Assembly (NCBI GenBank): GCA_963541805.1 | Contig: CAUTVF010000002.1 | Location: 1-36,800, forward strand | Direction of reading: 5' to 3' | Length of the DNA: 36,800 bases | From: an uncultured Alphaproteobacteria bacterium | Lineage (GTDB): Bacteria; Pseudomonadota; Alphaproteobacteria; Rs-D84; CASDRH01 | Shown: positions 1 through 36,800 of the stretch, in pieces | Position numbering within the stretch: the first letter of the stretch is position 1 | How the letters are laid out: each line of letters opens with the position of its first letter | Program-made: the position numbers and the translations under genes | Notes under the pieces: model-generated | The model's database searches: none | What the model was told of the DNA's origin: nothing | What the model saw: the letters and a program-made list of their open reading frames with translations, nothing else

Positions 1-161
1 AAAAGTGTATGAAATCGGATTATAATAAATTTGTTAAATTTTATGCCTTAAATAAAAATATTGATTTAGATGTTATAAAAGCAAAATTCAAATACTCAAA
101 ATTCTATAATGCAAATCTCGAAAAACTTAGGGATTTTTATATTCTAAATTCAAATATTTAA
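1..161 (+). CDS. 3' end of an unidentified CDS entering from the left window edge (stop TAA 159-161)
   Basis: Frame 3 is open for 52 codons from the edge in a stop-rich AT context. It is followed by palindromic terminator-like elements. No motif recognised. Confidence 0.3.
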   Translation, partial: KCMKSDYNKFVKFYALNKNIDLDVIKAKFKYSKFYNANLEKLRDFYILNSNI

Positions 162-194
162 AATCTTATTAAAAGTATCAAAAAATTACGTATT

Positions 195-210
195 TTACAT
201 TTAAATGTAA
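195..210. repeat. 16-nt palindrome TTACATTTAAATGTAA, copy 1
   Basis: Exact copy, extended by TTACG...CGTAA arms (187-218). Confidence 0.7.
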
Positions 211-280
211 AAGTCGTAAATTTTTGATTTTTTAAATTTTTACGATTTTTAACCGAAGGTTTAGATTCGTGATTTTCAAA

Positions 281-348
281 GCACCATACCGGATTTTTTT
301 TGTTTTATTATATAATATATAATAAAATAAATTTAAATTCCGGCACGC
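281..348. repeat. core long palindrome (GCACCATACCGGA, AT stem-loop, TCCGGCACGC), copy 1
   Basis: Flanked by further inverted arms from 241 to 385 (tacgatttttaaccgaaggtt ... aaccgaaggttaaaatacg). Confidence 0.7.
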
Positions 349-364
349 TTAAAAATTGCGAAAA

Positions 365-379
365 TTAACCGAAGGTTAA
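365..379 (-). terminator. mini-hairpin terminator candidate after ORF 392-1114
   Basis: TTAACC-GAA-GGTTAA, followed on the minus strand by TTTTCGCAATTTTT. Confidence 0.4.
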
Positions 380-391
380 AATACGCAGGGT

Positions 392-1114
392 TTAAGAATC
401 CAAAATTGATTTTATAAGAGAATCATTTTTGATATCGCGCAAATCTAAATTTTTGGAATCCAAAAATCTTGCATATGAATTATCGATTAAATCCGTTGTA
501 TTGTAATAGTGACATTTTATATTTTGATAAGCACACTCGCTAAAAATCCTTGGATGCTTATCAAAAACATTTGTATTTTTGATATATACAAATTGATTAA
601 AATTTTTAAAAAAATCACCAGTATATGAAGTTGTGAGTCTGAAGTTATTATTGAAGTCCATAAATTTATACGGTTTAAACTGATTTGCTATTTTAAAATC
701 TGGCTTAAAGCATCTTATATATGTGCAATTTGAATGTTTATAAATTTTATGAATATCGAAGTATAATTTGTGGGTATAATTTCGGAATCTAAAGAATTCA
801 TCGTAATATTCTATTCCACTATAATTTACTAAATCGTGTGAAATGCATATTTTTCGGTTTGCATTAATTTTAAGTAAATCAGAACTATTAAAAGCCAGGG
901 CGGTATCATATTTACCGGAAGTATCAAAAATTATTGAATCAAAGCATTTAGAATCAATAGAATATTTTAGATTTAAAAAAGTTTCATTAAATATCGGATA
1001 TTTTAAAATTAAATAAGTATCTTTATTAAATTCCCAAAGTCTATAAAAATACTCAAATGCATCAAATGCAGTTCCATTTAGAACATTTAAAAAATTTAAA
1101 ACTGCTATTTTCAT
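392..1114 (-). CDS. hypothetical protein, distant paralog of ORF 5973-6827
   Basis: 240-aa ORF. It shares colinear blocks with 5973-6827: FDAFEYFYRL vs IFECLDYYYLL, and FDKHPRIFSECAYQNI vs FDCSPRLIIECQILQI. Confidence 0.6.
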   Translation of the reverse strand: MKIAVLNFLNVLNGTAFDAFEYFYRLWEFNKDTYLILKYPIFNETFLNLKYSIDSKCFDSIIFDTSGKYDTALAFNSSDLLKINANRKICISHDLVNYSGIEYYDEFFRFRNYTHKLYFDIHKIYKHSNCTYIRCFKPDFKIANQFKPYKFMDFNNNFRLTTSYTGDFFKNFNQFVYIKNTNVFDKHPRIFSECAYQNIKCHYYNTTDLIDNSYARFLDSKNLDLRDIKNDSLIKSILDS

Positions 1115-1169
1115 TTTTTAAATAATTAGTAATTTTAACTGATTTCAGAAAAACGAAATATTAATAAAA

Positions 1170-1185
1170 TTACATCTAAATGTAA
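1170..1185. repeat. 16-nt palindrome family, copy 2 (TTACATCTAAATGTAA), with a partial direct repeat at 1199-1216
   Basis: Lies downstream of the capsid gene stop on the minus strand. Confidence 0.6.
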
Positions 1186-1240
1186 AATTATTAAATTTCG
1201 TATCTAAATGTAAAATTATTAATATTCGATTTTTTTAAAA

Positions 1241-2170
1241 TTATTTAGTTATTTTAAACTTATAAACATACGGATCAGTTGCCTTATCGTGGCAAGGATT
1301 GATTTCAAATCCATTTCGGCTAAATACGTGAATTGTTTTATGGCCGGTTTGAAAAACGTCGGCAAATTGCAAATTCATTGAATAAGGACAATAATAAAAT
1401 GAACTTACACCTGCTTCTGCTTCTGATTTTAATCCAACAATTGCAAATTCCTCATCCTTATTTGGATTTACAAAAAATTTAACATTTGCTAATTTTCCGA
1501 GAAAATATTGATTTGGATTATTCAAATCATTTGAATCGACCATTTGGCCGTATGCAAATGTCAAACTTAGCACACCTGATGCAAATAATGATTGTGGCAA
1601 AATACAAAAACCGTCATATGTTTTGAAATTTGTTTCGTTCATTTTTAAAATAAGTGTATTGATTTTTTTCAAAATATAAAATAAACAAGTTTCAGCATTG
1701 GCTAAAACATTTGCAGGTAAATTTAAATCAGGATCCAGCTGAGCAGAATCTTTTAGTAATTTTAAAACTGCTTCAGTTTCAATTCTACCCGATACATCCT
1801 TTATGAAATTTACAAGCATATCCGGAACAACAACAGCTTCTCCAGAATATTTTAGAAGCGCCATTAAATCATCCCAAGCTTCTGCAGTTATTTTGATATG
1901 TGCTTTTGAAGTTGTTACATTTATTAGCTTTTCAATAATTTTAAATTCAAGAGGATTTACATTATATTGGCTTGTTTGCTTTGCCATTATGATTCCAGAT
2001 GGCTGCGAAAGTGGTCTGACTTCTCCAATAAAATTTCCGATAAAACTTTTTGTTTTTGCATTTATAATTTTACCGAGAAGTTGAGCATACATATCGGCAT
2101 TAATATCCTCATCAATTCGGTAATGAGAATCTTTAAATTCTCGCAAAGAATTTTCTAATATTAGGTTCAT
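1241..2170 (-). CDS. T4 gp23/gp24-family capsid protein (HK97 fold), short form lacking the T4 insertion domain
   Basis: Colinear with T4 gp23 as I recall it: FIGEVRPLSQPSGIIMA vs ICGVQPMNSPTGQVFA; ITAEAWDDL block; FAIVGLKSEAEAGVSSFYYCPY vs FTVGYKGPNEMDAGIYYAPY; GFEINP vs GIGINP. Confidence 0.85.
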   Translation of the reverse strand: MNLILENSLREFKDSHYRIDEDINADMYAQLLGKIINAKTKSFIGNFIGEVRPLSQPSGIIMAKQTSQYNVNPLEFKIIEKLINVTTSKAHIKITAEAWDDLMALLKYSGEAVVVPDMLVNFIKDVSGRIETEAVLKLLKDSAQLDPDLNLPANVLANAETCLFYILKKINTLILKMNETNFKTYDGFCILPQSLFASGVLSLTFAYGQMVDSNDLNNPNQYFLGKLANVKFFVNPNKDEEFAIVGLKSEAEAGVSSFYYCPYSMNLQFADVFQTGHKTIHVFSRNGFEINPCHDKATDPYVYKFKITK

Positions 2171-2211
2171 TTTTAACCTTTTATTATTATTTATTCTTTG
2201 CTATTTAAAAG

Positions 2212-2532
2212 TTAAGAATTAAAAACTGCCAAAATCCTTGCGACAGCATCTGGATTTCTCGAAATATTCTCATAAATCTTTTGCCTAATTTGTGATTGCT
2301 GTGGAGTAAGTTTATGATCTTTTGCAATTTGTTTTACTGCTTTTTGGACTAACTTTGTTTCAACTCCCTTAACAGCAAACTCCTGGGCAGTTTCTTTGAA
2401 TTTCTCCTTTAATTCACGGATTTCTGCTTCATAATCCGTAATCGCAGTAACAAACTCAATTTCTGCTTTTAAAATTTCTGATTCAATTTCTGGCCCAAGT
2501 AGTGGGTCAATTCCCGTTAGATCTTCATTCAT
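2212..2532 (-). CDS. small coiled-coil protein, possibly DUF2312/GapR-like DNA-binding protein
   Basis: The pattern EIRELKEKFKETAQEFAVKGVETKLVQKAVKQIAKD resembles the GapR core (YAEAKGNGFDVKVLKKVVRIRK). The resemblance is weak. Confidence 0.35.
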   Translation of the reverse strand: MNEDLTGIDPLLGPEIESEILKAEIEFVTAITDYEAEIRELKEKFKETAQEFAVKGVETKLVQKAVKQIAKDHKLTPQQSQIRQKIYENISRNPDAVARILAVFNS

Positions 2533-2557
2533 TTGTAAATCCTTTTAATTCTTAATT

Positions 2558-2565
2558 TATTTATG
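2558..2565 (-). promoter_or_regulatory. late-promoter-like box CATAAATA upstream of 2532 and the capsid gene
   Basis: tcataaataaat lies 25 nt upstream of ATG 2532. The same 12-mer occurs upstream of 17370. Confidence 0.35.
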
Positions 2566-2595
2566 AGACAATTATAATATTAAAAAGTTGAATTT

Positions 2596-3204
2596 TTAAA
2601 TATACAAAGTATCAGCATACAAATCTTTTCCAGTCAATATCGCATATTTTGATTTCGCCAAAACATTTTTATTTTTTATTATATTATATAATTCATAAAA
2701 ATTTTTAAAAGATTTATAATTATCAAAATTCATATTACAAGCAATTACATTAAAATTAATTGATTTATATGAATCTAAAAACGCTTCAAGTTTATGAAAG
2801 TTTGAATCAGTAACAATTATTAAATATTCTATATTTTTATAATTAAAAAATTGACAAAAATCCAAATCAATTGAACAGTGATAATTTATTTTATCAAATT
2901 TATTAACAAATTGTGGATATCTTTTTAAAAATGTTCCATTTGTATTAAGCTCTAAATTTGAATCTTTAATTTTAAATATTGATTTCCACTGAGCTTCAGT
3001 AAGCAATCCGGGCTCTCCGCCACTTAAAATAATTTTAAAATCCTTATATTTTTCAATATTTTGTAAAACTAAATTAAAATCAATCGGCTCTCTACAATGA
3101 GTATTTTCAGCGCAATAATAGCAATTCCAGTTACATTCAAATGTTACTTTTATTTCAACTTGCTTAATTTTTGAAAAATTGCCGTCGGCAAAATGAGTCA
3201 GCAT
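2596..3204 (-). CDS. radical SAM protein (small, single-cluster type)
   Basis: CxxxCxxC cluster motif CNWNCYYC and SAM-binding GGEPGL motif. Overlaps the upstream radical SAM gene by 7 nt. Confidence 0.85.
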   Translation of the reverse strand: MLTHFADGNFSKIKQVEIKVTFECNWNCYYCAENTHCREPIDFNLVLQNIEKYKDFKIILSGGEPGLLTEAQWKSIFKIKDSNLELNTNGTFLKRYPQFVNKFDKINYHCSIDLDFCQFFNYKNIEYLIIVTDSNFHKLEAFLDSYKSINFNVIACNMNFDNYKSFKNFYELYNIIKNKNVLAKSKYAILTGKDLYADTLYI

Positions 3205-4079
3205 AAAAAGCTTCTTTTAAATTCAGCATAGCACAGCAAATTACATTTACTCGTGTCACACGCAATTTTGTTTCTTGCTGAAATTTTGTATTTATAATCA
3301 GTATTTAAATCAGCTAAAACCGTAAAATCCTTACAAGACCAAAATAATTGTAATTTTTCGTCAATATCAAATCCATCTGGCTCGCAAATACATTTTTTAC
3401 CTTGGAGATTTAATAATTTTTTAATATATTCGGATTGCGAAACTAATTTTGAATTTATATAAAATTCATCAACATTCAAATTTCTTTTAACTCTATCCAT
3501 ACTAAAATTTTCAAATATAAAATTCATAACTTCCTTATATTTTTCAGTTCCAACAAGTTGGGACAGTGGAGAAATATTTAATTCACCATTTATTAATTTT
3601 GCAATTTGTTTATATTGATCTAAATATGGAATAATATTTTCAATCCTATCAATTGGTAAATTCATATTTACAACACCGTCCCACGAATTTAAAAAATTAA
3701 ACGTCTTTTCAAAATTAAAATATTTAATATGAGGACTAATCGTTACAATTATTTTTGGATTTTTAATTATTTTTTCTAAGTTTGATGTATTTGTAATAAT
3801 TTCGACGACTTTAATATTATCGACTTCGCAAAGTCTTTGGAGTTCCAAATCAAAATCTTTTATTAATGTTGGCTCTCCGCCAAGAATTGCAATAAGAAAA
3901 GTGAATTCGGAATTAAATTTTACAAAATCAATTATTCTATCGAAATAATAATGAGTATCAAAATATTTTTTATTCAATCTTGATTTCGCAAAACAATATG
4001 AACAATTATAATTACAAAACATACTAGGATATATGTCAAGTGAAAAATCAATCGGATTTTTTGCTTCAAATACTGTCAT
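3198..4079 (-). CDS. radical SAM protein with Cys-rich C-terminal (SPASM/twitch-like) extension
   Basis: CNYNCSYC motif and GGEPTL motif. The C-terminus carries seven Cys (KKCICEP, WSCKD, CDTSKCNLLC). The start overlaps the polB-N stop (ATGA). Confidence 0.85.
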   Translation of the reverse strand: MTVFEAKNPIDFSLDIYPSMFCNYNCSYCFAKSRLNKKYFDTHYYFDRIIDFVKFNSEFTFLIAILGGEPTLIKDFDLELQRLCEVDNIKVVEIITNTSNLEKIIKNPKIIVTISPHIKYFNFEKTFNFLNSWDGVVNMNLPIDRIENIIPYLDQYKQIAKLINGELNISPLSQLVGTEKYKEVMNFIFENFSMDRVKRNLNVDEFYINSKLVSQSEYIKKLLNLQGKKCICEPDGFDIDEKLQLFWSCKDFTVLADLNTDYKYKISARNKIACDTSKCNLLCYAEFKRSFLC

Positions 4080-5695
4080 ATAAGTTTTCTAGATTCCAAT
4101 TCTTTTTTAATTTCTGCCGCTTTATTGCGATGTCCAAGCATTTTCAATTTATATCTTTTTCTATTGTTGAAACCGGCTTCAATTAATTCTGGAATAATAC
4201 CTTTTTTTGATTTATCAAAATGTGTTCCAAATAGCGATCCGCATAAATTATACTTTTGCAGCAATTTCGAATATTTATCAAATCTATGAGTATCCTTGAA
4301 ATATTCATTAATGTGATATAATTCGTCTTCGCTTAAATTTAGATTTTGGATTTCCAATTGCAAATCTTTTGGCAAATCTTTGAATTCCACTAATGTTTCT
4401 GGACTAATATTAAATGCCATAATTTGAGATGGATACATACTATTGACATCAAGAGAAAAGCCATAATTACATTTTCCTTTTATTGGATCCATTACAAATC
4501 CGCCTTTTAATTGAATACCAGAAGTATCCTCTGCCTTCATATCATACGATGGTAATATTTGTTTTTTGAGATACGCAGAATTGGCAATATATTGAGCCCA
4601 CGGCATAACAGTTTTTACAGTATCTTTAATATTAACTCCGTAAATTTCTGCCATATTTGTCATTGTATTAAAAATACTCAATTTTAATTCTATTTTATTT
4701 AATATATATACATCAATAATTGCGTAATGAATAAACCATTTATTGCATATTTTAGATATTTCAGCTTCTGATTTTGCATTATATAATTCAAGTTCAAAAG
4801 CTCCCGTTGGCTTAGAATCTGGTCTAATATATCCAGAACCTGTTCGAAATCCGTCGAAAGTTTTGAAACAGTCGTGATTTACTTTTTTAAGTCCGACCTC
4901 GACTTCTGCAATATTGTCGAGAGAATACGAACTTTTTGGCTCAAAATTAAAGTTTTTATAAACTTTCATATAATCAATATACGAAATACCTGGTGAATCA
5001 ACTTCAAAAATTCCTTGATTTAAAACTAATTCATTTAATTTTGATTCTCCATAAGGACTAAAATTAAGTGGAATTCCAAGTTTTGTTGCTCTTGCAAATA
5101 GATATCCGAAGTCAAACCCTTCTCCGTTATATGCAGAAATTATAGCTGGATTTAATGTTTTTATTAGCTTAAAAAATGCAAGAATTAATTCGGCTTCTGA
5201 ATTTAATTTAAAATATTTTAATTTAAAATCAAATACTTCTCCATTAAATGTATAATTACCAGATTCGGATTCCGTATAATCAATTCCTTTGATAAAATCA
5301 GTTAAACTAAAAACAATTACAGTATTTGTTTTTGAATCATAAATCTGGATACATACAATAGTTTCAGGGAATGATTTAGTATCGACGGATCTTTTTGCGG
5401 TTGTTTCAATATCAAGAAACCAATATCTTGGAGATTTGTTATAATTTTTTTGCCAATAAAAATCGCGAATATAACAAAGATCCGGTTTATAATTACCATA
5501 AACTGGTAAATCAGTTTTTTTAGTAATGCGTCGAAGTTTAATTTCAGGATTTAAAAAATATGTAAAATCACCTGAAATGTCCTCAACATACCGTTCATTA
5601 AAGCTTGGAATTTTCTTTATTTTTGATTGATTTCCGTCAAAATATCTTATATAATAATCATAACCAATTCTAAAACTATTTTCAAATGCTTCCAT
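4076..5695 (-). CDS. gp43: family-B DNA polymerase, N-terminal fragment (3'-5' exonuclease domain, motif A, first half of fingers)
   Basis: ExoI FLDIETT, ExoII YNGEGFDFGYL, ExoIII YAIIDVY and Pol motif A LDVNSMYPSQI are present. The ORF ends before motif B. Confidence 0.9.
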   Translation of the reverse strand: MEAFENSFRIGYDYYIRYFDGNQSKIKKIPSFNERYVEDISGDFTYFLNPEIKLRRITKKTDLPVYGNYKPDLCYIRDFYWQKNYNKSPRYWFLDIETTAKRSVDTKSFPETIVCIQIYDSKTNTVIVFSLTDFIKGIDYTESESGNYTFNGEVFDFKLKYFKLNSEAELILAFFKLIKTLNPAIISAYNGEGFDFGYLFARATKLGIPLNFSPYGESKLNELVLNQGIFEVDSPGISYIDYMKVYKNFNFEPKSSYSLDNIAEVEVGLKKVNHDCFKTFDGFRTGSGYIRPDSKPTGAFELELYNAKSEAEISKICNKWFIHYAIIDVYILNKIELKLSIFNTMTNMAEIYGVNIKDTVKTVMPWAQYIANSAYLKKQILPSYDMKAEDTSGIQLKGGFVMDPIKGKCNYGFSLDVNSMYPSQIMAFNISPETLVEFKDLPKDLQLEIQNLNLSEDELYHINEYFKDTHRFDKYSKLLQKYNLCGSLFGTHFDKSKKGIIPELIEAGFNNRKRYKLKMLGHRNKAAEIKKELESRKLI

Positions 5696-5955
5696 TATTT
5701 ACTTTCGTTAGCTTTAATACGCTTTAATTCTCGATTTGCAAACCAAATAATCTTATTTAAATCGCGCTCATAGTCTGTTCCAGAATGTCTTCCGATATTA
5801 CAACACCAAATTGATTTTAATATGTTGCCTTGGGCAAAATTCATTTCAAAATGCTCAATGATATCCTGAACATTTTTTGCATTTTGTGGAATATCATAAT
5901 ATGGAGTATCAGAACCTTTTACCATTTTTATACCTTTTTGTTTTAATTTTACCAT
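5695..5955 (-). CDS. DUF3310-like small phage protein
   Basis: YYDIP...GNILKSIW...DLNKIIWFANRELKR matches the DUF3310 pattern. The internal ATG at 5925 has the better SD (AAAGG) and may be the true start. Its stop overlaps the polB-N start (TAATG). Confidence 0.5.
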   Translation of the reverse strand: MVKLKQKGIKMVKGSDTPYYDIPQNAKNVQDIIEHFEMNFAQGNILKSIWCCNIGRHSGTDYERDLNKIIWFANRELKRIKANESK

Positions 5956-5972
5956 TTAAAAGTTTACGATTT

Positions 5973-6827
5973 TTATGCATTAAGAATATCAATTATTGGA
6001 TCGCCCGTAGTAAGAACGAATTCCTCAAATGGCGAATCAAGTCGCCTTTGTAGTCCTGGATCATAATAATCGATCTCAAAAAGTTCAAACGGAATTTGTA
6101 ATATTTGACATTCTATTATAAGTCTTGGACTACAATCAAAATGTCTTAAAACTGGAGTATAAATGAATTTACTAAAACTAAAATTACGGATTTGTTTCGA
6201 AGTAAAATTATTTTTATATTTTTCATTCTCCGTAATATCTTTAGAATCAGAATAAGCAAGAATATCCGGATATTTGTTCAAAAGTCTATCAATTTGATCC
6301 GGAGTTAATGATTTACAATTTTTTGTAATATGTGCAAATGGCCGATCTCCCGGAATTCTTTTTAAATTTGGCAATATTTTTTTAGTATAATCAATCATAT
6401 TTGGATACCGTTGATTGTATACTTTAAAATCAGCAAGTATCGAATAATCGGCATTTATTGGATCTGCGCCGCAGGCGAATACAAATATTTTTCCGCAAAG
6501 ACGATTTCTATATTTTTGAATAAACCAAAATCCGCCATCAACTATTAATATTTTTTTGCATTTCAATAAATCAAAATAATTTGTAAAAATGAAATCGGAT
6601 TTGTCAAATTTTACATTATAATGTGATTTTACAAAAGAATCAAAAGTTTCCGGCTTTACGAGCTCCGGAATTAAAACTTTTACTTTCATATGCTTAGATA
6701 GCAAATAATAGTAATCTAAACATTCGAAAATATGTCCCGAAAGACCGTGTTCTCTTGGACTTCGGAGAGTCGGAGACATTTCAAATGACGTTAAAATTAC
6801 TAAATCTGCATCTAAGTTAAGAATCAT
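5973..6827 (-). CDS. hypothetical protein, distant paralog of ORF 392-1114
   Basis: 284-aa ORF tightly packed in the operon. Shares blocks with 392-1114. Confidence 0.6.
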   Translation of the reverse strand: MILNLDADLVILTSFEMSPTLRSPREHGLSGHIFECLDYYYLLSKHMKVKVLIPELVKPETFDSFVKSHYNVKFDKSDFIFTNYFDLLKCKKILIVDGGFWFIQKYRNRLCGKIFVFACGADPINADYSILADFKVYNQRYPNMIDYTKKILPNLKRIPGDRPFAHITKNCKSLTPDQIDRLLNKYPDILAYSDSKDITENEKYKNNFTSKQIRNFSFSKFIYTPVLRHFDCSPRLIIECQILQIPFELFEIDYYDPGLQRRLDSPFEEFVLTTGDPIIDILNA

Positions 6828-6828
6828 T

Positions 6829-7266
6829 TTAATAAATCACAATATAATCATTTTTTGAGACTTGAATTGTTTTGAAATCCTTGAAATCGTCTAGCTTATC
6901 CGCCTTACAATGATACCAAACATCGCGTTTATGAGCATTATAAAATTCGGAATCGAACTCAAACCATTTCTTTCCAAACAATTCAACAACTTTACCAAAC
7001 TTACAAAAATTAGGATCAAATCCAAAATTGCGTTTTAGATACGCAAGCGGGAGTAGTCGACTAAAATCTGTAAAATCGGTAATTTTATGTTTAAATGGAT
7101 TTTGGACACAGTCAAAAAATCTGCAATTACCAATTTTGATTACTAGTCCAGCGTCCTCAAAATCCGGATTCTTTTTAAATGCCATAATAAGCCAATTTTT
7201 TGTAACATTTAATTTTTTTTGCGCTTCGTCAATATAAACGAAGTTTGAGTTTATAAACATACTCAT
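6829..7266 (-). CDS. hypothetical protein, possible N-terminal helix-turn-helix; first gene behind a promoter cassette
   Basis: 145-aa ORF with SD AAAGGA. The N-terminal segment VYIDEAQKKLNVTKNWLIMAFKKN looks like an excisionase/MerR-type HTH. Confidence 0.5.
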   Translation of the reverse strand: MSMFINSNFVYIDEAQKKLNVTKNWLIMAFKKNPDFEDAGLVIKIGNCRFFDCVQNPFKHKITDFTDFSRLLPLAYLKRNFGFDPNFCKFGKVVELFGKKWFEFDSEFYNAHKRDVWYHCKADKLDDFKDFKTIQVSKNDYIVIY

Positions 7267-7323
7267 TTAAATCCTTTCTTTTTTATTAGAATTATATAAT
7301 ATTAAAACTGAAATTTCACGTAA
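7267..7323 (-). promoter_or_regulatory. conserved promoter and leader cassette (GTGAAA, 17 nt, TATAAT, SD GAAAGGA), copy 1
   Basis: Minus-sense sequence: ttacgtgaaatttcagttttaatattatataattctaataaaaaagaaaggatttaaATG. The -10 box is at 7291-7296. Confidence 0.5.
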
Positions 7324-7346
7324 TTTAAATCGGTTGTTTTTAGCGC

Positions 7347-7381
7347 GTAGACGTAGTGCCTCTAAGATTTAGTTTGATCCC
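7347..7381 (-). promoter_or_regulatory. 34-nt conserved upstream motif, copy A (80 nt upstream of ATG 7266)
   Basis: Plus-strand spelling: gtagacgtagtgcctctaagatttagtttgatcc. Confidence 0.6.
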
Positions 7382-7482
7382 TTTTGATTTAATTATAATA
7401 TATTAAAGTTTACTAATTTTATGCATAAGCATATTTTTAGTATTTTAATTTGCGATTTTAAAAATGCAAAATTTTACACCTA

Positions 7483-7498
7483 TAACATTTAAATGTAA
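7483..7498. repeat. 16-nt palindrome family, copy 3 (TAACATTTAAATGTAA)
   Basis: One mismatch. Lies inside the 7267-7670 cassette. Confidence 0.55.
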
Positions 7499-7583
7499 AA
7501 ATTGTAATTTTTTGAATTTTTTAAACCGAGATTTTAATTTTTTTACGAATTTTAACCGAAGGTTTGGATTCGTTATTTTAAGA

Positions 7584-7649
7584 GCGCCATACCAGAATTT
7601 TTTGTTTTATTATATAATATATAATAAAATGAATTTAATTTCCGGCTGC
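7584..7649. repeat. core long palindrome, copy 2
   Basis: gcgccataccagaatttttt...tatataatatataataaaa...tttccggctgc. Confidence 0.7.
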
Positions 7650-7659
7650 TTTCAAAAAT

Positions 7660-7674
7660 TTAGCCGAAGGCTAA
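7660..7674 (-). terminator. mini-hairpin terminator candidate overlapping the stop codon of the ligase-like gene
   Basis: TTAGCC-GAA-GGCTAA, followed on the minus strand by ATTTTTG. Confidence 0.4.
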
Positions 7675-9110
7675 GATTTTGAATTTTTAAATATTTGGAG
7701 TAAAGAATTATAGAATTTATGAATTTCTTTTGGAGTATTTGCTTTAAAAAATTCGAAATTGTCAATCGAATCAATCACCTTGCTTGCAGAAATTGCACTC
7801 GAATTTCTCGGAGTTTCAACGACTTTTACTCCAGGTAAATATTTTGCAACTTGATTGGAATAGTCCTCAAATCGATCAGTTCCGCATAAAATAACATTTA
7901 TATTAATTGGACATTTACTAACAATACTTGGCAAATATCCAGAATTTACATTTATAATGTCAATACTTGGGAATGCTGCTTTTAGCATTTGATTTCTAAT
8001 AATTTCATAATTTTTTGTTTCCTTATTTGAAACAAGTGCAATTACTCCGCCATCATATTTTTTTAATCCATTTTTAATAATATCATAGTGAGCGTTTGTT
8101 AAAATTCTCATTTTACCTAAAAATAAGAAATTATTATTTCCCTCAAAATGCTGAATTAATTTCTTTTTTGCTAAACTTTGAATATCGTCTTTTATTTGAG
8201 TTAAATTTTTCTTTGGATGCTGAAACGTTATTTTATAATTCTTTATTGCATTTGAAAGGTTTATGAGCGAGTCAGAAATTTGACCTTTTAGCGGAATTCC
8301 ATTCAATAATAAATCTGCCGATTTCCCAACAAAATTCCAATAATCAGATTCTGTTGTAGAATCGGCTCTCCATTTGTCTTTTATAATTGCTCTTGCTGCT
8401 TGATCGACTTGATAAGATTGTTGAATTTTGACTTTATAATTTGGATAATTTAAAACAACACCTTCTTCCTTGCCTCCAAATTTTGAATCCAAATCAAGCA
8501 ATATTTTTGAAACTTCTGATATGAATTCCAAACAACTTTCATATGAATCTAAATCCAATTTAACTTTGCATTTAAAATCTTTTAAGAAGCCCTCAAAAAC
8601 AACCGGAGGTTCCGGAATTCTAAGTATTTTAGAATATTGACTTCTTAATGCAGTTTCAAATCCAGAAGCATTTGATTTTACAATACCATTTGAAATTCTG
8701 ATTGAACTGCTTGAATAAGCAAGAATTGTTAGGCCGTGTTTTGAATAATTTGAACTGAGAGTCGGCTTCTTCATTGCGAATTCACAAAATATTTCTGTAT
8801 TTATTGGAATTGATTTATAATTTGAAATTGTTTTTAAATGATCAAAAATTAATTTAAATTGTGAATTAGCAATTGAGCTAGTTCGGATTTCAGAATCAGT
8901 TGAATAACTATATTCATTTGGATATTGAATCTGCCCTTTATATGCAACAATAAAATCTTTTAATGGATTTCCAGAATTATCAATATGGTATAGTGATATT
9001 TTAACACCATCTATTTTTTGCTCGATTTTTACTGGATTTGTCAGTAGTTCAATAACTTTTTTATAATTATTTAAATAATTTGAAATAGGTTTAATCGAAA
9101 TATCGAGCAT
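7671..9110 (-). CDS. ligase-like covalent nucleotidyltransferase fused to an HxGH/ISxT-type (cytidylyl/adenylyl-transferase-like) C-terminal domain
   Basis: Ligase motifs: I KIDG, III EIFCEF, IV EEGVVL, V YKVKIQ. The C-terminus has FLGKMRILTNAHYDII (degenerate HxGH) and SAISASKV (ISxT-like). Ends in the rare stop TAG. Confidence 0.6.
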   Translation of the reverse strand: MLDISIKPISNYLNNYKKVIELLTNPVKIEQKIDGVKISLYHIDNSGNPLKDFIVAYKGQIQYPNEYSYSTDSEIRTSSIANSQFKLIFDHLKTISNYKSIPINTEIFCEFAMKKPTLSSNYSKHGLTILAYSSSSIRISNGIVKSNASGFETALRSQYSKILRIPEPPVVFEGFLKDFKCKVKLDLDSYESCLEFISEVSKILLDLDSKFGGKEEGVVLNYPNYKVKIQQSYQVDQAARAIIKDKWRADSTTESDYWNFVGKSADLLLNGIPLKGQISDSLINLSNAIKNYKITFQHPKKNLTQIKDDIQSLAKKKLIQHFEGNNNFLFLGKMRILTNAHYDIIKNGLKKYDGGVIALVSNKETKNYEIIRNQMLKAAFPSIDIINVNSGYLPSIVSKCPININVILCGTDRFEDYSNQVAKYLPGVKVVETPRNSSAISASKVIDSIDNFEFFKANTPKEIHKFYNSLLQIFKNSKS

Positions 9111-9136
9111 TTAAAATCCTGGAAATTTTAAATTAT

Positions 9137-9790
9137 TTATTCAAATGTAAATAATTGTGCAACTCTATAATATATTTTCTTATGATAACCTGCAGTTTGG
9201 GAACCATAATAACGCATAAGCATTGATTCGGTAATATTTTTTGCTTTTGGTAATTTTGGTAATTTTTTAAGTTCATTTAAAATAAAGGCAGAGGCAGCAA
9301 CATTTGCTTCTATTTCAAACAAATCGGATCTTATTTTAGCAATGTTAGCATTTCTAAGTTTAGTTCCCCAAAATTCCCATACAACTCCGCCAAGACCAAC
9401 TGCTTTTATTTTCTTATTTAGGCTTTTGATATATGTCGAATTGTGCTCGATCTTTGGATGCATTTCTGATTCTGTTTTTAAAACAGCATAAAGAATACAA
9501 GGATCAACATCATAAATATCACTATATTTGAATATACTTGACATTATTTCGGATTTTTCGGATTTTGATAAATGATTATAAGAATCCAAGTCAGATTGCA
9601 TTGCGACTTGATAATTTTTTGTGAAATCAATATAATTCTCGTAATATGCATTTTTTAATGCGAGAAAAGCGAGATCAAGTTTAATAGTATTATTATGCGT
9701 AGTCTCTGGAACTGATGCAATTGAGAGTTTTACAAAGACGCATAATATAATTATTAAAACGCCTAAAACTCCGTAATTGATTTTACTCAT
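9137..9790 (-). CDS. membrane-anchored lytic transglycosylase (SLT-domain-like), candidate endolysin
   Basis: N-terminal hydrophobic anchor INYGVLGVLIIILCVFV. Also LKTESEMHP (catalytic E-S) followed by VGLGGV. Confidence 0.5.
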   Translation of the reverse strand: MSKINYGVLGVLIIILCVFVKLSIASVPETTHNNTIKLDLAFLALKNAYYENYIDFTKNYQVAMQSDLDSYNHLSKSEKSEIMSSIFKYSDIYDVDPCILYAVLKTESEMHPKIEHNSTYIKSLNKKIKAVGLGGVVWEFWGTKLRNANIAKIRSDLFEIEANVAASAFILNELKKLPKLPKAKNITESMLMRYYGSQTAGYHKKIYYRVAQLFTFE

Positions 9791-9961
9791 TTTAGGTATT
9801 TCCTTTTAAAACTATTTATTTTTTGTATTTTTAAATATTACAAAATTGCTTTGTATATTTTAAAATTAACAAAAATTCAATGTAACTTGAAATGTTTGTC
9901 AATTTTAAATTTTTAAGAATGCAAAAATATAACAAAATTGCTTCATAGAAAGGGCATTTTG

Positions 9962-10261
9962 TCAATCCCAAAACTTATTTAAATTATCGCGATAAAGATT
10001 CCAGAAGTTTTTCCAACGAACTTCACACTCTTCAGCAGATCCTTCTAAATCGATTATTTTTTCAAGCATTTCAATTAATTCGTTAATTGTTACCAAATCG
10101 TTTTCAAAACCTTCATAGTGGCATTTATTCCAATAATCGCGTTTTATTTTAAGTTGAACTAGTAGTAAGTCCAAATCAAATCCATAATCATACCAACGGT
10201 AACTCCAAATGACTTTGAAAAATCGTTTAAGCATTTTTAAGCTATCAAAGAATTGCTGCAA
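9962..10261 (-). CDS. hypothetical protein (TTG start)
   Basis: 99-aa ORF. The start codon is TTG, preceded by AGGAG with a 6-nt spacer. Confidence 0.5.
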   Translation of the reverse strand: MQQFFDSLKMLKRFFKVIWSYRWYDYGFDLDLLLVQLKIKRDYWNKCHYEGFENDLVTINELIEMLEKIIDLEGSAEECEVRWKNFWNLYRDNLNKFWD

Positions 10262-10274
10262 TTTGAACTCCTAT

Positions 10275-10424
10275 TTTAAGAAGTGCAAAGAAAAAAGTTG
10301 TCATTATAAGCATATTTAATATTAATACTATAAAAGTATTTTTAATTTCAAGAACCAATAACTGCGCAACAAATAATGCAAAGGATATAAAAACCAAAAT
10401 AAAAATATAAGCAAATAGTAACAT
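10275..10424 (-). CDS. 49-aa hydrophobic micro-protein (two predicted TM segments); not in the ORF track
   Basis: My translation: MLLFAYIFILVFISFALFVAQLLVLEIKNTFIVLILNMLIMTTFFLCTS. SD AAAGGAT lies 6 nt upstream of the ATG. Confidence 0.4.
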
Positions 10425-10436
10425 TTCAAAATCCTT

Positions 10437-10505
10437 TTAGAAAACATAAAAACTAAAAATAAGCAGCGCCGCTAAACAAACAAATAAAAGATTCGGCTCA
10501 AGCAT
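10437..10505 (-). CDS. 22-aa hydrophobic micro-protein; not in the ORF track
   Basis: My translation: MLEPNLLFVCLAALLIFSFYVF. SD AAGGAT overlaps the stop of the preceding micro-ORF. Confidence 0.35.
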   Translation of the reverse strand: MLEPNLLFVCLAALLIFSFYVF

Positions 10506-10507
10506 TG

Positions 10508-10585
10508 TTAATCCTTTGATGCAGTATAAATTGTAAATAAAACGACAAAAAATGTGCAAATAATTGCAATAGAATTTGTATCCAT
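10508..10585 (-). CDS. 25-aa hydrophobic micro-protein; first ORF behind a promoter cassette; not in the ORF track
   Basis: My translation: MDTNSIAIICTFFVVLFTIYTASKD. SD GAAAGGAT lies upstream, with a TATAAT box and the 34-nt motif further upstream. Confidence 0.35.
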   Translation of the reverse strand: MDTNSIAIICTFFVVLFTIYTASKD

Positions 10586-10664
10586 ATTAAATCCTTTCTT
10601 TTGATTGTATTATACCTAAATTTAGCTTAAAAATCACTGAATAAAAATATAGATTTTAAAATAA

Positions 10665-10699
10665 GTAGACGTAGTGCCTCCAAGATTTAGTTTGATCCC
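10665..10699 (-). promoter_or_regulatory. 34-nt conserved upstream motif, copy B (79 nt upstream of ATG 10585)
   Basis: gtagacgtagtgcctccaagatttagtttgatcc. Confidence 0.6.
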
Positions 10700-10932
10700 T
10701 TTTGAATATTTATTATATTCAAAAAAAGTTTACTTAATTTTATGCCTCGCATTATAAAAGTTAATTTTTTGATTTTTAATTTGGGATTTATAAAAATGCA
10801 AAATTTTACTAATTTTATACTAAAGTATAATTTGAGTAATTTTTTGATTTTTAATACAAGTTTGAATTTTTAAATGGATTTTGATTTTTTTTACGGAATT
10901 TAAACGGAGATTTTAAGTGCGTAATTTTTAGA

Positions 10933-11002
10933 GCACCATACTAGAAATTTTTATTTTATTATATAAATTTATATAATAAAATAAATTTAATTTCCGGTCG
11001 CC
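10933..11002. repeat. core long palindrome, copy 3
   Basis: gcaccatactagaaattttt...atataaatttatataataaaa...tttccggtcgcc. Confidence 0.7.
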
Positions 11003-11090
11003 TTCAAAAAATACTTATGAAATGCATAAGCATAAAATTAGTAATTTTTTGATTTGTAGATTCAAAATTTAGTAGTTAGAATATTGAAAA

Positions 11091-12146
11091 TTAATCAAAT
11101 GAAATATTGTTATAAATTTCGAATTTAAATCGAATTTTATATTTTGTCGGTAATTTGGAAGATTCAGATTCTCCAAGTTCTGGAACTTGTAAATTTAAAT
11201 CTAATTCAGGATTTATATCAAATCTTGCAACACTTAAAAAATCCAATTCAGAAATTGTTACTTTTAATAAGTCATTAAGTTTTAAAAAAATCGGATTTGA
11301 ATTAAAAATATATTTTGTATCTTTTAGTGCAAACGAATCTGGTAACTTTTTTAAATCAGTATGATAAATTTTTGAGCCATTAACACTATAATATAATGTA
11401 TATTCGGCATCAATTTCAATTGTAGATCCAGCCGGAATTTTATTCAAATCCGGATTTATTCGAAATCCATCGGAATCTAAAATTCTAACAATTTCATAAT
11501 TTGAGCTTTTTGAAAGTTTAAAAAATTGAGGCTCAAATACCGCAGTTTCATATAATTTTGGCATTTTAAATATTTCGGATGCAATTGGATCATCAATTCC
11601 AGAATCTGCATAAAATAGTTTTGTATAATCAGTATTTAATGTATCCGCATCCTCGATATCCGTATTCAAATCATTTATACTAATTGGGAATTCGCGAGAT
11701 TCAAAATCAACAGTATCAACATTTAAATCGTCTAATATTTTAAATTGATAAGTTTCATCGAGTTTAGTTGTATCAATAAAATTCTCAAATTTATCAACAG
11801 TGTCATAAATATCAACATATCCTGATTTCCATCCATAAATGCTTTGATAAAATCCTTGCTGAACAAATCCAAAACTATCATAAATTTTTGGAATATTATC
11901 ATTTAATGAAAATGTTATTAGATTTCCAAAGTTTTTATGAAGCTCTCCGTTAATTTCAAAAGTATCATAAATAAAAAGTCCAGAATTTCCAACATATTCA
12001 ACGGAACCGCTAAAATCTAAATTTCTGCCATTTACATTAAAATGTGAAACTACAGGATGATAGTAATGCGCGAATATTTTTTCGGATTCTAAATCTTTTG
12101 AATATTTCACATATCCAGAATTGCGAAACCAAGGATCAAAAGACAT
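11091..12146 (-). CDS. virion structural protein (baseplate/fibre operon), function unknown
   Basis: 351-aa ORF, last in the baseplate operon. Its frame stays open upstream for 41 codons to the TAG of the preceding ORF. Confidence 0.6.
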   Translation of the reverse strand: MSFDPWFRNSGYVKYSKDLESEKIFAHYYHPVVSHFNVNGRNLDFSGSVEYVGNSGLFIYDTFEINGELHKNFGNLITFSLNDNIPKIYDSFGFVQQGFYQSIYGWKSGYVDIYDTVDKFENFIDTTKLDETYQFKILDDLNVDTVDFESREFPISINDLNTDIEDADTLNTDYTKLFYADSGIDDPIASEIFKMPKLYETAVFEPQFFKLSKSSNYEIVRILDSDGFRINPDLNKIPAGSTIEIDAEYTLYYSVNGSKIYHTDLKKLPDSFALKDTKYIFNSNPIFLKLNDLLKVTISELDFLSVARFDINPELDLNLQVPELGESESSKLPTKYKIRFKFEIYNNISFD

Positions 12147-12269
12147 TTTAGTTACTTCATTTGACGCAAAATCGGCGCTTTTGAAATCCTTTAAAACTTG
12201 CTTTGCAATTAAATCACTATTAAAATAACTTTCAAGTCTTTTTGAATTTCTAAAATTTATTTGATACCA

Positions 12270-13832
12270 CTATGAATCTCTTGTTGATTTACTATCAAAA
12301 TAGATATCCGGTCTAAAAGTAATCGATTCCATTAATAAATTATTAGAATCTCTTAATTCTATTGTATGATCTGCTGCGTCCAATTTTGGTATTTTAAATT
12401 TACCTGATTTAAATTGAGCTTCTGAAATTTCAAATGTATTTGAATCAATACTTAAGAAAAATGGGAATGTATCCGATTTTTCAATATTTGGAACATAAAA
12501 ATATACGTAATTTTTTAAAATCCTATCAAATATTGGCCTTATTTTATTTCTCGAAAGTCTATAAAGTGCTTTAAAATCAGACGGCTTTAGAGATCCGTTA
12601 ACAACTCGAGTTCCATATGAAACATCAGCAGTCGGGAGTCTATCCATTCCGAGTTTCCAATTTTTTGATCCTACAAAAACATTACCTGCGCCAACAACTA
12701 TTTTATTACCTGCAGTTTCTGCAAGACCAAAATCAAATTGAAATGATACTAAATCTTTTACTGATGTAACAATTTTAGAAGTATATGCAAGCTCAATTGC
12801 GCAATGTTTTGATTCAACTGGATATATTTTCTTTTCTTTAAATGGCTTTGAAGTTCCTAAAGGATAATAAAGAATTAAAGATCTTGGCTTTGAGATTTGA
12901 ACTAATCTTTCTCCGGATTCAAATTCAATTGTCAATGTTTTAACACCTTTTGATTCAACTTTATCAATTGATTTTATTGTATTATTAATGACTAATTTTA
13001 AATCTTCAAAATCCTCAAAAATACTATAAAATTTTCCAAATCTGGTAACATCCTTTTTAATTTTTGAATCGCAAACTATTTTAAGGGATTTTTTATTGTT
13101 ATATAATGTTTCATTTTTAAGACCAGTTTGAAATAAAAATCCAGTATTTGCTTTAAAGTCATCGGTAATGCCAGAATCACAAACAATTCTAAATGTTGTA
13201 ATATCAAATATTTCTTTGCTTAAAAAATAGTCTTTCCATCGAAGCTCATAAATTCTAAAATATATGTAAGCCCATCCAACTGGATGGGACAAAACTTTTA
13301 CGTAACTTTCAAAAATCTCTGGAAGCATTTCGCCTTCGACGATATATTCCAAAACATTTGGGCCTTCGTATATTTTGAATGCATCCGAGGTTTCAAGAAC
13401 TCCTTGTTCTAATGAAAATTTATTAATCAAATGATATATATATTCAATTGAATTAAATGTTCCTTTAGTTTGTCCGAATATTTTCCAAGTTTGGAGCATT
13501 TCTGAATTTAAATAATCAATTACATTGATATCAATTACTAAATCTTGCCATTTTTCATATTTTACGTGCTTATGATATTCTTTTAAAATATCAAGCAATT
13601 TATGATTGTTATTATTATCAGTTATGCACTTGTAAAAATCTGCAGCATATGTTTTTATAATTTCCTCATAAAGAACTGGATTTCCTGAATCAAATAATGC
13701 TTTAATATCAACGGAGACTTTTGAATGTTTCCAAATAAAATCAACGAAAACATCCATTGTATCCTTTATAAGTTTTATATTTTTAAAATTTTCTGGAATT
13801 ATTGCTTTTATTGCTGCTTTTGAATATGCCAT
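12270..13832 (-). CDS. virion structural protein (baseplate wedge operon), function unknown
   Basis: 520-aa ORF immediately downstream of the gp6-like gene. Ends in the rare stop TAG. Confidence 0.6.
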   Translation of the reverse strand: MAYSKAAIKAIIPENFKNIKLIKDTMDVFVDFIWKHSKVSVDIKALFDSGNPVLYEEIIKTYAADFYKCITDNNNNHKLLDILKEYHKHVKYEKWQDLVIDINVIDYLNSEMLQTWKIFGQTKGTFNSIEYIYHLINKFSLEQGVLETSDAFKIYEGPNVLEYIVEGEMLPEIFESYVKVLSHPVGWAYIYFRIYELRWKDYFLSKEIFDITTFRIVCDSGITDDFKANTGFLFQTGLKNETLYNNKKSLKIVCDSKIKKDVTRFGKFYSIFEDFEDLKLVINNTIKSIDKVESKGVKTLTIEFESGERLVQISKPRSLILYYPLGTSKPFKEKKIYPVESKHCAIELAYTSKIVTSVKDLVSFQFDFGLAETAGNKIVVGAGNVFVGSKNWKLGMDRLPTADVSYGTRVVNGSLKPSDFKALYRLSRNKIRPIFDRILKNYVYFYVPNIEKSDTFPFFLSIDSNTFEISEAQFKSGKFKIPKLDAADHTIELRDSNNLLMESITFRPDIYFDSKSTRDS

Positions 13833-16800
13833 TTATTTTCTTTCAATAAAATCATCAACATTATCAATAAAGAAATCTTTGAGAACTTCGTAATCAGTTA
13901 AATCATCAAATGTTATTGATCTCAATTTTAATAGTGAATTTCTAATTAATTTAAAGTTATCCGATGGATATTTTAAAATAAAATCCCTATTTGAATTAAC
14001 AACAGAATTTTGTAATTTAATTCTAATGTATGGAATTCTACCATTAAAAATTGTATATACTCCAACTATTTTCGAAGTTTTAAAATCCTTTATTGGGAAT
14101 TTAATATAACTTACTTTGCTAATATTTATAACACTTAATTCTTTCTTATCAATAATATATGGAATTAGATTTTTAATATTTGCATCATTTAATTCAAAAT
14201 CTGGCCCGACTAAACTAGTTACTTTTGATTTAAATTCTTTAGTTGCAGACTCCCATTTTGAATCTTCAATCTTATTGAAATAAGGTTTAGTATCACTAAA
14301 ATTTTTAATATCTGCAATATTACCAAAATCTTTGTGAATTACTTCATAGAGTATAGGCAAATTATCGGTAATTATTTTATTAGAACTATCAAAAATACCT
14401 TCTGGAGGTAAGTCCAAATAAATATATACTCCGCCTGGCCCTTCTTGTATCCTAATATCATATTTTGCTTCTTTTACAAAAACATCAATATTTTCTGAAT
14501 ATGGAACACCATTTGAATCGGTATAATTCAATGTAAAATTCGTCTTATTTGGACTTCTATAATTTTTAAGAATTATATATGGGAATTCATAAGTTAAAAT
14601 ACTATTATTTGGCAAATCAACGGATATTTGGCCTTTATCAGTAGCATAATTGTAAATTAAATTTCTGACATCGAATTTATTTTCATAATTTATAAAAAAT
14701 TGAAGTTCAGTTTTCTTAATTTTTGGAATTCTATCATATGTTTTAATTGGATTATATTCAGTTATATTTGAAAGATTTCTATTATAATATCCTAAACTAT
14801 CGTTTTCAACTGGAATAATTCTATTTAATTTTAATAATTCAGCCGGATAAATTCCAATTGATGCTCCATTTTGACTTTCATAAGTTGCAAGAGTTACTGC
14901 TAATTTTGTATCTCTCAAAACAACTGAAATTACCTTTTGATTTAGCATTTCCTGAGTAATTGAAACAACCTGAGTTTCTCCATTTGCTGTTATCTCAATC
15001 GTATCATTTACTTTTGCTTTTTTGCCAACCCAAATATTAACAATTTTTGAATCTCCGGATTCTTGAATATTATAATAAACATCGTCTAAATCAAAATTTT
15101 TAAATACATTATTTTGGTCTTGAGTAGCTTGTCTTGCTTCTGCTTCTGTTAATTTTGGAGATCCTAAAATTTGATTTTTGTATAGATCATTATTTTTATT
15201 GCCTTTTTCTACTTTATTGCTTTCAAAAATTACCTTATATGAATTAGCAGTCACAACACCAGCAAAATCTGCTCTGTGAATATCAGTATAAATTACAAAA
15301 CCACTCTGAATATCATCATATGTAAGAGTAAAAGTTTTCAAAATTTGTGGAACATTTTGATTTCCGTAAAGGCCATAAACATATATTTTATCACCAATTC
15401 TTGCATAATTTCCGGTAAATATTTTTAATTCGCTTGTTTCCTTATTTGTTTTAACACTATAAAAAATATTTTTATTTTTAAAATTATATAAATTAATATT
15501 TTTTGCAATTAATGAACTTCCGGAATAGCTTCTCAAAACTACCGAAATATCATCAGATACAACAGAATTATCCTTAAAATAAAAAGTTTTAGCATTTGAA
15601 CTAACATCATTTGGGGTTATAGTATATTTAAATTCTTTTTTCTCAACTCCATCAATTATAATTGTTTTATTAAAATAAAATGTAATAATATCACCAATTT
15701 CGGACAATGCAGAAATATTTAAACTAACAATTAAATTTTTTGTAATATCATCGTATTTTTGACTATAAAAACAGTTATCAGTTCTAAAATCTTTAATTTC
15801 CTCAAATTTTTGAGTCTTATTATTTTTATTTAAATTAATTGAAAAATACGGTTTAATTTCAACACCATTAGAAATACCAAGTTTTGTATCGACATATCGG
15901 ACTAAATTTGAAATAACAAACTCACTATCAAAATTTGAATTAGATTTAAAATATTCTTCAATAGTTTCAATTATTTGATTTCTTACCTCAATTTGGCTTA
16001 AATTATTTGGATATCTTTTGACATTAACTCTTAAATCAGTATCAATGTAAATTGGATTTTTAATATTATTACCAAGAGCTGGTAAATTATATTTGTCAAT
16101 TAAATCAATTATTCCGTTATTGTAAACAACTCCGTTTGATACAGAACTTGATGTAAGTTCAGAAATTAGTGGATATCTTTGAATATCCGAATTCCATTTT
16201 GAATCAATATTATATAAATTACTTGGAGTATTTGTGCTTGAATTTACTTTGCTATAGACATAAGTATTCGCGTTTAGATCAACTTCTTTTTCAAAATGCT
16301 CAATTTTATTTCGAACTCTTTTTGGCTTAATTGAAAAATATAGTTCGCCTTTTTGAATAGGATACTCATCCTCGCCGCCCCAAGTTTTAAAAGCTTCAAC
16401 GGAGTTATGAGTTTTTGCAATTGCACCATAATCATAAACAGTAACTGCTCTCGACGCCGAATTATATAGAAGTGGTGCATTATTTTTGATGCTTTCGATA
16501 TCCTCAAAATTTTGTCCTCTTTGGACAAATATATTTGTATTTTTCGTTAAATCAATTTTTGCGAAACTTGCTACATTTGAGCTATTGATACTTGCTGAAT
16601 TTAATGAATCAAAATTTCCGTCGATTCCAGAACTTCTCAAAACATTTACACGAATTCTTGCATTGTTTGGTAAACTATTTCCATAACTGCCAATTTTAAA
16701 ATAAAGGCGGCAATTACCAGTGTTAATATCATCTTTGCGAATATAAAAATTATTAAAATTATCTTTAATATCGACTAAATTTAAACTTCTTTTTTTAAAA

Positions 16801-17258
16801 ACAACTGAATCATAAAAACTTCCAAAATCATCATAATATGTTACGAGAACTTCGCAGCCGTCGTCTTCTACATCAGAAAATGGAATATCGATATATTCGA
16901 ACTTTTCGTTAATTCTATAGTTTAAAAAATCATTGGCAGATGCAAGTAATAATGTTCCTTCTTTAAGTTCAATTTCAATTGAATCTCCAACAGCATTTAC
17001 TTTTTGAACAATATCATCTCCAAAATATGTAAATGTGAGTCCATTTAGATTAAATTGGGTGTGTTTTGGAATTGTAAAAACACCAGTTCTTGTAAATTCA
17101 AGAGTTATTTTTACAATTGCAGATTTTACTTTTGATGCTTCATAACTAAGGATTCTTGCGTCTTGTAAGACATTATCGCGTTTTCTTGCAAGATGAAGTA
17201 TATTTTCATTTATATTGACTGCAGTATTAAAATTAAAAGAACTGAGAGCGTAGCTCAA
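13833..17258 (-). CDS. baseplate wedge protein, gp6 / Baseplate_J-like (large)
   Basis: The N-terminal region LARKRDNVLQDARILSYEASKVKSAIVKITLEF fits the Baseplate_J pattern. The track start is a TTG. The in-frame protein-like sequence continues upstream to 17372. Confidence 0.7.
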   Translation of the reverse strand: MSYALSSFNFNTAVNINENILHLARKRDNVLQDARILSYEASKVKSAIVKITLEFTRTGVFTIPKHTQFNLNGLTFTYFGDDIVQKVNAVGDSIEIELKEGTLLLASANDFLNYRINEKFEYIDIPFSDVEDDGCEVLVTYYDDFGSFYDSVVFKKRSLNLVDIKDNFNNFYIRKDDINTGNCRLYFKIGSYGNSLPNNARIRVNVLRSSGIDGNFDSLNSASINSSNVASFAKIDLTKNTNIFVQRGQNFEDIESIKNNAPLLYNSASRAVTVYDYGAIAKTHNSVEAFKTWGGEDEYPIQKGELYFSIKPKRVRNKIEHFEKEVDLNANTYVYSKVNSSTNTPSNLYNIDSKWNSDIQRYPLISELTSSSVSNGVVYNNGIIDLIDKYNLPALGNNIKNPIYIDTDLRVNVKRYPNNLSQIEVRNQIIETIEEYFKSNSNFDSEFVISNLVRYVDTKLGISNGVEIKPYFSINLNKNNKTQKFEEIKDFRTDNCFYSQKYDDITKNLIVSLNISALSEIGDIITFYFNKTIIIDGVEKKEFKYTITPNDVSSNAKTFYFKDNSVVSDDISVVLRSYSGSSLIAKNINLYNFKNKNIFYSVKTNKETSELKIFTGNYARIGDKIYVYGLYGNQNVPQILKTFTLTYDDIQSGFVIYTDIHRADFAGVVTANSYKVIFESNKVEKGNKNNDLYKNQILGSPKLTEAEARQATQDQNNVFKNFDLDDVYYNIQESGDSKIVNIWVGKKAKVNDTIEITANGETQVVSITQEMLNQKVISVVLRDTKLAVTLATYESQNGASIGIYPAELLKLNRIIPVENDSLGYYNRNLSNITEYNPIKTYDRIPKIKKTELQFFINYENKFDVRNLIYNYATDKGQISVDLPNNSILTYEFPYIILKNYRSPNKTNFTLNYTDSNGVPYSENIDVFVKEAKYDIRIQEGPGGVYIYLDLPPEGIFDSSNKIITDNLPILYEVIHKDFGNIADIKNFSDTKPYFNKIEDSKWESATKEFKSKVTSLVGPDFELNDANIKNLIPYIIDKKELSVINISKVSYIKFPIKDFKTSKIVGVYTIFNGRIPYIRIKLQNSVVNSNRDFILKYPSDNFKLIRNSLLKLRSITFDDLTDYEVLKDFFIDNVDDFIERK

Positions 17259-17386
17259 AATGCTTGTTAATGCAGCAATATTTGATCCGTCATACGGAGC
17301 GTCATATCCGAGTTCTATAAAGCGTTTTGAAATATCTTTATAGATATCATCATTCTTTGATTTTTGCCATTTTTATACTTTTTATT

Positions 17387-17394
17387 TATTTATG
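17387..17394 (-). promoter_or_regulatory. late-promoter-like box CATAAATA upstream of the baseplate operon
   Basis: Lies 16 nt upstream of the ATG at 17370, which is out of frame with the gp6-like ORF. Confidence 0.4.
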
Positions 17395-17430
17395 ATTTTA
17401 ATATTTTAATATTTTAATATTTTAAAAACA

Positions 17431-18081
17431 TTAAATATTATTGGATTTCATATATTTTGCTTTCAATGAATCAAAATATTCATCGTTTACTAGCGTTATA
17501 AAATTCTTTTTAGCACTATTAAAGAAATTGAGAGCCTCGTCTACAATTGCCTTCATTTTAAGTTCATCATCTGTTATTTCGATTTGCGAAATTCCATTTA
17601 GATACATTTGATAAAGTTTTTCATAATTTGTTAATAATTCAGTAACTTTAAGAAATTCTTCTAATTTTTCAGTTAGCGCTTCATCGTCTTTTTCAAGGAT
17701 CTCAATATATTTTTCTTCTCTATTTTCATTTGTAATGAATATTCCATTTGATGCAAAAATATTATTGAGATATTGGTATCGATAATAATTATAACTTGGA
17801 ATAGTTGTAAAAATCTCAGACATTTTTGCAGTTAATGTTTGGAGATATTTTGCGCGTTTAAAATTTCCGCCGTCTCCGATATTTAAACATTCCTTGGTAA
17901 TTTTATCAACATATTTGTAAAATGTTATTGTTTTTTGCTCTGCAAGAAGTTCCAAAATATACACAAATAGATCAGAATCCTCTATTTTTATGGTGCGAGT
18001 ATTCGGAAGTCTTTGGGTATTTGTAATTTGAGCAGAGCAAATTAAATAAAAATCATTTTGCTCCAAAACTGATATATACAT
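17431..18081 (-). CDS. hypothetical protein
   Basis: 216-aa ORF with a helical acidic C-terminal half. No motif recognised. Confidence 0.55.
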   Translation of the reverse strand: MYISVLEQNDFYLICSAQITNTQRLPNTRTIKIEDSDLFVYILELLAEQKTITFYKYVDKITKECLNIGDGGNFKRAKYLQTLTAKMSEIFTTIPSYNYYRYQYLNNIFASNGIFITNENREEKYIEILEKDDEALTEKLEEFLKVTELLTNYEKLYQMYLNGISQIEITDDELKMKAIVDEALNFFNSAKKNFITLVNDEYFDSLKAKYMKSNNI

Positions 18082-18139
18082 TTATTAACCTTTTCTATTA
18101 TTTATTTTTAATTTATTTTAATTCAATTTATATTTTAAT

Positions 18140-18658
18140 TTAATAAACTTTCAACTGGAATTCTATCGTTGCCGAAGACTTCAAATCCCTTGTGTAACAA
18201 ATATTTCTTAAAAATTGGATTTTTAAAATCTTGATTATATGGAAGCAATATGCATTTGCCGGCAATTTCATCATTTTAAACCATTCTAAACACTTGTCAA
18301 AATCCGTTTTAAAATCAATAAAGTTTTCAAAATACTTATGCTCATATCCGTGCATTCCTAATTTAATACCTAATTTTTGCAATTCATAAATCTGATATAA
18401 ATTCATATAATATTGAAAATCGCCTCTAAATGCGTGCTCGTGTGCAAAAGCACAATGAATAGAATCCGGATTTTGATATGTATTTTTATTATAAATTGTT
18501 GCTGTTAAAAATATATAAATTGGCTTTTTAAATTTTAAAAAATGATGCATATTTAAATATTGGGAGTTTAAACAATCATCAAATGTTAAAATATCGAAAT
18601 TACTTAAATCCAATTTAAGAATCGCATTTGTAACTTCGTGAATCATTAGTGTTTTCAT
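18140..18658 (-). CDS. polysaccharide deacetylase (CE4/NodB-type), apparently frameshifted near the 3' end
   Basis: Motifs ILTFDD and HGYEH (HxxxH). The C-terminal 40 aa of the track ORF look non-native. The -1 frame gives LLPYNQDFKNPIFKKYLLHKGFEVFGNDRIPVESLLN, ending at 18135. Confidence 0.6.
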   Translation of the reverse strand: MKTLMIHEVTNAILKLDLSNFDILTFDDCLNSQYLNMHHFLKFKKPIYIFLTATIYNKNTYQNPDSIHCAFAHEHAFRGDFQYYMNLYQIYELQKLGIKLGMHGYEHKYFENFIDFKTDFDKCLEWFKMMKLPANAYCFHIIKILKIQFLRNICYTRDLKSSATIEFQLKVY

Positions 18659-18712
18659 TTTGATATTTTATAATGTTTTAGTTTAATTTTTAAACGGAGA
18701 TTTAATTTTTAA

Positions 18713-18746
18713 GTAGACGTAATGCCTCTTGAATTTAGTTTGATCC
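18713..18746 (-). promoter_or_regulatory. 34-nt conserved upstream motif, copy C (54 nt upstream of ATG 18658)
   Basis: gtagacgtaatgcctcttgaatttagtttgatcc. Confidence 0.6.
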
Positions 18747-18892
18747 TTTTTAATATTTATATTTTATAATATTTTAGTTTACATTTTTTAAAAAATTACT
18801 AATTTTATGCTTCGTATTATAAAAGTAAATTTTTGATTTTTTGATTTTAATACGATTTTTAACCTACGGTTAATAAATTTGCAATTTTAAGC

Positions 18893-18961
18893 GCACCATA
18901 CCAGAAAATTTATTTTTATTATAATAATATTATAATAAAATAAATTTAAATTCCGGTTCGC
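18893..18961. repeat. core long palindrome, copy 4, flanked by ~43-nt inverted arms (18851-19008)
   Basis: gcaccataccagaaaattt...ataataatattataataaaa...ttccggttcgc. Arms: tacgatttttaacctacggtta... and ...aaccttcggttaaaaatcgta. Confidence 0.7.
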
Positions 18962-19115
18962 TTAAAAATTACGAATCTAAACCTTCGGTTAAAAATCGTA
19001 AAATTTTGTATTTTATAAAATCTCGATTACAAAATTATAAAAAATTCAAAATCTTAATCATTTTACATCCAAATGTTAAATTATTAATTTTTTGCAACTT
19101 TAATATGATATAATT

Positions 19116-19149
19116 GGATCAAACTAAATTCAAGAGGCACTACGTTTAC
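19116..19149 (+). promoter_or_regulatory. 34-nt conserved upstream motif, copy D, inverted (56 nt upstream of ATG 19206)
   Basis: ggatcaaactaaattcaagaggcactacgtttac, the reverse complement of the other copies. It faces the plus-strand spike gene. Confidence 0.6.
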
Positions 19150-19181
19150 TCGATTTTTAATACTTAAATCTTTGTTTAAAA

Positions 19182-19189
19182 TATAAATA
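19182..19189 (+). promoter_or_regulatory. T4-type late promoter box TATAAATA upstream of the spike gene
   Basis: Exact TATAAATA, 16 nt before ATG 19206. Confidence 0.5.
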
Positions 19190-19205
19190 TTTAAAAAGCT
19201 TAAAA

Positions 19206-20192
19206 ATGTCAAATAAATCAGAATCTCAATTTCATCCATCCGGTCGATTGCTTCGCGGATTTGTTGTCGCAAATAATGATCCAAAGCATCAAGGCAGAGT
19301 CCAAGTCAGAATCCCAGAGCTCCACGGATTTGATTCAAATGCTTTAAATTCAGAAACTCAAGGAAATTCTACTGGTAATTATAAAGTTTTTGAAACTGAT
19401 TCAACAAATTCAAATTCAAACAAATCAGATTTCATAGAAACAGCAAATTTGCCGTGGGCACAAGTTCTGATGCCAATGGACTTTATTGGATTTCAAAAAG
19501 CTCCACAAGACGCAAAAGAAATTAAATCAGAAAAATTATCAGGAACTGAAAAAAATACTGAATTATATAGATCAATTTCGAGAGAGGGTGAAAGACGAGG
19601 GGGTTTTGGTAAGAATATTGTTTTAAATCCCGGAACATATGTTTGGATTCAGCAACTCGGAGGATCTGATAATGATTTGCTAGTTCTTGGAACATATGCA
19701 TCAGAAAATGAATTCTCAAATCTCACAAAACCAACCGGAGAAAATCCATCAAATAGCTGTGTCTATGATTCAATAACTGGTCATTATTATACTTTTGATG
19801 ACGCAACTGGAGATATCTTAATCCACAATAGATCGGGAACTCAATTCAGATGGGATTCAAACGGCAATTCATATAATGATGTTGTTGCAAATAAAAATAC
19901 TTCGGTTCAGGGCAACGAGATTTATCACATTGATGGATCAAATACTTTTAGAATCGGATCAACAAATACTGGCCTCGTTGAGGCAGATCAAAATATTACA
20001 GTAAAAGCAAATGATACTTTAAATGTTGAAAGCAATCAAAACGTTACAATTAAAGGCAATAAAACTGATAAAATATCCGGGAGTGAGAATATTGAAGTTT
20101 CTGGATCTACTACAATAAAAACGGGAGGTTCCCGAAATGATAATACTTCAGGAACCCATAAAATAACCGCTTCTGTGATTTATTTAAATTAA
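19206..20192 (+). CDS. baseplate central spike, gp5/VgrG-like (OB-fold N-domain plus C-terminal beta-helix, no lysozyme domain seen)
   Basis: GFVVANNDPKHQGRVQVRIPELHG (gp5 OB-domain signature). The C-terminal repeats are beta-helix-like: VQGNEIYHIDGSNTFRIGS..ITVKANDTLNVESNQNVTIKGNKTDKISGSENIEVSGSTTIKTGG. Confidence 0.75.
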   Translation: MSNKSESQFHPSGRLLRGFVVANNDPKHQGRVQVRIPELHGFDSNALNSETQGNSTGNYKVFETDSTNSNSNKSDFIETANLPWAQVLMPMDFIGFQKAPQDAKEIKSEKLSGTEKNTELYRSISREGERRGGFGKNIVLNPGTYVWIQQLGGSDNDLLVLGTYASENEFSNLTKPTGENPSNSCVYDSITGHYYTFDDATGDILIHNRSGTQFRWDSNGNSYNDVVANKNTSVQGNEIYHIDGSNTFRIGSTNTGLVEADQNITVKANDTLNVESNQNVTIKGNKTDKISGSENIEVSGSTTIKTGGSRNDNTSGTHKITASVIYLN

Positions 20193-20215
20193 AAATTAAA
20201 AAAAAAATCATAAAA

Positions 20216-20230
20216 TTACATTAAATGTAA
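20216..20230. terminator. 16-nt palindrome family, copy 4 (TTACATTAAATGTAA) between convergent genes; bidirectional terminator candidate
   Basis: Extended arms atcataaaattacat / atgtaaagttatgat, followed by TTTTTT. Lies between stops 20192 (+) and 20261 (-). Confidence 0.5.
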
Positions 20231-20260
20231 AGTTATGATTTTTTAAATATATAACAAAAA

Positions 20261-20551
20261 TTAAGAATATTTTAAAATATTACTACTTAAGAATCCAAGC
20301 TTATTTTCAAACCAAACATCCATTGTTTCAGGTTTAAAATCAACAAAATCGCCGGAATCAACAAACTTAACTTTTGCAACATTATATGCAGGAATAAAGA
20401 ATGAATCATCATATGCTTGAAATCCATATGCATCTCCACATCCACTTCCATCGTCAGTATAGATATAAAGTCCTGCAGGATCTTTGCCTAGATCAACAAT
20501 TTTGCCATTCTTGAGTTCAACAGCAGTCACATAATCTTCATAATACATCAT
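20261..20551 (-). CDS. hypothetical protein
   Basis: 96-aa ORF with an SD-like GAAAGGAAT upstream. No motif recognised. Confidence 0.5.
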   Translation of the reverse strand: MMYYEDYVTAVELKNGKIVDLGKDPAGLYIYTDDGSGCGDAYGFQAYDDSFFIPAYNVAKVKFVDSGDFVDFKPETMDVWFENKLGFLSSNILKYS

Positions 20552-20629
20552 TTTGAATTCCTTTCTCTTTTGATATTATTATATATAAAAACAACTGAAA
20601 AATTAATTAAAACTACAAATATCGTAATT

Positions 20630-20645
20630 TTACATTTAAATGTAA
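20630..20645. repeat. 16-nt palindrome, copy 5 (exact), with CGTAA/TTACG outer arms (20622-20654)
   Basis: atcgtaattttacatttaaatgtaattttacgat. Confidence 0.65.
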
Positions 20646-20676
20646 TTTTACGATATTTAATATTATATAAAATCTC

Positions 20677-21252
20677 TTAAATATATAAATGATTATAAAT
20701 TAATTTTTTTATAAGCAAATCGGTAACTTTATTTCTAGTTTCAGAATCTAATCGCTCACTTACATAATAATGAACTATTTCGTTTTCAAGAAAACTGAAC
20801 TTAAATGGGTGATCGTGAATCTCCGTTAATTTTGTTGATCCAAATACAGTAAAATCAACTCTTTCTAATTTTGAATCATTAACATCTGCAGAACATCTGC
20901 AAAATGAAACTTTATCTAAATTACAAACTTCTTTTACAAACGGTTCCAGTAAATTTCTAAATTTAAAATCAATTTTAAATAAATCCTTTAGAAACTTTTC
21001 AGCAACTTCTCGATCGACTCCAATAAAAACATATTGCTCAGAATCATCATTACCATATATAGTAAAAGTATCGTTCGATGTTCGCGAAAATGCGCGAAAA
21101 ATTCCCCCAGATATGACGTGTTCGGAACGTTCGGTTCGTTTTGTTTCGAACTTATTTGAATAGCAATAAAATATGTGTAAATTACATACTTCAAGATCAT
21201 AAGAATCGGCAGCTTCAACAACTGTGGAATTAATCAATTTTTGTAAATACAT
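20677..21252 (-). CDS. hypothetical protein; first gene behind a promoter cassette
   Basis: 191-aa ORF with SD GAAAGGAT and the conserved leader. Confidence 0.55.
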   Translation of the reverse strand: MYLQKLINSTVVEAADSYDLEVCNLHIFYCYSNKFETKRTERSEHVISGGIFRAFSRTSNDTFTIYGNDDSEQYVFIGVDREVAEKFLKDLFKIDFKFRNLLEPFVKEVCNLDKVSFCRCSADVNDSKLERVDFTVFGSTKLTEIHDHPFKFSFLENEIVHYYVSERLDSETRNKVTDLLIKKLIYNHLYI

Positions 21253-21309
21253 TTTACATCCTTTCTTTTTATTAGAATTATATAATTTTTAAACTGAATT
21301 TTCACGTAA
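21253..21309 (-). promoter_or_regulatory. conserved promoter and leader cassette, copy 2
   Basis: Minus-sense sequence: ttacgtgaaaattcagtttaaaaattatataattctaataaaaagaaaggatgtaaaATG. The -10 box is at 21277-21282. Confidence 0.5.
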
Positions 21310-21341
21310 TCTAAAACGGAGATTTGAAATTAGATTTTTAA

Positions 21342-21375
21342 GTAGACGTAATGCCTCCAAGATTTAGTTTGATCC
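21342..21375 (-). promoter_or_regulatory. 34-nt conserved upstream motif, copy E (89 nt upstream of ATG 21252)
   Basis: gtagacgtaatgcctccaagatttagtttgatcc. Confidence 0.6.
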
Positions 21376-21470
21376 TAATTATATCATATCAAGGTTTACT
21401 AATTTTATGCTTCGCATTATAAAAGTTAATTTTTTGAATTTTTTGTCAACGAATACAAAAAATTAATAAT

Positions 21471-21486
21471 TTAACATTTGAATGTA
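21471..21486. repeat. 16-nt palindrome family, copy 6 (TAACATTTGAATGTAA)
   Basis: Two mismatches. Lies inside the 21253-21650 cassette. Confidence 0.45.
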
Positions 21487-21519
21487 AAATGATTTGGATT
21501 TTGAATTTTTAAGCAACGA

Positions 21520-21600
21520 TTTATAAAAAATTTTTGTTTGTATATATAAATTTATATAATAAAAATTTTTTATGGTGCTGCAAATAAACCTACGGTTAAG
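21520..21600. repeat. degenerate, inverted copy of the core palindrome module
   Basis: tatatataaatttatataataaaaattttttatggtgctgc...aacctacggtt. GGTGC is on the opposite strand relative to the other copies. Confidence 0.45.
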
Positions 21601-21616
21601 AATTTAGAATATTAAA

Positions 21617-21643
21617 AAACTCCCTTTAAAATCAAGGGAGTTT
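21617..21643 (-). terminator. rho-independent terminator after the tail sheath gene
   Basis: Minus-sense sequence: AAACTCCCTT-gatttta-AAGGGAGTTT followed by TTTAATATT. 10-bp stem with GC pairs, immediately after stop 21651. Confidence 0.7.
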
Positions 21644-21650
21644 ATAGAAG

Positions 21651-23462
21651 TTATTTTGAAGTAGTTACTTCGAAGTTGTTTGTTCCAAAGTTTGTAAATC
21701 TTAAGTGGATAAACTCAGCTACATAAGTTGGCTGAATAAAGATATCACAAACAAGCCAGTTAGTTGCAATAATTTGCGGAGTATTATTAGTTTCATCACA
21801 AATAATTTGATAGTTTTGAATTCCTCGGCCAGCTTTAATTTCTGCTAAAAACGGTTTAATAGTAGAAACAAGTTGATTTCGAGTAAAACTATCATTAAAT
21901 TCGAATAAACTATATTTACTCATATTACCCAAACTTCGCTCTAAGTGATTAAACAACGAAACGACGTTAATTCTATCAAAACTCGAAGCTTTGGTCTGAG
22001 CAGTTTTTTGTCCCCATATTACGGCACCAGTATTTGGGAATATAACAATTGGGTTTACACCATTTTTATATAGTGTGTCTCTCATTGCATTAGTTGGACT
22101 ATATGCAAGTTTTGAGCAATTTTTAATATTTCCTCTATTTAGACCTGCCGGAGCATACCAGTTTGCATAATCCTGATTAGTTTGCGCTTTAATTCCAGCA
22201 ACATCGCCCGCAAGATTTAGCCATTTATAAGTTCCAAGTTTTGCACAATATTGATATTTGTAGTTATTATAAAGCGCTATATACTTAGAATCAACATTTA
22301 GACTTCGTCTCCATTTGATTGTATTTTCATTTGCAATCGATGATTTGAAGCCAACGGAATTTGATTTCGGCGCGCCAACATAAGCGATGCAATCTTTTCG
22401 GTGAAGTGCTAAATTAATAGCAGCAGCTGGATGAAGCTCATTTGCAATAATGATATCGACATCGATTTCCTCTTTATTATCAAATATTGAATATGCGTCT
22501 TCAATATCGTCTTTTTGAGGATTTGATAGCGTTCCGTTTGTTAATTTAACAATACCATTATCGAATTCGCCAACAACATAATTATTATTGCTATCAAGAG
22601 TCAACAAACAGCTTGTGATTGTATCCTCAAGATTTTTATTAACATTGACTAAAATATAATCAGATTTTTGATTAATTGCAGTTTCGATATAAATAAATTC
22701 ATTTTTATCATTTTTTGCAAGTTCATCAAAACTAACAATAAATTGCTCAACAATTTGATTTTTAAACATTACAATAACTGCAAATTGTTTTCCGTATGGT
22801 AAATAATCAAATTGATTGTCTAGCGGAATTCCTGGTGCAATATATTTACCCTTATTGAAATCCTCAGGTTTTGCAATAGCAACATCAATTGCATTACCCC
22901 AGCTTCCTGGAGTCTTTGCAAAAAATTTAAGTTTTGCATCGCTATGAATAAACGGTTTTGAATCCTTAATTTCATCAAAAGCAGAATAATTAGGGATTGT
23001 ATGGTCGCCTTTTTCATAATCCAAGAAATTATACGCATCAAGCAATTTTTTATAGGATGCTTCAGCAGTTGCTGATTTAGTTGCATCAACGCGATAAATT
23101 GGCGCTTCTTTTGGAGCACTAATTAATTTTTCACTATCTTCAGTATTTTGATAAAAGATATTTGTATACGTAATTCCATTAATTACAACAACCTCGAGAC
23201 CAGTAATTCTAAATTTTGGAGCAGTATTATCATTTTCAAATGTAATTACATCGCCGATTTTTAGATTTTCATCGGATCCTTTTAGACTCGCTATATATGG
23301 AGAATTAGGTTGTTTTTTTCCTTCAATTTTATAAAAAAGAGAAGTTGAATCGACTAAAGTTGGTGACTTTGTTAGAGTCACCTTAGTCATTTCTTTTGTA
23401 ATTTTTTCCGGAATTGTATACGGTAATTTAGGAGTAGGCCCTAAATATGTTACAAAAGCCAT
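21651..23462 (-). CDS. gp18: tail sheath protein, main body (equivalent to T4 gp18 from about residue 95 to the C-terminus)
   Basis: Matches to T4 gp18 as I recall it: FFAKTPGSWGNAIDVAIAKP vs ALYPGELGDKIEIEIVSK; YKYQY; NPIVIFPNTGAVIWGQKTA; FDRINVVSLFNHLE; FEFNDSFTRN; ICDETNNTP. I use the internal ATG at 23462 (SD AAGGAA), not the overlapping 23561 start. Confidence 0.9.
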   Translation of the reverse strand: MAFVTYLGPTPKLPYTIPEKITKEMTKVTLTKSPTLVDSTSLFYKIEGKKQPNSPYIASLKGSDENLKIGDVITFENDNTAPKFRITGLEVVVINGITYTNIFYQNTEDSEKLISAPKEAPIYRVDATKSATAEASYKKLLDAYNFLDYEKGDHTIPNYSAFDEIKDSKPFIHSDAKLKFFAKTPGSWGNAIDVAIAKPEDFNKGKYIAPGIPLDNQFDYLPYGKQFAVIVMFKNQIVEQFIVSFDELAKNDKNEFIYIETAINQKSDYILVNVNKNLEDTITSCLLTLDSNNNYVVGEFDNGIVKLTNGTLSNPQKDDIEDAYSIFDNKEEIDVDIIIANELHPAAAINLALHRKDCIAYVGAPKSNSVGFKSSIANENTIKWRRSLNVDSKYIALYNNYKYQYCAKLGTYKWLNLAGDVAGIKAQTNQDYANWYAPAGLNRGNIKNCSKLAYSPTNAMRDTLYKNGVNPIVIFPNTGAVIWGQKTAQTKASSFDRINVVSLFNHLERSLGNMSKYSLFEFNDSFTRNQLVSTIKPFLAEIKAGRGIQNYQIICDETNNTPQIIATNWLVCDIFIQPTYVAEFIHLRFTNFGTNNFEVTTSK

Positions 23463-23463
23463 T

Positions 23464-23805
23464 TTAAATTCCTTGTTTAATTTCAAAATATAAAGGAACA
23501 TCGACTTCTGAATCTTCGTATCCTTTACTTGAAAGTTTAAGTGTAATGTTGACAGAATCAATTATTCCAATTTCTGGCTCTCCCGGAATTTTTTTAACTC
23601 TAATTTCTAGACAAAGTTCATCAGTTGAAAATTCCTCATTTTTTACAATGGTAAACCATTTTTTTGATTCAGCCTCAACAAAATCAACGTTGATATATTC
23701 CGGTCTTTTATTCTCTAATTTACATTTAAGAAAAAGTAAATCTCCAAATCGAACGGATGATTCGCCAAGATTAAATTCTAAATAAACACCGGGAGCAGAA
23801 GGCAT
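23464..23805 (-). CDS. small Ig-like-domain protein with a sheath-type N-terminal PGVY motif
   Basis: Begins MPSAPGVYLEF. Its C-terminal block TLKLSSKGYEDSEVDVPLYFEI is shared with 23817-24119 and with domains of the 535-aa ORF. Has its own SD, AAGGA. Confidence 0.55.
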   Translation of the reverse strand: MPSAPGVYLEFNLGESSVRFGDLLFLKCKLENKRPEYINVDFVEAESKKWFTIVKNEEFSTDELCLEIRVKKIPGEPEIGIIDSVNITLKLSSKGYEDSEVDVPLYFEIKQGI

Positions 23806-23816
23806 AATTAAAATCC

Positions 23817-24119
23817 TTACTCGACAACAGTTAGTTCAAGAGTTTTTACAATCTCGGACTTCTCATAACCATCCGCAGATACCTCAAATGTTAATTTGTT
23901 GTCATTTGCGTGATTAAATGCAGTATAGTGGCCTGGAGTTCCAAGAAGCTCAAACTTTAGAACAATATTATCAGCTGTTGAGCTAGCATCCTTTGAAATT
24001 TTTAGCAAAGTATCAATATTTGAACCTTTGTATTCAACTTTTGCATTTGCTGGAACTTTATCAGAAACTGCACATTTCAACTTATCTCCGTGTCTTAGAT
24101 CAAACTTATAGTCTGCCAT
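23817..24119 (-). CDS. small Ig-like-domain protein
   Basis: The block TFEVSADGYEKSEIVKTLELTV parallels the domain ends of neighbouring ORFs. TAATG coupling to the upstream gene; own SD AAAGGA. Confidence 0.55.
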   Translation of the reverse strand: MADYKFDLRHGDKLKCAVSDKVPANAKVEYKGSNIDTLLKISKDASSTADNIVLKFELLGTPGHYTAFNHANDNKLTFEVSADGYEKSEIVKTLELTVVE

Positions 24120-25726
24120 TATGAATCCTTTTTAATTGTTATTTTTGCGGTTGCTTTATTTGGGATCTTCGATAGATCAACTTTTGCTGTTGCTTTGTTT
24201 ATTTTTTCAATATTTACATTCGCAGTTGCTTTATTTAGAACTTTAGAAATCTCGATATTTGCACTAGCTGGAGGAGTAAATAATTCTAATTTAACTTTTG
24301 CTGAAGCTTTTTTAATTGCAGAAATCTCGATATTTGCGGTTGCTTTTTTAGCTTCTTTTGTTATATCAATTTTAGCAGTTGCTTTATTTGGAACTTTAGA
24401 AATTTCGATATTTGCAGTTGCTTTTTCAAGTTTCTTTTCTTTAATTACAATTGTATTAGTTACTTCAGTTGGTGAATACCCGTCTTTAGAAATTGTAATT
24501 TTTATTTTCGAAACTCCAACTTTTTTACCAGTAATTCGTTTATTTACTGTGTCAACTTCAATATTTTCAGAACCTTCAATTACTTCTACTTTTGCAATTG
24601 CGTCTGCCGGAGTATATTCAAGTGTAAAATCTTTGAATTCATCGACTTTAATTTCAGATGGAATTACAATATTTGAATTAATTACTGGTAAACTATGAAT
24701 TTCTAAATCTTTTGAAACTGTATTTGGTCGGTATCCAGATTTTTTAGCAGTTACAAGTAAATTAGAAATACCAACTCGGCTTGGAGTTATAGTTCCTTTA
24801 ACAAATTTACCATCTTCTTTGCTAGTTATAACAAATCCAAGAGTATTTGTAGAATCAGTTACTGTTATTTCACCTGAACTAAAAATTGCTACATTATATG
24901 TTTTACCAATTTGTAAATTAGACTCGTTTTCCACAGTTGCTGATAAATCAACAGTTTCAATATCAGCAATTTTAAATTCTGTTGTAAAAACAGAAGTTCT
25001 AAAATTGTCTGCAGAAGCTTCAAATGTTAATTTTACAGAATCTGTTGGCTTAATAAGCTCAATTGCTTTTGAATTTGGATATAGTGTTACTGAATCATTG
25101 CTTGCAGAAACTGTTACCTTAATATCTTTTGGCGCTACAGGACTAATTTTATAAGTTAGCATATTGCCGACTTTAAAATTATTCTCAATTTCATCGCCTT
25201 CAATTTTAACAGTAAAATCAACTGCTGGAACATAATCAGGATTTGATTTTTCGACCATAACATTTGATACGTCGAGAACATCATAAGTTGTTGAGCCAGA
25301 AGTTGAAATAGAAATTACATCACCATTTTTAAACTTATCAGTCGGCTCAAAAAATAATGATGCTCCATTTGATTCAACATATTTAACATCTAATTTTGTT
25401 CTTGTATTATCAAGTTGGTGAACAGAATCCCAGAAAACCGGACTTATTGAAGTTAATGCACCATTTAAGTCGCCTGCGCGAGATACATATATTGCACCAG
25501 AATATTGCAAATAATTATAAACTTGATACCAGTCGTTATAATTATCTTTATTAGGGCCTCCGAAAATATCCTCAAGTTCTTGGGTCGTTGAAATTTTAGT
25601 CCAAGCACCTATTGCGCCTTTTTCGAAGTTTCCGGCAAATACAGCATCCGAATCGCCTGAGCTAACTGTTACTGGAGATTTATCAACTTCAGAAACGAGG
25701 ACACCGGGAGATAGGAGAGTTGCCAT
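24119..25726 (-). CDS. gp18: tail sheath N-terminal segment (gp18 residues ~1-95) fused to Ig-like domains and a C-terminal 8x peptide repeat
   Basis: MATLLSPGVLVSEVDKS...AVFAGNFEKG...ELEDIFGGP...NYLQYSGAIYVSRA is colinear with T4 gp18 MTLLSPGIELKETTVQS...ALAGKFQWG...NTFGQP...NFLQYGNDLRVVRA. Repeated domain ends follow: SGYRPNTVSKDLEI and DGYSPTEVTNTIVI. Confidence 0.75.
   Translation of the reverse strand: MATLLSPGVLVSEVDKSPVTVSSGDSDAVFAGNFEKGAIGAWTKISTTQELEDIFGGPNKDNYNDWYQVYNYLQYSGAIYVSRAGDLNGALTSISPVFWDSVHQLDNTRTKLDVKYVESNGASLFFEPTDKFKNGDVISISTSGSTTYDVLDVSNVMVEKSNPDYVPAVDFTVKIEGDEIENNFKVGNMLTYKISPVAPKDIKVTVSASNDSVTLYPNSKAIELIKPTDSVKLTFEASADNFRTSVFTTEFKIADIETVDLSATVENESNLQIGKTYNVAIFSSGEITVTDSTNTLGFVITSKEDGKFVKGTITPSRVGISNLLVTAKKSGYRPNTVSKDLEIHSLPVINSNIVIPSEIKVDEFKDFTLEYTPADAIAKVEVIEGSENIEVDTVNKRITGKKVGVSKIKITISKDGYSPTEVTNTIVIKEKKLEKATANIEISKVPNKATAKIDITKEAKKATANIEISAIKKASAKVKLELFTPPASANIEISKVLNKATANVNIEKINKATAKVDLSKIPNKATAKITIKKDS
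24122..24424 (-). repeat. in-frame tandem repeat encoding eight 12-14-aa units (consensus KATA[NK][IV][ED]I[ST]K[VI]PN) at the C-terminus of the 535-aa sheath-N ORF
   Basis: The eight units are KATANIEISKVPN, KATAKIDITKEAK, KATANIEISAIK, KASAKVKLELFTPP, ASANIEISKVLN, KATANVNIEKIN, KATAKVDLSKIPN and KATAKITIKKDS. The DNA units recur as agaaatytcgatatttgcrgttgcttt. Confidence 0.8.
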
Positions 25727-25913
25727 TTAAATCCTTTCATAAAATTAGAGAGCATAGTTAAATAGCAAGTATTAGGAATTTTATGGAAGATAACCCTCAA
25801 AATTGAAAAATTAAAACCTTGCTAGTTCTAATATGCTTATCTTACAATTATTTATATTTTTGAAATTTAAAATTGTCAATTTAAAAATAAATAATAACAA
25901 AAGAGATTTGTCA

Positions 25914-26561
25914 ATGCCAAATTCAAAAAATATTAGATTTAGAATTCGTAATAATAATGATGTCCAGAAACTCCAGTCAGTTAATGATTCTGGGTTCGAA
26001 GTAACCTCTGATGTAAAATTAGAGACTTTAACTCACCAAGAAGTCGACAGCAATTTTGCAATTTTGATTAATTATTTAAAATCAATTGCAAATGAAATTG
26101 ATTCAATTAATAGTCTTATTAAAGCATTGGATCCGGAGACTCTTAAAAATATTAATAATAAATTGATTGAAATTAATAATATTAAAGATAGTTTAAATGA
26201 ATTAAAAAAGAATTTTGATTCCCATTTAACAGATTTCAAAACTTTTAAAAATTTAACAACTTCCGAACTAGCAAAAAAACTTGAGTCAGTCAAAACAATT
26301 AACGGCCAAGATATAACTGGTAAAGGTGCAACAATTCTCAATATTTCGAGAACTCAATTTACAACACACTTGACTGATATTCGAACACCCGAAGTTGGAA
26401 CAATTTCAATTCTAAATACAAAAGCTACGCCGACTTACAATGAATTGTATAAAGGTGATTTTTTGTATATTGAATCAACTCCGGATTTCAAGGTTCCCGG
26501 AACTTGGAGATGCATTGGAATTATTAATAATTCAACGGCACTTTATATTAGACTTGCTTAA
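25914..26561 (+). CDS. coiled-coil fibre-like protein (fibritin/tail-fibre-like), function uncertain
   Basis: I use the internal ATG at 25914 (SD AAAGAG, ATAAATA box 20 nt upstream). Long heptad-like segment and INGQDITGKGATILNIS, typical of fibre proteins. Confidence 0.45.
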   Translation: MPNSKNIRFRIRNNNDVQKLQSVNDSGFEVTSDVKLETLTHQEVDSNFAILINYLKSIANEIDSINSLIKALDPETLKNINNKLIEINNIKDSLNELKKNFDSHLTDFKTFKNLTTSELAKKLESVKTINGQDITGKGATILNISRTQFTTHLTDIRTPEVGTISILNTKATPTYNELYKGDFLYIESTPDFKVPGTWRCIGIINNSTALYIRLA

Positions 26562-26590
26562 TTTTAATGTTAAATCGTGGATTTTAAAAT

Positions 26591-27955
26591 ATGGAATTAA
26601 AAAGAACTCCAAAATCATATCATAATAAATTTACGGATGCAACAAGAATTTCGGACATCTCAATAAAGATTATTGATGCTACGAATAGTAATCAAGTTAT
26701 TATTGAGCACCAAAAAATACAAGAATATGAGCTTAGAACTCGAGATTTTATGCTTGAAGGATTTGTTCAATTTGTAAATGATATTGATTTTGAGACTTCT
26801 TTTAATAATTCAAATAATATTAAAATTGTTATTTTCTTCAAGGATCTTTATGATCGTTATTTTCAGCGCGAATTTCAAGTTACAAAAATTTTGAAATCTG
26901 AAAATGGTAATGTTAAATTTATAACTCTTAATTTTATTGACGCCATTTTTTATATAATGTCCAAAACATTTAAAGCAAAGACAATAAAATCAAAAAATTT
27001 CGAGGACTTAGTAACTCAGGTATTTGATGAATTTGTATATCCAAATCTAATTTCATCAAAACCAATTCTTACTTTTGATTTGCCAAGTTTTGAAAATATT
27101 GAAAATTCTTTATTTTCTACACTTGCAAATGGTGTTAAACAATATAGTCAAATTGCATCAAATACTCTTAATAAAGCAAAATCGGAATTATCAAAAGGCA
27201 ATATAACTGGTGCAATTAATTCAGTTAAATCCGGATTTAATAATATTTCAAAAGTTTTTGGGAATTCTAATTCAGAATTCAAATCAGAAAATCAAAATGC
27301 CGATAATTATTTCAATGTGACTCCGAATAAATCAATTTTACAAATATTGTCCGAGCAGGCAGAATTTAATGGATATTTAATGTATCAAACAAAGAGACAT
27401 ATTGTATTTTTAAAACTTGATAAAGCAAAACCCGCAAATCTTAAAAAATATACCCTTAGTTATAGCAATATTGGTGATTTTAATAGTCCAAATGATGTTC
27501 TCGAATATAAGAGAGTTGGAATTGATGGACTCCAAAAAAATGTAAAAAATAAGGGTCTTTATTTGGATCCAAGTTCAAAAGTCTTTAAAGTTCTCGAAGT
27601 TGATGCAAAATCAGAAGGCCTTACAAATACAAGTGATATCCAATATTCAAATGGAGTTGAATATTCTGAACAATACCAAAGTAATGCAAATAATATTTTT
27701 GCAAATACATATAAAAATTTATTATCAAACTCTGGTATTTTGGCTGTTGTTGTTGGACACATTTGTGATATGGAATTGTTTAGATGTGCTAATTTAAATT
27801 TAGCAGCTTCCGATACTGCATCAACTGCTCAATTTGGATCAATTAAAGAATCTGGATTTTATTTTGTAACATCGTTTACTGATAAGATTTATAATGGTCT
27901 TTATTTTTTACAACTTGTTGGATTTAGCAGATTCGATGATACTAAAATTAAATAA
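26591..27955 (+). CDS. virion structural protein, possibly gp27-like baseplate hub
   Basis: The size and the N-terminal (TRDFMLEGFVQF) and C-terminal (GFYFVTSFTDKIYNGLYFLQLVGFSR) blocks loosely resemble gp27/gpD-type hubs. Not verified. Confidence 0.4.
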   Translation: MELKRTPKSYHNKFTDATRISDISIKIIDATNSNQVIIEHQKIQEYELRTRDFMLEGFVQFVNDIDFETSFNNSNNIKIVIFFKDLYDRYFQREFQVTKILKSENGNVKFITLNFIDAIFYIMSKTFKAKTIKSKNFEDLVTQVFDEFVYPNLISSKPILTFDLPSFENIENSLFSTLANGVKQYSQIASNTLNKAKSELSKGNITGAINSVKSGFNNISKVFGNSNSEFKSENQNADNYFNVTPNKSILQILSEQAEFNGYLMYQTKRHIVFLKLDKAKPANLKKYTLSYSNIGDFNSPNDVLEYKRVGIDGLQKNVKNKGLYLDPSSKVFKVLEVDAKSEGLTNTSDIQYSNGVEYSEQYQSNANNIFANTYKNLLSNSGILAVVVGHICDMELFRCANLNLAASDTASTAQFGSIKESGFYFVTSFTDKIYNGLYFLQLVGFSRFDDTKIK

Positions 27956-27957
27956 AA

Positions 27958-27973
27958 TTACATTTAAATGTAA
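27958..27973 (+). terminator. 16-nt palindrome, copy 7 (exact), 3 nt after stop 27955; terminator candidate
   Basis: ttacatttaaatgtaa followed by attaattaattttttta. Confidence 0.5.
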
Positions 27974-28075
27974 ATTAATTAATTTTTTTATAATTTATAT
28001 ATACAAACAAAATTTTTTAAATTAAATTTTCGGTTAAAAATCAGAATTTTAAACGTAGATTTAATTTACTGACAA

Positions 28076-29134
28076 TTACCATAAATCCTCTAAATTATCA
28101 GTATTTGCTCTCAAATCATATCCAAGAGGCTCAATCATTAACTCAAGTGGAACTAAAAAGAATTTTTCAAAATTCAAATCGAAATCAATAAAATCTCTAA
28201 ATTGATTTGCAAATGTATCGGAATCAAACATAAAAATATTTGATTTAAGTGGATTTGGCTCTCTCAGATACAACATTTTATATTTTGATCCGAGTTCCAA
28301 TTTTTGAAATCTTTCGGGATTTGCATCAATATATTGATTTGTAACCAAGAAAGCTCTTGAATTAATTGGAATTGCCTTTGAAGTTTTTAAATCATAATTA
28401 TCTTTTGTTACACTGCTAACTTTTGCAATACTTGATAACGGTTGAGCCAAATAGATTTTTCTAACTTCTGCTAACCAATTTTTAATTGCATTTAAATCGG
28501 CTTTCATTAATATTTTTACAGCTTCTGAAAGATATTTTCTACAAAAACTCGGCGTCGAACTTCTAATAATATCGAGGCCGTGGACTTTTATTTTTGGCGG
28601 ATCATACCGAGTTCCTTCATCATCAAGCACTGCAATTGCATATCTTTTTTTAGCAACAAATATTGCATTTTCAAAAATTGCTTCGCGCTTTGTTACTAAT
28701 TTTCCTTTGCTAAATGCATTAAAAATATATTCAACAATTTCAGAACTTTTGTTAACAATTGGTTGAAATACACCCTCTACAATTTTATCAAGCGAATCAA
28801 CATTGTATTCAATTGGTAATTTTTTTGGGAATTCGAAATATCCGGAATCAGTATCAGCATATCGTCTATATCCATAATTCGGATTTTTGTCAATTTCTTT
28901 GCATTTTGAATCAATCAAATTTCCAAATAAATTGACATAAAACCGAGAATTGGAAGTTATTGCGCAAGCTATAATCATTTTATTAAGTAAAAATCCTGGA
29001 TTTGCAAGAGCACCATAAAGCGCATTAATCATAACTTTATATGCAAATTGCATATTATCATATGAGTCTGCAAGATCCAATTCTTGGTGATATAAATCAA
29101 GAAGTTCAGAATCTGAAAGTTCGTTTATTTCCAT
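28076..29134 (-). CDS. gp43: family-B DNA polymerase, C-terminal fragment (second half of fingers, palm motif C, thumb)
   Basis: Motif B KVMINALYGAL, motif C YADTDSGYF, and KKRYA. Confidence 0.9.
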   Translation of the reverse strand: MEINELSDSELLDLYHQELDLADSYDNMQFAYKVMINALYGALANPGFLLNKMIIACAITSNSRFYVNLFGNLIDSKCKEIDKNPNYGYRRYADTDSGYFEFPKKLPIEYNVDSLDKIVEGVFQPIVNKSSEIVEYIFNAFSKGKLVTKREAIFENAIFVAKKRYAIAVLDDEGTRYDPPKIKVHGLDIIRSSTPSFCRKYLSEAVKILMKADLNAIKNWLAEVRKIYLAQPLSSIAKVSSVTKDNYDLKTSKAIPINSRAFLVTNQYIDANPERFQKLELGSKYKMLYLREPNPLKSNIFMFDSDTFANQFRDFIDFDLNFEKFFLVPLELMIEPLGYDLRANTDNLEDLW

Positions 29135-29430
29135 TTAGATTTCCAAAAATTTAAATCTGGATTTAGTTCAACGCGCTTGCCAATTTGGATATTTAAACCA
29201 TCAGCAACCATTGCGATATTTGATCCGTTTATAATTATATCTTTATTAAGTTTAATAAAAATCGCAGAATCTGAAACTTTTACTTCGGATATGGCGTCTA
29301 ACAATATATTTAATAATTTTGATTTATCTATTTTAGTTGTATTTTGATTTAAAACAGCATTACATTCTTTTGAACTTTGAACTGTTAAATCAATACTATT
29401 TAGTTTAAATTTTAATAAATCTGTTTTCAT
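29125..29430 (-). CDS. hypothetical protein, overlaps the polB-C start by 10 nt
   Basis: 101-aa ORF in the operon with polB-C. No motif recognised. Confidence 0.5.
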   Translation of the reverse strand: MKTDLLKFKLNSIDLTVQSSKECNAVLNQNTTKIDKSKLLNILLDAISEVKVSDSAIFIKLNKDIIINGSNIAMVADGLNIQIGKRVELNPDLNFWKSKWK

Positions 29431-29451
29431 TTTGAGCCTTGTAAATCAATT

Positions 29452-29655
29452 CTAATGTGTTAAAATTCTTACAAATCCAATTTCTGGATTTTTGAATTTT
29501 TCTAAAATCTTGAGAAATAATTCGTAAATTTCCGAATCGGAATTTCTTGCTTTTACTAAATAATCAAAGCAAGTATTTATTGTCAAATCAAAAACGCAAT
29601 CCGTATCCAAAATGAATTTTTCAAGTTTTGGATTATATGGAATGTATGCAATCAT
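29452..29655 (-). CDS. hypothetical small protein; first gene behind a promoter cassette
   Basis: 67-aa ORF with the conserved leader and SD GAAAGGA. Stop codon is TAG. Confidence 0.5.
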   Translation of the reverse strand: MIAYIPYNPKLEKFILDTDCVFDLTINTCFDYLVKARNSDSEIYELFLKILEKFKNPEIGFVRILTH

Positions 29656-29715
29656 TAGTGAAGTCCTTTCTTTTTTATTAAGATTATATAATATTAAAAC
29701 TGAAATTTCACGTAA
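29656..29715 (-). promoter_or_regulatory. conserved promoter and leader cassette, copy 3
   Basis: Minus-sense sequence: ttacgtgaaatttcagttttaatattatataatcttaataaaaaagaaaggacttcactaATG. The -10 box is at 29683-29688. Confidence 0.5.
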
Positions 29716-29737
29716 TTGTTTTTGACTGGATTTTTAA

Positions 29738-29772
29738 GTAGACGTAGTGCCTCTAAGATTTAGTTTGATCCC
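29738..29772 (-). promoter_or_regulatory. 34-nt conserved upstream motif, copy F (82 nt upstream of ATG 29655)
   Basis: gtagacgtagtgcctctaagatttagtttgatcc, identical to copy A. Confidence 0.6.
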
Positions 29773-29910
29773 TTTTGATATTTATAATTTTATAATATTT
29801 TAGTTGACATTTTTTAAATTTCAAAAACTAACTTTTATAATGCGAAGCATAAAATTAGTAATTTTTTGATTTTTAGAGCAGATTTTGCATTTGTAAAATC
29901 AAACAATAAA

Positions 29911-29918
29911 TATAAATA
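29911..29918 (+). promoter_or_regulatory. T4-type late promoter box TATAAATA upstream of the tail tube gene
   Basis: Exact TATAAATA, 15 nt before GTG 29934. Confidence 0.5.
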
Positions 29919-29933
29919 AAAAAGGTTAATAAA

Positions 29934-30530
29934 GTGAGCAATAAAATTGAAGAAATAAAAAGAGTTCTTCACGGCGGCTCAAAAGCAACTAAATATATGG
30001 TATCCTTTAGTTTTCCAACAGAAGTTGCACATAATTTTGAGATAGCCGAAATGAACTGCTTAGCAAAAGCAACCTCGTTTCCGGGTAAGAGTATTGGTCA
30101 AATTGAAGTTTATAATCAAGGTCGAAAAATTCCAATTCCTGGAGACACAGCATATGATTCCACCTGGACAGTTACTTTTTATGTTGATCAGGCGCACAAA
30201 ATCCGAAAAGATTTCTTAAATTGGATGAAATCAATTGATAATTTTCAAGCAAATACACATAGCGGTAGGCCTGAAAATTTATTTGTAAGAATGTCTGTTT
30301 CGCAACTCGATAGTCTTGAAAAAGAAGTTGCAAAATATACACTTCTTGATGTATGGCCTCAGGGTGTTGGTGAAATTTCGCTTGGTGCCGGAGATTTAGA
30401 TACAATTCTTGAATTCGAAGTAACATTTAGTCTTTCAAGCTGGATTATTGAAGCACAAAATGGAACTGAGTTTGACTCGCCGCTTGATGGCCGTGTTCAT
30501 TCAACAAATACTGTTGCTCCAGATCAATAA
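29934..30530 (+). CDS. gp19: tail tube protein (T4 gp19 family), GTG start
   Basis: CLAKATSFPGKSIG vs T4 CKATALPAGIV; WTVTFYVDQAH vs WTVTVMNDEAH; VWPQGVGEISL...EFEVTFSLSSW vs LWPTNVGELQL...TFEVTLALDYW. A TATAAATA box lies 15 nt upstream. Confidence 0.9.
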   Translation: MSNKIEEIKRVLHGGSKATKYMVSFSFPTEVAHNFEIAEMNCLAKATSFPGKSIGQIEVYNQGRKIPIPGDTAYDSTWTVTFYVDQAHKIRKDFLNWMKSIDNFQANTHSGRPENLFVRMSVSQLDSLEKEVAKYTLLDVWPQGVGEISLGAGDLDTILEFEVTFSLSSWIIEAQNGTEFDSPLDGRVHSTNTVAPDQ

Positions 30531-30541
30531 GAGGTTTCAAA

Positions 30542-31201
30542 ATGATTGATAAAATATTAGAATCGGACAAAAGATTGGATCCTCAAACAATTTCAGAAAT
30601 TACAGAAGTTTTCAACGAAGTTGTGGAATCTGTTGTTGCTGAAAGAGTTGCAGAATCCGTTGCAAAAAAAGAAGCTGATTTAGAAGCTGAATTTAATGAG
30701 CAAGTTAAAAAAGTTGAGGAATCGTTGCTATCTGGAATTGATAAATTTGTTACCGAATCCGTTGAAGCATTTGTAAATGAGAAAAAATCACAATTTGATG
30801 CTTTAGTTGAAAGCAAGAAAAACTTAGCTCAAATTGAAAGTTTTAAGATTTTTTGTGAATCAATTGAAGCAAATCCGGAATTAGAAATTTCAAAACAATG
30901 TAAAAAACTTAAAAAAGAAATTAAAAATCTTCACGAATCATTAAATTCGAAAGATTCGGAATTAGATTCAGAATTAGCAACAAATGAATCGTTGTTGAAA
31001 GAAATTGCAGATCTTAAAAATGATTTAAAAGATTTTAAATCAAAATATAAAAAACTTCAAGAGTCAATTGATACTGAAATTGATGATGATTTTATAACTG
31101 AGGCAGATATCGCAAGTATTGCAAAAAAAATTAGAAATCCAAAAACTGAAACAAAATTAGAAACTCCAAAATTTATTTCTGAAGACTACTCAAACTTTTA
31201 A
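30542..31201 (+). CDS. acidic coiled-coil protein, possible prohead scaffold (gp22-like)
   Basis: 219 aa, highly acidic, with helical heptad character throughout. Confidence 0.4.
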   Translation: MIDKILESDKRLDPQTISEITEVFNEVVESVVAERVAESVAKKEADLEAEFNEQVKKVEESLLSGIDKFVTESVEAFVNEKKSQFDALVESKKNLAQIESFKIFCESIEANPELEISKQCKKLKKEIKNLHESLNSKDSELDSELATNESLLKEIADLKNDLKDFKSKYKKLQESIDTEIDDDFITEADIASIAKKIRNPKTETKLETPKFISEDYSNF

Positions 31202-31209
31202 ATTCCAAA

Positions 31210-31234
31210 AATCCCTCTAGATTTTAGAGGGATT
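31210..31234 (+). terminator. stem-loop after the scaffold-like gene
   Basis: AATCCCTCTA-gattt-TAGAGGGATT starts 9 nt after stop 31201. The trailing T-run is weak. Confidence 0.45.
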
Positions 31235-31258
31235 CTAAATCTTATTTAATTTTATATT

Positions 31259-31318
31259 AAAAATCAAAAAATTACTAATTTTATGCTTATGCATTATAAA
31301 AGTTAATTTTTGATTTTT
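31259..31318. repeat. second hairpin family (AAAAATCAAAAAATTACTAATTTTATGC, loop, GCATTATAAAAGTTAATTTTTGATTTTT)
   Basis: Related copies lie at about 7404-7430, 10729-10777, 10804-10852, 18796-18845 and 21396-21440. Inverted copies lie at 11022-11056 and 29833-29878. Confidence 0.6.
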
Positions 31319-31379
31319 AAAATGGATTTTGATTTTTTTACGGAATTTAAACGGAGATTTTGAATTCGTAATTTTAAGA

Positions 31380-31450
31380 GCACCATACCAGAAAATTTTA
31401 TTTGTTTATTATATAATATATAATAAAATAAATTTATTTTCCAGCCGGCT
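31380..31450. repeat. core long palindrome, copy 5
   Basis: gcaccataccagaaaatttt...tatataatatataataaaa...ttttccagccggct. Confidence 0.7.
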
Positions 31451-31470
31451 TCAAAAAATTAGCCGCAGGC

Positions 31471-31509
31471 TTGAATTTTGAAATTTTGAAATTTTGAAAT
31501 ATTGAAATC
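31471..31509. repeat. short tandem octamer repeat (GAAATTTT-like, about 4.5 copies) between the helicase stop and its hairpin
   Basis: ttgaattttgaaattttgaaattttgaaatattgaaatc. Confidence 0.6.
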
Positions 31510-33915
31510 TTAAAAAGCAAATGAGATTTTAATTCGATTTAAAATATCACTTAAAAAATCAATTTTTGAATATTTCTTATTTGAAGCAAGTTCAACCAGA
31601 TTAATCATTTTATCAAATTCAAAAGTTTCATCATTATATGCATTTTTAAATATGTTTTCAATTTTAACAAATAAGTTTGTTAAAACTAAATCTTTATTTC
31701 CGCTTTTTATGAAGTCATTATGATATCGATTAAAATCTGCTTTTGTATGGATTTTACAAAGCAACTTAAGATTTCTAAGTATTTTTAAATCATATTTTAA
31801 AATTTCTTTTATTAAATCTAAATCATTTGCAATTGTTAAATCAGTCAAATTATAAATTAAATCACATTCTAAATTTGATAAATTTTCAATAAAATTAGTT
31901 TCTTTTACTGATTTCGAAATAAATTGAAATGGCTTAGATTCAAGCATAATTGGAGTTTTTTCAAAATTTGATTTAACAAAATAATCAAATGATTTTTTAT
32001 AATTAACAAATAACAGATTCTTAAAAATCTCATTTTTTATTTTAAATTTGCCAATTTCGGAGATTTCAACTTCTCCATAATTATTTGTTTTAGTTAAAAT
32101 TGGATATTTTGCCTCAATATATGAATTTCTAATACTGTCATAATCAATTGGATCATATCTTTTTGTGCATTTTACATAGTATATAATCTTACTAACTTTG
32201 CGAGATCTTCTGAGCATTTGAACACTTTGGATTGGATCAACTGAATTTCCACAATCATAGTGAAAGTGATAATCAATCAAATTCATATTTGAAATACCGA
32301 CCGTAATTGTTGGACTATATAGTAAAACATCAAAATAATCTTGTTCCAGTAATTCAAGTAAACTCAAATAAAAATCTCTTAATAAATTTGGCGTTTTTGC
32401 AGTTATTGTAATGACTCGGAGTCCTTGGCTTTTAAGAAACTTTTCAATTATTTCAAGTGTTTTTAAAGCAGTCACGGAGACTGAACATTTTGATTTACTT
32501 GAAATTGCACTCAAATAATAAAAAAAGGTATTAGAATCTGGAGCTTCAAATAAATCCGCAGAGTCTTTTTTAACATTAATAACATTTAACTTATTTGGAT
32601 TTTGGATTAAATTAATGCTATAACTATTTAAAAAAGCATCGGCAATAATAAGTCTTTTTTGAAATGATTTATAAACAAACTCCAAATTATTCAGCTTATT
32701 TGTCAAATTATCAACCGAATGATTCATTAAACTAACAAATTCATCAATTATGACAACATCAAAATTATTGATATCATATTTAAAAAGACTATCATATTGA
32801 CATATTAGTGAATCTCCGATTTCATAATTAAAATCAGAGTATAGTTTTATATTAAATTTTGTATGATAATCAAATGCTATTGACCTTCTATTAGTGACTA
32901 TTAAAACTCGTAAATCTGAATCAAATGATTTTTCAATTATTTTTTTAATTAATAATGTTTTACCTGATCCCATAAAACTTTTAAGAGTTAAAACACCGGA
33001 TTTTTTAAATAGAAATTTTTCAATCAATTCTTTATGTTCATTTCCAGAAAAATCCATTGTATCAACTTCAAGACCTTCGTAATCTGAAAATATACTTGAA
33101 ATATCATAATTTTGAAAAAATTGCTTTTTAATAAAATTCCAAATATTTAATGAATTCAGCCTATTTTTATGATTCATAATATATGGATTATCATAATACC
33201 ATATATAATTTGAATCTCCATTGAATTCATATTTTATATAATTATCACCAAATTCATAAGCAATATATCCAAGATTTTTAAAAGTTTCTTGGCACATATC
33301 AATTGTATTTTTAGATATTAATTTAAATTGAATATCGGGTGATTCTGTTAATTCATATATTTTTATATTTGATTTAGGGTATTTTTTTCCAGACTCATTA
33401 TTGAATAGTATTTCCGACTTATTAATTGCAGCCGTAAAATAAGAATATCTGAGGACATCTTCATTATAATATCCTGAATTTTTTAAATCAAATTGAATCT
33501 TTGCTTGGATTTGTTTTGCTTCCTTTAGATTGCAAGATTCAATAAATAAAATACCTTTTATATTGAAGTTATCAATACCGTTGAAGCTCCTAGATTCTCC
33601 AATGATACATTTAAAATCTTTGAAATATTCAATAATTGAATTAAGATTATTTTTTGATGTAATATCAAAATCTAATAAAATATATTCAAAAGTTTGAGTG
33701 CTAAATGGCTCTAATTCTTTCTTTTTTCTATAAGTTTTAATTGGATTTTTAATATTTAGCGGAATATTAAGAATAAAATGATTTACAAGAAACTGAAATG
33801 CTTGTAAATTAGAATCAACAATAACATTTTTAAAAATAAAGGAGAAGTCCTCAAAATTGCTTTGAGGGTATTTTAAATCCGTATTTTTTACATCAAAATA
33901 TGTTATTGTTGTCAT
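31510..33915 (-). CDS. SF2-type helicase with a ~300-aa unassigned N-terminal region
   Basis: Walker A MGSGKTLL, Walker B VVIIDEFVS, motif V-like SPTITVGIS, motif VI-like QMLRRSRK. Confidence 0.75.
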   Translation of the reverse strand: MTTITYFDVKNTDLKYPQSNFEDFSFIFKNVIVDSNLQAFQFLVNHFILNIPLNIKNPIKTYRKKKELEPFSTQTFEYILLDFDITSKNNLNSIIEYFKDFKCIIGESRSFNGIDNFNIKGILFIESCNLKEAKQIQAKIQFDLKNSGYYNEDVLRYSYFTAAINKSEILFNNESGKKYPKSNIKIYELTESPDIQFKLISKNTIDMCQETFKNLGYIAYEFGDNYIKYEFNGDSNYIWYYDNPYIMNHKNRLNSLNIWNFIKKQFFQNYDISSIFSDYEGLEVDTMDFSGNEHKELIEKFLFKKSGVLTLKSFMGSGKTLLIKKIIEKSFDSDLRVLIVTNRRSIAFDYHTKFNIKLYSDFNYEIGDSLICQYDSLFKYDINNFDVVIIDEFVSLMNHSVDNLTNKLNNLEFVYKSFQKRLIIADAFLNSYSINLIQNPNKLNVINVKKDSADLFEAPDSNTFFYYLSAISSKSKCSVSVTALKTLEIIEKFLKSQGLRVITITAKTPNLLRDFYLSLLELLEQDYFDVLLYSPTITVGISNMNLIDYHFHYDCGNSVDPIQSVQMLRRSRKVSKIIYYVKCTKRYDPIDYDSIRNSYIEAKYPILTKTNNYGEVEISEIGKFKIKNEIFKNLLFVNYKKSFDYFVKSNFEKTPIMLESKPFQFISKSVKETNFIENLSNLECDLIYNLTDLTIANDLDLIKEILKYDLKILRNLKLLCKIHTKADFNRYHNDFIKSGNKDLVLTNLFVKIENIFKNAYNDETFEFDKMINLVELASNKKYSKIDFLSDILNRIKISFAF

Positions 33916-34100
33916 TTGAATATTATATTATAATTTAGTTTAAGTATTTAAAAAATCAAAATTCAAGCCTTCGGCTAAATTTTTGTATATATAAATTTAT
34001 ATATACAAACAAAAAATTTTTATAATTGGCTCAAAAAATACGAACGCAAGCCTACGGCTAAAATTTTGATATTAAATAAAAAAATTATATAGTTTTAGAA

Positions 34101-34823
34101 TTATTTTAAATAACTTTTAAATTCGGCAATGTTAGACTCAAGCAATTTTGAATCAATTTTTAAATTTTTAAAAAAGACATCATACATTAAAGTCTTTGGC
34201 TTTGTCGGAGATTCAAAAACTTTTGAATTCTCAAGTGTTGAAATAATTGGATAACTTGTATCCAATGAATAAATTTTACTAAAATCAAAATCTTTTATTT
34301 CGTCTGGATATTTGAGCCCCAAAATATGAATTTTATGTTTCGGATTTATCATTTTTAGAAATTGATTTCTCGTTATGAAATTAAATGCAGAATCACAAAA
34401 TGGAATTCCGATAATATCACCTAAATCAAGAATCTTATCAAATTCTAAAAAGCAATACAATAATTCATCGATCGTTTTACCGTGAACAACTGCCATTATT
34501 TTACCATTTACTAAATTTTTAAAATTTTTAACTGCATCGATTGTTACTTTTGCATCATTATAAAAATCCGGAGCAATTGTTATCAAATTATCATTTTTGA
34601 GCGATTCCGATAATTCTAAAAATTTTTCAAAATCATAATCAATATTTCTTGAGTGCCTCTCATATAATGAATTATCCAAATAAACAATTCTGCCAAGATC
34701 TAACGATTCCTTATAAAAATTGTAAATACAATCACTGTTAAAAATATCTAAAAAATAATCAAAATCATTAAAGTCTCTTGATTTTTTTAGCAATTTCTTT
34801 GGAACTTCAAATGATACTTTCAT
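34101..34823 (-). CDS. TGT-fold protein, DpdA-like candidate DNA 7-deazaguanine transglycosylase
   Basis: Five colinear blocks resemble tRNA-guanine transglycosylase: YLDNSLY (DSGGFQ), MAVVHGKT (IVQGG), IGIPFCDS (AIGGLSVGE), HILGLKYPDEI (LMGVGTPEDL), SLDTSYPI (MFDCVMPTR). No zinc Cys cluster is present. Confidence 0.55.
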   Translation of the reverse strand: MKVSFEVPKKLLKKSRDFNDFDYFLDIFNSDCIYNFYKESLDLGRIVYLDNSLYERHSRNIDYDFEKFLELSESLKNDNLITIAPDFYNDAKVTIDAVKNFKNLVNGKIMAVVHGKTIDELLYCFLEFDKILDLGDIIGIPFCDSAFNFITRNQFLKMINPKHKIHILGLKYPDEIKDFDFSKIYSLDTSYPIISTLENSKVFESPTKPKTLMYDVFFKNLKIDSKLLESNIAEFKSYLK

Positions 34824-34859
34824 ACTCTTTCATACACCTTTTTAGAATTATTTAGTAAA

Positions 34860-35396
34860 TTAATGATTGATATAAGTTAAGATTTCAGAAACTCTGTCAT
34901 TTATATCAATTGATTCCAATTTATGATATCTAATTTTAGTAATTTCAAAAAATTCGCGAATTAATGAATCTATTTCTCTTTGAAAATCTACATTAGAACT
35001 GCGCAATTTTGTAGATTCTAAATTAAACATAATTGGGAAGTAAATCATTTTAAAATCCTTTAAATCACTACATAAATCAATTGATAAATTAGATATTAAT
35101 TTATAACGAGTATCTCCGTATTTCATATATTGATATTTTGAATATGCATATATATCAGAAAAACTTCTGCTACTAATTAAATCAATATCCGAAATATATT
35201 TTTGAAAACAATATAAACTAAATTCTGTTTGAAATTTTTTTAATTTTGAAGGATCCTTGAAATCAGATTCTGATTTTGCAAATTTACTCGTTACAGAGTC
35301 CATTTGCACATATGATTCAAATTGTTTTAATTTAATTAATTCATAATTAACTGTTGATTTTCCGGTTCCGTGAGCGCCGGTTAAAAATATTTTCAT
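34860..35396 (-). CDS. P-loop NTPase/kinase (AAA_28, NadR-kinase-like)
   Basis: Walker A LTGAHGTGKST at the N-terminus. Size and spacing match small nucleoside/nucleotide kinases. Walker B-like MIYFP. Confidence 0.6.
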   Translation of the reverse strand: MKIFLTGAHGTGKSTVNYELIKLKQFESYVQMDSVTSKFAKSESDFKDPSKLKKFQTEFSLYCFQKYISDIDLISSRSFSDIYAYSKYQYMKYGDTRYKLISNLSIDLCSDLKDFKMIYFPIMFNLESTKLRSSNVDFQREIDSLIREFFEITKIRYHKLESIDINDRVSEILTYINH

Positions 35397-35408
35397 TTTG
35401 ACTCCAAA

Positions 35409-36065
35409 TTAAGCATCATAAATTGTAGGGTCTGGAATTCCGGAATCTCTAAATGCTTCTTTGCGCTCGACGCAAGTTCCGCATTTTCCGCAATGAAAAT
35501 CACCGCCTTTATAGCAGCTATATGTCAATGAATAATCCACTTTTAATTTAGATCCAAGTCTAACAATATCAGTTTTATTAATATTACAAAATGGGCTGGC
35601 TACTTTGATATGTTTATTTGTTCCAACTTTTATTGCTTTTTTCATACTTGAAATGAATTCGCGCGTTGTATCTGGATAACAAAAATGATCACCGCTGTGA
35701 TTCCCCAATATAATTACATCGCAATCTTTGCTCTCCGCAAAACCTGCTGCAATTGAAATCATAATTCCATTTCTAAATGGAACAACTGTCGATTTCATAT
35801 TTTCTGCGGCATAATGTCCCTCAGGAATTTCACCTTGATCCTTTAACAAATCTGATTTAAAATAATCGTGAATAAAATCTAAATTAATACAAGTATTTTT
35901 AATTCCTAATTTTTCACAAGTTTTTAATGCATAACTATGTTCAATTTCATTGTGTTTTGATCCATATATAAAACTAAGTGTTTCGACATTTTTATATTTC
36001 TTAAGTGCCCAATATACCGCAGTAGTTGAATCGAGTCCTCCGCTAAAAATTACAAGTGCCTTCAT
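35409..36065 (-). CDS. queC: 7-cyano-7-deazaguanine synthase QueC
   Basis: PP-loop VIFSGGLDSTT and C-terminal zinc motif SCY..HCGKCGTCVERKEAF. Length 218 aa. Confidence 0.9.
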   Translation of the reverse strand: MKALVIFSGGLDSTTAVYWALKKYKNVETLSFIYGSKHNEIEHSYALKTCEKLGIKNTCINLDFIHDYFKSDLLKDQGEIPEGHYAAENMKSTVVPFRNGIMISIAAGFAESKDCDVIILGNHSGDHFCYPDTTREFISSMKKAIKVGTNKHIKVASPFCNINKTDIVRLGSKLKVDYSLTYSCYKGGDFHCGKCGTCVERKEAFRDSGIPDPTIYDA

Positions 36066-36088
36066 TTAAAATCTCCAATCTTTAATTA

Positions 36089-36800
36089 TTATTTTGAATT
36101 AACTTTTTTAATACCATACAAATATTCACCAATTGCATTATAGAATTCGGAATTATTATGAACAACGCGAATAAATCCGTCATCACTATTGGCAAATAGA
36201 TAACTTCCGCCACCTAAGATAATTAAGAAATCTATTTTATCAATAATATTACCATATTTTTCGTTAATTATTTTTAAAATTTCTTTTAAATAATTTGCTT
36301 TAATTTCTTTAATTTCGGCAGTATAATCAGTTTTAGATCCTCGAAGTTTATAAATACCGGTATTTAAAACTTCTTTTGCTTCTTGCAAACTTAGATTTTT
36401 ATTGTGTTTTTCTTTTATTAATTTTGCAACATCAGTTGCGATTTTCATAATTCCAGAATGTTCAATACCTTGAAATAAGTTTGGATCCGTTAGTCCATCA
36501 TTTACAAGCAACAAATCAATTGTATTAAATCCAATATCACAAACAACAAAAGAGCTTGATCCAAGAAATTCTGTTTGCTGATTTGGAAATTTATTTCCAT
36601 ATTTGTCGACAGCTAATTTTGCTCCTGCTCCTTGAGGTAAAACAATTATATTATTTTTAAATTCATTTCCATTTACAGTATATGACTCAATTGCGTTTTG
36701 AAAATATCCTGAATTTTGAATTTGAGCAATTGAAAGACCCGTTACTATTAGACTTACATCACTATTTGCAATATTACAATCTCTCAAAGATTTTTGAATC
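36089..36800 (-). CDS. ParM-like actin-family ATPase (5' end lies beyond the window edge)
   Basis: Colinear with R1 ParM: LPQGAGA vs PESIPAG; VVCDIGFNTIDLL vs LIIDLGGTTLDI; FLIILGGGSYLF vs HVMVIGGGAELI; NSEFYNAIGEYLYG vs NSQYDLVNGMYLIG. The frame is open to position 36800. Confidence 0.75.
   Translation of the reverse strand, partial: IQKSLRDCNIANSDVSLIVTGLSIAQIQNSGYFQNAIESYTVNGNEFKNNIIVLPQGAGAKLAVDKYGNKFPNQQTEFLGSSSFVVCDIGFNTIDLLLVNDGLTDPNLFQGIEHSGIMKIATDVAKLIKEKHNKNLSLQEAKEVLNTGIYKLRGSKTDYTAEIKEIKANYLKEILKIINEKYGNIIDKIDFLIILGGGSYLFANSDDGFIRVVHNNSEFYNAIGEYLYGIKKVNSK

Follow-up and report, generated by a model that had tools for sequence, protein, structure and literature searches.

What does a long AT-rich palindrome do when it recurs, copy after copy, between the genes of a single phage contig? 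This question is raised by the stretch of DNA analysed here (the window, 36,800 nucleotides in length), in which a sequence-only reading had pointed out at least five copies of such a palindrome, hereafter P, sharing the core GC(A/G)CCATAC(C/T)RGA. These five copies are confirmed, as the core is matched at 281, 7584, 10933, 18893 and 31380, all on the + strand.

The window is an entire contig (C2) of 36.8 kb with a GC content of 27%, and it belongs to an assembly that totals 0.92 Mb over 83 contigs. Based on Pfam and PHROG matches, its genes include those for the gp23 capsid protein, tail sheath, tail tube, a gp5-like protein, baseplate and a helicase; PolB, split in two genes, and two radical-SAM genes are also encoded. 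The tail sheath protein is 61-62% identical to those of the Campylobacter group II phages CP220, CPt10 and IBB_35, and, judged by its encoded proteins, the window comes from a T4-type myophage related to the Campylobacter phages, the group II phages being its closest sequenced relatives. The repeat modules described below are restricted to the low-GC contigs C2, C9, C20, C21, C24, C29, C36 and C63, which indicates that the bin is a phage mixed with a bacterial genome; the non-phage remainder is bacterial. Long palindromes in general are enriched on the phage contigs. A DNA similarity search against 50,697 phage records matched neither the window nor the element, Rfam 15 gave no match in the window at the gathering score, and the tRNA scan found none. 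An exact-protein look-up with the 145-aa gene downstream returned no record.

Over the whole 0.92-Mb assembly, the core pattern has 10 matches, versus 0 for the same pattern reversed. A profile built from the five window copies recovered 14 full copies of P and two others cut by contig ends, with E values from 1e-9 to 4e-20, all of them on the phage contigs C2, C9, C20, C21, C24 and C29. P is about 70 nt in size, which exceeds a standard terminator as had been noted, and its AT-only stem is clamped by CCGG/CYRG and GC pairs; the copies are 77-97% alike. Three contigs end inside P, namely C24 and C9 of the assembly and the Logan contig L131, and this fits the tendency of palindromes to break assemblies. 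In the window, the five copies all read in gene sense on the minus strand. Copy 1 (278-351, gene sense GCGTGCCGGAAT..AATCCGGTATGGTGC) has RNA folds of -20.1 and -20.7 kcal/mol on the two strands, with z-scores of -5.5 and -4.0. The others were defined by profile and fold together: copy 2 (7581-7652) begins 18 nt past the stop codon of the gene at 7671-9110; copy 3 (10930-11003) has the apex type TATATAAATTTATATA with perfect 18-bp arms; copy 4 (18890-18962) lies in a divergent intergenic region and has the apex type TTATAATA-T-TATTATAA; and copy 5 (31377-31450) lies between convergent genes, 58 nt past the stop codon of the helicase-like gene at 31510-33915.

Then, does P occur by itself? The mapping of seven repeat modules together with the open reading frames shows that P occupies one slot in an intergenic mosaic cassette of fixed order and is never free-standing. 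Along the gene sense, the upstream stop codon is followed by a small hairpin (T1), P, hairpin A, the modules b, a, c and d, and the next start codon. The corresponding + strand order d-c-(a)-b-A-P-T1 is repeated on C2, C9, C20, C21 and C24, and is found in part on C29. Module b is TTAAAA-N17-TATAAT, module a is TTTACATTTAAATGTAAA, which includes TTTACA-N17-TAAAAT, module c is a 34-mer, and module d is GTGAAA-N17-TATAAT with a Shine-Dalgarno site. P is located 18-142 nt from the upstream stop codon and 94-667 nt from the next start codon. All eight copies that lie between co-directional genes have the same orientation (about 0.008, two-sided, under a coin-flip model). Consequently, the earlier remark that the copies sit at transcription-unit boundaries, behind stop codons and before promoter-like sequence, agrees with the map. 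The sigma-70-like boxes in these modules are consensus matches only: a promoter scan gave 156 against 143 +/- 13 in shuffled sequences, without excess, and such a scan is uninformative at 27% GC.

Read on the + strand, the aligned copies and their flanks begin with hairpin A (ACGAATTTTAACCGAAGGTTTAGATTCGT), followed by AATTTTTAGA, GCACCATACCAGA and the AT-only stem-loop, and end with TTCCGG, 4-5 variable bases, C, TTCAAAAAA and T1. The flanking hairpins were folded for the 14 full copies. Immediately before the clamp, a hairpin followed by T(3-7) and GAAG/TAAG is present in 16 of 16 gene-sense flanks from three strains, while AATTTTTAGA leads from hairpin A into P on the opposite strand. The T-runs of both flanking hairpins therefore aim at P, whose borders TTTTTGAAGC and GCTCTAAAAA are mutually complementary, and 171-nt folds show three hairpins in series on either strand. 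On the + strand, hairpin A lies at 242-270 in copy 1 (ACGATTTTTAACCGAAGGTTTAGATTCGT, followed by a + strand T-run into P) and at 7545-7573 in copy 2, and variants of it lie at 10893-10922 in copy 3 (ACGGAATTTAAACGGAGATTTTAAGTGCGT), 18852-18882 in copy 4 and 31340-31369 in copy 5, all according to the folds.

T1 is terminator-like in the terminator scan, and it lies on the minus strand in all five window copies. In copy 1 (358-386, folds), T1 is a hairpin resembling an inverted A, with a T-run, just past the stop codon of the gene at 392-1114. In copy 2 (7659-7675, terminator scan) it is an intrinsic-terminator-like hairpin, TTAGCCTTCGGCTAA then ATTTTTG, called as a terminator on both strands at 7660-7674. 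Folds place an imperfect module-b-type hairpin around ATGCTTATGCAT, then TTTTTTG, in copy 3 (11013-11042), an inverted hairpin A in copy 4 (18971-18999), where the whole block is a palindrome of about 160 nt, and a TAGCCGCAGGCTT hairpin followed by a gene-sense T-run in copy 5 (31460-31472). In copies 1 and 4, T1 is an inverted A, and the 29-nt hairpin ACGAAT..AACCGAAGGTT..ATTCGT flanks P in inverted orientation on both sides, making the T1-P-A block one imperfect palindrome of 150-170 nt. The outward continuation of the palindrome that had been described for these two copies is thus upheld.

Could P form the structure that its sequence suggests? Compared with shuffled sequences, the fold z-scores range from -2.6 to -6.2 on 10 of 10 strands, that is, both strands of the five window copies. 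The copies, the reversed-pattern control and the fold z-scores agree that the family is real and structured. Its AT core is perfectly palindromic over 23-36 bp, and four apex types are found, in which a gap of 3, 7, 9 or 10 nt separates the invariant half-sites TTTATTAT and ATAATAAA. Each apex type is perfectly self-complementary across 11-18 bp. Varying half-site spacing combined with perfect self-complementarity favours a hairpin or cruciform over a protein site of fixed spacing. The apex variants were counted directly, as gaps in the MAFFT alignment mask them. RNAalifold, applied to 13 copies on both strands, found only the invariant inner stem and 0 compensatory pairs. Therefore, of the covariance support proposed as a check, only the symmetric apex changes were found, and classical covariation support is absent beyond them.

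The predicted duplex in P is 19-30 bp long with internal loops. In 11 of 13 copies, the RNA of the sense strand folds more stably than that of the other strand (mean -16.6 vs. -13.7 kcal/mol), which is weak evidence, as the asymmetry comes mostly from one shared A-C versus G-U position. As for the asymmetric ACCATA bulge that had been regarded as conserved in every copy, the ACCATA side is indeed nearly invariant, whereas the partner side, 4-5 nt past CCGG, is variable. The bulge registers differ among copies (CCA/ACC with GGT/TGG, or GGCR with UGCU), and most of the bulge is closed by G-U pairs on the gene-sense RNA. P is followed by UAUGGUGCUCUAAAAA in the gene sense and by CUUCAAAAAA on the other strand, with no U-tract on either; consequently, P is not a canonical intrinsic terminator.

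In other cassettes, the slot is filled by a sister palindrome, P', which has a similar size and centre (..TATATAAATTTATATA..) and is without the CCGG clamp. There are roughly ten sister palindromes in the assembly, among them those at 21512-21583 and 33966-34033 of the window and C36_3474, C20_14604 and C21_6833. The degenerate inverted copy that the sequence-only reading had placed in this part of the window is present near 21512-21583 on the + strand; it lacks the CCGG clamp, retains TATGGTGC, is inverted with respect to the other copies, and belongs to the clamp-less subfamily. The copy at 33966-34033 on the minus strand has the core GTATATATAAATTTATATATAC and lies between two AGCC..GGCT hairpins. 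The GCACCATACC motif is missing from the P' copies save that at 21571 of the window. At the position homologous to TATGGT in P, the P' copies carry TATAAT, TATAGT or TATAAC, in several cases directly behind a T-run.

To see how the slots behave among strains, contigs from three other samples were compared, namely L131, L234 (part of a 72-kb scaffold) and L236. The neighbouring 479-aa protein belongs to a 28-member cluster at >=90% identity, with the next relatives at about 50%, and across its gene L131, the only strain measured, is about 93% identical in DNA to the window. After this gene, P is found in the window, L236 and L131, and P' in L234. After the baseplate operon, P is found in the window and L236, and again P' in L234, while ahead of the 172-aa gene all three have P; L131 does not cover either site. 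After the 240-aa gene, a site covered by neither L236 nor L131, the window has P and L234 has P inverted in place between its flanking hairpins; a second flipped copy is found at the end of C9. Some copies are mutual-best orthologs (C2_7580 with L236_11468, 91%), and others have a paralog as their nearest match (C2_10929 with C24_12626, 95%; C2_18889 with C29_191, 91%). Among the three strains compared, no genes were seen to be gained or lost at the cassettes, and the gene order is the same in the stretches compared. The comparison indicates that the slot is positionally conserved, that its content is exchanged among copies, and that no neutral-like decay occurs. Unconserved positions and neutral decay, which had been raised in advance as signs against a role, are therefore not what was found, since the slots are kept in the strains and the apex variants are symmetric and compensated.

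As far as seen, the P family appears to be limited to a single phage species cluster. In IMG/VR, none of the loci fetched after a 14-mer scan matched the element profile, the exact clamp-to-clamp pattern gave only chance matches inside genes in IMG/VR and metagenome contigs, and a protein-guided locus search of IMG/VR with the neighbouring gene found no relatives. Analogous clamped palindromes were found neither in the CP220 segment nor in a relative with 50% protein identity.

What known system, then, does the cassette resemble? In T4-type phages, the promoter-early stem-loop (PeSL) is a repeated unit of stem-loop, early promoter and Shine-Dalgarno site that mediates recombination (Arbiol et al., 2010, PMC2839356; Comeau et al., 2014, PMC4122927). 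Each such unit has a length of about 100 nt, and the units are grouped among small accessory genes in hyperplastic regions (PMC2839356, PMC4122927). As with PeSLs, the carrier here is a T4-type myophage, one or more repeated intergenic stem-loops precede predicted host-type promoter boxes, a Shine-Dalgarno site and a start codon, TTTACA-N17-TAAAAT of module a is near the T4/PST PeSL consensus TTTACW-N17-TAYWAT, and the copies recombine among themselves. However, the cassettes here are 300-500 nt long, with at least six ordered modules and three hairpins in series, and at their centre a 70-nt GC-clamped AT palindrome takes the place of a short GC stem. Moreover, the copies flank the PolB operon and the baseplate, helicase, tail tube and gp5-like genes, hence core genes of replication and structure, rather than lying in hyperplastic regions. 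Among the three strains, module swaps, one inversion and P-to-P' replacements are seen, without gene gain or loss.

Promoter-coupled terminators, in which the T-run of the terminator leads into a -10 box and proteins may also bind the DNA of the stem-loop, provide a second comparison (Fletcher et al., bioRxiv 10.64898/2026.08.19.745784). In the cassettes, a -10-like box lies right behind the stem-loop and T-run, most clearly in the sister palindromes (..AAAATTTTTTATAAT..), and the stem-loop DNA occupies the would-be -35 place, so that the palindrome may be of dual use. In contrast, those terminators are short, ordinary and bacterial, and the main P family has a short T-run and a GC-containing TATGGT, which is a predicted box only. 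As for the Campylobacter group II relatives, the phages CP220, CPt10 and CP21 have repeat regions in which units of 72-86 bp, sharing the core AAACTTAAAGCAA, stand in tandem; these regions are AT-rich, extragenic and assembly-breaking and are regarded as drivers of recombination and of the inversion of modules (PMC2853527, PMC4546147). P differs in being dispersed, with one copy per site, and palindromic; the core AAACTTAAAGCAA has 0 matches in the window with no more than one mismatch, and tandem arrays of that period were not found there.

Outside the phages, P also recalls REP/BIME elements by description. REPs are imperfect extragenic palindromes of about 35 nt that follow bacterial genes, are GC-rich and depend on the RAYT (Y1) transposase, and in BIMEs they are combined in mosaic order with other motifs. 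P is likewise an imperfect extragenic palindrome combined with short motifs in a fixed order; unlike REPs, it is found in a phage, is AT-rich and about 70 nt long, and is without RAYT. The Y1 transposase family PF01797 has no match in the assembly, whereas 6 of 14 control genomes matched. The description of a MITE does not fit P either: P always has the same slot and the same borders, and direct repeats flanking P were not noticed. The MITE-like selfish element proposed earlier is thus poorly supported. Long hairpins also act at RNA ends, as in the T7 intergenic hairpins processed by RNase III and the AT-rich 3'-end signals of Mimivirus that follow the 'hairpin rule'. P resembles these as a predicted long intergenic duplex that contains an asymmetric internal loop, is located where transcription units end and has no U-tract; it has no sequence similarity to them. 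A phage-borne RNase III was not found, and the sole RNase III gene of the assembly is on the bacterial contig C57.

Based on these comparisons, the explanation that we favour, tentatively and with somewhat less than even confidence, is that P serves as the stem-loop module marking the boundary in a promoter-coupled terminator cassette akin to the PeSLs. The cassette is probably a lineage-specific, enlarged form of the T4-type terminator/promoter cassette, and we infer that it would terminate transcription or insulate units, have its RNA processed and act as a promoter. In such a scheme, the T1-P-A block would insulate adjacent transcription units both ways: T1 would halt most sense transcription, while antisense transcription would be halted by A, whose T-run is on the other strand. 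In read-through RNA, P would form a long AU duplex, which may stop exonucleases or be cleaved by a host double-strand RNase. On the sense strand, the 3' flank of P (TTTTCTGGTATGGT) resembles a T-rich, TG-extended -10 box, possibly that of a coupled promoter, and the next unit would start from the promoter-like modules and a leader with its Shine-Dalgarno site. Recombination between cassettes would homogenise the P copies and now and then flip or swap them. Several observations count against this scheme, among them the missing U-tract of P, the lack of covariation outside the invariant inner stem and the location of the cassettes between core rather than accessory genes. The -10-box positions are altered in two copies, to TATGGC in copy 2 and to TTTGGT in L236. 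In addition, the inward T-runs on both sides suggest that P is perhaps little transcribed, which weakens an RNA role.

Another explanation, unlikely in our judgement and yet a serious rival, ahead of the remaining ones, is that P works as DNA, a cruciform or hairpin for recombination, nicking or replication priming, for example as a substrate of an endonuclease VII-type enzyme. The two inward-facing terminators would then exclude transcription from P. Besides the T-runs directed at P from both sides, which seem to shield it, copies 1 and 4 suit a cruciform, as each forms with its flanking hairpins a single imperfect palindrome of 150-170 nt, and easy extrusion would be expected of GC-clamped AT-only stems. 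Recombination at P is evident from the in-place inversion and the subtype swaps among strains; however, T4-type phages recombine at any repeat, hence such swaps do not prove a dedicated site. Similarly, in L234 a distance of 43 nt separates the flipped copy from an Endonuclease_7 gene, but endonuclease VII is a core T4 gene and its closeness may be coincidental. Templated repair within the hairpin would yield the symmetric apex variants, whereas a symmetric cruciform needs no fixed orientation to transcription, which is seen in 8 of 8 copies. Origins would hardly number roughly two dozen per assembly, and with about 14 copies plus roughly ten sister palindromes, the packaging signal or replication origin suggested earlier is unlikely as a single site. 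A more elaborate version would have P as a cruciform site that is kept free of transcription and nicked or cut by a phage junction nuclease, the breaks seeding recombination-dependent replication or loading the sliding clamp of late transcription, with one site per transcription unit in a fixed strand orientation; this we regard as a long shot.

The other readings are ranked lower than the DNA-level one. It is quite unlikely that P is chiefly a promoter, with its 3' arm as the -10 box (TTTTCTGGTATGGT), the AT palindrome as an upstream element and hairpin A as a 5' leader stem-loop. Such a design agrees with the promoter-coupled terminators, and TCTGGTATGGTGC is the best-conserved non-palindromic part, 10-12 nt from A where A is recognisable, and is retained in the clamp-lost copies C21_1761 and 21571; at the corresponding position, the sister palindromes read TATAAT, TATAGT or TATAAC. 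At 18893 and C9_7126, both of them divergent regions, no gene upstream needs a terminator, yet P faces a gene cluster; the copy at 31380, on the other hand, faces the terminator of a convergent gene, with nothing to express. Chance -10-like hexamers are common at 27% GC, as the shuffled scan above illustrates, key -10 positions are changed in two copies, the next start codon is as far as 667 nt from P, and three better promoter-like modules (b, a and d) lie closer to the genes. We consider it still less probable that P is a selfish or neutral repeat, homogenised by gene conversion between cassettes or once spread in a MITE-like manner. The restriction of the family to one phage species cluster, its absence from the relatives with about 50% protein identity and from CP220, the unchanged gene order where P is replaced by P' in a sister strain, and copies that are 77-97% alike, some nearest to paralogs, would all be accounted for. 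Nevertheless, there is no Y1 transposase, weak TnpB-domain matches are found only on non-phage contigs, and no TSD was noticed in the copies read. Instead of scattered insertion sites, P has a single slot of constant orientation and constant borders (TTTTTGAAG.. and ..GCTCTAAAAA), and this slot is always filled by a long AT palindrome, P or P', hence a palindrome is apparently required there. Finally, we give hardly any credence to the AT core as a duplex operator for a dimeric regulator of phage or host: a perfectly palindromic core of 23-36 bp upstream of promoter-like sequence might suit one, but the outer clamps and the long imperfect arms would be left unexplained. A rigid dimer operator was rejected, given half-site gaps of 3, 7, 9 and 10 nt among the apex types.

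If the boundary-module explanation is true, the idea of the terminator/promoter cassette would extend from the coliphage-like T4 relatives to the very AT-rich lineage of Campylobacter phages. It would also indicate how such a cassette may be designed where GC-rich terminators are scarce, that is, with serial weak hairpins and a long clamped AU duplex. The assembly breaks of these phages at P are accounted for, as contigs end within P, and the sites of the flips and swaps between strains are located, which is relevant to the genome stability of relatives that are candidates for biocontrol. A conserved palindrome held between inward-facing terminators is in itself an unusual arrangement.

Two further modules of the cassette, in which the 70-nt AT-rich, GC-clamped palindrome P follows the upstream stop codon and the small terminator-like hairpin T1, are themselves repeated. 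Module c is a 34-nt motif (GGATCAAACTAAATCTTAGAGGCACTACGTCTAC in gene sense) that recurs 5' of operon starts, at window 7339-7399, 10657-10717, 18705-18765, 21334-21394 and 29730-29790, with an inverted copy near 19116-19149. Module a is the palindrome TTTACATTTAAATGTAAA, which occurs about 11 times within the window, for example at 186-219, 1160-1228, 7478-7497, 19062-19080, 20617-20658, 21471-21490 and 27955-27975, and is also found on its own in short gaps. It carries TTTACA-N17-TAAAAT on both strands, an arrangement similar in sequence to the early-promoter boxes of T4.

Repeats of promoter-like appearance are also present in related phages. In repeat region 1 of Campylobacter phage CP220 (L232:4398-5077), each published 72-nt tandem unit contains TGCTTGA, a 12-nt spacer and TATACT, which resembles the T4 middle-promoter layout of a Mot box plus a -10 element. 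In the relative with ~50% protein identity (L132), a distinct promoter-like family is repeated between genes, at L132:700-1180 and 6590-8800; it is composed of AATTAAACTTTAAG followed after 11-13 nt by (TG)ATATAAT. Clamped palindromes were not found in this relative.

As for the surroundings of the P copies, 4.4 tandem copies of AATTTTGA (window 31474-31508) are located between the T1 hairpin of P copy 5 and the stop of the helicase gene. On the related-strain contig L234, an Endonuclease_7 (T4 gp49-type) gene (L234:18886-19413) lies 43 nt from a P copy whose orientation is inverted relative to the window. Elsewhere in the window, a split family-B DNA polymerase is encoded by two genes ~22 kb apart (4076-5695 and 28076-29134), of which one covers the exonuclease domain together with the beginning of the polymerase domain, and the other the remainder.

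Among the assembly's contigs C1-C83, only ~8-10 carry repeat modules of the phage type, and these also have the lowest GC content (26-28%), that of the remaining contigs being ~29-36%; a bacterial RNase III gene is located on C57, one of the non-phage-type contigs. The assembly as a whole is a mixed bin.

Follow-up and report, generated by a model that had tools for sequence, protein, structure and literature searches.

Genomic context of the two polymerase genes

The stretch of DNA analysed here (the window, 36,800 nt, 27% GC) carries two polymerase genes on the minus strand, at 4076-5695 and 28076-29134. The initial annotation had described them as the N-terminal and C-terminal parts (N-half and C-half) of one family-B DNA polymerase (PolB); both open reading frames (ORFs) are present at these coordinates and on this strand, and every motif quoted for them was found in the translations. 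The two halves are separated by 22,380 nt (5696-28075), in agreement with the ~22.4 kb estimated earlier, and the ORF positions confirm that the C-half is transcriptionally upstream of the N-half. The features considered below are:

392..1114, minus strand, homologue of CP220 gp116 (tblastn), 3 kb downstream of the N-half
2596..4079, minus strand, two radical-SAM genes directly downstream of the N-half (ORF list, profile matches)
4076..5695, minus strand, PolB N-half (gp43A-like), 539 aa (translation, homology, PHROG, Pfam)
5695..5955, minus strand, 86-aa gene directly upstream of the N-half
5956..28075, intervening block between the 86-aa gene and the C-half (PHROG matches)
9137-9790, transglycosylase/endolysin-like gene (PHROGs)
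13833-17258, gp6-like baseplate wedge protein, 1141 aa (PHROGs)
19206-20192, gp5-like hub/lysozyme (PHROGs)
21651-23561 and 24119-25726, tail sheath and a second sheath-like gene (PHROGs)
27956..28075, no strand, AT-rich spacer of 120 nt after the C-half stop
28076..29134, minus strand, PolB C-half (gp43B-like), 352 aa (translation, homology, PHROG)
29125..29655, minus strand, two small genes of 67 aa and 101 aa (ORF list)
29656..29933, no strand, intergenic region from which the C-half operon (minus) and the tail tube gene (plus) diverge

The N-half comprises the N-terminal domain, the 3'-5' exonuclease with Exo I (FLDIETT), Exo II (YNGEGFDFGYL) and Exo III (YAIIDVY), palm motif A (LDVNSMYPSQI) and the first long helix of the fingers, and its C-terminus (KKELESRKLI, then the stop) lies 3 residues past that helix. 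The C-half starts with MEINEL and contains the second fingers helix with motif B (KVMINALYGAL), palm motif C (YADTDS), the KKRY motif, the thumb and a C-terminal tail whose last residue is an invariant W. The C-terminal tail of T4 gp43 is clamp-binding.

Both halves lie in tightly packed operons in which start and stop codons overlap. The stop of the 86-aa gene overlaps the ATG of the N-half by 1 nt (translational coupling), and the N-half stop in turn overlaps the start codon of the first radical-SAM gene (ATGA). The 86-aa neighbour also precedes the N-half in assemblies from other samples, and the junction with the radical-SAM gene recurs in three further loci (L001, L004 and L005). The radical-SAM genes fill the place that the C-half has in a one-piece or adjacent-split gene. 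The C-half forms, together with the 67-aa and 101-aa genes, a short three-gene transcription unit inside the tail module. The 101-aa ORF shares 10 nt with the start of the C-half and is homologous to CP220 gp121 (tblastn, 50% identity to the CP220 region). The 120-nt spacer, where the C-half converges with a plus-strand gene (26591-27955), marks the end of this transcription unit. The N-half and the C-half belong to separate transcription units. One TATAAATA is present on each strand of the divergent intergenic region; both copies may be T4-late-like promoters.

The sheath, baseplate, spike and lysis-like genes described earlier between the halves agree with the PHROGs matches, and the same block holds a tail-assembly gene (PHROGs) and small membrane ORFs. 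Scans of the window for tRNA genes, Rfam families and tandem repeats gave nothing relevant, and those for sigma-70 promoters and terminators performed no better than on shuffled sequence in this 27% GC DNA. The description of the order as permuted holds insofar as the C-half precedes the N-half, but would have little meaning on a circular or circularly permuted genome map, such as is assumed here from T4-like phages generally; on a circular map the C...N order is equivalent to N...C across the remaining genome.

Polymerase family, break point and predicted fold

The closest named relatives are the polymerases of Campylobacter phages CP220 and CPt10 (45-49% identity). In tblastn searches, the N-half and the C-half matched Campylobacter phage polymerases at 3e-141 and 7e-96, with 45% identity over residues 1-530 of the former and 48% identity to the CP220/CPt10 polymerase over residues 8-352 of the latter. 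The Pfam models DNA_pol_B_exo1 and DNA_pol_B scored above their cut-offs. Moreover, the N-half matched phrog_2062, the family of split N-halves, to position 500 of 502, and the C-half matched phrog_1918, the family of split C-halves.

The break point could be placed in several ways. In CPt10 coordinates the two matches abut, that of the N-half stopping at nt 103734 and that of the C-half starting at nt 103735, which bears out the earlier statement that nothing is missing at the break. Against RB69 gp43, the N-half aligns with residues 90-503 (N-half residue 533 corresponding to RB69 ~503) and the C-half with residues 554-895 (C-half residue 27 corresponding to RB69 ~554). When an artificial concatenation of the two halves was aligned with 33 one-piece homologues, the free ends fell in the fingertip loop, which varies in length among these relatives. 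The tip is ~20 residues longer than in CP220 and its kin, the closest one-piece relatives, and several other one-piece relatives have a longer one still; the assertion that nothing extra is present is approximately right, the added residues staying within the range of the family. The exonuclease residues D95, E97, D195, Y324 and D328 are kept and invariant in this alignment, and the catalytic residues of both halves are all present, all in invariant columns.

AlphaFold2 was given an artificial fusion of the halves on the homologue alignment, by which the proximity of the two chains is imposed. The resulting model (pLDDT 88, pTM 0.80) has the helices 500-536 and 547-582 flanking the join at 539/540, and residues 540-542, at the join, form one of the only three segments in the model whose pLDDT falls below 50. 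Its best Foldseek match was apo RB69 gp43 (1ih7, TM 0.81). As modelled, the fused chain is a complete RB69-like fold with N-terminal, exonuclease, palm, fingers and thumb domains, and the modelling check proposed for the pair came out with a single fold and the join in the tip loop. The predicted fold shows the halves to be structurally complementary, their association being something that an artificial fusion does not prove. The alignments and the position of the join in the model agree with the original proposal: the two genes encode a T4/RB69-type PolB split in the fingertip loop between the two long fingers helices.

Comparison with known split polymerases

Bicistronic gp43 (43A/43B) occurs in Aeromonas phages 25, 31, 44RR and 65 and in Acinetobacter phage 133 (Petrov et al., 2006, 2010), and the 43A and 43B proteins of phage 25 co-purify and are polymerase-active (PMC2988022, citing Petrov et al., 2010; PMC3061061). 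The genes in the window share with this system the polymerase family, the fingertip break point, the presence of two ORFs with no intein and a separate PHROG family for each half, both matched end to end. They differ in layout: 43A and 43B are adjacent, N-first and at one locus, while in the window a stretch of 22,380 nt holding a tail module separates the halves, of which the C-half is upstream. For split gp43 genes of T4-like phages, the reported distances are 2 bp to 3 kb, with the N-half first, and the only widely separated case stated is the archaeal PolB of Methanothermobacter, at 85 kb (PMC3061061, PMC2677866). The literature searched contained no mention of phage gp43 halves lying far apart. 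The earlier view that split gp43 genes are known, but as adjacent halves, is therefore right for the papers found, but too narrow for uncultivated lineages, other members of which also have distant halves (see below). Since the break point is the known 43A/43B site, the novelty lies in the genomic uncoupling and not in the split: the enzyme and its division at the fingertip were already known, and the wide separation into different transcription units is new.

CP220 and CPt10 (Eucampyvirinae, Firehammervirus) resemble the window in the neighbouring genes (QueC, gp116-like, SLT and gp121-like) and in their similarly low GC, yet their polymerase is a single 882-aa ORF. In the Campylobacter phage strains CP21, F379 and CJLB-13, insertions lie within the polymerase gene and its parts are kept together. 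The split PolB of Methanothermobacter thermautotrophicus (Kelman et al., 1999) is likewise a family-B enzyme from two distant genes (85 kb) and forms an active complex without splicing (PMC3061061). It is archaeal, however, and is broken in the palm, C-terminal to motif B and ~83 residues C-terminal to the fingertip site (PMC3061061); the break in the window is N-terminal to motif B and thus not of this type. Fractured genes with split inteins (Dassa et al., 2009; Nanoarchaeum PolB, cyanobacterial DnaE, phage MIJ3) share the eventual genomic uncoupling but rely on trans-splicing inteins at other sites, whereas the halves in the window have no intein. Fractured polB genes with motif C inteins do occur among the relatives of the window phage. 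Finally, Pfu polymerase split at the equivalent fingertip loop and refolded from separate fragments behaves like the wild type (Hansen et al., 2010; PMC3061061), while its C-fragment is insoluble without the N-fragment (PMC3061061). This engineered split differs in being artificial, archaeal and expressed from one bicistronic clone.

Wide separation in related phages

Single-protein scans of IMG/VR with the two halves of the window gave no close relative. A profile scan was effective for the N-half, and 80 loci related to it were examined. For the C-half, generic T4-like polymerases flooded the profile scan, which was replaced by searches with specific C-half proteins. The loci were distributed as follows, the rest having either insufficient flanking sequence for a decision or an N-half match that was truncated:

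12 loci of 80, one-piece polymerase gene
about 35 loci of 80, C-half adjacent
8 loci of 80, insert of 0.8-2.5 kb between the halves
13 loci of 80, neither strand with a C-half over at least 8.5 kb on each side

The halves are more than 10 kb apart in at least five IMG/VR lineages, and in three of them both halves were located on the same contigs, at distances of 23-84 kb:

~48% identity to the window, halves ~23 kb apart on opposite strands, C-half further broken by an intein
~39% identity to the window, halves 83-84 kb apart on 173-178-kb contigs
~30% identity to the window, halves 68-70 kb apart

In a rough neighbour-joining tree, the widely separated state appeared in at least five places among one-piece and adjacent forms. 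In INPHARED, no cultured phage was closer than 42% identity to two of the clades with distant halves. The survey shows that wide separation is recurrent and not unique to the window. The broader reading, in which uncoupling is both recurrent and stable and arose independently in at least five uncultivated T4-like lineages (23-84 kb in three), is rather unlikely in our estimate. If it were true, the fingertip-split PolB would be a self-assembling heterodimer with no need for operon-linked co-translation, and the separate placement of its genes might time or dose replicase assembly, for example through a late-type promoter for the C-half within the tail module.

A probable two-subunit replicase and its alternatives

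By analogy with the systems above, the replicative PolB of this phage is probably (about 0.82) a non-covalent two-subunit enzyme formed from separately transcribed and separately translated polypeptides. The N-half would supply the exonuclease domain, palm motif A and the first fingers helix, and the C-half the second fingers helix (motif B), palm motif C, KKRY, the thumb and a putative clamp-binding tail. The two fingers helices would pack as an antiparallel hairpin and, together with a palm built from both chains, would provide a large interface. That such a heterodimer assembles and is active is suggested by gp43A/B of phage 25 and by split Pfu. The insolubility of the isolated Pfu C-fragment implies, on the other hand, that genes without translational coupling might assemble poorly.

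As the window is evidently a metagenomic contig with no cultured match, from an AT-rich genome (27% GC), a single polB might have been broken and its pieces misplaced by the assembler. An exact look-up of the window's two proteins in the contig index gave no match; related strains were reached through members of the 90% clusters, which comprised 28 and 29 sequences for the two halves. The ENA contig ERZ27319293 k141_103045 (109,908 nt) carries the C-half at ~107,846-108,904 and the N-half at ~83,159-84,778, on the same strand and 23,067 nt apart, and is colinear with the window across both junctions; ENA ERZ28633974 scaffold_120 (160,222 nt) is colinear at the C-half flank, and the Logan contigs of ERR8507581 and SRR27172594 each contain one junction with the neighbours as in the window. 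These assemblies come from other samples and assemblers (megahit k141, scaffolded ENA, Logan) and share 88-96% DNA identity with the window, and thus represent different strains. Both junctions are reproduced in them, and the proper start and stop codons of both ORFs overlap their neighbours. Colinearity of different strains over the junctions excludes misassembly, which the earlier annotation had flagged as a risk, for practical purposes, and an assembly artefact has hardly any chance of being the explanation. Alternatively, the two ORFs might be decaying fragments of a pseudogene, in which case the phage would replicate with the host polymerase or with one encoded elsewhere in its own genome; what was read directly is 36.8 kb of a roughly 160-kb genome, and a second polymerase might conceivably lie in the remainder. 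In comparison with strains of ~92% identity, however, the N-half had a dN/dS of 0.034-0.046 and the C-half one of 0.035, at a dS of ~0.30 for both, values that indicate strong and equal purifying selection on the two halves. Such low and nearly equal ratios imply that both genes are functional and evolve at an equal rate. Moreover, the catalytic residues are all kept, both genes have an operon context, and several other lineages stably maintain uncoupled halves. The intact second polB that had to be looked for was absent among the database hits with E<=1e-30 tied to the 110-kb and 160-kb contigs. Fragment decay is, taken together, a very improbable account.

It is also conceivable that the halves are joined after all, either downstream of the DNA (split intein, RNA trans-splicing) or by a programmed, circle-excising DNA rearrangement. 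Split inteins do occur in polB of relatives, and the C-before-N order would create an N-C junction on the excised circle. Many polB relatives of ~730 aa carry an intein domain, and an intein at the fingertip was considered for them and rejected: they are continuous through the fingertip and have the intein after DTDS in motif C, away from the break in the window. Neither half nor the flanking small ORFs contain an intein or endonuclease domain (Pfam; no PF14890 in the halves; no domain of any kind in the 67-aa and 101-aa ORFs), the termini SRKLI and MEINEL bear no splice-junction residues, and Rfam recognised neither an intron nor another RNA family in the window, all of which upholds the initial annotation's statements that intein, homing-endonuclease and intron remnants are lacking. 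The longest word common to the 3' end of the N-half and the 5' end of the C-half has 12 nt, a length equalled or exceeded in 17% of random pairs, and the recombination/excision model was set aside with no supporting repeats found at the gene ends. Rejoining in any of these forms is accordingly a most improbable outcome. The halves might, instead, be partly independent, for instance with the N-half acting as an exonuclease on its own, and their separate loci might set timing or dosage and so regulate assembly. The C-half does belong to a three-gene unit of its own within the tail module, with the N-half in a different operon, and a T4-late-like TATAAATA is found on each strand upstream of the C-half unit. 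This motif is not enriched in the window, however (9 found vs 12.8 expected), the sigma-70-type scans are uninformative at 27% GC, and the halves evolve at equal rates, as would suit an obligate complex, so that we consider partly independent roles improbable.

Significance and origin of the separation

Gene adjacency is usually assumed to aid balanced expression and co-folding. In the preferred reading, an obligate two-subunit enzyme, an essential replicase would be made from two strongly selected genes in different transcription units 22 kb apart, which would be a natural test case of obligate heterodimer assembly without operon linkage. In annotation, polB phylogenies and marker surveys, such genes run the risk of being called a truncated polymerase or of being counted as two genes.

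The separation may have arisen in two steps, in which the gene was broken at the fingertip loop and one half, most simply the C-half, was then translocated by ordinary genome shuffling. The fingertip loop is a known insertion hot spot. Tandem duplication followed by reciprocal loss would be another route to the C...N order. A tail module simply inserted into a split gene would have left the order N...C instead of the C...N seen, and this route was rejected. The gene-breaking model ends in 'genomic uncoupling' of the halves (Dassa et al., PMC2677866), a step that the presumed two-step route appears to match; intein-free phage examples would support this last step of the model.

The attempt to derive a unique rearrangement path from synteny with CP220, L192 and L195 was given up, the genomes being too shuffled: the surroundings of the polymerase differ in every relative examined, so the path cannot be fixed. 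In CP220, in L195 (a fractured-gene relative) and in L174 (a member of the 39% clade), the gene next after the polymerase C-terminus is gp116-like, and the gp116 homologue at 392..1114 probably marks the ancestral downstream flank of the polymerase. CP220 gp121 lies 3.5 kb downstream of the polymerase, and its homologue in the window is directly upstream of the C-half.

Polymerase genes of related phages

The polymerase of the 48% identity relative IMGVR_UViG_3300000035_000017 (33,115 nt; L003 8863-10924, L011 10001-11584) seems to be encoded as three separate pieces. Its N-half lies ~23 kb off on the opposite strand, motif B and an N-intein are on a 218-aa piece, and this is followed by two small ORFs and then by a 307-aa piece carrying the C-intein, motif C and the thumb. 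In another relative (L195 7263-11375, Logan SRR10504711_659), polB is a classic 'fractured gene', whereby the first ORF (738 aa) contains PolB as far as motif C plus an N-intein, the middle one is a free-standing ORF of 332 aa without a Pfam domain, and the last (302 aa) combines the C-intein with the remainder of PolB.

Strain variation and neighborhood of the two halves

Some strains have 565-aa forms of the N-half, with a 26-aa insertion after N-half residue 307 (L001 gene 1833-3530, residues ~308-338), located in the loop preceding Exo III. The lengths of the cluster members, from 535 to 565 aa, suggest that this loop is variable in length. Strain-specific small-ORF indels adjoin both halves. 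The related strain has an ORF of 78 aa upstream of its gp121-like gene and another, of 152 aa, upstream of its 284-aa gene, and the window lacks both (L006 9449-9685; L004 8360-8818). Directly after the N-half, and translationally coupled to it, are two tandem radical-SAM genes:

2596-3204, minus strand, radical-SAM gene
3198-4079, minus strand, radical-SAM gene

Late-promoter-like motif

The motif TATAAATA, the T4 late-promoter consensus, occurs at 9 sites in the window vs. 12.8 expected, i.e., without overall enrichment. Five of the nine are located upstream of genes, within intergenic DNA or at its edge:

18754-18761, minus strand
19182-19189, plus strand
25849-25856, minus strand
29779-29786, minus strand
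29911-29918, plus strand

Two of these five precede the start codons of the gp5-like and tail-tube genes by 16-17 nt, and one points toward the operon of the C-terminal half.

Other genes of the phage

QueC-like, PTPS (QueD-like) and QueF-like genes are present in the window phage and its relatives (window 35409-36065, minus strand; L004 19721-20257; L192 4129-5004), as they are in CP220. These Que-type genes suggest 7-deazaguanine modification of the DNA, in which case the split polymerase would need to copy a modified template.

Structural and actin-like genes of the window

1241-2170, minus strand, major-head-family protein, 309 aa, matching only the C-terminal part of the family
21651-23561, minus strand, sheath-family gene, 636 aa
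24119-25726, minus strand, sheath-family gene, 535 aa
36089-36787, minus strand, ORF cut by the window end; counterpart, 322-aa actin-like protein (L006 1927-2895)

The two sheath-family genes, 0.5 kb apart, are distinct and match separate PHROG sheath families. The head-family protein is far below the normal gp23 length, and its L004 orthologue has a Pfam Gp23 match. The 322-aa protein, from the related strain, matches Pfam ALP_N, MreB-like_C and Alp7A-like_C; here, a T4-like phage carries an actin of the plasmid-segregation type.

Follow-up and report, generated by a model that had tools for sequence, protein, structure and literature searches.

A multi-module intergenic cassette of constant order, probably marking operon boundaries, in a Campylobacter-group-II-like myovirus

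Known intergenic repeat systems and the present locus

Promoter-early stem-loops (PeSLs; Arbiol et al. 2010, PMC2839356; Comeau et al. 2014, PMC4122927) are repeated promoter and stem-loop cassettes of T4-type phages for which both promoter and terminator activity have been demonstrated (PMC2839356), and which are also associated with mini-circles and with a role in indels and replacements that end in the motif (PMC2839356, PMC4122927). A second set of intergenic repeats is found in the Campylobacter group II phages CP220, CPt10 and CP21, whose repeat regions RR1-RR4 are extragenic and AT-rich, contain internal palindromes and are thought to be recombinogenic; those of CP220 are tandem arrays of 3-18 nearly identical units of 72-86 bp, with a 13-nt core, AAACTTAAAGCAA (PMC2853527, PMC4546147). 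Mosaics of extragenic imperfect palindromes and short linker motifs also make up the REP/BIME elements, which are chromosomal, linked to RAYT transposases and situated mostly at the 3' ends of genes. In phage T7, a conserved family of repeated intergenic hairpins serves as RNase III processing sites with a defined internal-loop structure.

The window analysed here is the whole of one contig (C2), a stretch of 36,800 nucleotides from a bin of 83 contigs and 918 kb. It has the ORFs of a T4-like myovirus, among them those for the tail sheath, tail tube, gp5-like baseplate hub, a gp23-like protein and a helicase, and a DNA polymerase of family B is encoded as two pieces. The tail sheath is 62% identical to its counterparts in the Campylobacter group II phages CP220, CPt10, CP21 and IBB_35, and a search of viral contigs with this protein returned matches limited to CP220, CPt10, CP21 and one short contig; a nucleotide search of a phage collection with window positions 10000-12500 gave zero matches. 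A tblastn search with every ORF of the bin against CP220 assigned at least 12 contigs (~159 kb, 26-28% G+C) to the phage, whose genome is fragmented and whose genes were called as greedy ORFs. On the other contigs there is an RpoB (C32, 4385-8542) that is 58-59% identical to those of Alphaproteobacteria MAGs, and the phage is therefore either co-binned with, or infecting, a small low-GC alphaproteobacterium, whose MAG makes up ~0.76 Mb of the bin. The presence of a Campylobacter-group-II-like myovirus there may be an artefact of binning or else an indication of its host. Homing-endonuclease-like genes are present on the phage contigs (C49).

Compared with PeSLs, the non-coding gap at 10586-11090 of the window and its sister copies show several similarities. 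Both systems consist of dozens of intergenic repeats in which promoter boxes overlap or adjoin a stem-loop and which end at the Shine-Dalgarno (SD) sequence and start codon of the next gene, and in both the copies are substrates of homologous recombination. Here there are 26 cassettes, whose conserved 34-mer precedes a start codon by 3-90 nt, in the orientation of the gene, in 18 of 19 copies, and promoter-like hexamers are found within the arms of covarying hairpins. A PeSL, however, is one short motif whose stem is G/C-rich and whose sigma-70 consensus is clear, and PeSLs cluster in hyperplastic regions, whereas the present units measure 300-650 nt and combine at least five modules in a set order with AT-rich stems and a conserved leader of 34 nt. 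Furthermore, indels that end in the motif were not found among the cassettes, sequence exchange being seen only inside them. By analogy, the cassette is best read as functioning like a much enlarged PeSL.

With the group II repeat regions, the cassettes share a phage lineage (as judged from the tail sheath), an AT-rich, extragenic and palindromic character and the property of breaking assemblies. In contrast to the tandem arrays of CP220, they are dispersed, have a constant order and contain one to three hairpin (HP) units interspersed with other modules. The cassette thus resembles the Campylobacter group II repeat regions, yet it has no sequence in common with the CP220 repeats: there are no exact matches to the core AAACTTAAAGCAA in the assembly and 10 matches with one mismatch (compared with 11 for the reversed control), none of which lies in a cassette, the five module profiles gave no nhmmer matches to CP220, and the 34-mer is absent from CP220. 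The HP unit had been suspected by eye to be a homologue of the CP220 72-bp unit, and this was rejected by the profile search. REP/BIME elements offer a likeness in their mosaic composition, and differ in that the cassette has promoter-proximal parts; in addition, the assembly (92% complete) contains no match to the Y1/RAYT transposase family PF01797. The T7 RNase III sites are similar as repeated, conserved intergenic hairpins of a phage genome, with sequences unrelated to the cassette.

Anatomy, order and orientation of the cassettes

Profile HMMs made from the window copies of the modules and searched across the assembly located, in the phage contigs, 48 HP units, ~16 copies of CORE (a long AT-rich imperfect palindrome), 22 of the short hairpin ACGG, 19 of the 34-mer (M34) and 10 of PROM2, a gene-proximal promoter/5'UTR block. 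The host contigs (~750 kb) contain zero strong matches to the modules, and only eight weak matches to HP. The phage copies make up about 26 cassettes of five or more ordered modules, which account for 9.5 kb (6%) of the phage DNA and fill nearly all of its long intergenic gaps; operon-internal genes abut or overlap. In the window the cassette gaps total 2.7 kb, in agreement with the ~3 kb estimated in the preliminary description of this DNA.

Module order is constant, and orientation is set by the flanking gene, in 26 of 26 cassettes. In the sense of the downstream gene, a stop codon is followed by a hairpin, of the G/C or HP kind, that ends in TTTTTTGAAG, by CORE and by ACGG with its UUCG hairpin; then come one to three HP units, a late-promoter-like box, M34, PROM2 or a second TATAAT if present, the ribosome-binding site (RBS) and the ATG. 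Some cassettes are without the CORE-ACGG half and others without the M34 half, and the copies in related metagenome contigs have an identical module order. The preliminary description had held that the modules recur in different order and orientation. In fact, the order does not vary and the orientation tracks the flanking gene, the divergent gaps appearing inverted because they are mirror images of the standard order. A module order that is fixed rather than shuffled had been named in that description as the outcome at odds with its own proposal of shuffling, and its presence in all cassettes counts against that proposal.

Within the window, a complete sister cassette is found at 7267-7670 on the minus strand (CORE, ACGG, HP, HP, M34, PROM2), and one without CORE and ACGG at 21253-21650 on the same strand (HP, HP, M34, PROM2). 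Partial cassettes that consist of HP, ACGG and CORE, again on the minus strand, are located near the contig start (162-391) and, lacking M34, between convergent gene ends (31202-31509). The divergent cassette at 18659-19205 is a mirror image around a single CORE, with M34 and HP directed leftward on one side and ACGG, HP and M34 directed rightward on the other, and a second gap of this kind is found on another phage contig (C9, 6840-7480). In the divergent gap at 29656-29933, PROM2 and M34 point leftward, while HP and a TATAAATA box (29911-29918) point rightward to the tail tube gene. CORE, ACGG and HP are therefore not confined to gaps with an upstream gene that needs termination, being present in divergent gaps as well. 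A lone HP unit at 27938-27997 is situated between convergent genes, which is the position of a bidirectional terminator.

The gap at 10586-11090 lies on the minus strand with respect to its genes, and each of its modules was found where the preliminary description had listed it. Directly after the stop codon of the gene at 11091-12146 there is an HP unit with a GC apex (11004-11060), the inverted hairpin copy which that description had reported; on the gene strand it forms a stem-loop followed by the T-run TTTTTTGAAGG, and is thus terminator-like toward the upstream gene. Next to it is CORE (10923-11003), bounded by the G/C clamps CCGG...CTAG/CTGG and with a TATAAT on each strand at its centre, and then the ACGG hairpin (10881-10921), here with the apex variant AAATCTCCGTTT. 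In most copies ACGG has the form ACGAAT..AACC-TTCG-GGTT..ATTCGT, and its hairpin contains a C(UUCG)G tetraloop; the AAACGGAGATTTT module is located at 10902-10914. Two more HP units follow, one with a TAC apex variant (10795-10854; TTATAC-TAAA-GTATAA) and the other with a GC apex (10724-10779; ATGC-CTC-GCAT), the latter containing promoter-like hexamers on the gene strand (TTAAAA-17-TATAAT and TTAACT-16-TAAAAT). The small palindrome TTGAATATAATAAATATTCAA (10702-10722) contains TATAAT and AATAAATA, and is similar to the TATAAATA box that precedes the capsid and tail tube genes. It is succeeded by M34 (10665-10698; GGATCAAACTAAAT-N5-GAGGCACTACGTCTAC) and by a gene-proximal stretch (10586-10664) that includes the palindrome CTAAATTTAG, a TATAAT (10609-10614) and the RBS GAAAGG (10593-10598).

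The start codon after the gap (ATG, 10583-10585, minus strand) opens a 25-aa hydrophobic mini-ORF (10508-10585, minus strand) with a good RBS, downstream of which are membrane mini-ORFs of 22 and 59 aa, both preceded by an AAGGA RBS. Since the ATG at 10585 has a good RBS and is followed by membrane mini-ORFs and a transglycosylase, this left boundary of the gap is credible. The whole run at 9137-10585 on the minus strand comprises five hydrophobic mini-ORFs (25, 22, 59, 99 and 46 aa), all of which have an AAGGA RBS, and then an SLT-like transglycosylase, and it may be a lysis cluster under the control of the cassette.

That the gap has no credible ORF, as originally proposed, is borne out, the only ORFs in it being 21-43 aa long. 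Overlap with the repeated modules led us to regard these and other small ORFs within cassettes (for example 7464-7682) as spurious. Searches of Rfam gave no match at the gathering score across the window, and none at E <= 1 for positions 10400-11200. As a whole, the gap folds far better than its shuffles (z = -6.1 on the gene strand). A G+C-based scan detected no G+C-rich terminators because the stems are AT-rich.

The 34-mer, promoter-like boxes and covarying hairpins

Four copies of M34 are present in the window at no more than 3 mismatches, compared with 0.00 expected, and 17-19 copies in the assembly, exclusively on phage contigs. Across 19 copies the element is bipartite, with GGATCAAACTAAAT and GAGGCACTACGTCTAC separated by 5 variable bases, and in 18 of them it is aimed at a downstream start codon that is 3-90 nt away. 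Among viral contigs, the full 34-mer pattern has zero matches and a 16-mer derived from it has 10, none of which carries the full 34-mer; a genome contig collection likewise gave zero matches to the 34-mer. The exceptional copy (C21, 14082-14125), which is accompanied by a promoter-like box, points into the 3' end of an opposite-strand gene that is radical-SAM-like, and every other copy has a downstream gene that shares its orientation.

Just 5' of M34 there is a (T/A)ATAAATATT or (T/A)ATAAATATTCAAAAG box, or a TATAAT 1-2 nt away, and promoter-like hexamers (TTGTCA/TTGCAA-18-TATAAA) precede the element. The box TATAAATA, which is like that of T4-type late promoters, is situated 15-30 nt ahead of the tail tube gene (box at 29911-29918) and of the major capsid gene (C49, ~30 nt ahead of position 2563). 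The phage also has a gene for a gp55-like late sigma factor (C9, 6108-6839), itself preceded by a weak 34-mer. By analogy with the late promoters of T4, M34 would start within a few bases of a transcript start. A sigma-70 consensus scan of this AT-rich DNA returned 6 promoter-like sites, compared with 8.3 expected from shuffles, and hence no excess. Among the operons behind M34 are those with the baseplate hub, the late sigma factor and the C-terminal part of the polymerase; with replication and structural genes both represented, no single timing class fits.

The sense strand of M34 contains an SD-like GGAGG or AGAGG, in most copies without a nearby start codon. On the antisense strand, M34 ends in AGTTTGATCC, which is identical to a 10-nt stretch at the universal 5' end of 16S rRNA genes (the 27F primer region); this likeness, together with the GGAGG, may be due to chance.

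For the hairpin units, 23 HP copies were aligned without gaps from their centres and scored for their fit to the symmetric structure; this alignment replaced an analysis of uncentred units with MAFFT and RNAalifold that had yielded no structure owing to register errors. In the centred alignment, 78% of the cells are paired, compared with 72% in shuffles and 38-48% with slid partners, and the covariation score is 0.313, compared with 0.167 in shuffles (0 of 500 reach 0.313) and at most 0.082 with slid partners. At five pairs of positions (14:41, 15:40, 23:32, 24:31 and 25:30) there are 2-4 pair types, and all 23 copies are paired. CORE and the UUCG hairpin vary too little among the present copies to inform such a comparison. 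The compensatory stem change initially noticed between two hairpins of the gap is therefore real and general, five stem positions covarying across the HP copies, and the HP hairpins are selected as hairpins.

Stability depends on the strand in a manner that differs between modules. HP stems range from -5 to -18 kcal/mol and have T-rich tails on both strands, with the better face antisense. Unexpectedly, both HP (37 of 45 copies) and ACGG (18 of 19) fold more stably, and have tails richer in T, on the strand opposite the genes (9.2 T of 14, compared with 7.7 of 14 on the gene strand), whereas CORE favours the gene strand in 10 of 14 copies. A count of G-U against A-C pairs, intended to pick the folded strand, gave 14 versus 6, a difference that is not significant.

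Functional reading, exchange between copies and gene order

We read the gap, with a probability of roughly 60%, as a composite cassette of terminator/insulator, promoter and leader that marks operon boundaries and is homogenised by recombination between copies. According to this composite-cassette reading, the terminator-like hairpin would close the upstream gene, and CORE, the UUCG hairpin and one to three 50-nt HP units, with their A-run/T-run flanks, would stop or insulate transcription in both directions. The late-type (T/A)ATAAATA box and/or the TATAAT directly before M34 would then form the promoter region and M34 the first part of the transcript, as a 5' leader, with the gene-proximal part, often including a second TATAAT box, leading to the RBS and the gene. 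The promoters, the terminators and the role of M34 as a leader are predictions from sequence features. Because the ~26 copies are long and similar, they would be substrates of the homologous recombination of the phage, and segment exchange (gene conversion) would in consequence keep them alike.

Several observations favour the composite-cassette reading, namely the confinement of the modules to the phage, their position at boundaries and constant order, the placement of M34, the late-promoter-like box together with a gp55-like sigma factor, the lone HP unit between convergent genes, stem covariation, fold stability and the precedent of the PeSLs. Against it are the lack of an excess of promoter-like sites over shuffles and of G+C-rich terminators, the presence of CORE, ACGG and HP in divergent gaps, the M34 copy on C21 that points into the 3' end of a gene and the mixture of timing classes behind M34. 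The antisense stability of HP and ACGG is also not predicted by a plain terminator of the upstream gene. In an alternative that we consider unlikely, the cassette would be a self-homogenising regulatory unit made up of hairpins selected on the antisense strand, either as insulators against divergent transcription or as single-stranded DNA hairpins, and of a 34-nt docking leader. The insulator hairpins would in that case stop divergent transcription from symmetric AT-rich promoters, and the GGAGG leader, lacking a start codon, would dock a ribosome or protein and so protect or time the mRNAs of ~19 operons.

Exchange of sequence between the copies was examined in close relatives of the phage, represented by 10 metagenome contigs that are 81-93% identical to the phage contigs and in which the genes flanking the cassettes are collinear. 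Of 133 windows of 40 nt taken from the cassettes of the relatives, 92 match a paralogous cassette of this genome better by >=10 bits and 0 match the orthologous one better by that margin, and windows of near-identity number 31 with paralogues as compared with 3 with orthologues. The flanking coding sequence, used as a control, favours the ortholog in 179 of 213 windows. Furthermore, one relative (L070) has an orthologous cassette in which the promoter-type segment is swapped for another while M34 and the adjacent HP are identical, in a second relative (L096) ~260 nt of modules are missing inside the cassette of C36, and 8 of the 24 phage contig ends lie within cassettes. Assembly chimeras are an unlikely source of the matches to paralogues, because the identical stretches are shorter than the read length and the flanks are orthologous. 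The cassette copies thus exchange sequence in a mosaic fashion.

These same results (the segment exchange, the different promoter-type segment in the L070 ortholog, the modules absent in L096 and the contig ends) are what could be cited for the suggestion that the cassettes are mainly recombination or shuffling junctions, at which rearrangements and gene swaps occur, and comparable claims have been made for the CP220/CP21 repeat regions and for PeSLs. The suggestion, which is that of the preliminary description, holds as far as recombination between copies is concerned; it fails in that module order and orientation are constant relative to the genes and that gene-order breaks, which had been said to coincide with the cassettes, are not enriched there. 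Among adjacent gene pairs of which both members have CP220 homologues, the junction is broken relative to CP220 in 15 of 17 cases with a cassette and in 66 of 76 without one (Fisher p = 1.0). The polymerase gene, presented earlier as an example of a split at a cassette, is divided elsewhere: its parts (4076-5695 and 28076-29134, both on the minus strand) are 22 kb apart here and adjacent in CP220, and both abut or overlap neighbouring genes, away from cassettes. One of them encodes the exonuclease domain and the start of the polymerase, and the other the C-terminal part of the polymerase.

The comparison with close relatives leads in the same direction, as each testable cassette, being internal to the relatives' contigs, has collinear flanks there. 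No gene indels are seen at cassettes in these relatives, and the two that were detected are elsewhere, in cassette-free spacers: an additional 80-aa gene in L070 at window 29431-29451, and the absence of a 325-aa gene of C36 in L044. Shuffling at the cassettes as their main role is consequently improbable. Overall, gene order relative to CP220 (L010-L018) is scrambled at ~87% of junctions despite 30-70% protein identity, and this rearrangement is far beyond that among classical T4-like phages.

The analysis therefore separates two ideas that are usually merged, the mutual recombination of repeats, which is observed, and a change of gene order caused by repeats, which is unsupported here. The cassettes are also a much more ordered version of the repeat regions of such phages, with a unit of 300-650 nt, a 34-nt leader before ~19 operons and exchange between copies. 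They would supply these regions with concrete elements, namely a promoter, an insulator and a leader, and such repeats account for the fragmentation of the phage genomes in assemblies.

Elements that act at the RNA level, with the long palindrome and hairpins as processing or stability sites of polycistronic RNA (of the RNase III type, as in T7) or with short non-coding RNAs encoded by the cassette, with the 34-mer as a ribosome-docking 5' stabiliser, are a quite improbable explanation. Stem covariation, the C(UUCG)G tetraloop hairpin, the greater stability of CORE on the gene strand, the SD-like GGAGG of the 34-mer, mostly without a nearby start codon, and the presence of antisense promoter-like hexamers immediately before a hairpin and U-run would all be in keeping with such a role. 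However, covariation leaves RNA and DNA structure undistinguished because the units are DNA palindromes, the strand preference varies by module, the G-U count does not single out a strand and the Rfam searches gave zero matches.

Structures that act at the DNA level, as hairpins or cruciforms of single-stranded or supercoiled DNA, whether N4-type hairpin promoters, sites of replication or recombination initiation or targets of a structure-specific or homing nuclease, are very unlikely, as is a selfish spreading repeat: the long AT-rich palindromes, the stability of HP and ACGG specifically on the non-coding strand, the frequent exchange between copies, the homing-endonuclease-like genes and a long, asymmetric and bipartite 34-mer that resembles a nuclease or protein site would be compatible with them, but module order and orientation are bound to the genes, terminal inverted repeats and target duplications are lacking, the assembly has no Y1 transposase, and there is no single-subunit RNA polymerase among the CP220-like genes. 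Mobility of the MITE or IS200 type was rejected on the grounds of the missing Y1 transposase and terminal repeats and the gene-tied orientation.

A repeat of a different kind is present at 24126-24433 of the window, within the ORF of a 535-aa gene next to the sheath gene (24119-25726), where direct repeats with a period of 39 nt probably reflect repeated protein domains.

Follow-up and report, generated by a model that had tools for sequence, protein, structure and literature searches.

A phage tail sheath encoded by two genes, with Ig-like domains at the break, is predicted to form a two-chain protomer

Four co-oriented, closely set genes were found on the minus strand of the window, the whole 36.8-kb stretch of DNA analysed here, encoding proteins of 535, 100, 113 and 603 aa and sharing one terminator, as an earlier note made from the sequence alone had listed them. 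They belong to an uncultured phage related to those of Campylobacter. The first gene by ORF and translation (24119..25726, minus strand) encodes the 535-aa N-terminal piece of a tail sheath (N-piece). It is followed on the same strand by the ORF of the 100-aa protein (23817..24119), whose start overlaps the N-piece stop, the ORF of the 113-aa protein (23464..23805), and the gene of the sheath body (21651..23462), which has 603 aa from its ATG (MAFVTY) and was assigned by Pfam and PHROG matches. Directly 3' of the body stop, the terminator scan placed an intrinsic terminator with a 10-bp stem and a T tract (21617..21643, minus strand); from one ORF to the next on that strand it returned nothing convincing, just a weak 5-bp match within the N-piece coding sequence. 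An AAGGA-type SD lies upstream of all four ATGs (AAGGA at 25736-25732 for the N-piece), including those of the two small genes, as had been stated. Of the TAATG-type coupling claimed for the locus, the 535/100 overlap is a true case, but the 100/113 junction is an 11-nt gap and the 113/603 junction reads TAAAATG. The statement that all four ORFs are in different frames is impossible; the frames are 1, 2, 0 and 2, and the difference holds for adjacent ORFs only. The four genes would be co-transcribed, and their translational coupling is likely because of the close spacing and the one overlapping pair. This operon structure (SDs, TAATG overlap, single terminator) was counted in favour of a two-chain sheath.

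The body comprises the remaining outer domains, the latter half of the inner domain and, at the C-terminus, the handshake domain. Its residues 300-594 match T4 gp18 333-647 (E 1e-56), its Pfam matches were PF04984 and PF17482 (Phage_sheath_1, Phage_sheath_1C), and its match to phrog_23 'tail sheath' begins at profile position 100, in agreement with the earlier claim that this ORF holds the remainder of gp18 and misses the N-terminus. The AF2 model of the body had a pLDDT of 81.9, with residues 1-52 disordered, and Foldseek ranked the sheaths of KP1 and T4 first (E 1e-32). On the sequence evidence, the body is unlikely to be a complete subunit with its own N-terminal linker.

In the N-piece, a gp18-type N-terminus is followed by one outer sheath domain, then by three Ig-like domains and finally by an 8x peptide repeat. 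The N-terminal module (25442..25726, minus strand) was located by phmmer against PDB, in which residues 3-99 matched T4 gp18 2-97 (E 5e-5) and the same region matched the KP1 sheath (1.3e-5); the gp18 N-terminus is thus on this ORF, as proposed. Over its full length the N-piece matched phrog_20545 'tail sheath' (E 1e-49). The domain map of T4 gp18 assigns residues 1-24 to domain IV, residues 24-87 to domain III and residues 88-97 to domain II (PMC3004832). Sheath homology had been thought to end at about residue 95. The present results showed that it continues to about 165-170 and takes in the first outer (surface) domain, upstream of the break (codons 96-170; 25217..25441, minus strand). This domain was found by hhalign, in which N-piece residues 90-175 matched residues 90-163 of unsplit homologues with 95% probability (E 2.3e-8); the NPDY motif is kept, and modelled alone the domain had an AF2 pLDDT below 50. 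These matches suggest that the N-piece carries integral elements of the sheath fold. For both sheath ORFs, homology to gp18 far exceeds chance.

Downstream of the first outer domain, three tandem Ig-like beta-sandwich domains were identified by AF2 and Foldseek (codons 172-429; 24440..25213, minus strand). The AF2 model set their limits at 172-254, 261-344 and 350-429 with pLDDT 80-94, and the Foldseek matches of the region were cadherin, titin and S-layer Ig arrays. The Ig-like folds were thus observed in the model, as the earlier note had supposed, but the array spans about 260 aa and not about 340 aa. A Pfam search of the Ig region in the window N-piece gave zero matches, and a faint Big_2 match was seen in its relatives. 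The 8x peptide repeat was also present as reported: eight copies of a 12-14-aa unit, KATA(N/K)(I/V)xIxK..., were read from the translation (codons 435-535; 24122..24424, minus strand), and TRF detected a period-39 array within this region (24320-24424). AF2 gave the repeat low-confidence strands, and it is missing from other N-pieces, with the exception of one copy-like motif in P0002. Compared with a CP220-type N-piece, the N-terminal module is 64% identical and the Ig region 21-22%, and the two bodies are 62% identical; the N-terminal module appears to be constrained as much as the body, and the Ig decoration cassette at the break is fast-evolving. The Ig-like array and repeat tail would project outward from the sheath, and we infer weak adhesion, to surface glycans or to mucus, as the probable function of the array.

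The 100-aa and 113-aa proteins proved to be mutual paralogues (E 7e-8). The match that speaks for an Ig-like nature of the two is weak and covers the last two strands only (hhalign 50%), and the 100-aa protein is probably a free-standing Ig-like domain. Among 5.8 billion proteins, matches of the 100-aa protein were confined to its own cluster, and homologues of the 113-aa protein were not found outside its own cluster. The paralogue alignment shows that the 113-aa protein has the domain of its 100-aa counterpart, extended by 10 residues at the N-terminus, the MPSAPGVYLEF start already pointed out. The 10-mer CTCCCGGTGT, which codes (A)PGV of this extension (23786..23795, minus strand), recurs without change at 25701-25710, where it codes (S)PGV of the sheath N-terminus. 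It occurs twice in the window and not again with one mismatch allowed, against an expected 0.05, and 0 of 100 shuffles reached two. The PGVY motif and the shared 10-mer are circumstantial signs that the 113-aa protein might act as an alternative N-terminal handshake donor. Both small ORFs would be extra free-standing decoration modules of the same fast-evolving cassette.

Relatives had been suggested as a place to look for an unsplit gp18, and such proteins were found, for example Fletchervirus CPX gp18 and the metagenomic protein P0011 (726 aa). Residues 1-127 of P0011 align with N-piece residues 1-127 (BLASTP, 46% identity, E 7e-32), and its residues 146-724 align with body residues 9-602 (48% identity), colinear and without overlap with the N-piece match. 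The compact CP220 paralogue gp034 divides likewise, 4-112 against the N-piece and 111-507 against the body. With P0011 aligned colinearly and without overlap to both ORFs, the split is a clean gene fission rather than a frameshift; about 2.2 kb and two conserved ORFs lie between the sheath parts, and the earlier judgement that this is not a simple frameshift was correct. By the domain definitions of T4 gp18 (PMC3004832), the break falls within the outer insertion domains, the surface-exposed part to which it had been assigned.

The split was also observed in an independent assembly (L003) with 94.9% DNA identity, which differs by 215 mismatches over 4198 bp and keeps all starts, stops and lengths; the idea that resequencing might merge the four ORFs is contradicted directly. 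Synonymous and non-synonymous codon differences between the two assemblies were 70/9 in the N-piece, 9/2 in the 100-aa, 12/8 in the 113-aa and 84/9 in the body gene, and N-piece residues 1-113 had zero amino-acid changes. All four genes are under purifying selection. Nothing but the general frequency of frameshift errors speaks for a sequencing or assembly artefact, or for a decaying pseudogene, and this explanation has next to no probability, being refuted by the L003 conservation and the synonymous excess. The clusters hold 27 and 24 member sequences, and all split bodies examined begin at one common point, the same fission point in many lineages. At every locus whose upstream DNA was covered, the N-piece lies upstream of the body (L003, L006, L007, L008, L011, L012, L015, L016 and CP220), and L005 (N-piece) with L013/L014 (body) apparently forms one further such locus across separate contigs. 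The split bodies are monophyletic in 92/100 NJ bootstraps, in a clade that includes Firehammervirus CP220, CPt10 and IBB_35 and is sister to a clade of unsplit 722-749-aa proteins (100/100 NJ bootstraps). From this comparison, the fission is ancient and conserved.

Homologues of both halves have been observed in virions of Campylobacter phage relatives, whose body is 62% identical to that of the window. CP220 virion gel bands CPT_0052 (58.4 kDa) and CPT_0053 (64.2 kDa) migrate as expected for each ORF on its own (PMC2853527), and in IBB_35 the MS coverage, a poor proxy for stoichiometry, was 30.9% for the N-piece, 11.8% for the body and 3.5% for a compact paralogue (PMC3322345). The two halves were published as 'multiple Gp18 types', not as a split protomer (CP220: PMC2853527). 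Absence of the 535-aa protein from virions is therefore contradicted, through the CP220 and IBB_35 homologues only. These separate-ORF masses in CP220 and IBB_35 (PMC2853527, PMC3322345) also argue against rejoining of the pieces into one full-length sheath protein by frameshifts, read-through, an intron or an intein, which is very improbable and largely refuted. Introns, inteins and homing endonucleases do occur in other genes of relatives (PMC3322345), and the CP220 ORFs are in frame, with one stop codon and one more codon between them. In the window, however, the intervening two conserved ORFs are in other frames, the Rfam search returned no intron or other family, the Pfam search returned no intein or further domain in the sheath ORFs, and the frames vary between lineages.

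The reading that we prefer, with a probability of roughly 0.7, is that the sheath protomer is an obligate two-chain unit derived from an ancient gene fission. The N-piece would give the N-terminal arm by which subunits are linked in the inner 'handshake' sheet, together with the middle domain's first beta-alpha-beta elements and an outer domain, and the body would give the remainder of the sheath fold. At the surface-exposed break, the N-piece would run on into the three Ig-like domains and the repeat tail. From homology the two chains may co-fold, and their stoichiometry may be 1:1. The two-piece subunit conceived in the earlier note is favoured by the unsplit homologues colinear with the two ORFs and by the separate halves in CP220 and IBB_35 virions.

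It is unlikely, though a good deal less so than rejoining, that the N-piece is an accessory decoration whose relic N-terminal module serves as an anchor, present sub-stoichiometrically or at special positions, while the body alone polymerises without the canonical N-terminal arm. The Ig array and variable cassette do resemble a typical dispensable decoration, the body model is confident alone (pLDDT 81.9), and the T4 outer domains are deemed non-essential for sheath formation (PMC9230969). However, the part missing from the body is the N-terminal arm and half of domain III, not an outer domain; solved sheaths retain the N-terminal handshake arm, which TssB supplies in T6SS. N-piece residues 1-95 are conserved like the body, with no amino-acid change in L003, and among the three sheath-like proteins of IBB_35 the N-piece had the top MS coverage (PMC3322345).

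CP220 and IBB_35 virions also hold the complete compact sheath paralogue gp034, of 516 aa with its own N-terminus (PMC2853527, PMC3322345), so that the split pair is not necessarily the sole lattice-forming sheath protein. Since these phages carry and package it, the working sheath might be a gp034-like protein encoded elsewhere, with the split pair a diverging duplicate that builds some secondary structure, for instance a specialised ring or outer layer; by tblastn, a second sheath-like place was seen only in the split-bearing Firehammervirus records and none in Fletchervirus, whose gp18 is unsplit. We regard this as improbable, since gp034 is more diverged from T4 gp18 (24% identity, E 3e-4, compared with 34%, 1e-51, for the body; Timms table, PMC2853527) and had the lowest MS coverage, and the split body retains a strongly conserved C-terminal handshake domain. 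No gp034-like paralogue was present in the window, with most of the genome lying outside it.

The predicted two-chain protomer can be set beside known systems. The Firehammervirus pairs (CP220 CPT_0052/CPT_0053, CPt10, IBB_35 genes 1-7/1-8) belong to the same clade as the window pair, share its fission point and likewise have an N-piece with Ig-like domains followed by the body. The two CP220 genes directly adjoin each other, whereas the window has the two extra small genes and the 8x C-terminal repeat, and the identity of its Ig region to theirs is only about 21%; such Ig-like domains are sometimes separate ORFs of 100-495 aa inside the break. T4 gp18, CPX gp18 (636 aa) and P0011 share the fold and nested domain order of the window pair, but each is one polypeptide and lacks an Ig-like array. 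Like T4 Hoc-type/Big_2 decorations, the window domains are tandem beta-sandwiches that belong to a surface protein of the virion, evolve fast and vary in number; they sit at an internal break of the sheath protein and not on a capsid protein or, via frameshift, at a C-terminus.

In T6SS, one sheath protomer is likewise made from two polypeptides, TssB/TssC (VipA/VipB): the N-terminal handshake strand comes from TssB, as do two strands of the middle-domain sheet, and the chain is broken in the inserted outer domain (PMC5807055). In T6SS this outer domain is a helical module for ClpV recycling, whereas the window break carries the Ig-like decoration, and the 535-aa N-piece is far larger than TssB. 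The window fission is probably independent of that in T6SS, because the Pfam search of the window proteins matched zero T6SS families. A two-piece sheath had been expected to be unusual. The two pieces were borne out, but the arrangement is not unique: a whole clade shares it, it was already present in phages sequenced in 2010, and TssB/TssC provide a structural precedent. By this analogy, the locus would encode a two-chain phage sheath topologically like TssB/TssC, with an Ig decoration cassette at the break.

The N-piece, a 535-aa product with the sheath N-terminus, is encoded at 24119-25726 on the minus strand of the window (G+C ~27%), and the body, a 603-aa product read from the ATG of MAFVTY, at 21651-23462 on the same strand. 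Two small ORFs lie between them on this strand, one of 100 aa (23817-24119, -) and one of 113 aa (23464-23805, -). The coordinates and translations of these four ORFs in the earlier note were correct; its statement that all four lie in different frames was wrong, as they occupy frames 1, 2, 0 and 2 and only neighbours differ. The ORFs are tightly packed, with an AAGGA-type Shine-Dalgarno sequence 5' of every ATG, an overlapping TAATG at the junction of the N-piece gene and the 100-aa ORF, and TAAAATG at that of the 113-aa ORF and the body gene. A strong intrinsic terminator (21643-21617, -; 10-bp stem and T tract) directly follows the body stop codon, and no convincing terminator was found on the same strand between the four ORFs.

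The body contains the Pfam families PF04984 (Phage_sheath_1, E 2.7e-16) and PF17482 (Phage_sheath_1C, E 8.8e-11), both passing the curated cut-offs, and it matched T4 gp18 residues 333-647 with an E value of 1e-56. Its AlphaFold2 model had a mean pLDDT of 81.9, with residues 1-52 below 50, and a Foldseek search with this model ranked the sheath chains of Klebsiella phage KP1 and T4 highest (E 6e-33 to 1e-31, probability 1.00). The match to the general PHROG tail-sheath family (phrog_23) began only at profile position 100. No Pfam family was found on the N-piece; its residues 1-517 aligned with positions 18-522 of the 538 of phrog_20545 'tail sheath' (E 1e-49), which is approximately full length, and in a phmmer search of the PDB its residues 3-99 matched T4 gp18 2-97 (E 5e-5) and the KP1 sheath (1.3e-5). 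The N-terminal arm and the first half of the inner domain are thus on a separate ORF from the C-terminal domain, and judged by sequence it is the N-piece and body together, and neither gene singly, that make up a sheath protein.

The earlier note had described a sheath gene in two pieces, which was confirmed by an unsplit metagenomic homologue, P0011 (726 aa, encoded on a contig of 178 kb). As shown by alignment, P0011 residues 1-127 correspond to N-piece residues 1-127 (46% identity, E 7e-32) and residues 146-724 to body residues 9-602 (48% identity), the two matches being colinear and without overlap. The unsplit gp18 for which a comparison with relatives had been proposed was therefore found, both in P0011 and in the 636-aa gp18 of Fletchervirus CPX. 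A compact sheath paralogue of Campylobacter phage CP220, gp034, was matched in the same order, its residues 4-112 by the N-piece and 111-507 by the body. Profile comparison extended the N-piece homology through residues 90-165, against 90-163 of the unsplit relatives (95% probability, E 2e-8), indicating that one complete outer domain is retained and that the break lies at ~145-165 of the unsplit protein.

An independent assembly of the same locus, L003 (Logan SRR31495384), shared 94.9% DNA identity with the window across 4198 bp, with one gap, and carried the same four ORFs at identical lengths. Codon differences between the two were mostly synonymous (70 synonymous and 9 non-synonymous in the N-piece gene, 9 and 2 in the 100-aa ORF, 12 and 8 in the 113-aa ORF, 84 and 9 in the body gene), the 113-aa protein being the least constrained of the four products, and N-piece residues 1-113 showed zero amino-acid changes. 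This pattern indicates that all four genes are expressed and constrained. Since L003 keeps the four ORFs intact with mostly synonymous changes, an artefact is effectively excluded, and the view of the earlier note that this is no simple frameshift is upheld.

The domains of T4 gp18 are nested in topology (Leiman et al. 2010, PMC3004832). [quoted passage not shown] The match to gp18 2-97, set against these limits, places on the N-piece the N-terminal arm, one half of the middle domain and the first domain II strand, so that its sheath elements are integral to the fold and no dispensable appendage. It could be argued from its long Ig-like and repeat regions that the N-piece is only an accessory protein, which is hard to reconcile with a strongly conserved, integral part of the fold on this chain.

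The AF2 model of the N-piece, built on a shallow alignment, had an overall pLDDT of 64.9 and showed three beta-sandwich domains (172-254, 261-344 and 350-429; pLDDT 80-94), with which Foldseek found the tandem Ig arrays of cadherins, titin and S-layer proteins (E 1e-10 to 1e-8). PF02368 (Big_2) gave precomputed or weak matches in the relatives P0008, P0010 and CP220 gp052; in the N-piece and small ORFs of the window neither it nor any other Pfam family matched. An Ig-like region of about 340 aa had been proposed after residue 95; the Ig-like assignment holds for ~260 aa, and residues 96-170 belong to the sheath outer domain. The Ig array is expected to be exposed on the virion surface, since the break falls within the outer domains of gp18. 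Residues 435-535 consist of a 12-14-aa unit, KATA(N/K)(I/V)xIxK, repeated eight times; AF2 modelled this stretch with low confidence, and at the DNA level it shows up as a diverged array of period 39. A reading of this repeat as the ancestral strand that completes the outer domain with the body had as its one support a BLAST match to P0011 128-170 (E 0.26), and was dropped; other N-pieces end in unrelated sequence. An internal duplication of the outer domain, relating N-piece 96-170 to body 57-136, was not supported (hhalign probability 3%).

The closest cultured relatives by tblastn were the Campylobacter Firehammervirus phages CP220, CPt10, IBB_35 and CP21; their body was 62% identical to that of the window and their N-piece 31%, in CP220, CPt10 and IBB_35 over 92% of the query. 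The identity of the N-piece to CP220-type proteins was 64% for residues 1-95, level with the body, 31% for 96-170 and ~21% for the Ig region. Among 50,697 phage genomes megablast found no close DNA relative of the window, and a scan of IMG/VR found no N-piece relatives. Among the 120 body homologues listed, every protein of 577-621 aa was without an LLSPGV N-terminus and started no more than ~25 residues from the common Y-x-(I/V)-P-E-F motif. In a neighbour-joining tree of the shared region, the split bodies formed one clade (92/100 bootstraps) whose sister group was of unsplit proteins, mostly 722-749 aa (100/100 bootstraps), with gp18 of CPX, from the sister genus Fletchervirus, outside. The tree is most simply explained by a single fission event in the ancestor of the split clade.

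In the window the N-piece gene precedes the body gene in the same orientation, with two small ORFs between, and in other lineages zero to three ORFs intervene. The window and L003 have the same arrangement (535 aa, then 100 and 113 aa, then 603 aa). The N-piece directly precedes the body in CP220, where gp052 (annotated at 538 aa and bearing Ig-like matches) adjoins gp053 (578 aa), and in the related loci L006 (742 and 578 aa) and L016 (340 and 594 aa). One ORF intervenes in L007 and L008 (442-aa N-piece, 360-aa ORF, 602-aa body), L011 (295, 495 and 581 aa) and L015 (299, 490 and 587 aa), and three of 329, 258 and 195 aa stand between a 554-aa N-piece and a 621-aa body in L005 with L013/L014, separate contigs that are apparently parts of one locus. 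The 360-aa ORF of L007 resembles the N-piece Ig region (E 3e-6), and the 490-aa (L015) and 495-aa (L011) ORFs appear repetitive and beta-rich by eye on sequence reading. By this comparison, Ig-like modules can be either fused to the N-piece or free-standing. Gain of the Ig cassette seems to have coincided with fission, as the unsplit sister proteins (mostly 722-749 aa) are too short to hold such an array. At L013 621-2404, the beta-rich domains of the intervening ORFs are separated by acidic low-complexity tandem repeats, PKQGDDTGGDDT four times and runs of GKDSGK, which may serve surface decoration proteins as flexible linkers.

The 100-aa and 113-aa proteins are paralogues (26% identity over 85 aa, E 7e-8). 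As the earlier note had said, they end in a block shared with the Ig domains, a C-terminal G-Y-E-x-S-E strand motif also present in the final strands of the Ig domains on the N-piece; in profile comparison only the last 25 columns matched these domains (50% probability, E 1.6e-4), so an Ig-like fold is likely but not established, the match being suggestive only. No homologue beyond its own cluster was found for the 100-aa protein in a word-indexed search of 5.8 billion proteins, nor for the 113-aa protein in a full HMMER scan of 1.84 billion representatives. Relative to its 100-aa paralogue, the 113-aa protein has a 10-residue N-terminal extension, MPSAPGVYLEF, similar to sheath N-termini such as MADMLSPGVYLEE of the homologous protein P0117. 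The 10-mer CTCCCGGTGT, which encodes part of this extension, has two copies in the window, the other encoding the SPGV of the sheath N-terminus (0.05 copies expected by chance; two copies in 0/100 shuffles). This sharing hints at a common origin, or a common constraint, of the two N-termini. One might then take the break as a docking and diversification site at which free Ig-like proteins mimic sheath strands, PSAPGVYLEF of the 113-aa protein occupying the handshake or complementation sites instead of the N-piece; if so, the sheath would be of mosaic composition, its surface re-tooled with the contractile core untouched. We consider this very improbable: the sheath N-terminal strand pairs inside a closed ring (PMC5807055), so no obviously free acceptor site is expected.

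Three sheath-like proteins were identified from excised CP220 virion bands by Timms et al. 2010 (PMC2853527), namely CPT_0053 (64.2 kDa, the body homologue), CPT_0052 (58.4 kDa, the N-piece homologue) and CPT_0034 (59.2 kDa, the compact paralogue gp034), and all the bands fit the masses of separate ORFs. These authors read them as 'at least two types of Gp18', perhaps mixed or defining sub-populations (PMC2853527). All three IBB_35 homologues were found by MS/MS by Carvalho et al. 2012 (PMC3322345), with sequence coverage reaching 30.9% in the N-piece, 11.8% in the body and 3.5% in the compact paralogue. Recoding or splicing would rejoin the pieces into one chain, and is effectively excluded: no Rfam family (introns included) or tRNA was found across the window, the Pfam scan found no intein domain in the sheath ORFs, and the CP220 bands are of separate-ORF mass.

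The main uncertainty is whether the compact paralogue forms the bulk of the sheath. It is complete and packaged in Firehammerviruses; CP220 gp034 (L010 3936-5486, 516 aa) has its own N-terminus, adjoins an IS200/IS605 element and occurs in virions. By tblastn a second sheath-like gene occurred only in split-bearing genomes, with none in Fletchervirus, and there is no gp034 counterpart inside the 36.8-kb window. However, the compact paralogue is the more diverged and less MS-covered protein, and we therefore favour a specialised role for it, the split pair making up the bulk of the sheath.

In phages and eCIS, the sheath subunit is usually described as a single polypeptide, and the T6SS sheath is the well-known case of a two-chain protomer. 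We propose, with a probability of roughly 70%, that N-piece and body form an obligate two-chain sheath protomer. A two-piece subunit, which the earlier note had thought conceivable, is supported by the colinear P0011 match and by the break point shared across the clade. Both chains would come from a single transcript, their closely packed genes being compatible with translational coupling, and would fold together into one protomer. In the N-piece, residues 1 to ~25 would form the arm inserted into the neighbour's inner-layer sheet, ~25 to 95 would complete the middle-domain sheet of the body and 96-170 would form an outer domain. The three Ig-like domains and the tail of repeats would point outward, where, by analogy with other phage Ig-like domains, the array might provide weak adhesion to glycans or mucus. 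When modelled alone, N-piece 85-167 and body 1-52 were disordered, which is compatible with folding on association; the shallow N-piece alignment would explain these models equally well.

TssB contributes the handshake strand at the N-terminus and two of the seven strands of the middle sheet, and the break between the chains lies in the outer domain (PMC5807055). The proposed protomer would have the same topology as TssB/TssC, with the handshake strand on the N-terminal chain and the break in the outer domain; such interlacing is suggested here by mapping onto the T4 gp18 domains and by comparison with PMC5807055. Unlike TssB (VipA) and TssC (VipB), neither window protein matched a T6SS family (Pfam scan, E<=1), and phmmer matches in the PDB were to phage and eCIS sheaths only. 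The outer region also differs, being helical and recognised by ClpV for recycling in T6SS and beta-rich and Ig-like in the window models, where no sign of recycling was seen. As no T6SS family was detectable by sequence, the resemblance is probably convergent.

Several other genes may be split or shortened. The family-B DNA polymerase of the window lies in two ORFs ~22 kb apart, 4076-5695 (-, 539 aa; positions 82-499 of phrog_262) and 28076-29134 (-, 352 aa; positions 504-850 of 856), with the C-terminal half upstream and ends too short for split-intein halves; CP220 gp43 polymerase is unsplit (882 aa, PMC2853527), and the phage of the window may have undergone a second gene fission here. In L016 the polymerase occupies 5334-7511 (725 aa) and 8155-9066 (303 aa) with weak Intein_splicing matches in both, and may be intein-associated or split-intein in the same phage group. 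The adjacent window ORFs 12270-13832 (-, 520 aa) and 11091-12146 (-, 351 aa) match positions 3-455 and 1237-1323 of phrog_35012 (unknown function, 1386 positions), a large protein of relatives that may be shortened or split here. The gp5-like baseplate hub at 19206-20192 (+, 328 aa) lies on the strand opposite its neighbours and matches only the central positions 328-476 of the 868 of the hub/lysozyme PHROG; the lysozyme portion seems to be lacking. A further interruption of the sheath body occurs in CP21 (L017 2066-7359), with the fragments CP21_077 and CP21_076, then CP21_075 (388 aa, hypothetical) and then CP21_074, a 145-aa C-terminal sheath fragment, with homing endonuclease genes adjacent; 445-aa truncated bodies matching CP21 (P0106-P0109) are common among assemblies of Campylobacter coli. 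Insertion of an intron or homing endonuclease could account for the interruption. CP220 gp052 and gp053 (L001 4369-5985 and 5989-7725) are in the same frame, with a stop codon and one codon between, and read-through would fuse them; the arrangement is probably coincidental, since in other lineages the pair is out of frame.

A survey of 112 sheath proteins includes a Fletchervirus, has no Firehammervirus in the passages considered here, and in these names T6SS as a two-protein sheath (PMC9230969). In the literature searched, with subscription-only papers such as that on the CP21 genome outside it, no split phage sheath or two-chain interpretation was found. The 'tail sheath' annotation of the genes in relatives and the presence of both products in virions are already known; no earlier description seems to exist of the fission, the conserved break point, the TssB/TssC parallel or the variable Ig cassette at the break.

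These results would explain a 15-year-old puzzle of the Campylobacter phage proteome, in that two of the three 'types of Gp18' would be halves of one subunit and only one of the three CP220-type sheath-like proteins a true paralogue. The fast-changing Ig-like cassette, with zero to three extra genes across the sampled lineages, suggests that the break is a natural site for display on the tail, which may interest those who engineer phages or contractile injection systems. Related phages are culturable. The split phage sheath would probably be an independent parallel of TssB/TssC, a natural split-protein case in a clade of T4-related phages, whose break, topologically equivalent to that of T6SS, would reveal a dispensable link in the nested-domain fold.

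Follow-up and report, generated by a model that had tools for sequence, protein, structure and literature searches.

What might a 34-nt motif do that recurs, almost letter for letter, at the heads of operons for replication as well as virion structure in a single phage? We address this in a window of 36,800 nt (the whole stretch of DNA analyzed), which corresponds to positions 1–36,800 on the forward strand of contig CAUTVF010000002.1 from the assembly GCA_963541805.1. The answer that we develop below is a graded one: the motif appears to adjoin the predicted start of transcription, and it is plausibly read there by a factor specific to this phage lineage.

The phage and the copies of the motif

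The window has a GC content of ~27%, and protein annotation along with Pfam/PHROG scans showed its gene set to be that of a T4-like myovirus. Its structural genes code for tail sheath, baseplate, gp5-like hub, gp23-like and gp19-like proteins, and its enzymes include a helicase, a family-B DNA polymerase, QueC and radical-SAM enzymes. The family-B DNA polymerase (gp43-like) is split into two genes lying 22 kb apart in the window. The tail sheath is 62% identical to that of the Campylobacter Firehammervirus phages, e.g., CP220, CPt10 and IBB_35, and searches of 50,697 phage records with megablast and blastn recovered no DNA-level match to the window or to its divergent intergenic region. Thus, judged by these comparisons, the window is from an uncultured phage that is a distant relative of the Eucampyvirinae. 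The annotated span covers about 37 kb, roughly a quarter, of a ~160-kb genome. Close relatives (loci L001, L002, L010 and L011, with 95–99% protein identity) were found via homologous proteins; L011 among them covers 21.8 kb of a contig of 160,222 bp.

A degenerate pattern for the 34-mer has exactly six matches in the window, all with 0 mismatches, against a chance expectation of 0 (none in 100 dinucleotide-preserving shuffles). A profile HMM built from 22 sequence variants recovers the same six sites with E <= 3e-11, and its next best match has E = 3; hence, there are no degenerate extra copies in the window. Neither half of the motif was found alone in the window either. These are the six copies named by an earlier sequence-only reading of this DNA, whose positions stand, except that three of its end coordinates (7381, 10699 and 29772) run one base too far for a motif of 34 nt. 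The copies are listed here along with the predicted promoter elements around them, where P1 denotes the element before a copy and P2 a second one after it:

7347..7380, minus strand: copy 1, GGATCAAACTAAAT-CTTA-GAGGCACTACGTCTAC in gene sense, 80 nt before the ATG at 7266
7392..7397, minus strand: P1 of copy 1, a -10-like TATAAT 11 nt before the motif
7291..7319, minus strand: P2 after copy 1, GTGAAA-17-TATAAT, with an AAAGGA ribosome-binding site next
10665..10698, minus strand: copy 2, central CTTG, 79 nt before the ATG at 10585
10705..10717, minus strand: P1 of copy 2, TATAAT overlapping the late-type AATAAATAT, 13 and 8 nt before the motif
18713..18746, minus strand: copy 3, central TCAA, C25T, 54 nt before the ATG at 18658
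18754..18761, minus strand: P1 of copy 3, a perfect T4-late-type TATAAATA 7 nt before the motif
19116..19149, plus strand: copy 4, central TCAA, C31T, 56 nt before the ATG at 19206
19106..19114, plus strand: P1 of copy 4, an extended -10 TGATATAAT ending 1 nt before the motif
19182..19189, plus strand: a late-type TATAAATA between copy 4 and gp5, 16 nt before the ATG
21342..21375, minus strand: copy 5, central CTTG, C25T, 89 nt before the ATG at 21252
21378..21386, minus strand: P1 of copy 5, an extended -10 TGATATAAT ending 2 nt before the motif
29738..29771, minus strand: copy 6, central CTTA, 82 nt before the ATG at 29655
29779..29786, minus strand: P1 of copy 6, a perfect T4-late-type TATAAATA 7 nt before the motif

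The gaps between motif and start codon (80, 79, 54, 56, 89 and 82 nt for copies 1–6) bear out the range of 54–89 nt given earlier for the same start codons. The last gene of the operon that begins at 7266 codes for the N-terminal half of the DNA polymerase, and the one at 29655 comprises a 67-aa ORF, a 101-aa ORF and then the C-terminal half of the same enzyme. The ATG at 10585 opens a 25-aa hydrophobic peptide followed by small ORFs; that at 18658 starts a polysaccharide-deacetylase-like gene with baseplate genes after it; and that at 21252 starts a 191-aa protein with no assigned function. Copy 4, the sole plus-strand copy in the window, precedes the gene for the gp5-like baseplate hub/lysozyme at 19206. 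Several operon starts in the window have no 34-mer, namely those at 25727–25832 (the divergent region), 29934 (a plus-strand gene), 33915 (the helicase), 17258 and others. As had been noted earlier, it is also absent from the two cassettes of the window that lie between convergent genes (187–385 and 31202–31509). The relative L022 has a copy that faces the end of a convergent gene.

Beyond the window, the motif pattern was found in 20 metagenome contigs and 1 IMG/VR contig. The relatives add 37 copies in 25 metagenomic contigs, which brings the total to 43 in 26 sequences; these copies represent 40 unique contexts and 22 sequence variants. The pattern had 0 matches in the GTDB representatives (one genome per species for 185,579 bacterial and archaeal species), and a literature search with the motif strings gave nothing. 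The 34-mer was not found in the first 50 kb of CP220, in the more distant loci L003–L008, or in L033, a relative with 54% identity in which no analogous long motif was seen either. Thus, across the sequences compared, the 34-mer is specific to this phage lineage. Many of the metagenome contigs stop 16–28 nt upstream of the motif; we interpret these ends as assembly breaks at a repeat rather than as transcript ends.

The sequence-only reading had held that every copy points toward an adjacent operon start, and had named random orientation or position of further copies as the observation that would speak against it. All 37 copies from the relatives are intergenic, and a gene start on the same strand lies 3–113 nt downstream of the motif in 39 of the 40 contexts. 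The exception is again L022, whose copy sits in a complete cassette that is directed toward the 3′ end of a convergent gene. In several relatives the ATG comes just 3, 24 or 38 nt past the motif with no promoter-like element in between, and such genes must therefore be transcribed through or from the motif. The genes downstream represent at least 17 families, with early/middle and late functions mixed: they include both DNA polymerase halves, gp5 and baseplate proteins and, beyond the six operons of the window, NrdD, the tail tube, the large terminase, a 1294-aa tape-measure/lysozyme-like protein and several unknowns. This agrees with the earlier view that the motif does not mark a single temporal class, as the DNA polymerase halves and NrdD are found on one side and gp5, the tail tube, the terminase and the tape-measure-like protein on the other.

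Conservation and architecture of the motif

The 34-mer is composed of two near-invariant blocks, positions 1–14 (GGATCAAACTAAAT, 93–100% conserved) and 19–34 (GAGGCACTACGTCTAC, 82–100% conserved), which flank a 4-nt island. Within the second block, G19, A20, G22, C28, G29, T30 and T32 are invariant, while C9 in the first block and A27 in the second vary among copies. The island at positions 15–18 is restricted to Y-Y-N-R and shows the alleles TCAA, CTTA, CTTG, CTCA, CCCA, CCTG, TCCG and a few others. Conservation declines steeply beyond position 34–37 and ahead of about −7, with a weaker TCAAAAG preceding G1 in most copies. There is no dyad symmetry: block 1–14 (GGATCAAACTAAAT) is unrelated to the reverse complement of block 19–34 (GTAGACGTAGTGCCTC). 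The blocks can also diverge separately. One family of copies, found downstream of the tail sheath gene in the relatives, has kept block 1–14 with a diverged second block (GATGYTATTCGTATRC), and the copy L031:103 has kept the second block with a degraded first one. The pattern of conservation supports a position-specific constraint on the motif, as expected of a recognition site. However, the copies share descent and have exchanged sequence with one another; they are thus not independent, and concerted evolution rather than selection may account for some of the invariance. The GATC inside the motif is not special, in that GATC is not depleted in the window.

At the RNA level, the 34-mer has no stable fold (MFE −0.3 to −2.8 kcal/mol; z-scores −1.2 to +0.7), and its variable positions show no covariation. 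No Rfam family matched at the gathering threshold, nor did any match in the cassettes at E <= 5, and there were no tRNA/tmRNA matches. The folding energies, z-scores and Rfam searches are thus in line with the earlier observation that the motif shows neither compensatory pairing nor RNA structure. The conclusion drawn from that observation, namely that the motif is a protein recognition site, stands in part. It gains from the position-specific constraint and the orientation of the copies, but it had dismissed RNA on the absence of pairing alone, and an unstructured leader read as single-stranded RNA may be compatible with that absence too.

Predicted promoter elements and cassettes around the motif

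Every copy has a -10-type box 1–16 nt upstream, in the form of TATAAT, TGnTATAAT or the late-type (A/T)ATAAATA; by comparison, TATAAT or ATAAATA occurs within 22 nt of just 8.7% of other intergenic positions. The upstream sequences fall into six independent context types, all of which carry such a box before G1. In the commonest, which includes the copy at 10665, a TATAAT overlaps AATAAATA, 13 and 8 nt before G1 (at copy 2 itself, TTTTTTTG precedes P1 at 10705..10717). The others have TGGTAAAAT followed by AATAAATA, at 16 and 8 nt; a perfect TATAAATA at 7–8 nt (copies at 18713 and 29738); TATAAT at 11 nt (copy at 7347); the extended -10 TGATATAAT ending 1–2 nt before G1 (copies at 19116 and 21342); or the same TGATATAAT at 10 nt. 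Thus, the distance from box to motif is not fixed, being 1, 2, 7–8, 10, 11, 13 or 16 nt. Generic sigma-70 pattern matches are no commoner in the window than in shuffles, such a scan being uninformative in DNA of 27% GC.

Given a -10-type box 1–16 nt upstream of every copy, the 34-mer is predicted to start at or near the start of transcription. The predicted start lies 0–9 nt before G1 in ~32 of the 40 contexts; in the remaining ones, as in the class with TGATATAAT, the motif would span about −5 to +29. That P1 fires, and from which base, we infer from its consensus. This placement bears on the suggestion of the sequence-only reading that the motif might be an activator site. An upstream activator is disfavored since every copy lies 1–16 nt downstream of its nearest -10-type box, and the spacing from the motif to P2 is unphased (49–81 nt); a position downstream of the box rather fits an operator or roadblock, or a transcribed leader.

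The sequence between motif and gene is modular, holding a second promoter, a late box (gp5, tail tube and terminase) or nothing. The P2 module of copy 1 (GTGAAA-17-TATAAT plus AAAGGA) recurs at 21277–21305 and 29683–29711. In T4, TATAAATA is the gp55 late promoter, and all four of its intergenic sites in the window are in gene orientation. One of these is 16 nt before the gp5 ATG, so the gp5 gene would have a predicted late promoter of its own downstream of the motif. More generally, (A/T)ATAAATA(A/T)T is found about 15 nt before the ATG of late genes, among them the capsid-like, tail-tube-like and gp5 genes.

The long intergenic regions (280–670 nt) are mosaics of many repeat families. Their modules include terminator hairpins with UUCG-type loops, a 21-nt AT palindrome, a GGTATGGTGCTCTTAAAA module followed by a hairpin, ACATTTAAATGT palindromes and an ATGC-GAA-GCAT hairpin module, with P1 and the 34-mer coming last. 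Terminator-like hairpins (e.g., TTAGCCTTCGGCTAA followed by a T run) are placed at the upstream end of the cassettes, with 4 found against 1.0 expected per scanned region. Between orthologous intergenic regions of phages with 95–99% protein identity, modules have been inserted, deleted and inverted, while the 34-mer has been retained. The single inversion observed is bounded by inverted hairpin modules and not by 34-mers. Further, orthologous sites can differ in their central 4-mer, which takes one discrete allele or another, and this implies that copies exchange sequence.

In these respects the cassettes match the behavior of the PeSL cassettes of other T4-type phages. PeSLs are repeated intergenic elements, conserved over ~100 bp, that combine terminator stem-loops with host-type promoters and act as sites of indel and replacement between relatives (Arbiol et al. 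2010, Comeau et al. 2014; PMC2839356, PMC4122927). Like them, the cassettes described here hold terminators, -10 boxes and shared modules that are reshuffled between relatives. As for the early sigma-70-type promoter of a PeSL, its candidate counterparts are the TATAAT or TGnTATAAT next to every copy and the GTGAAA-17-TATAAT after three of the copies in the window, with generic pattern matches not enriched over shuffles. Sequence homology with PeSLs is neither expected nor seen. There are two differences: PeSLs cluster around ORFans in hyperplastic regions, whereas the present cassettes precede core genes; and a PeSL consists of a sigma-70 promoter and a G/C stem-loop, with no counterpart to the invariant, unstructured and non-promoter-like 34-mer. 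Intergenic repeats of 29 and 58 bp whose sequence and position are conserved across a genus and which lie upstream of transcription units are also known from a myovirus, the halovirus HF2 (Russ et al. 2021, PMC8707807). Unlike the latter repeats, which come from a virus of an archaeal host and contain an AT-rich promoter, the conserved core here is relatively GC-rich and stands beside a promoter box.

Candidate functions of the 34-mer

Chance can be ruled out from the sequence data, as can an RNA structure, membership in a known RNA family, and the symmetric core of an operator or recombinase site. The explanation toward which we lean, plausible though somewhat short of probable, is a recognition element abutting the start site, either as a DNA operator or as a transcribed leader, for a lineage-specific factor. 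Under this explanation, each cassette would be a modular unit of promoter and leader, with the 34-mer as its invariant core, sited where transcription from P1 begins. P1 itself would be a -10-only promoter, i.e., a TATAAT, often overlapping (A/T)ATAAATA, or an extended TGnTATAAT. With a start 0–9 nt before G1, the 34 nt would form the 5′ end of the RNA and would also be the first DNA crossed by RNA polymerase. A sequence-reading factor, whose existence and effect upon binding we infer, would contact the two blocks (1–14 and 19–34) across four weakly constrained bases. It might bind duplex DNA, as an operator or "stoperator"-like roadblock, or else the nascent leader or non-template strand, which would then serve as a loading site of the nut or ops kind or as a tag on the mRNA. 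Its binding would decide, for all these operons together, what becomes of transcription that starts from P1, with the gene-proximal promoters (P2 or late boxes) supplying class-specific expression.

The two versions of this recognition element draw on different evidence. The duplex-DNA version is favored by the tolerance of variable spacing and by the conservation of G1–C5 even where these bases would be untranscribed. The leader or non-template version is favored by the left edge of conservation, which equals the predicted start in ~32 of the 40 contexts, and by the genes whose sole 5′ UTR is the motif. Several observations weigh against the explanation as a whole. A strictly 5′-terminal role in RNA would lose G1–C5 in the TGATATAAT-T-GGATC class, yet they are conserved there; the information in the motif, ~60 bits, is far above the need of a single DNA-binding protein; the distance to the box is variable; and the copy in L022 is aimed at the 3′ end of a convergent gene.

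The duplex-DNA version, taken strictly, is the sub-case nearest to that of the sequence-only reading, and invites comparison with the stoperators of Cluster A mycobacteriophages such as L5, reportedly described by Brown et al. in the EMBO Journal in 1997. These are asymmetric sites, present in many copies and in one orientation in short intergenic spaces, which are read by a phage protein that stops the polymerase. By analogy, a phage protein would bind the asymmetric 34 bp and block initiation or elongation from P1 in an orientation-dependent manner, silencing many operons jointly. We regard this as possible but, on balance, doubtful. Like stoperators, the 34-mer is an asymmetric, multi-copy, intergenic element, and in 39 of its 40 contexts it runs in the direction of the gene that follows. 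Its location at −5 to +43 relative to the -10 box would suit a block to transcription, repression tolerates a variable spacing from the box, G1–C5 are conserved even where they are upstream of the predicted start, and the centers of the two blocks, ~20 bp apart, would present the same face of the helix. Stoperators, however, are 13 bp long and are bound by the immunity repressor of temperate phages, whereas the present motif is 34 bp long, belongs to a phage of the virulent T4-like type, where global silencing has no known role, and is only a putative site of blocking. For a single protein, a site of this length with 30 constrained positions would be very long, and no DNA-binding protein was found in the window (Pfam/PHROG scans of its proteins detected no HTH, sigma or RNA-binding domain). 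Moreover, in most contexts the left edge of conservation matches the predicted late-type start, a match that a DNA site does not need. The leader or non-template version has its own precedents in lambda nut (boxA/boxB), rrn boxA and ops/JUMPstart, short orientation-dependent signals lying just past the promoters of long operons that are read in nascent RNA or the non-template strand. Unlike these, the 34-mer has no boxB-type hairpin, ops consensus or Rfam match.

Two other explanations were considered. In one, the 34-mer would itself be a promoter, recognized by an RNA polymerase holoenzyme that is T7-like or phage-sigma-like and is either encoded or modified by the phage, and transcription would start at or just after position 34. 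The promoters of T7, T3, SP6 and K11 are near-identical, asymmetric and oriented blocks of ~23 bp in front of genes of several classes; they include a melting segment rich in AT and depend on a polymerase gene of the phage. The 34-mer resembles such single-subunit polymerase promoters in its length, invariance, sharp edges and orientation, in the 3–113 nt gap and in its placement before several classes of genes; and an ATG 3–38 nt past the motif would be compatible with a start at its 3′ edge. Yet all six context types have a host-type -10 box of their own ahead of the motif, for which a self-sufficient promoter would have no need; the 3′ end of the motif offers no AT-rich melting segment, nor does the motif have a -35/-10-like spacing; and the T4-like relatives use host polymerase with gp55-type late boxes, which are present here. 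The consensus sequences for sigma-54 (GGCAC-N5-..GC), sigma-28 and ECF factors (AAC...CGT), compared by eye, fail at defining positions, with C9 and A27 being variable. No extra sigma or RNA polymerase gene was found in the window, including none for a T7-like RNA polymerase among the proteins of this ~37 kb out of a ~160-kb genome. We therefore hold this explanation to be improbable, and with it the proposal of the sequence-only reading that the motif is the target of a phage-modified RNA polymerase. In the other, the 34-mer would be a recombination or mobility signal, i.e., the target of a site-specific recombinase or of a homing or nicking endonuclease, or merely the best-homogenized stretch of the cassette, and would drive the shuffling of modules between relatives. 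The mosaic cassettes with their indels and inversion at 95–99% protein identity, the switching of the central 4-mer (TCAA, CTTA, CTTG and others) that implies exchange between copies, and the division of the 34 bp into two arms with a short variable core between them, which recalls lox/FRT-type sites, all point in this direction. We nevertheless consider it highly improbable. The two arms do not form an inverted repeat; copies with identical cores stand as direct repeats 22 kb and 10.7 kb apart and would delete essential genes upon recombining; the boundaries of the one inversion are hairpin modules and not 34-mers; plain homogenization would leave neither a Y-Y-N-R island nor sharp edges; and the window showed no gene for a recombinase or endonuclease.

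Some more specific candidates were also rejected. A relic of a CRISPR repeat, acting as an RNA anti-CRISPR, has 0 exact-level matches in the genomes of the 185,579 species, a search in which diverged repeats would be missed. Complementarity to rRNA was attributed to chance: GGAUCAAACU pairs perfectly with the 5′ end of 16S (AGUUUGAUCC), but so do 23 of 300 shuffles. By-eye comparison with the consensus of IHF sites, ops, the GGA of CsrA and lox-type symmetry failed at defining positions.

If the preferred recognition element exists, its consequences would differ with how it is read. It seems rather unlikely that the 34 nt form a common 5′ tag (or a stretch of non-template DNA) on the transcription units of all temporal classes, read by a dedicated phage factor. 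If so, the factor would treat the transcription units of the phage differently from those of the host, either by loading an antiterminator or elongation factor in an ops/nut-like manner, or by marking "self" mRNAs for protection or preferential translation. A stoperator network could instead permit genome-wide silencing, a switch of a kind that could underlie the carrier state reported for Campylobacter phages. To our knowledge, neither a genome-wide leader nor a stoperator system has been described in T4-like phages. That the most conserved part of these cassettes is an unstructured, non-promoter-like block common to early and late operons points to a regulatory layer not described for this phage group, in which a factor would read DNA or nascent RNA at operon starts. 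The 34-mer further offers, as a single oligonucleotide, a sharp, testable handle with which this factor may be sought in an uncultured lineage of phages from human-associated metagenomes. The cassettes, for their part, show regulatory modules shuffled around one fixed core; a separate module of theirs, about 150–250 nt upstream, carries a boxA-like string and a hairpin.

Modular composition of the cassettes

Besides the 34-mer, the near-invariant oriented motif upstream of operon starts, the cassettes (long mosaic intergenic regions) feature repeated modules. One of these is TTCTGGTATGG(T/C)GCTCTTAAAA(T)TACG with a hairpin after it, which occurs at five sites in the window in the minus-strand reading. 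This module is located upstream of the 34-mer, at a distance of 150-250 nt, and both convergent cassettes (187-385 and 31202-31509) contain it as well. Together with its hairpin, this module resembles lambda nutL, in which boxA (CGCTCTTAAAAATTAA) is followed by boxB. We also observed AT-only palindromes of ~21 nt (TTATTATATAATATATAATAA or TATATAAATTTATATA), which present TATAAT/TATAAAT on both strands. They are placed between two terminator hairpins, with CCGG-containing and GGTATGG modules on their flanks. Bidirectional promoters are one possible role for them, unwinding elements another. A further module, GCG(C/T)TTAATA(T/A)AACTAATTTAGAATC(T/C), directly 3' of some 34-mer copies, is sometimes doubled in tandem.

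Repeat modules in the window and in metagenomic relatives (L002, L010, L017)
7573-7608, 10922-10957, 18882-18917, 31369-31404 and 270-305, read on the minus strand: TTCTGGTATGG(T/C)GCTCTTAAAA(T)TACG module
295-337, 7597-7639, 10949-10991 and 31396-31438: AT-only palindrome regions
21521-21569 and 33977-34025: similar AT-palindrome regions
L002 700-740, L017 151-205 and L010 1704-1740: GCG(C/T)TTAATA(T/A)AACTAATTTAGAATC(T/C) module

Within the window, the central module of the divergent intergenic region (18860-19000; GCGCACCATACCAGAA, AT palindrome, AAATTCCGG) is inverted with respect to the close relatives L001 and L002, and inverted hairpin modules (ACGAATnnAAACCnnnGGTT...) form the boundaries of the inversion. 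In another relative, L022, a plus-strand 34-mer (290-323) sits in a full cassette and is aimed at the stop codon of a convergent 309-aa gene 31 nt away. This is the only copy without a same-strand gene downstream, and it may be a driver of an antisense transcript, a relic of rearrangement or an assembly chimera.

rRNA complementarity and late-promoter-like boxes

Positions 1-10 of the 34-mer (GGAUCAAACU) pair perfectly with the universal 5' end of 16S rRNA (AGUUUGAUCC, the 27F primer region). This complementarity is probably due to chance, as 23 of 300 shuffles also reach a 10-nt run.

A box of the form (A/T)ATAAATA(A/T)T, usually with AAAAGGTTAA after it, precedes the capsid-like, tail-tube-like, gp5 and other genes, about 15-21 nt before the start codon.

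Late-promoter-like boxes
2186, 9132 and 18097, minus strand
19182 and 29911, plus strand

Genes in the window

Separate genes 22 kb apart encode the N-terminal and C-terminal parts of the split family-B (gp43-like) DNA polymerase, and both operons containing these halves are headed by a 34-mer copy. The presence of QueC and two radical-SAM (QueE-like) genes suggests 7-deazaguanine modification of the phage DNA, comparable to that of Firehammervirus; such modification would influence the way in which proteins read the G-containing 34-mer as DNA. The first genes after copy 10665 are two tiny hydrophobic ORFs, the 25-aa one being retained in the relative L028. Coding tandem-like repeats of ~39 nt and its multiples (GCAGTTGCTTTATTTGGAAC...) were found at 24128-24433.

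Genes on the minus strand
4076-5695 and 28076-29134: N-terminal and C-terminal DNA polymerase halves, respectively
35409-36065, 2596-3204 and 3198-4079: QueC and two radical-SAM (QueE-like) genes
10508-10585: hydrophobic ORF, 25 aa (MDTNSIAIICTFFVVLFTIYTASKD)
about 10437-10505: hydrophobic ORF, about 22 aa (MLEPNLLFVCLAALLIFSFYVF)
24119-25726: gene with the tandem-like repeats, 535 aa, matching a PHROG annotated as tail sheath

Tetranucleotide avoidance

Across the window (1-36800), tetranucleotide counts showed no depletion of GATC, while ACGT (26) and CTAG (21) are depleted. Both CATG (about 89-103 expected) and GTAC (about 31-89 expected) are entirely absent, which looks like strong avoidance of NlaIII/HpyI-type and RsaI-type restriction sites.
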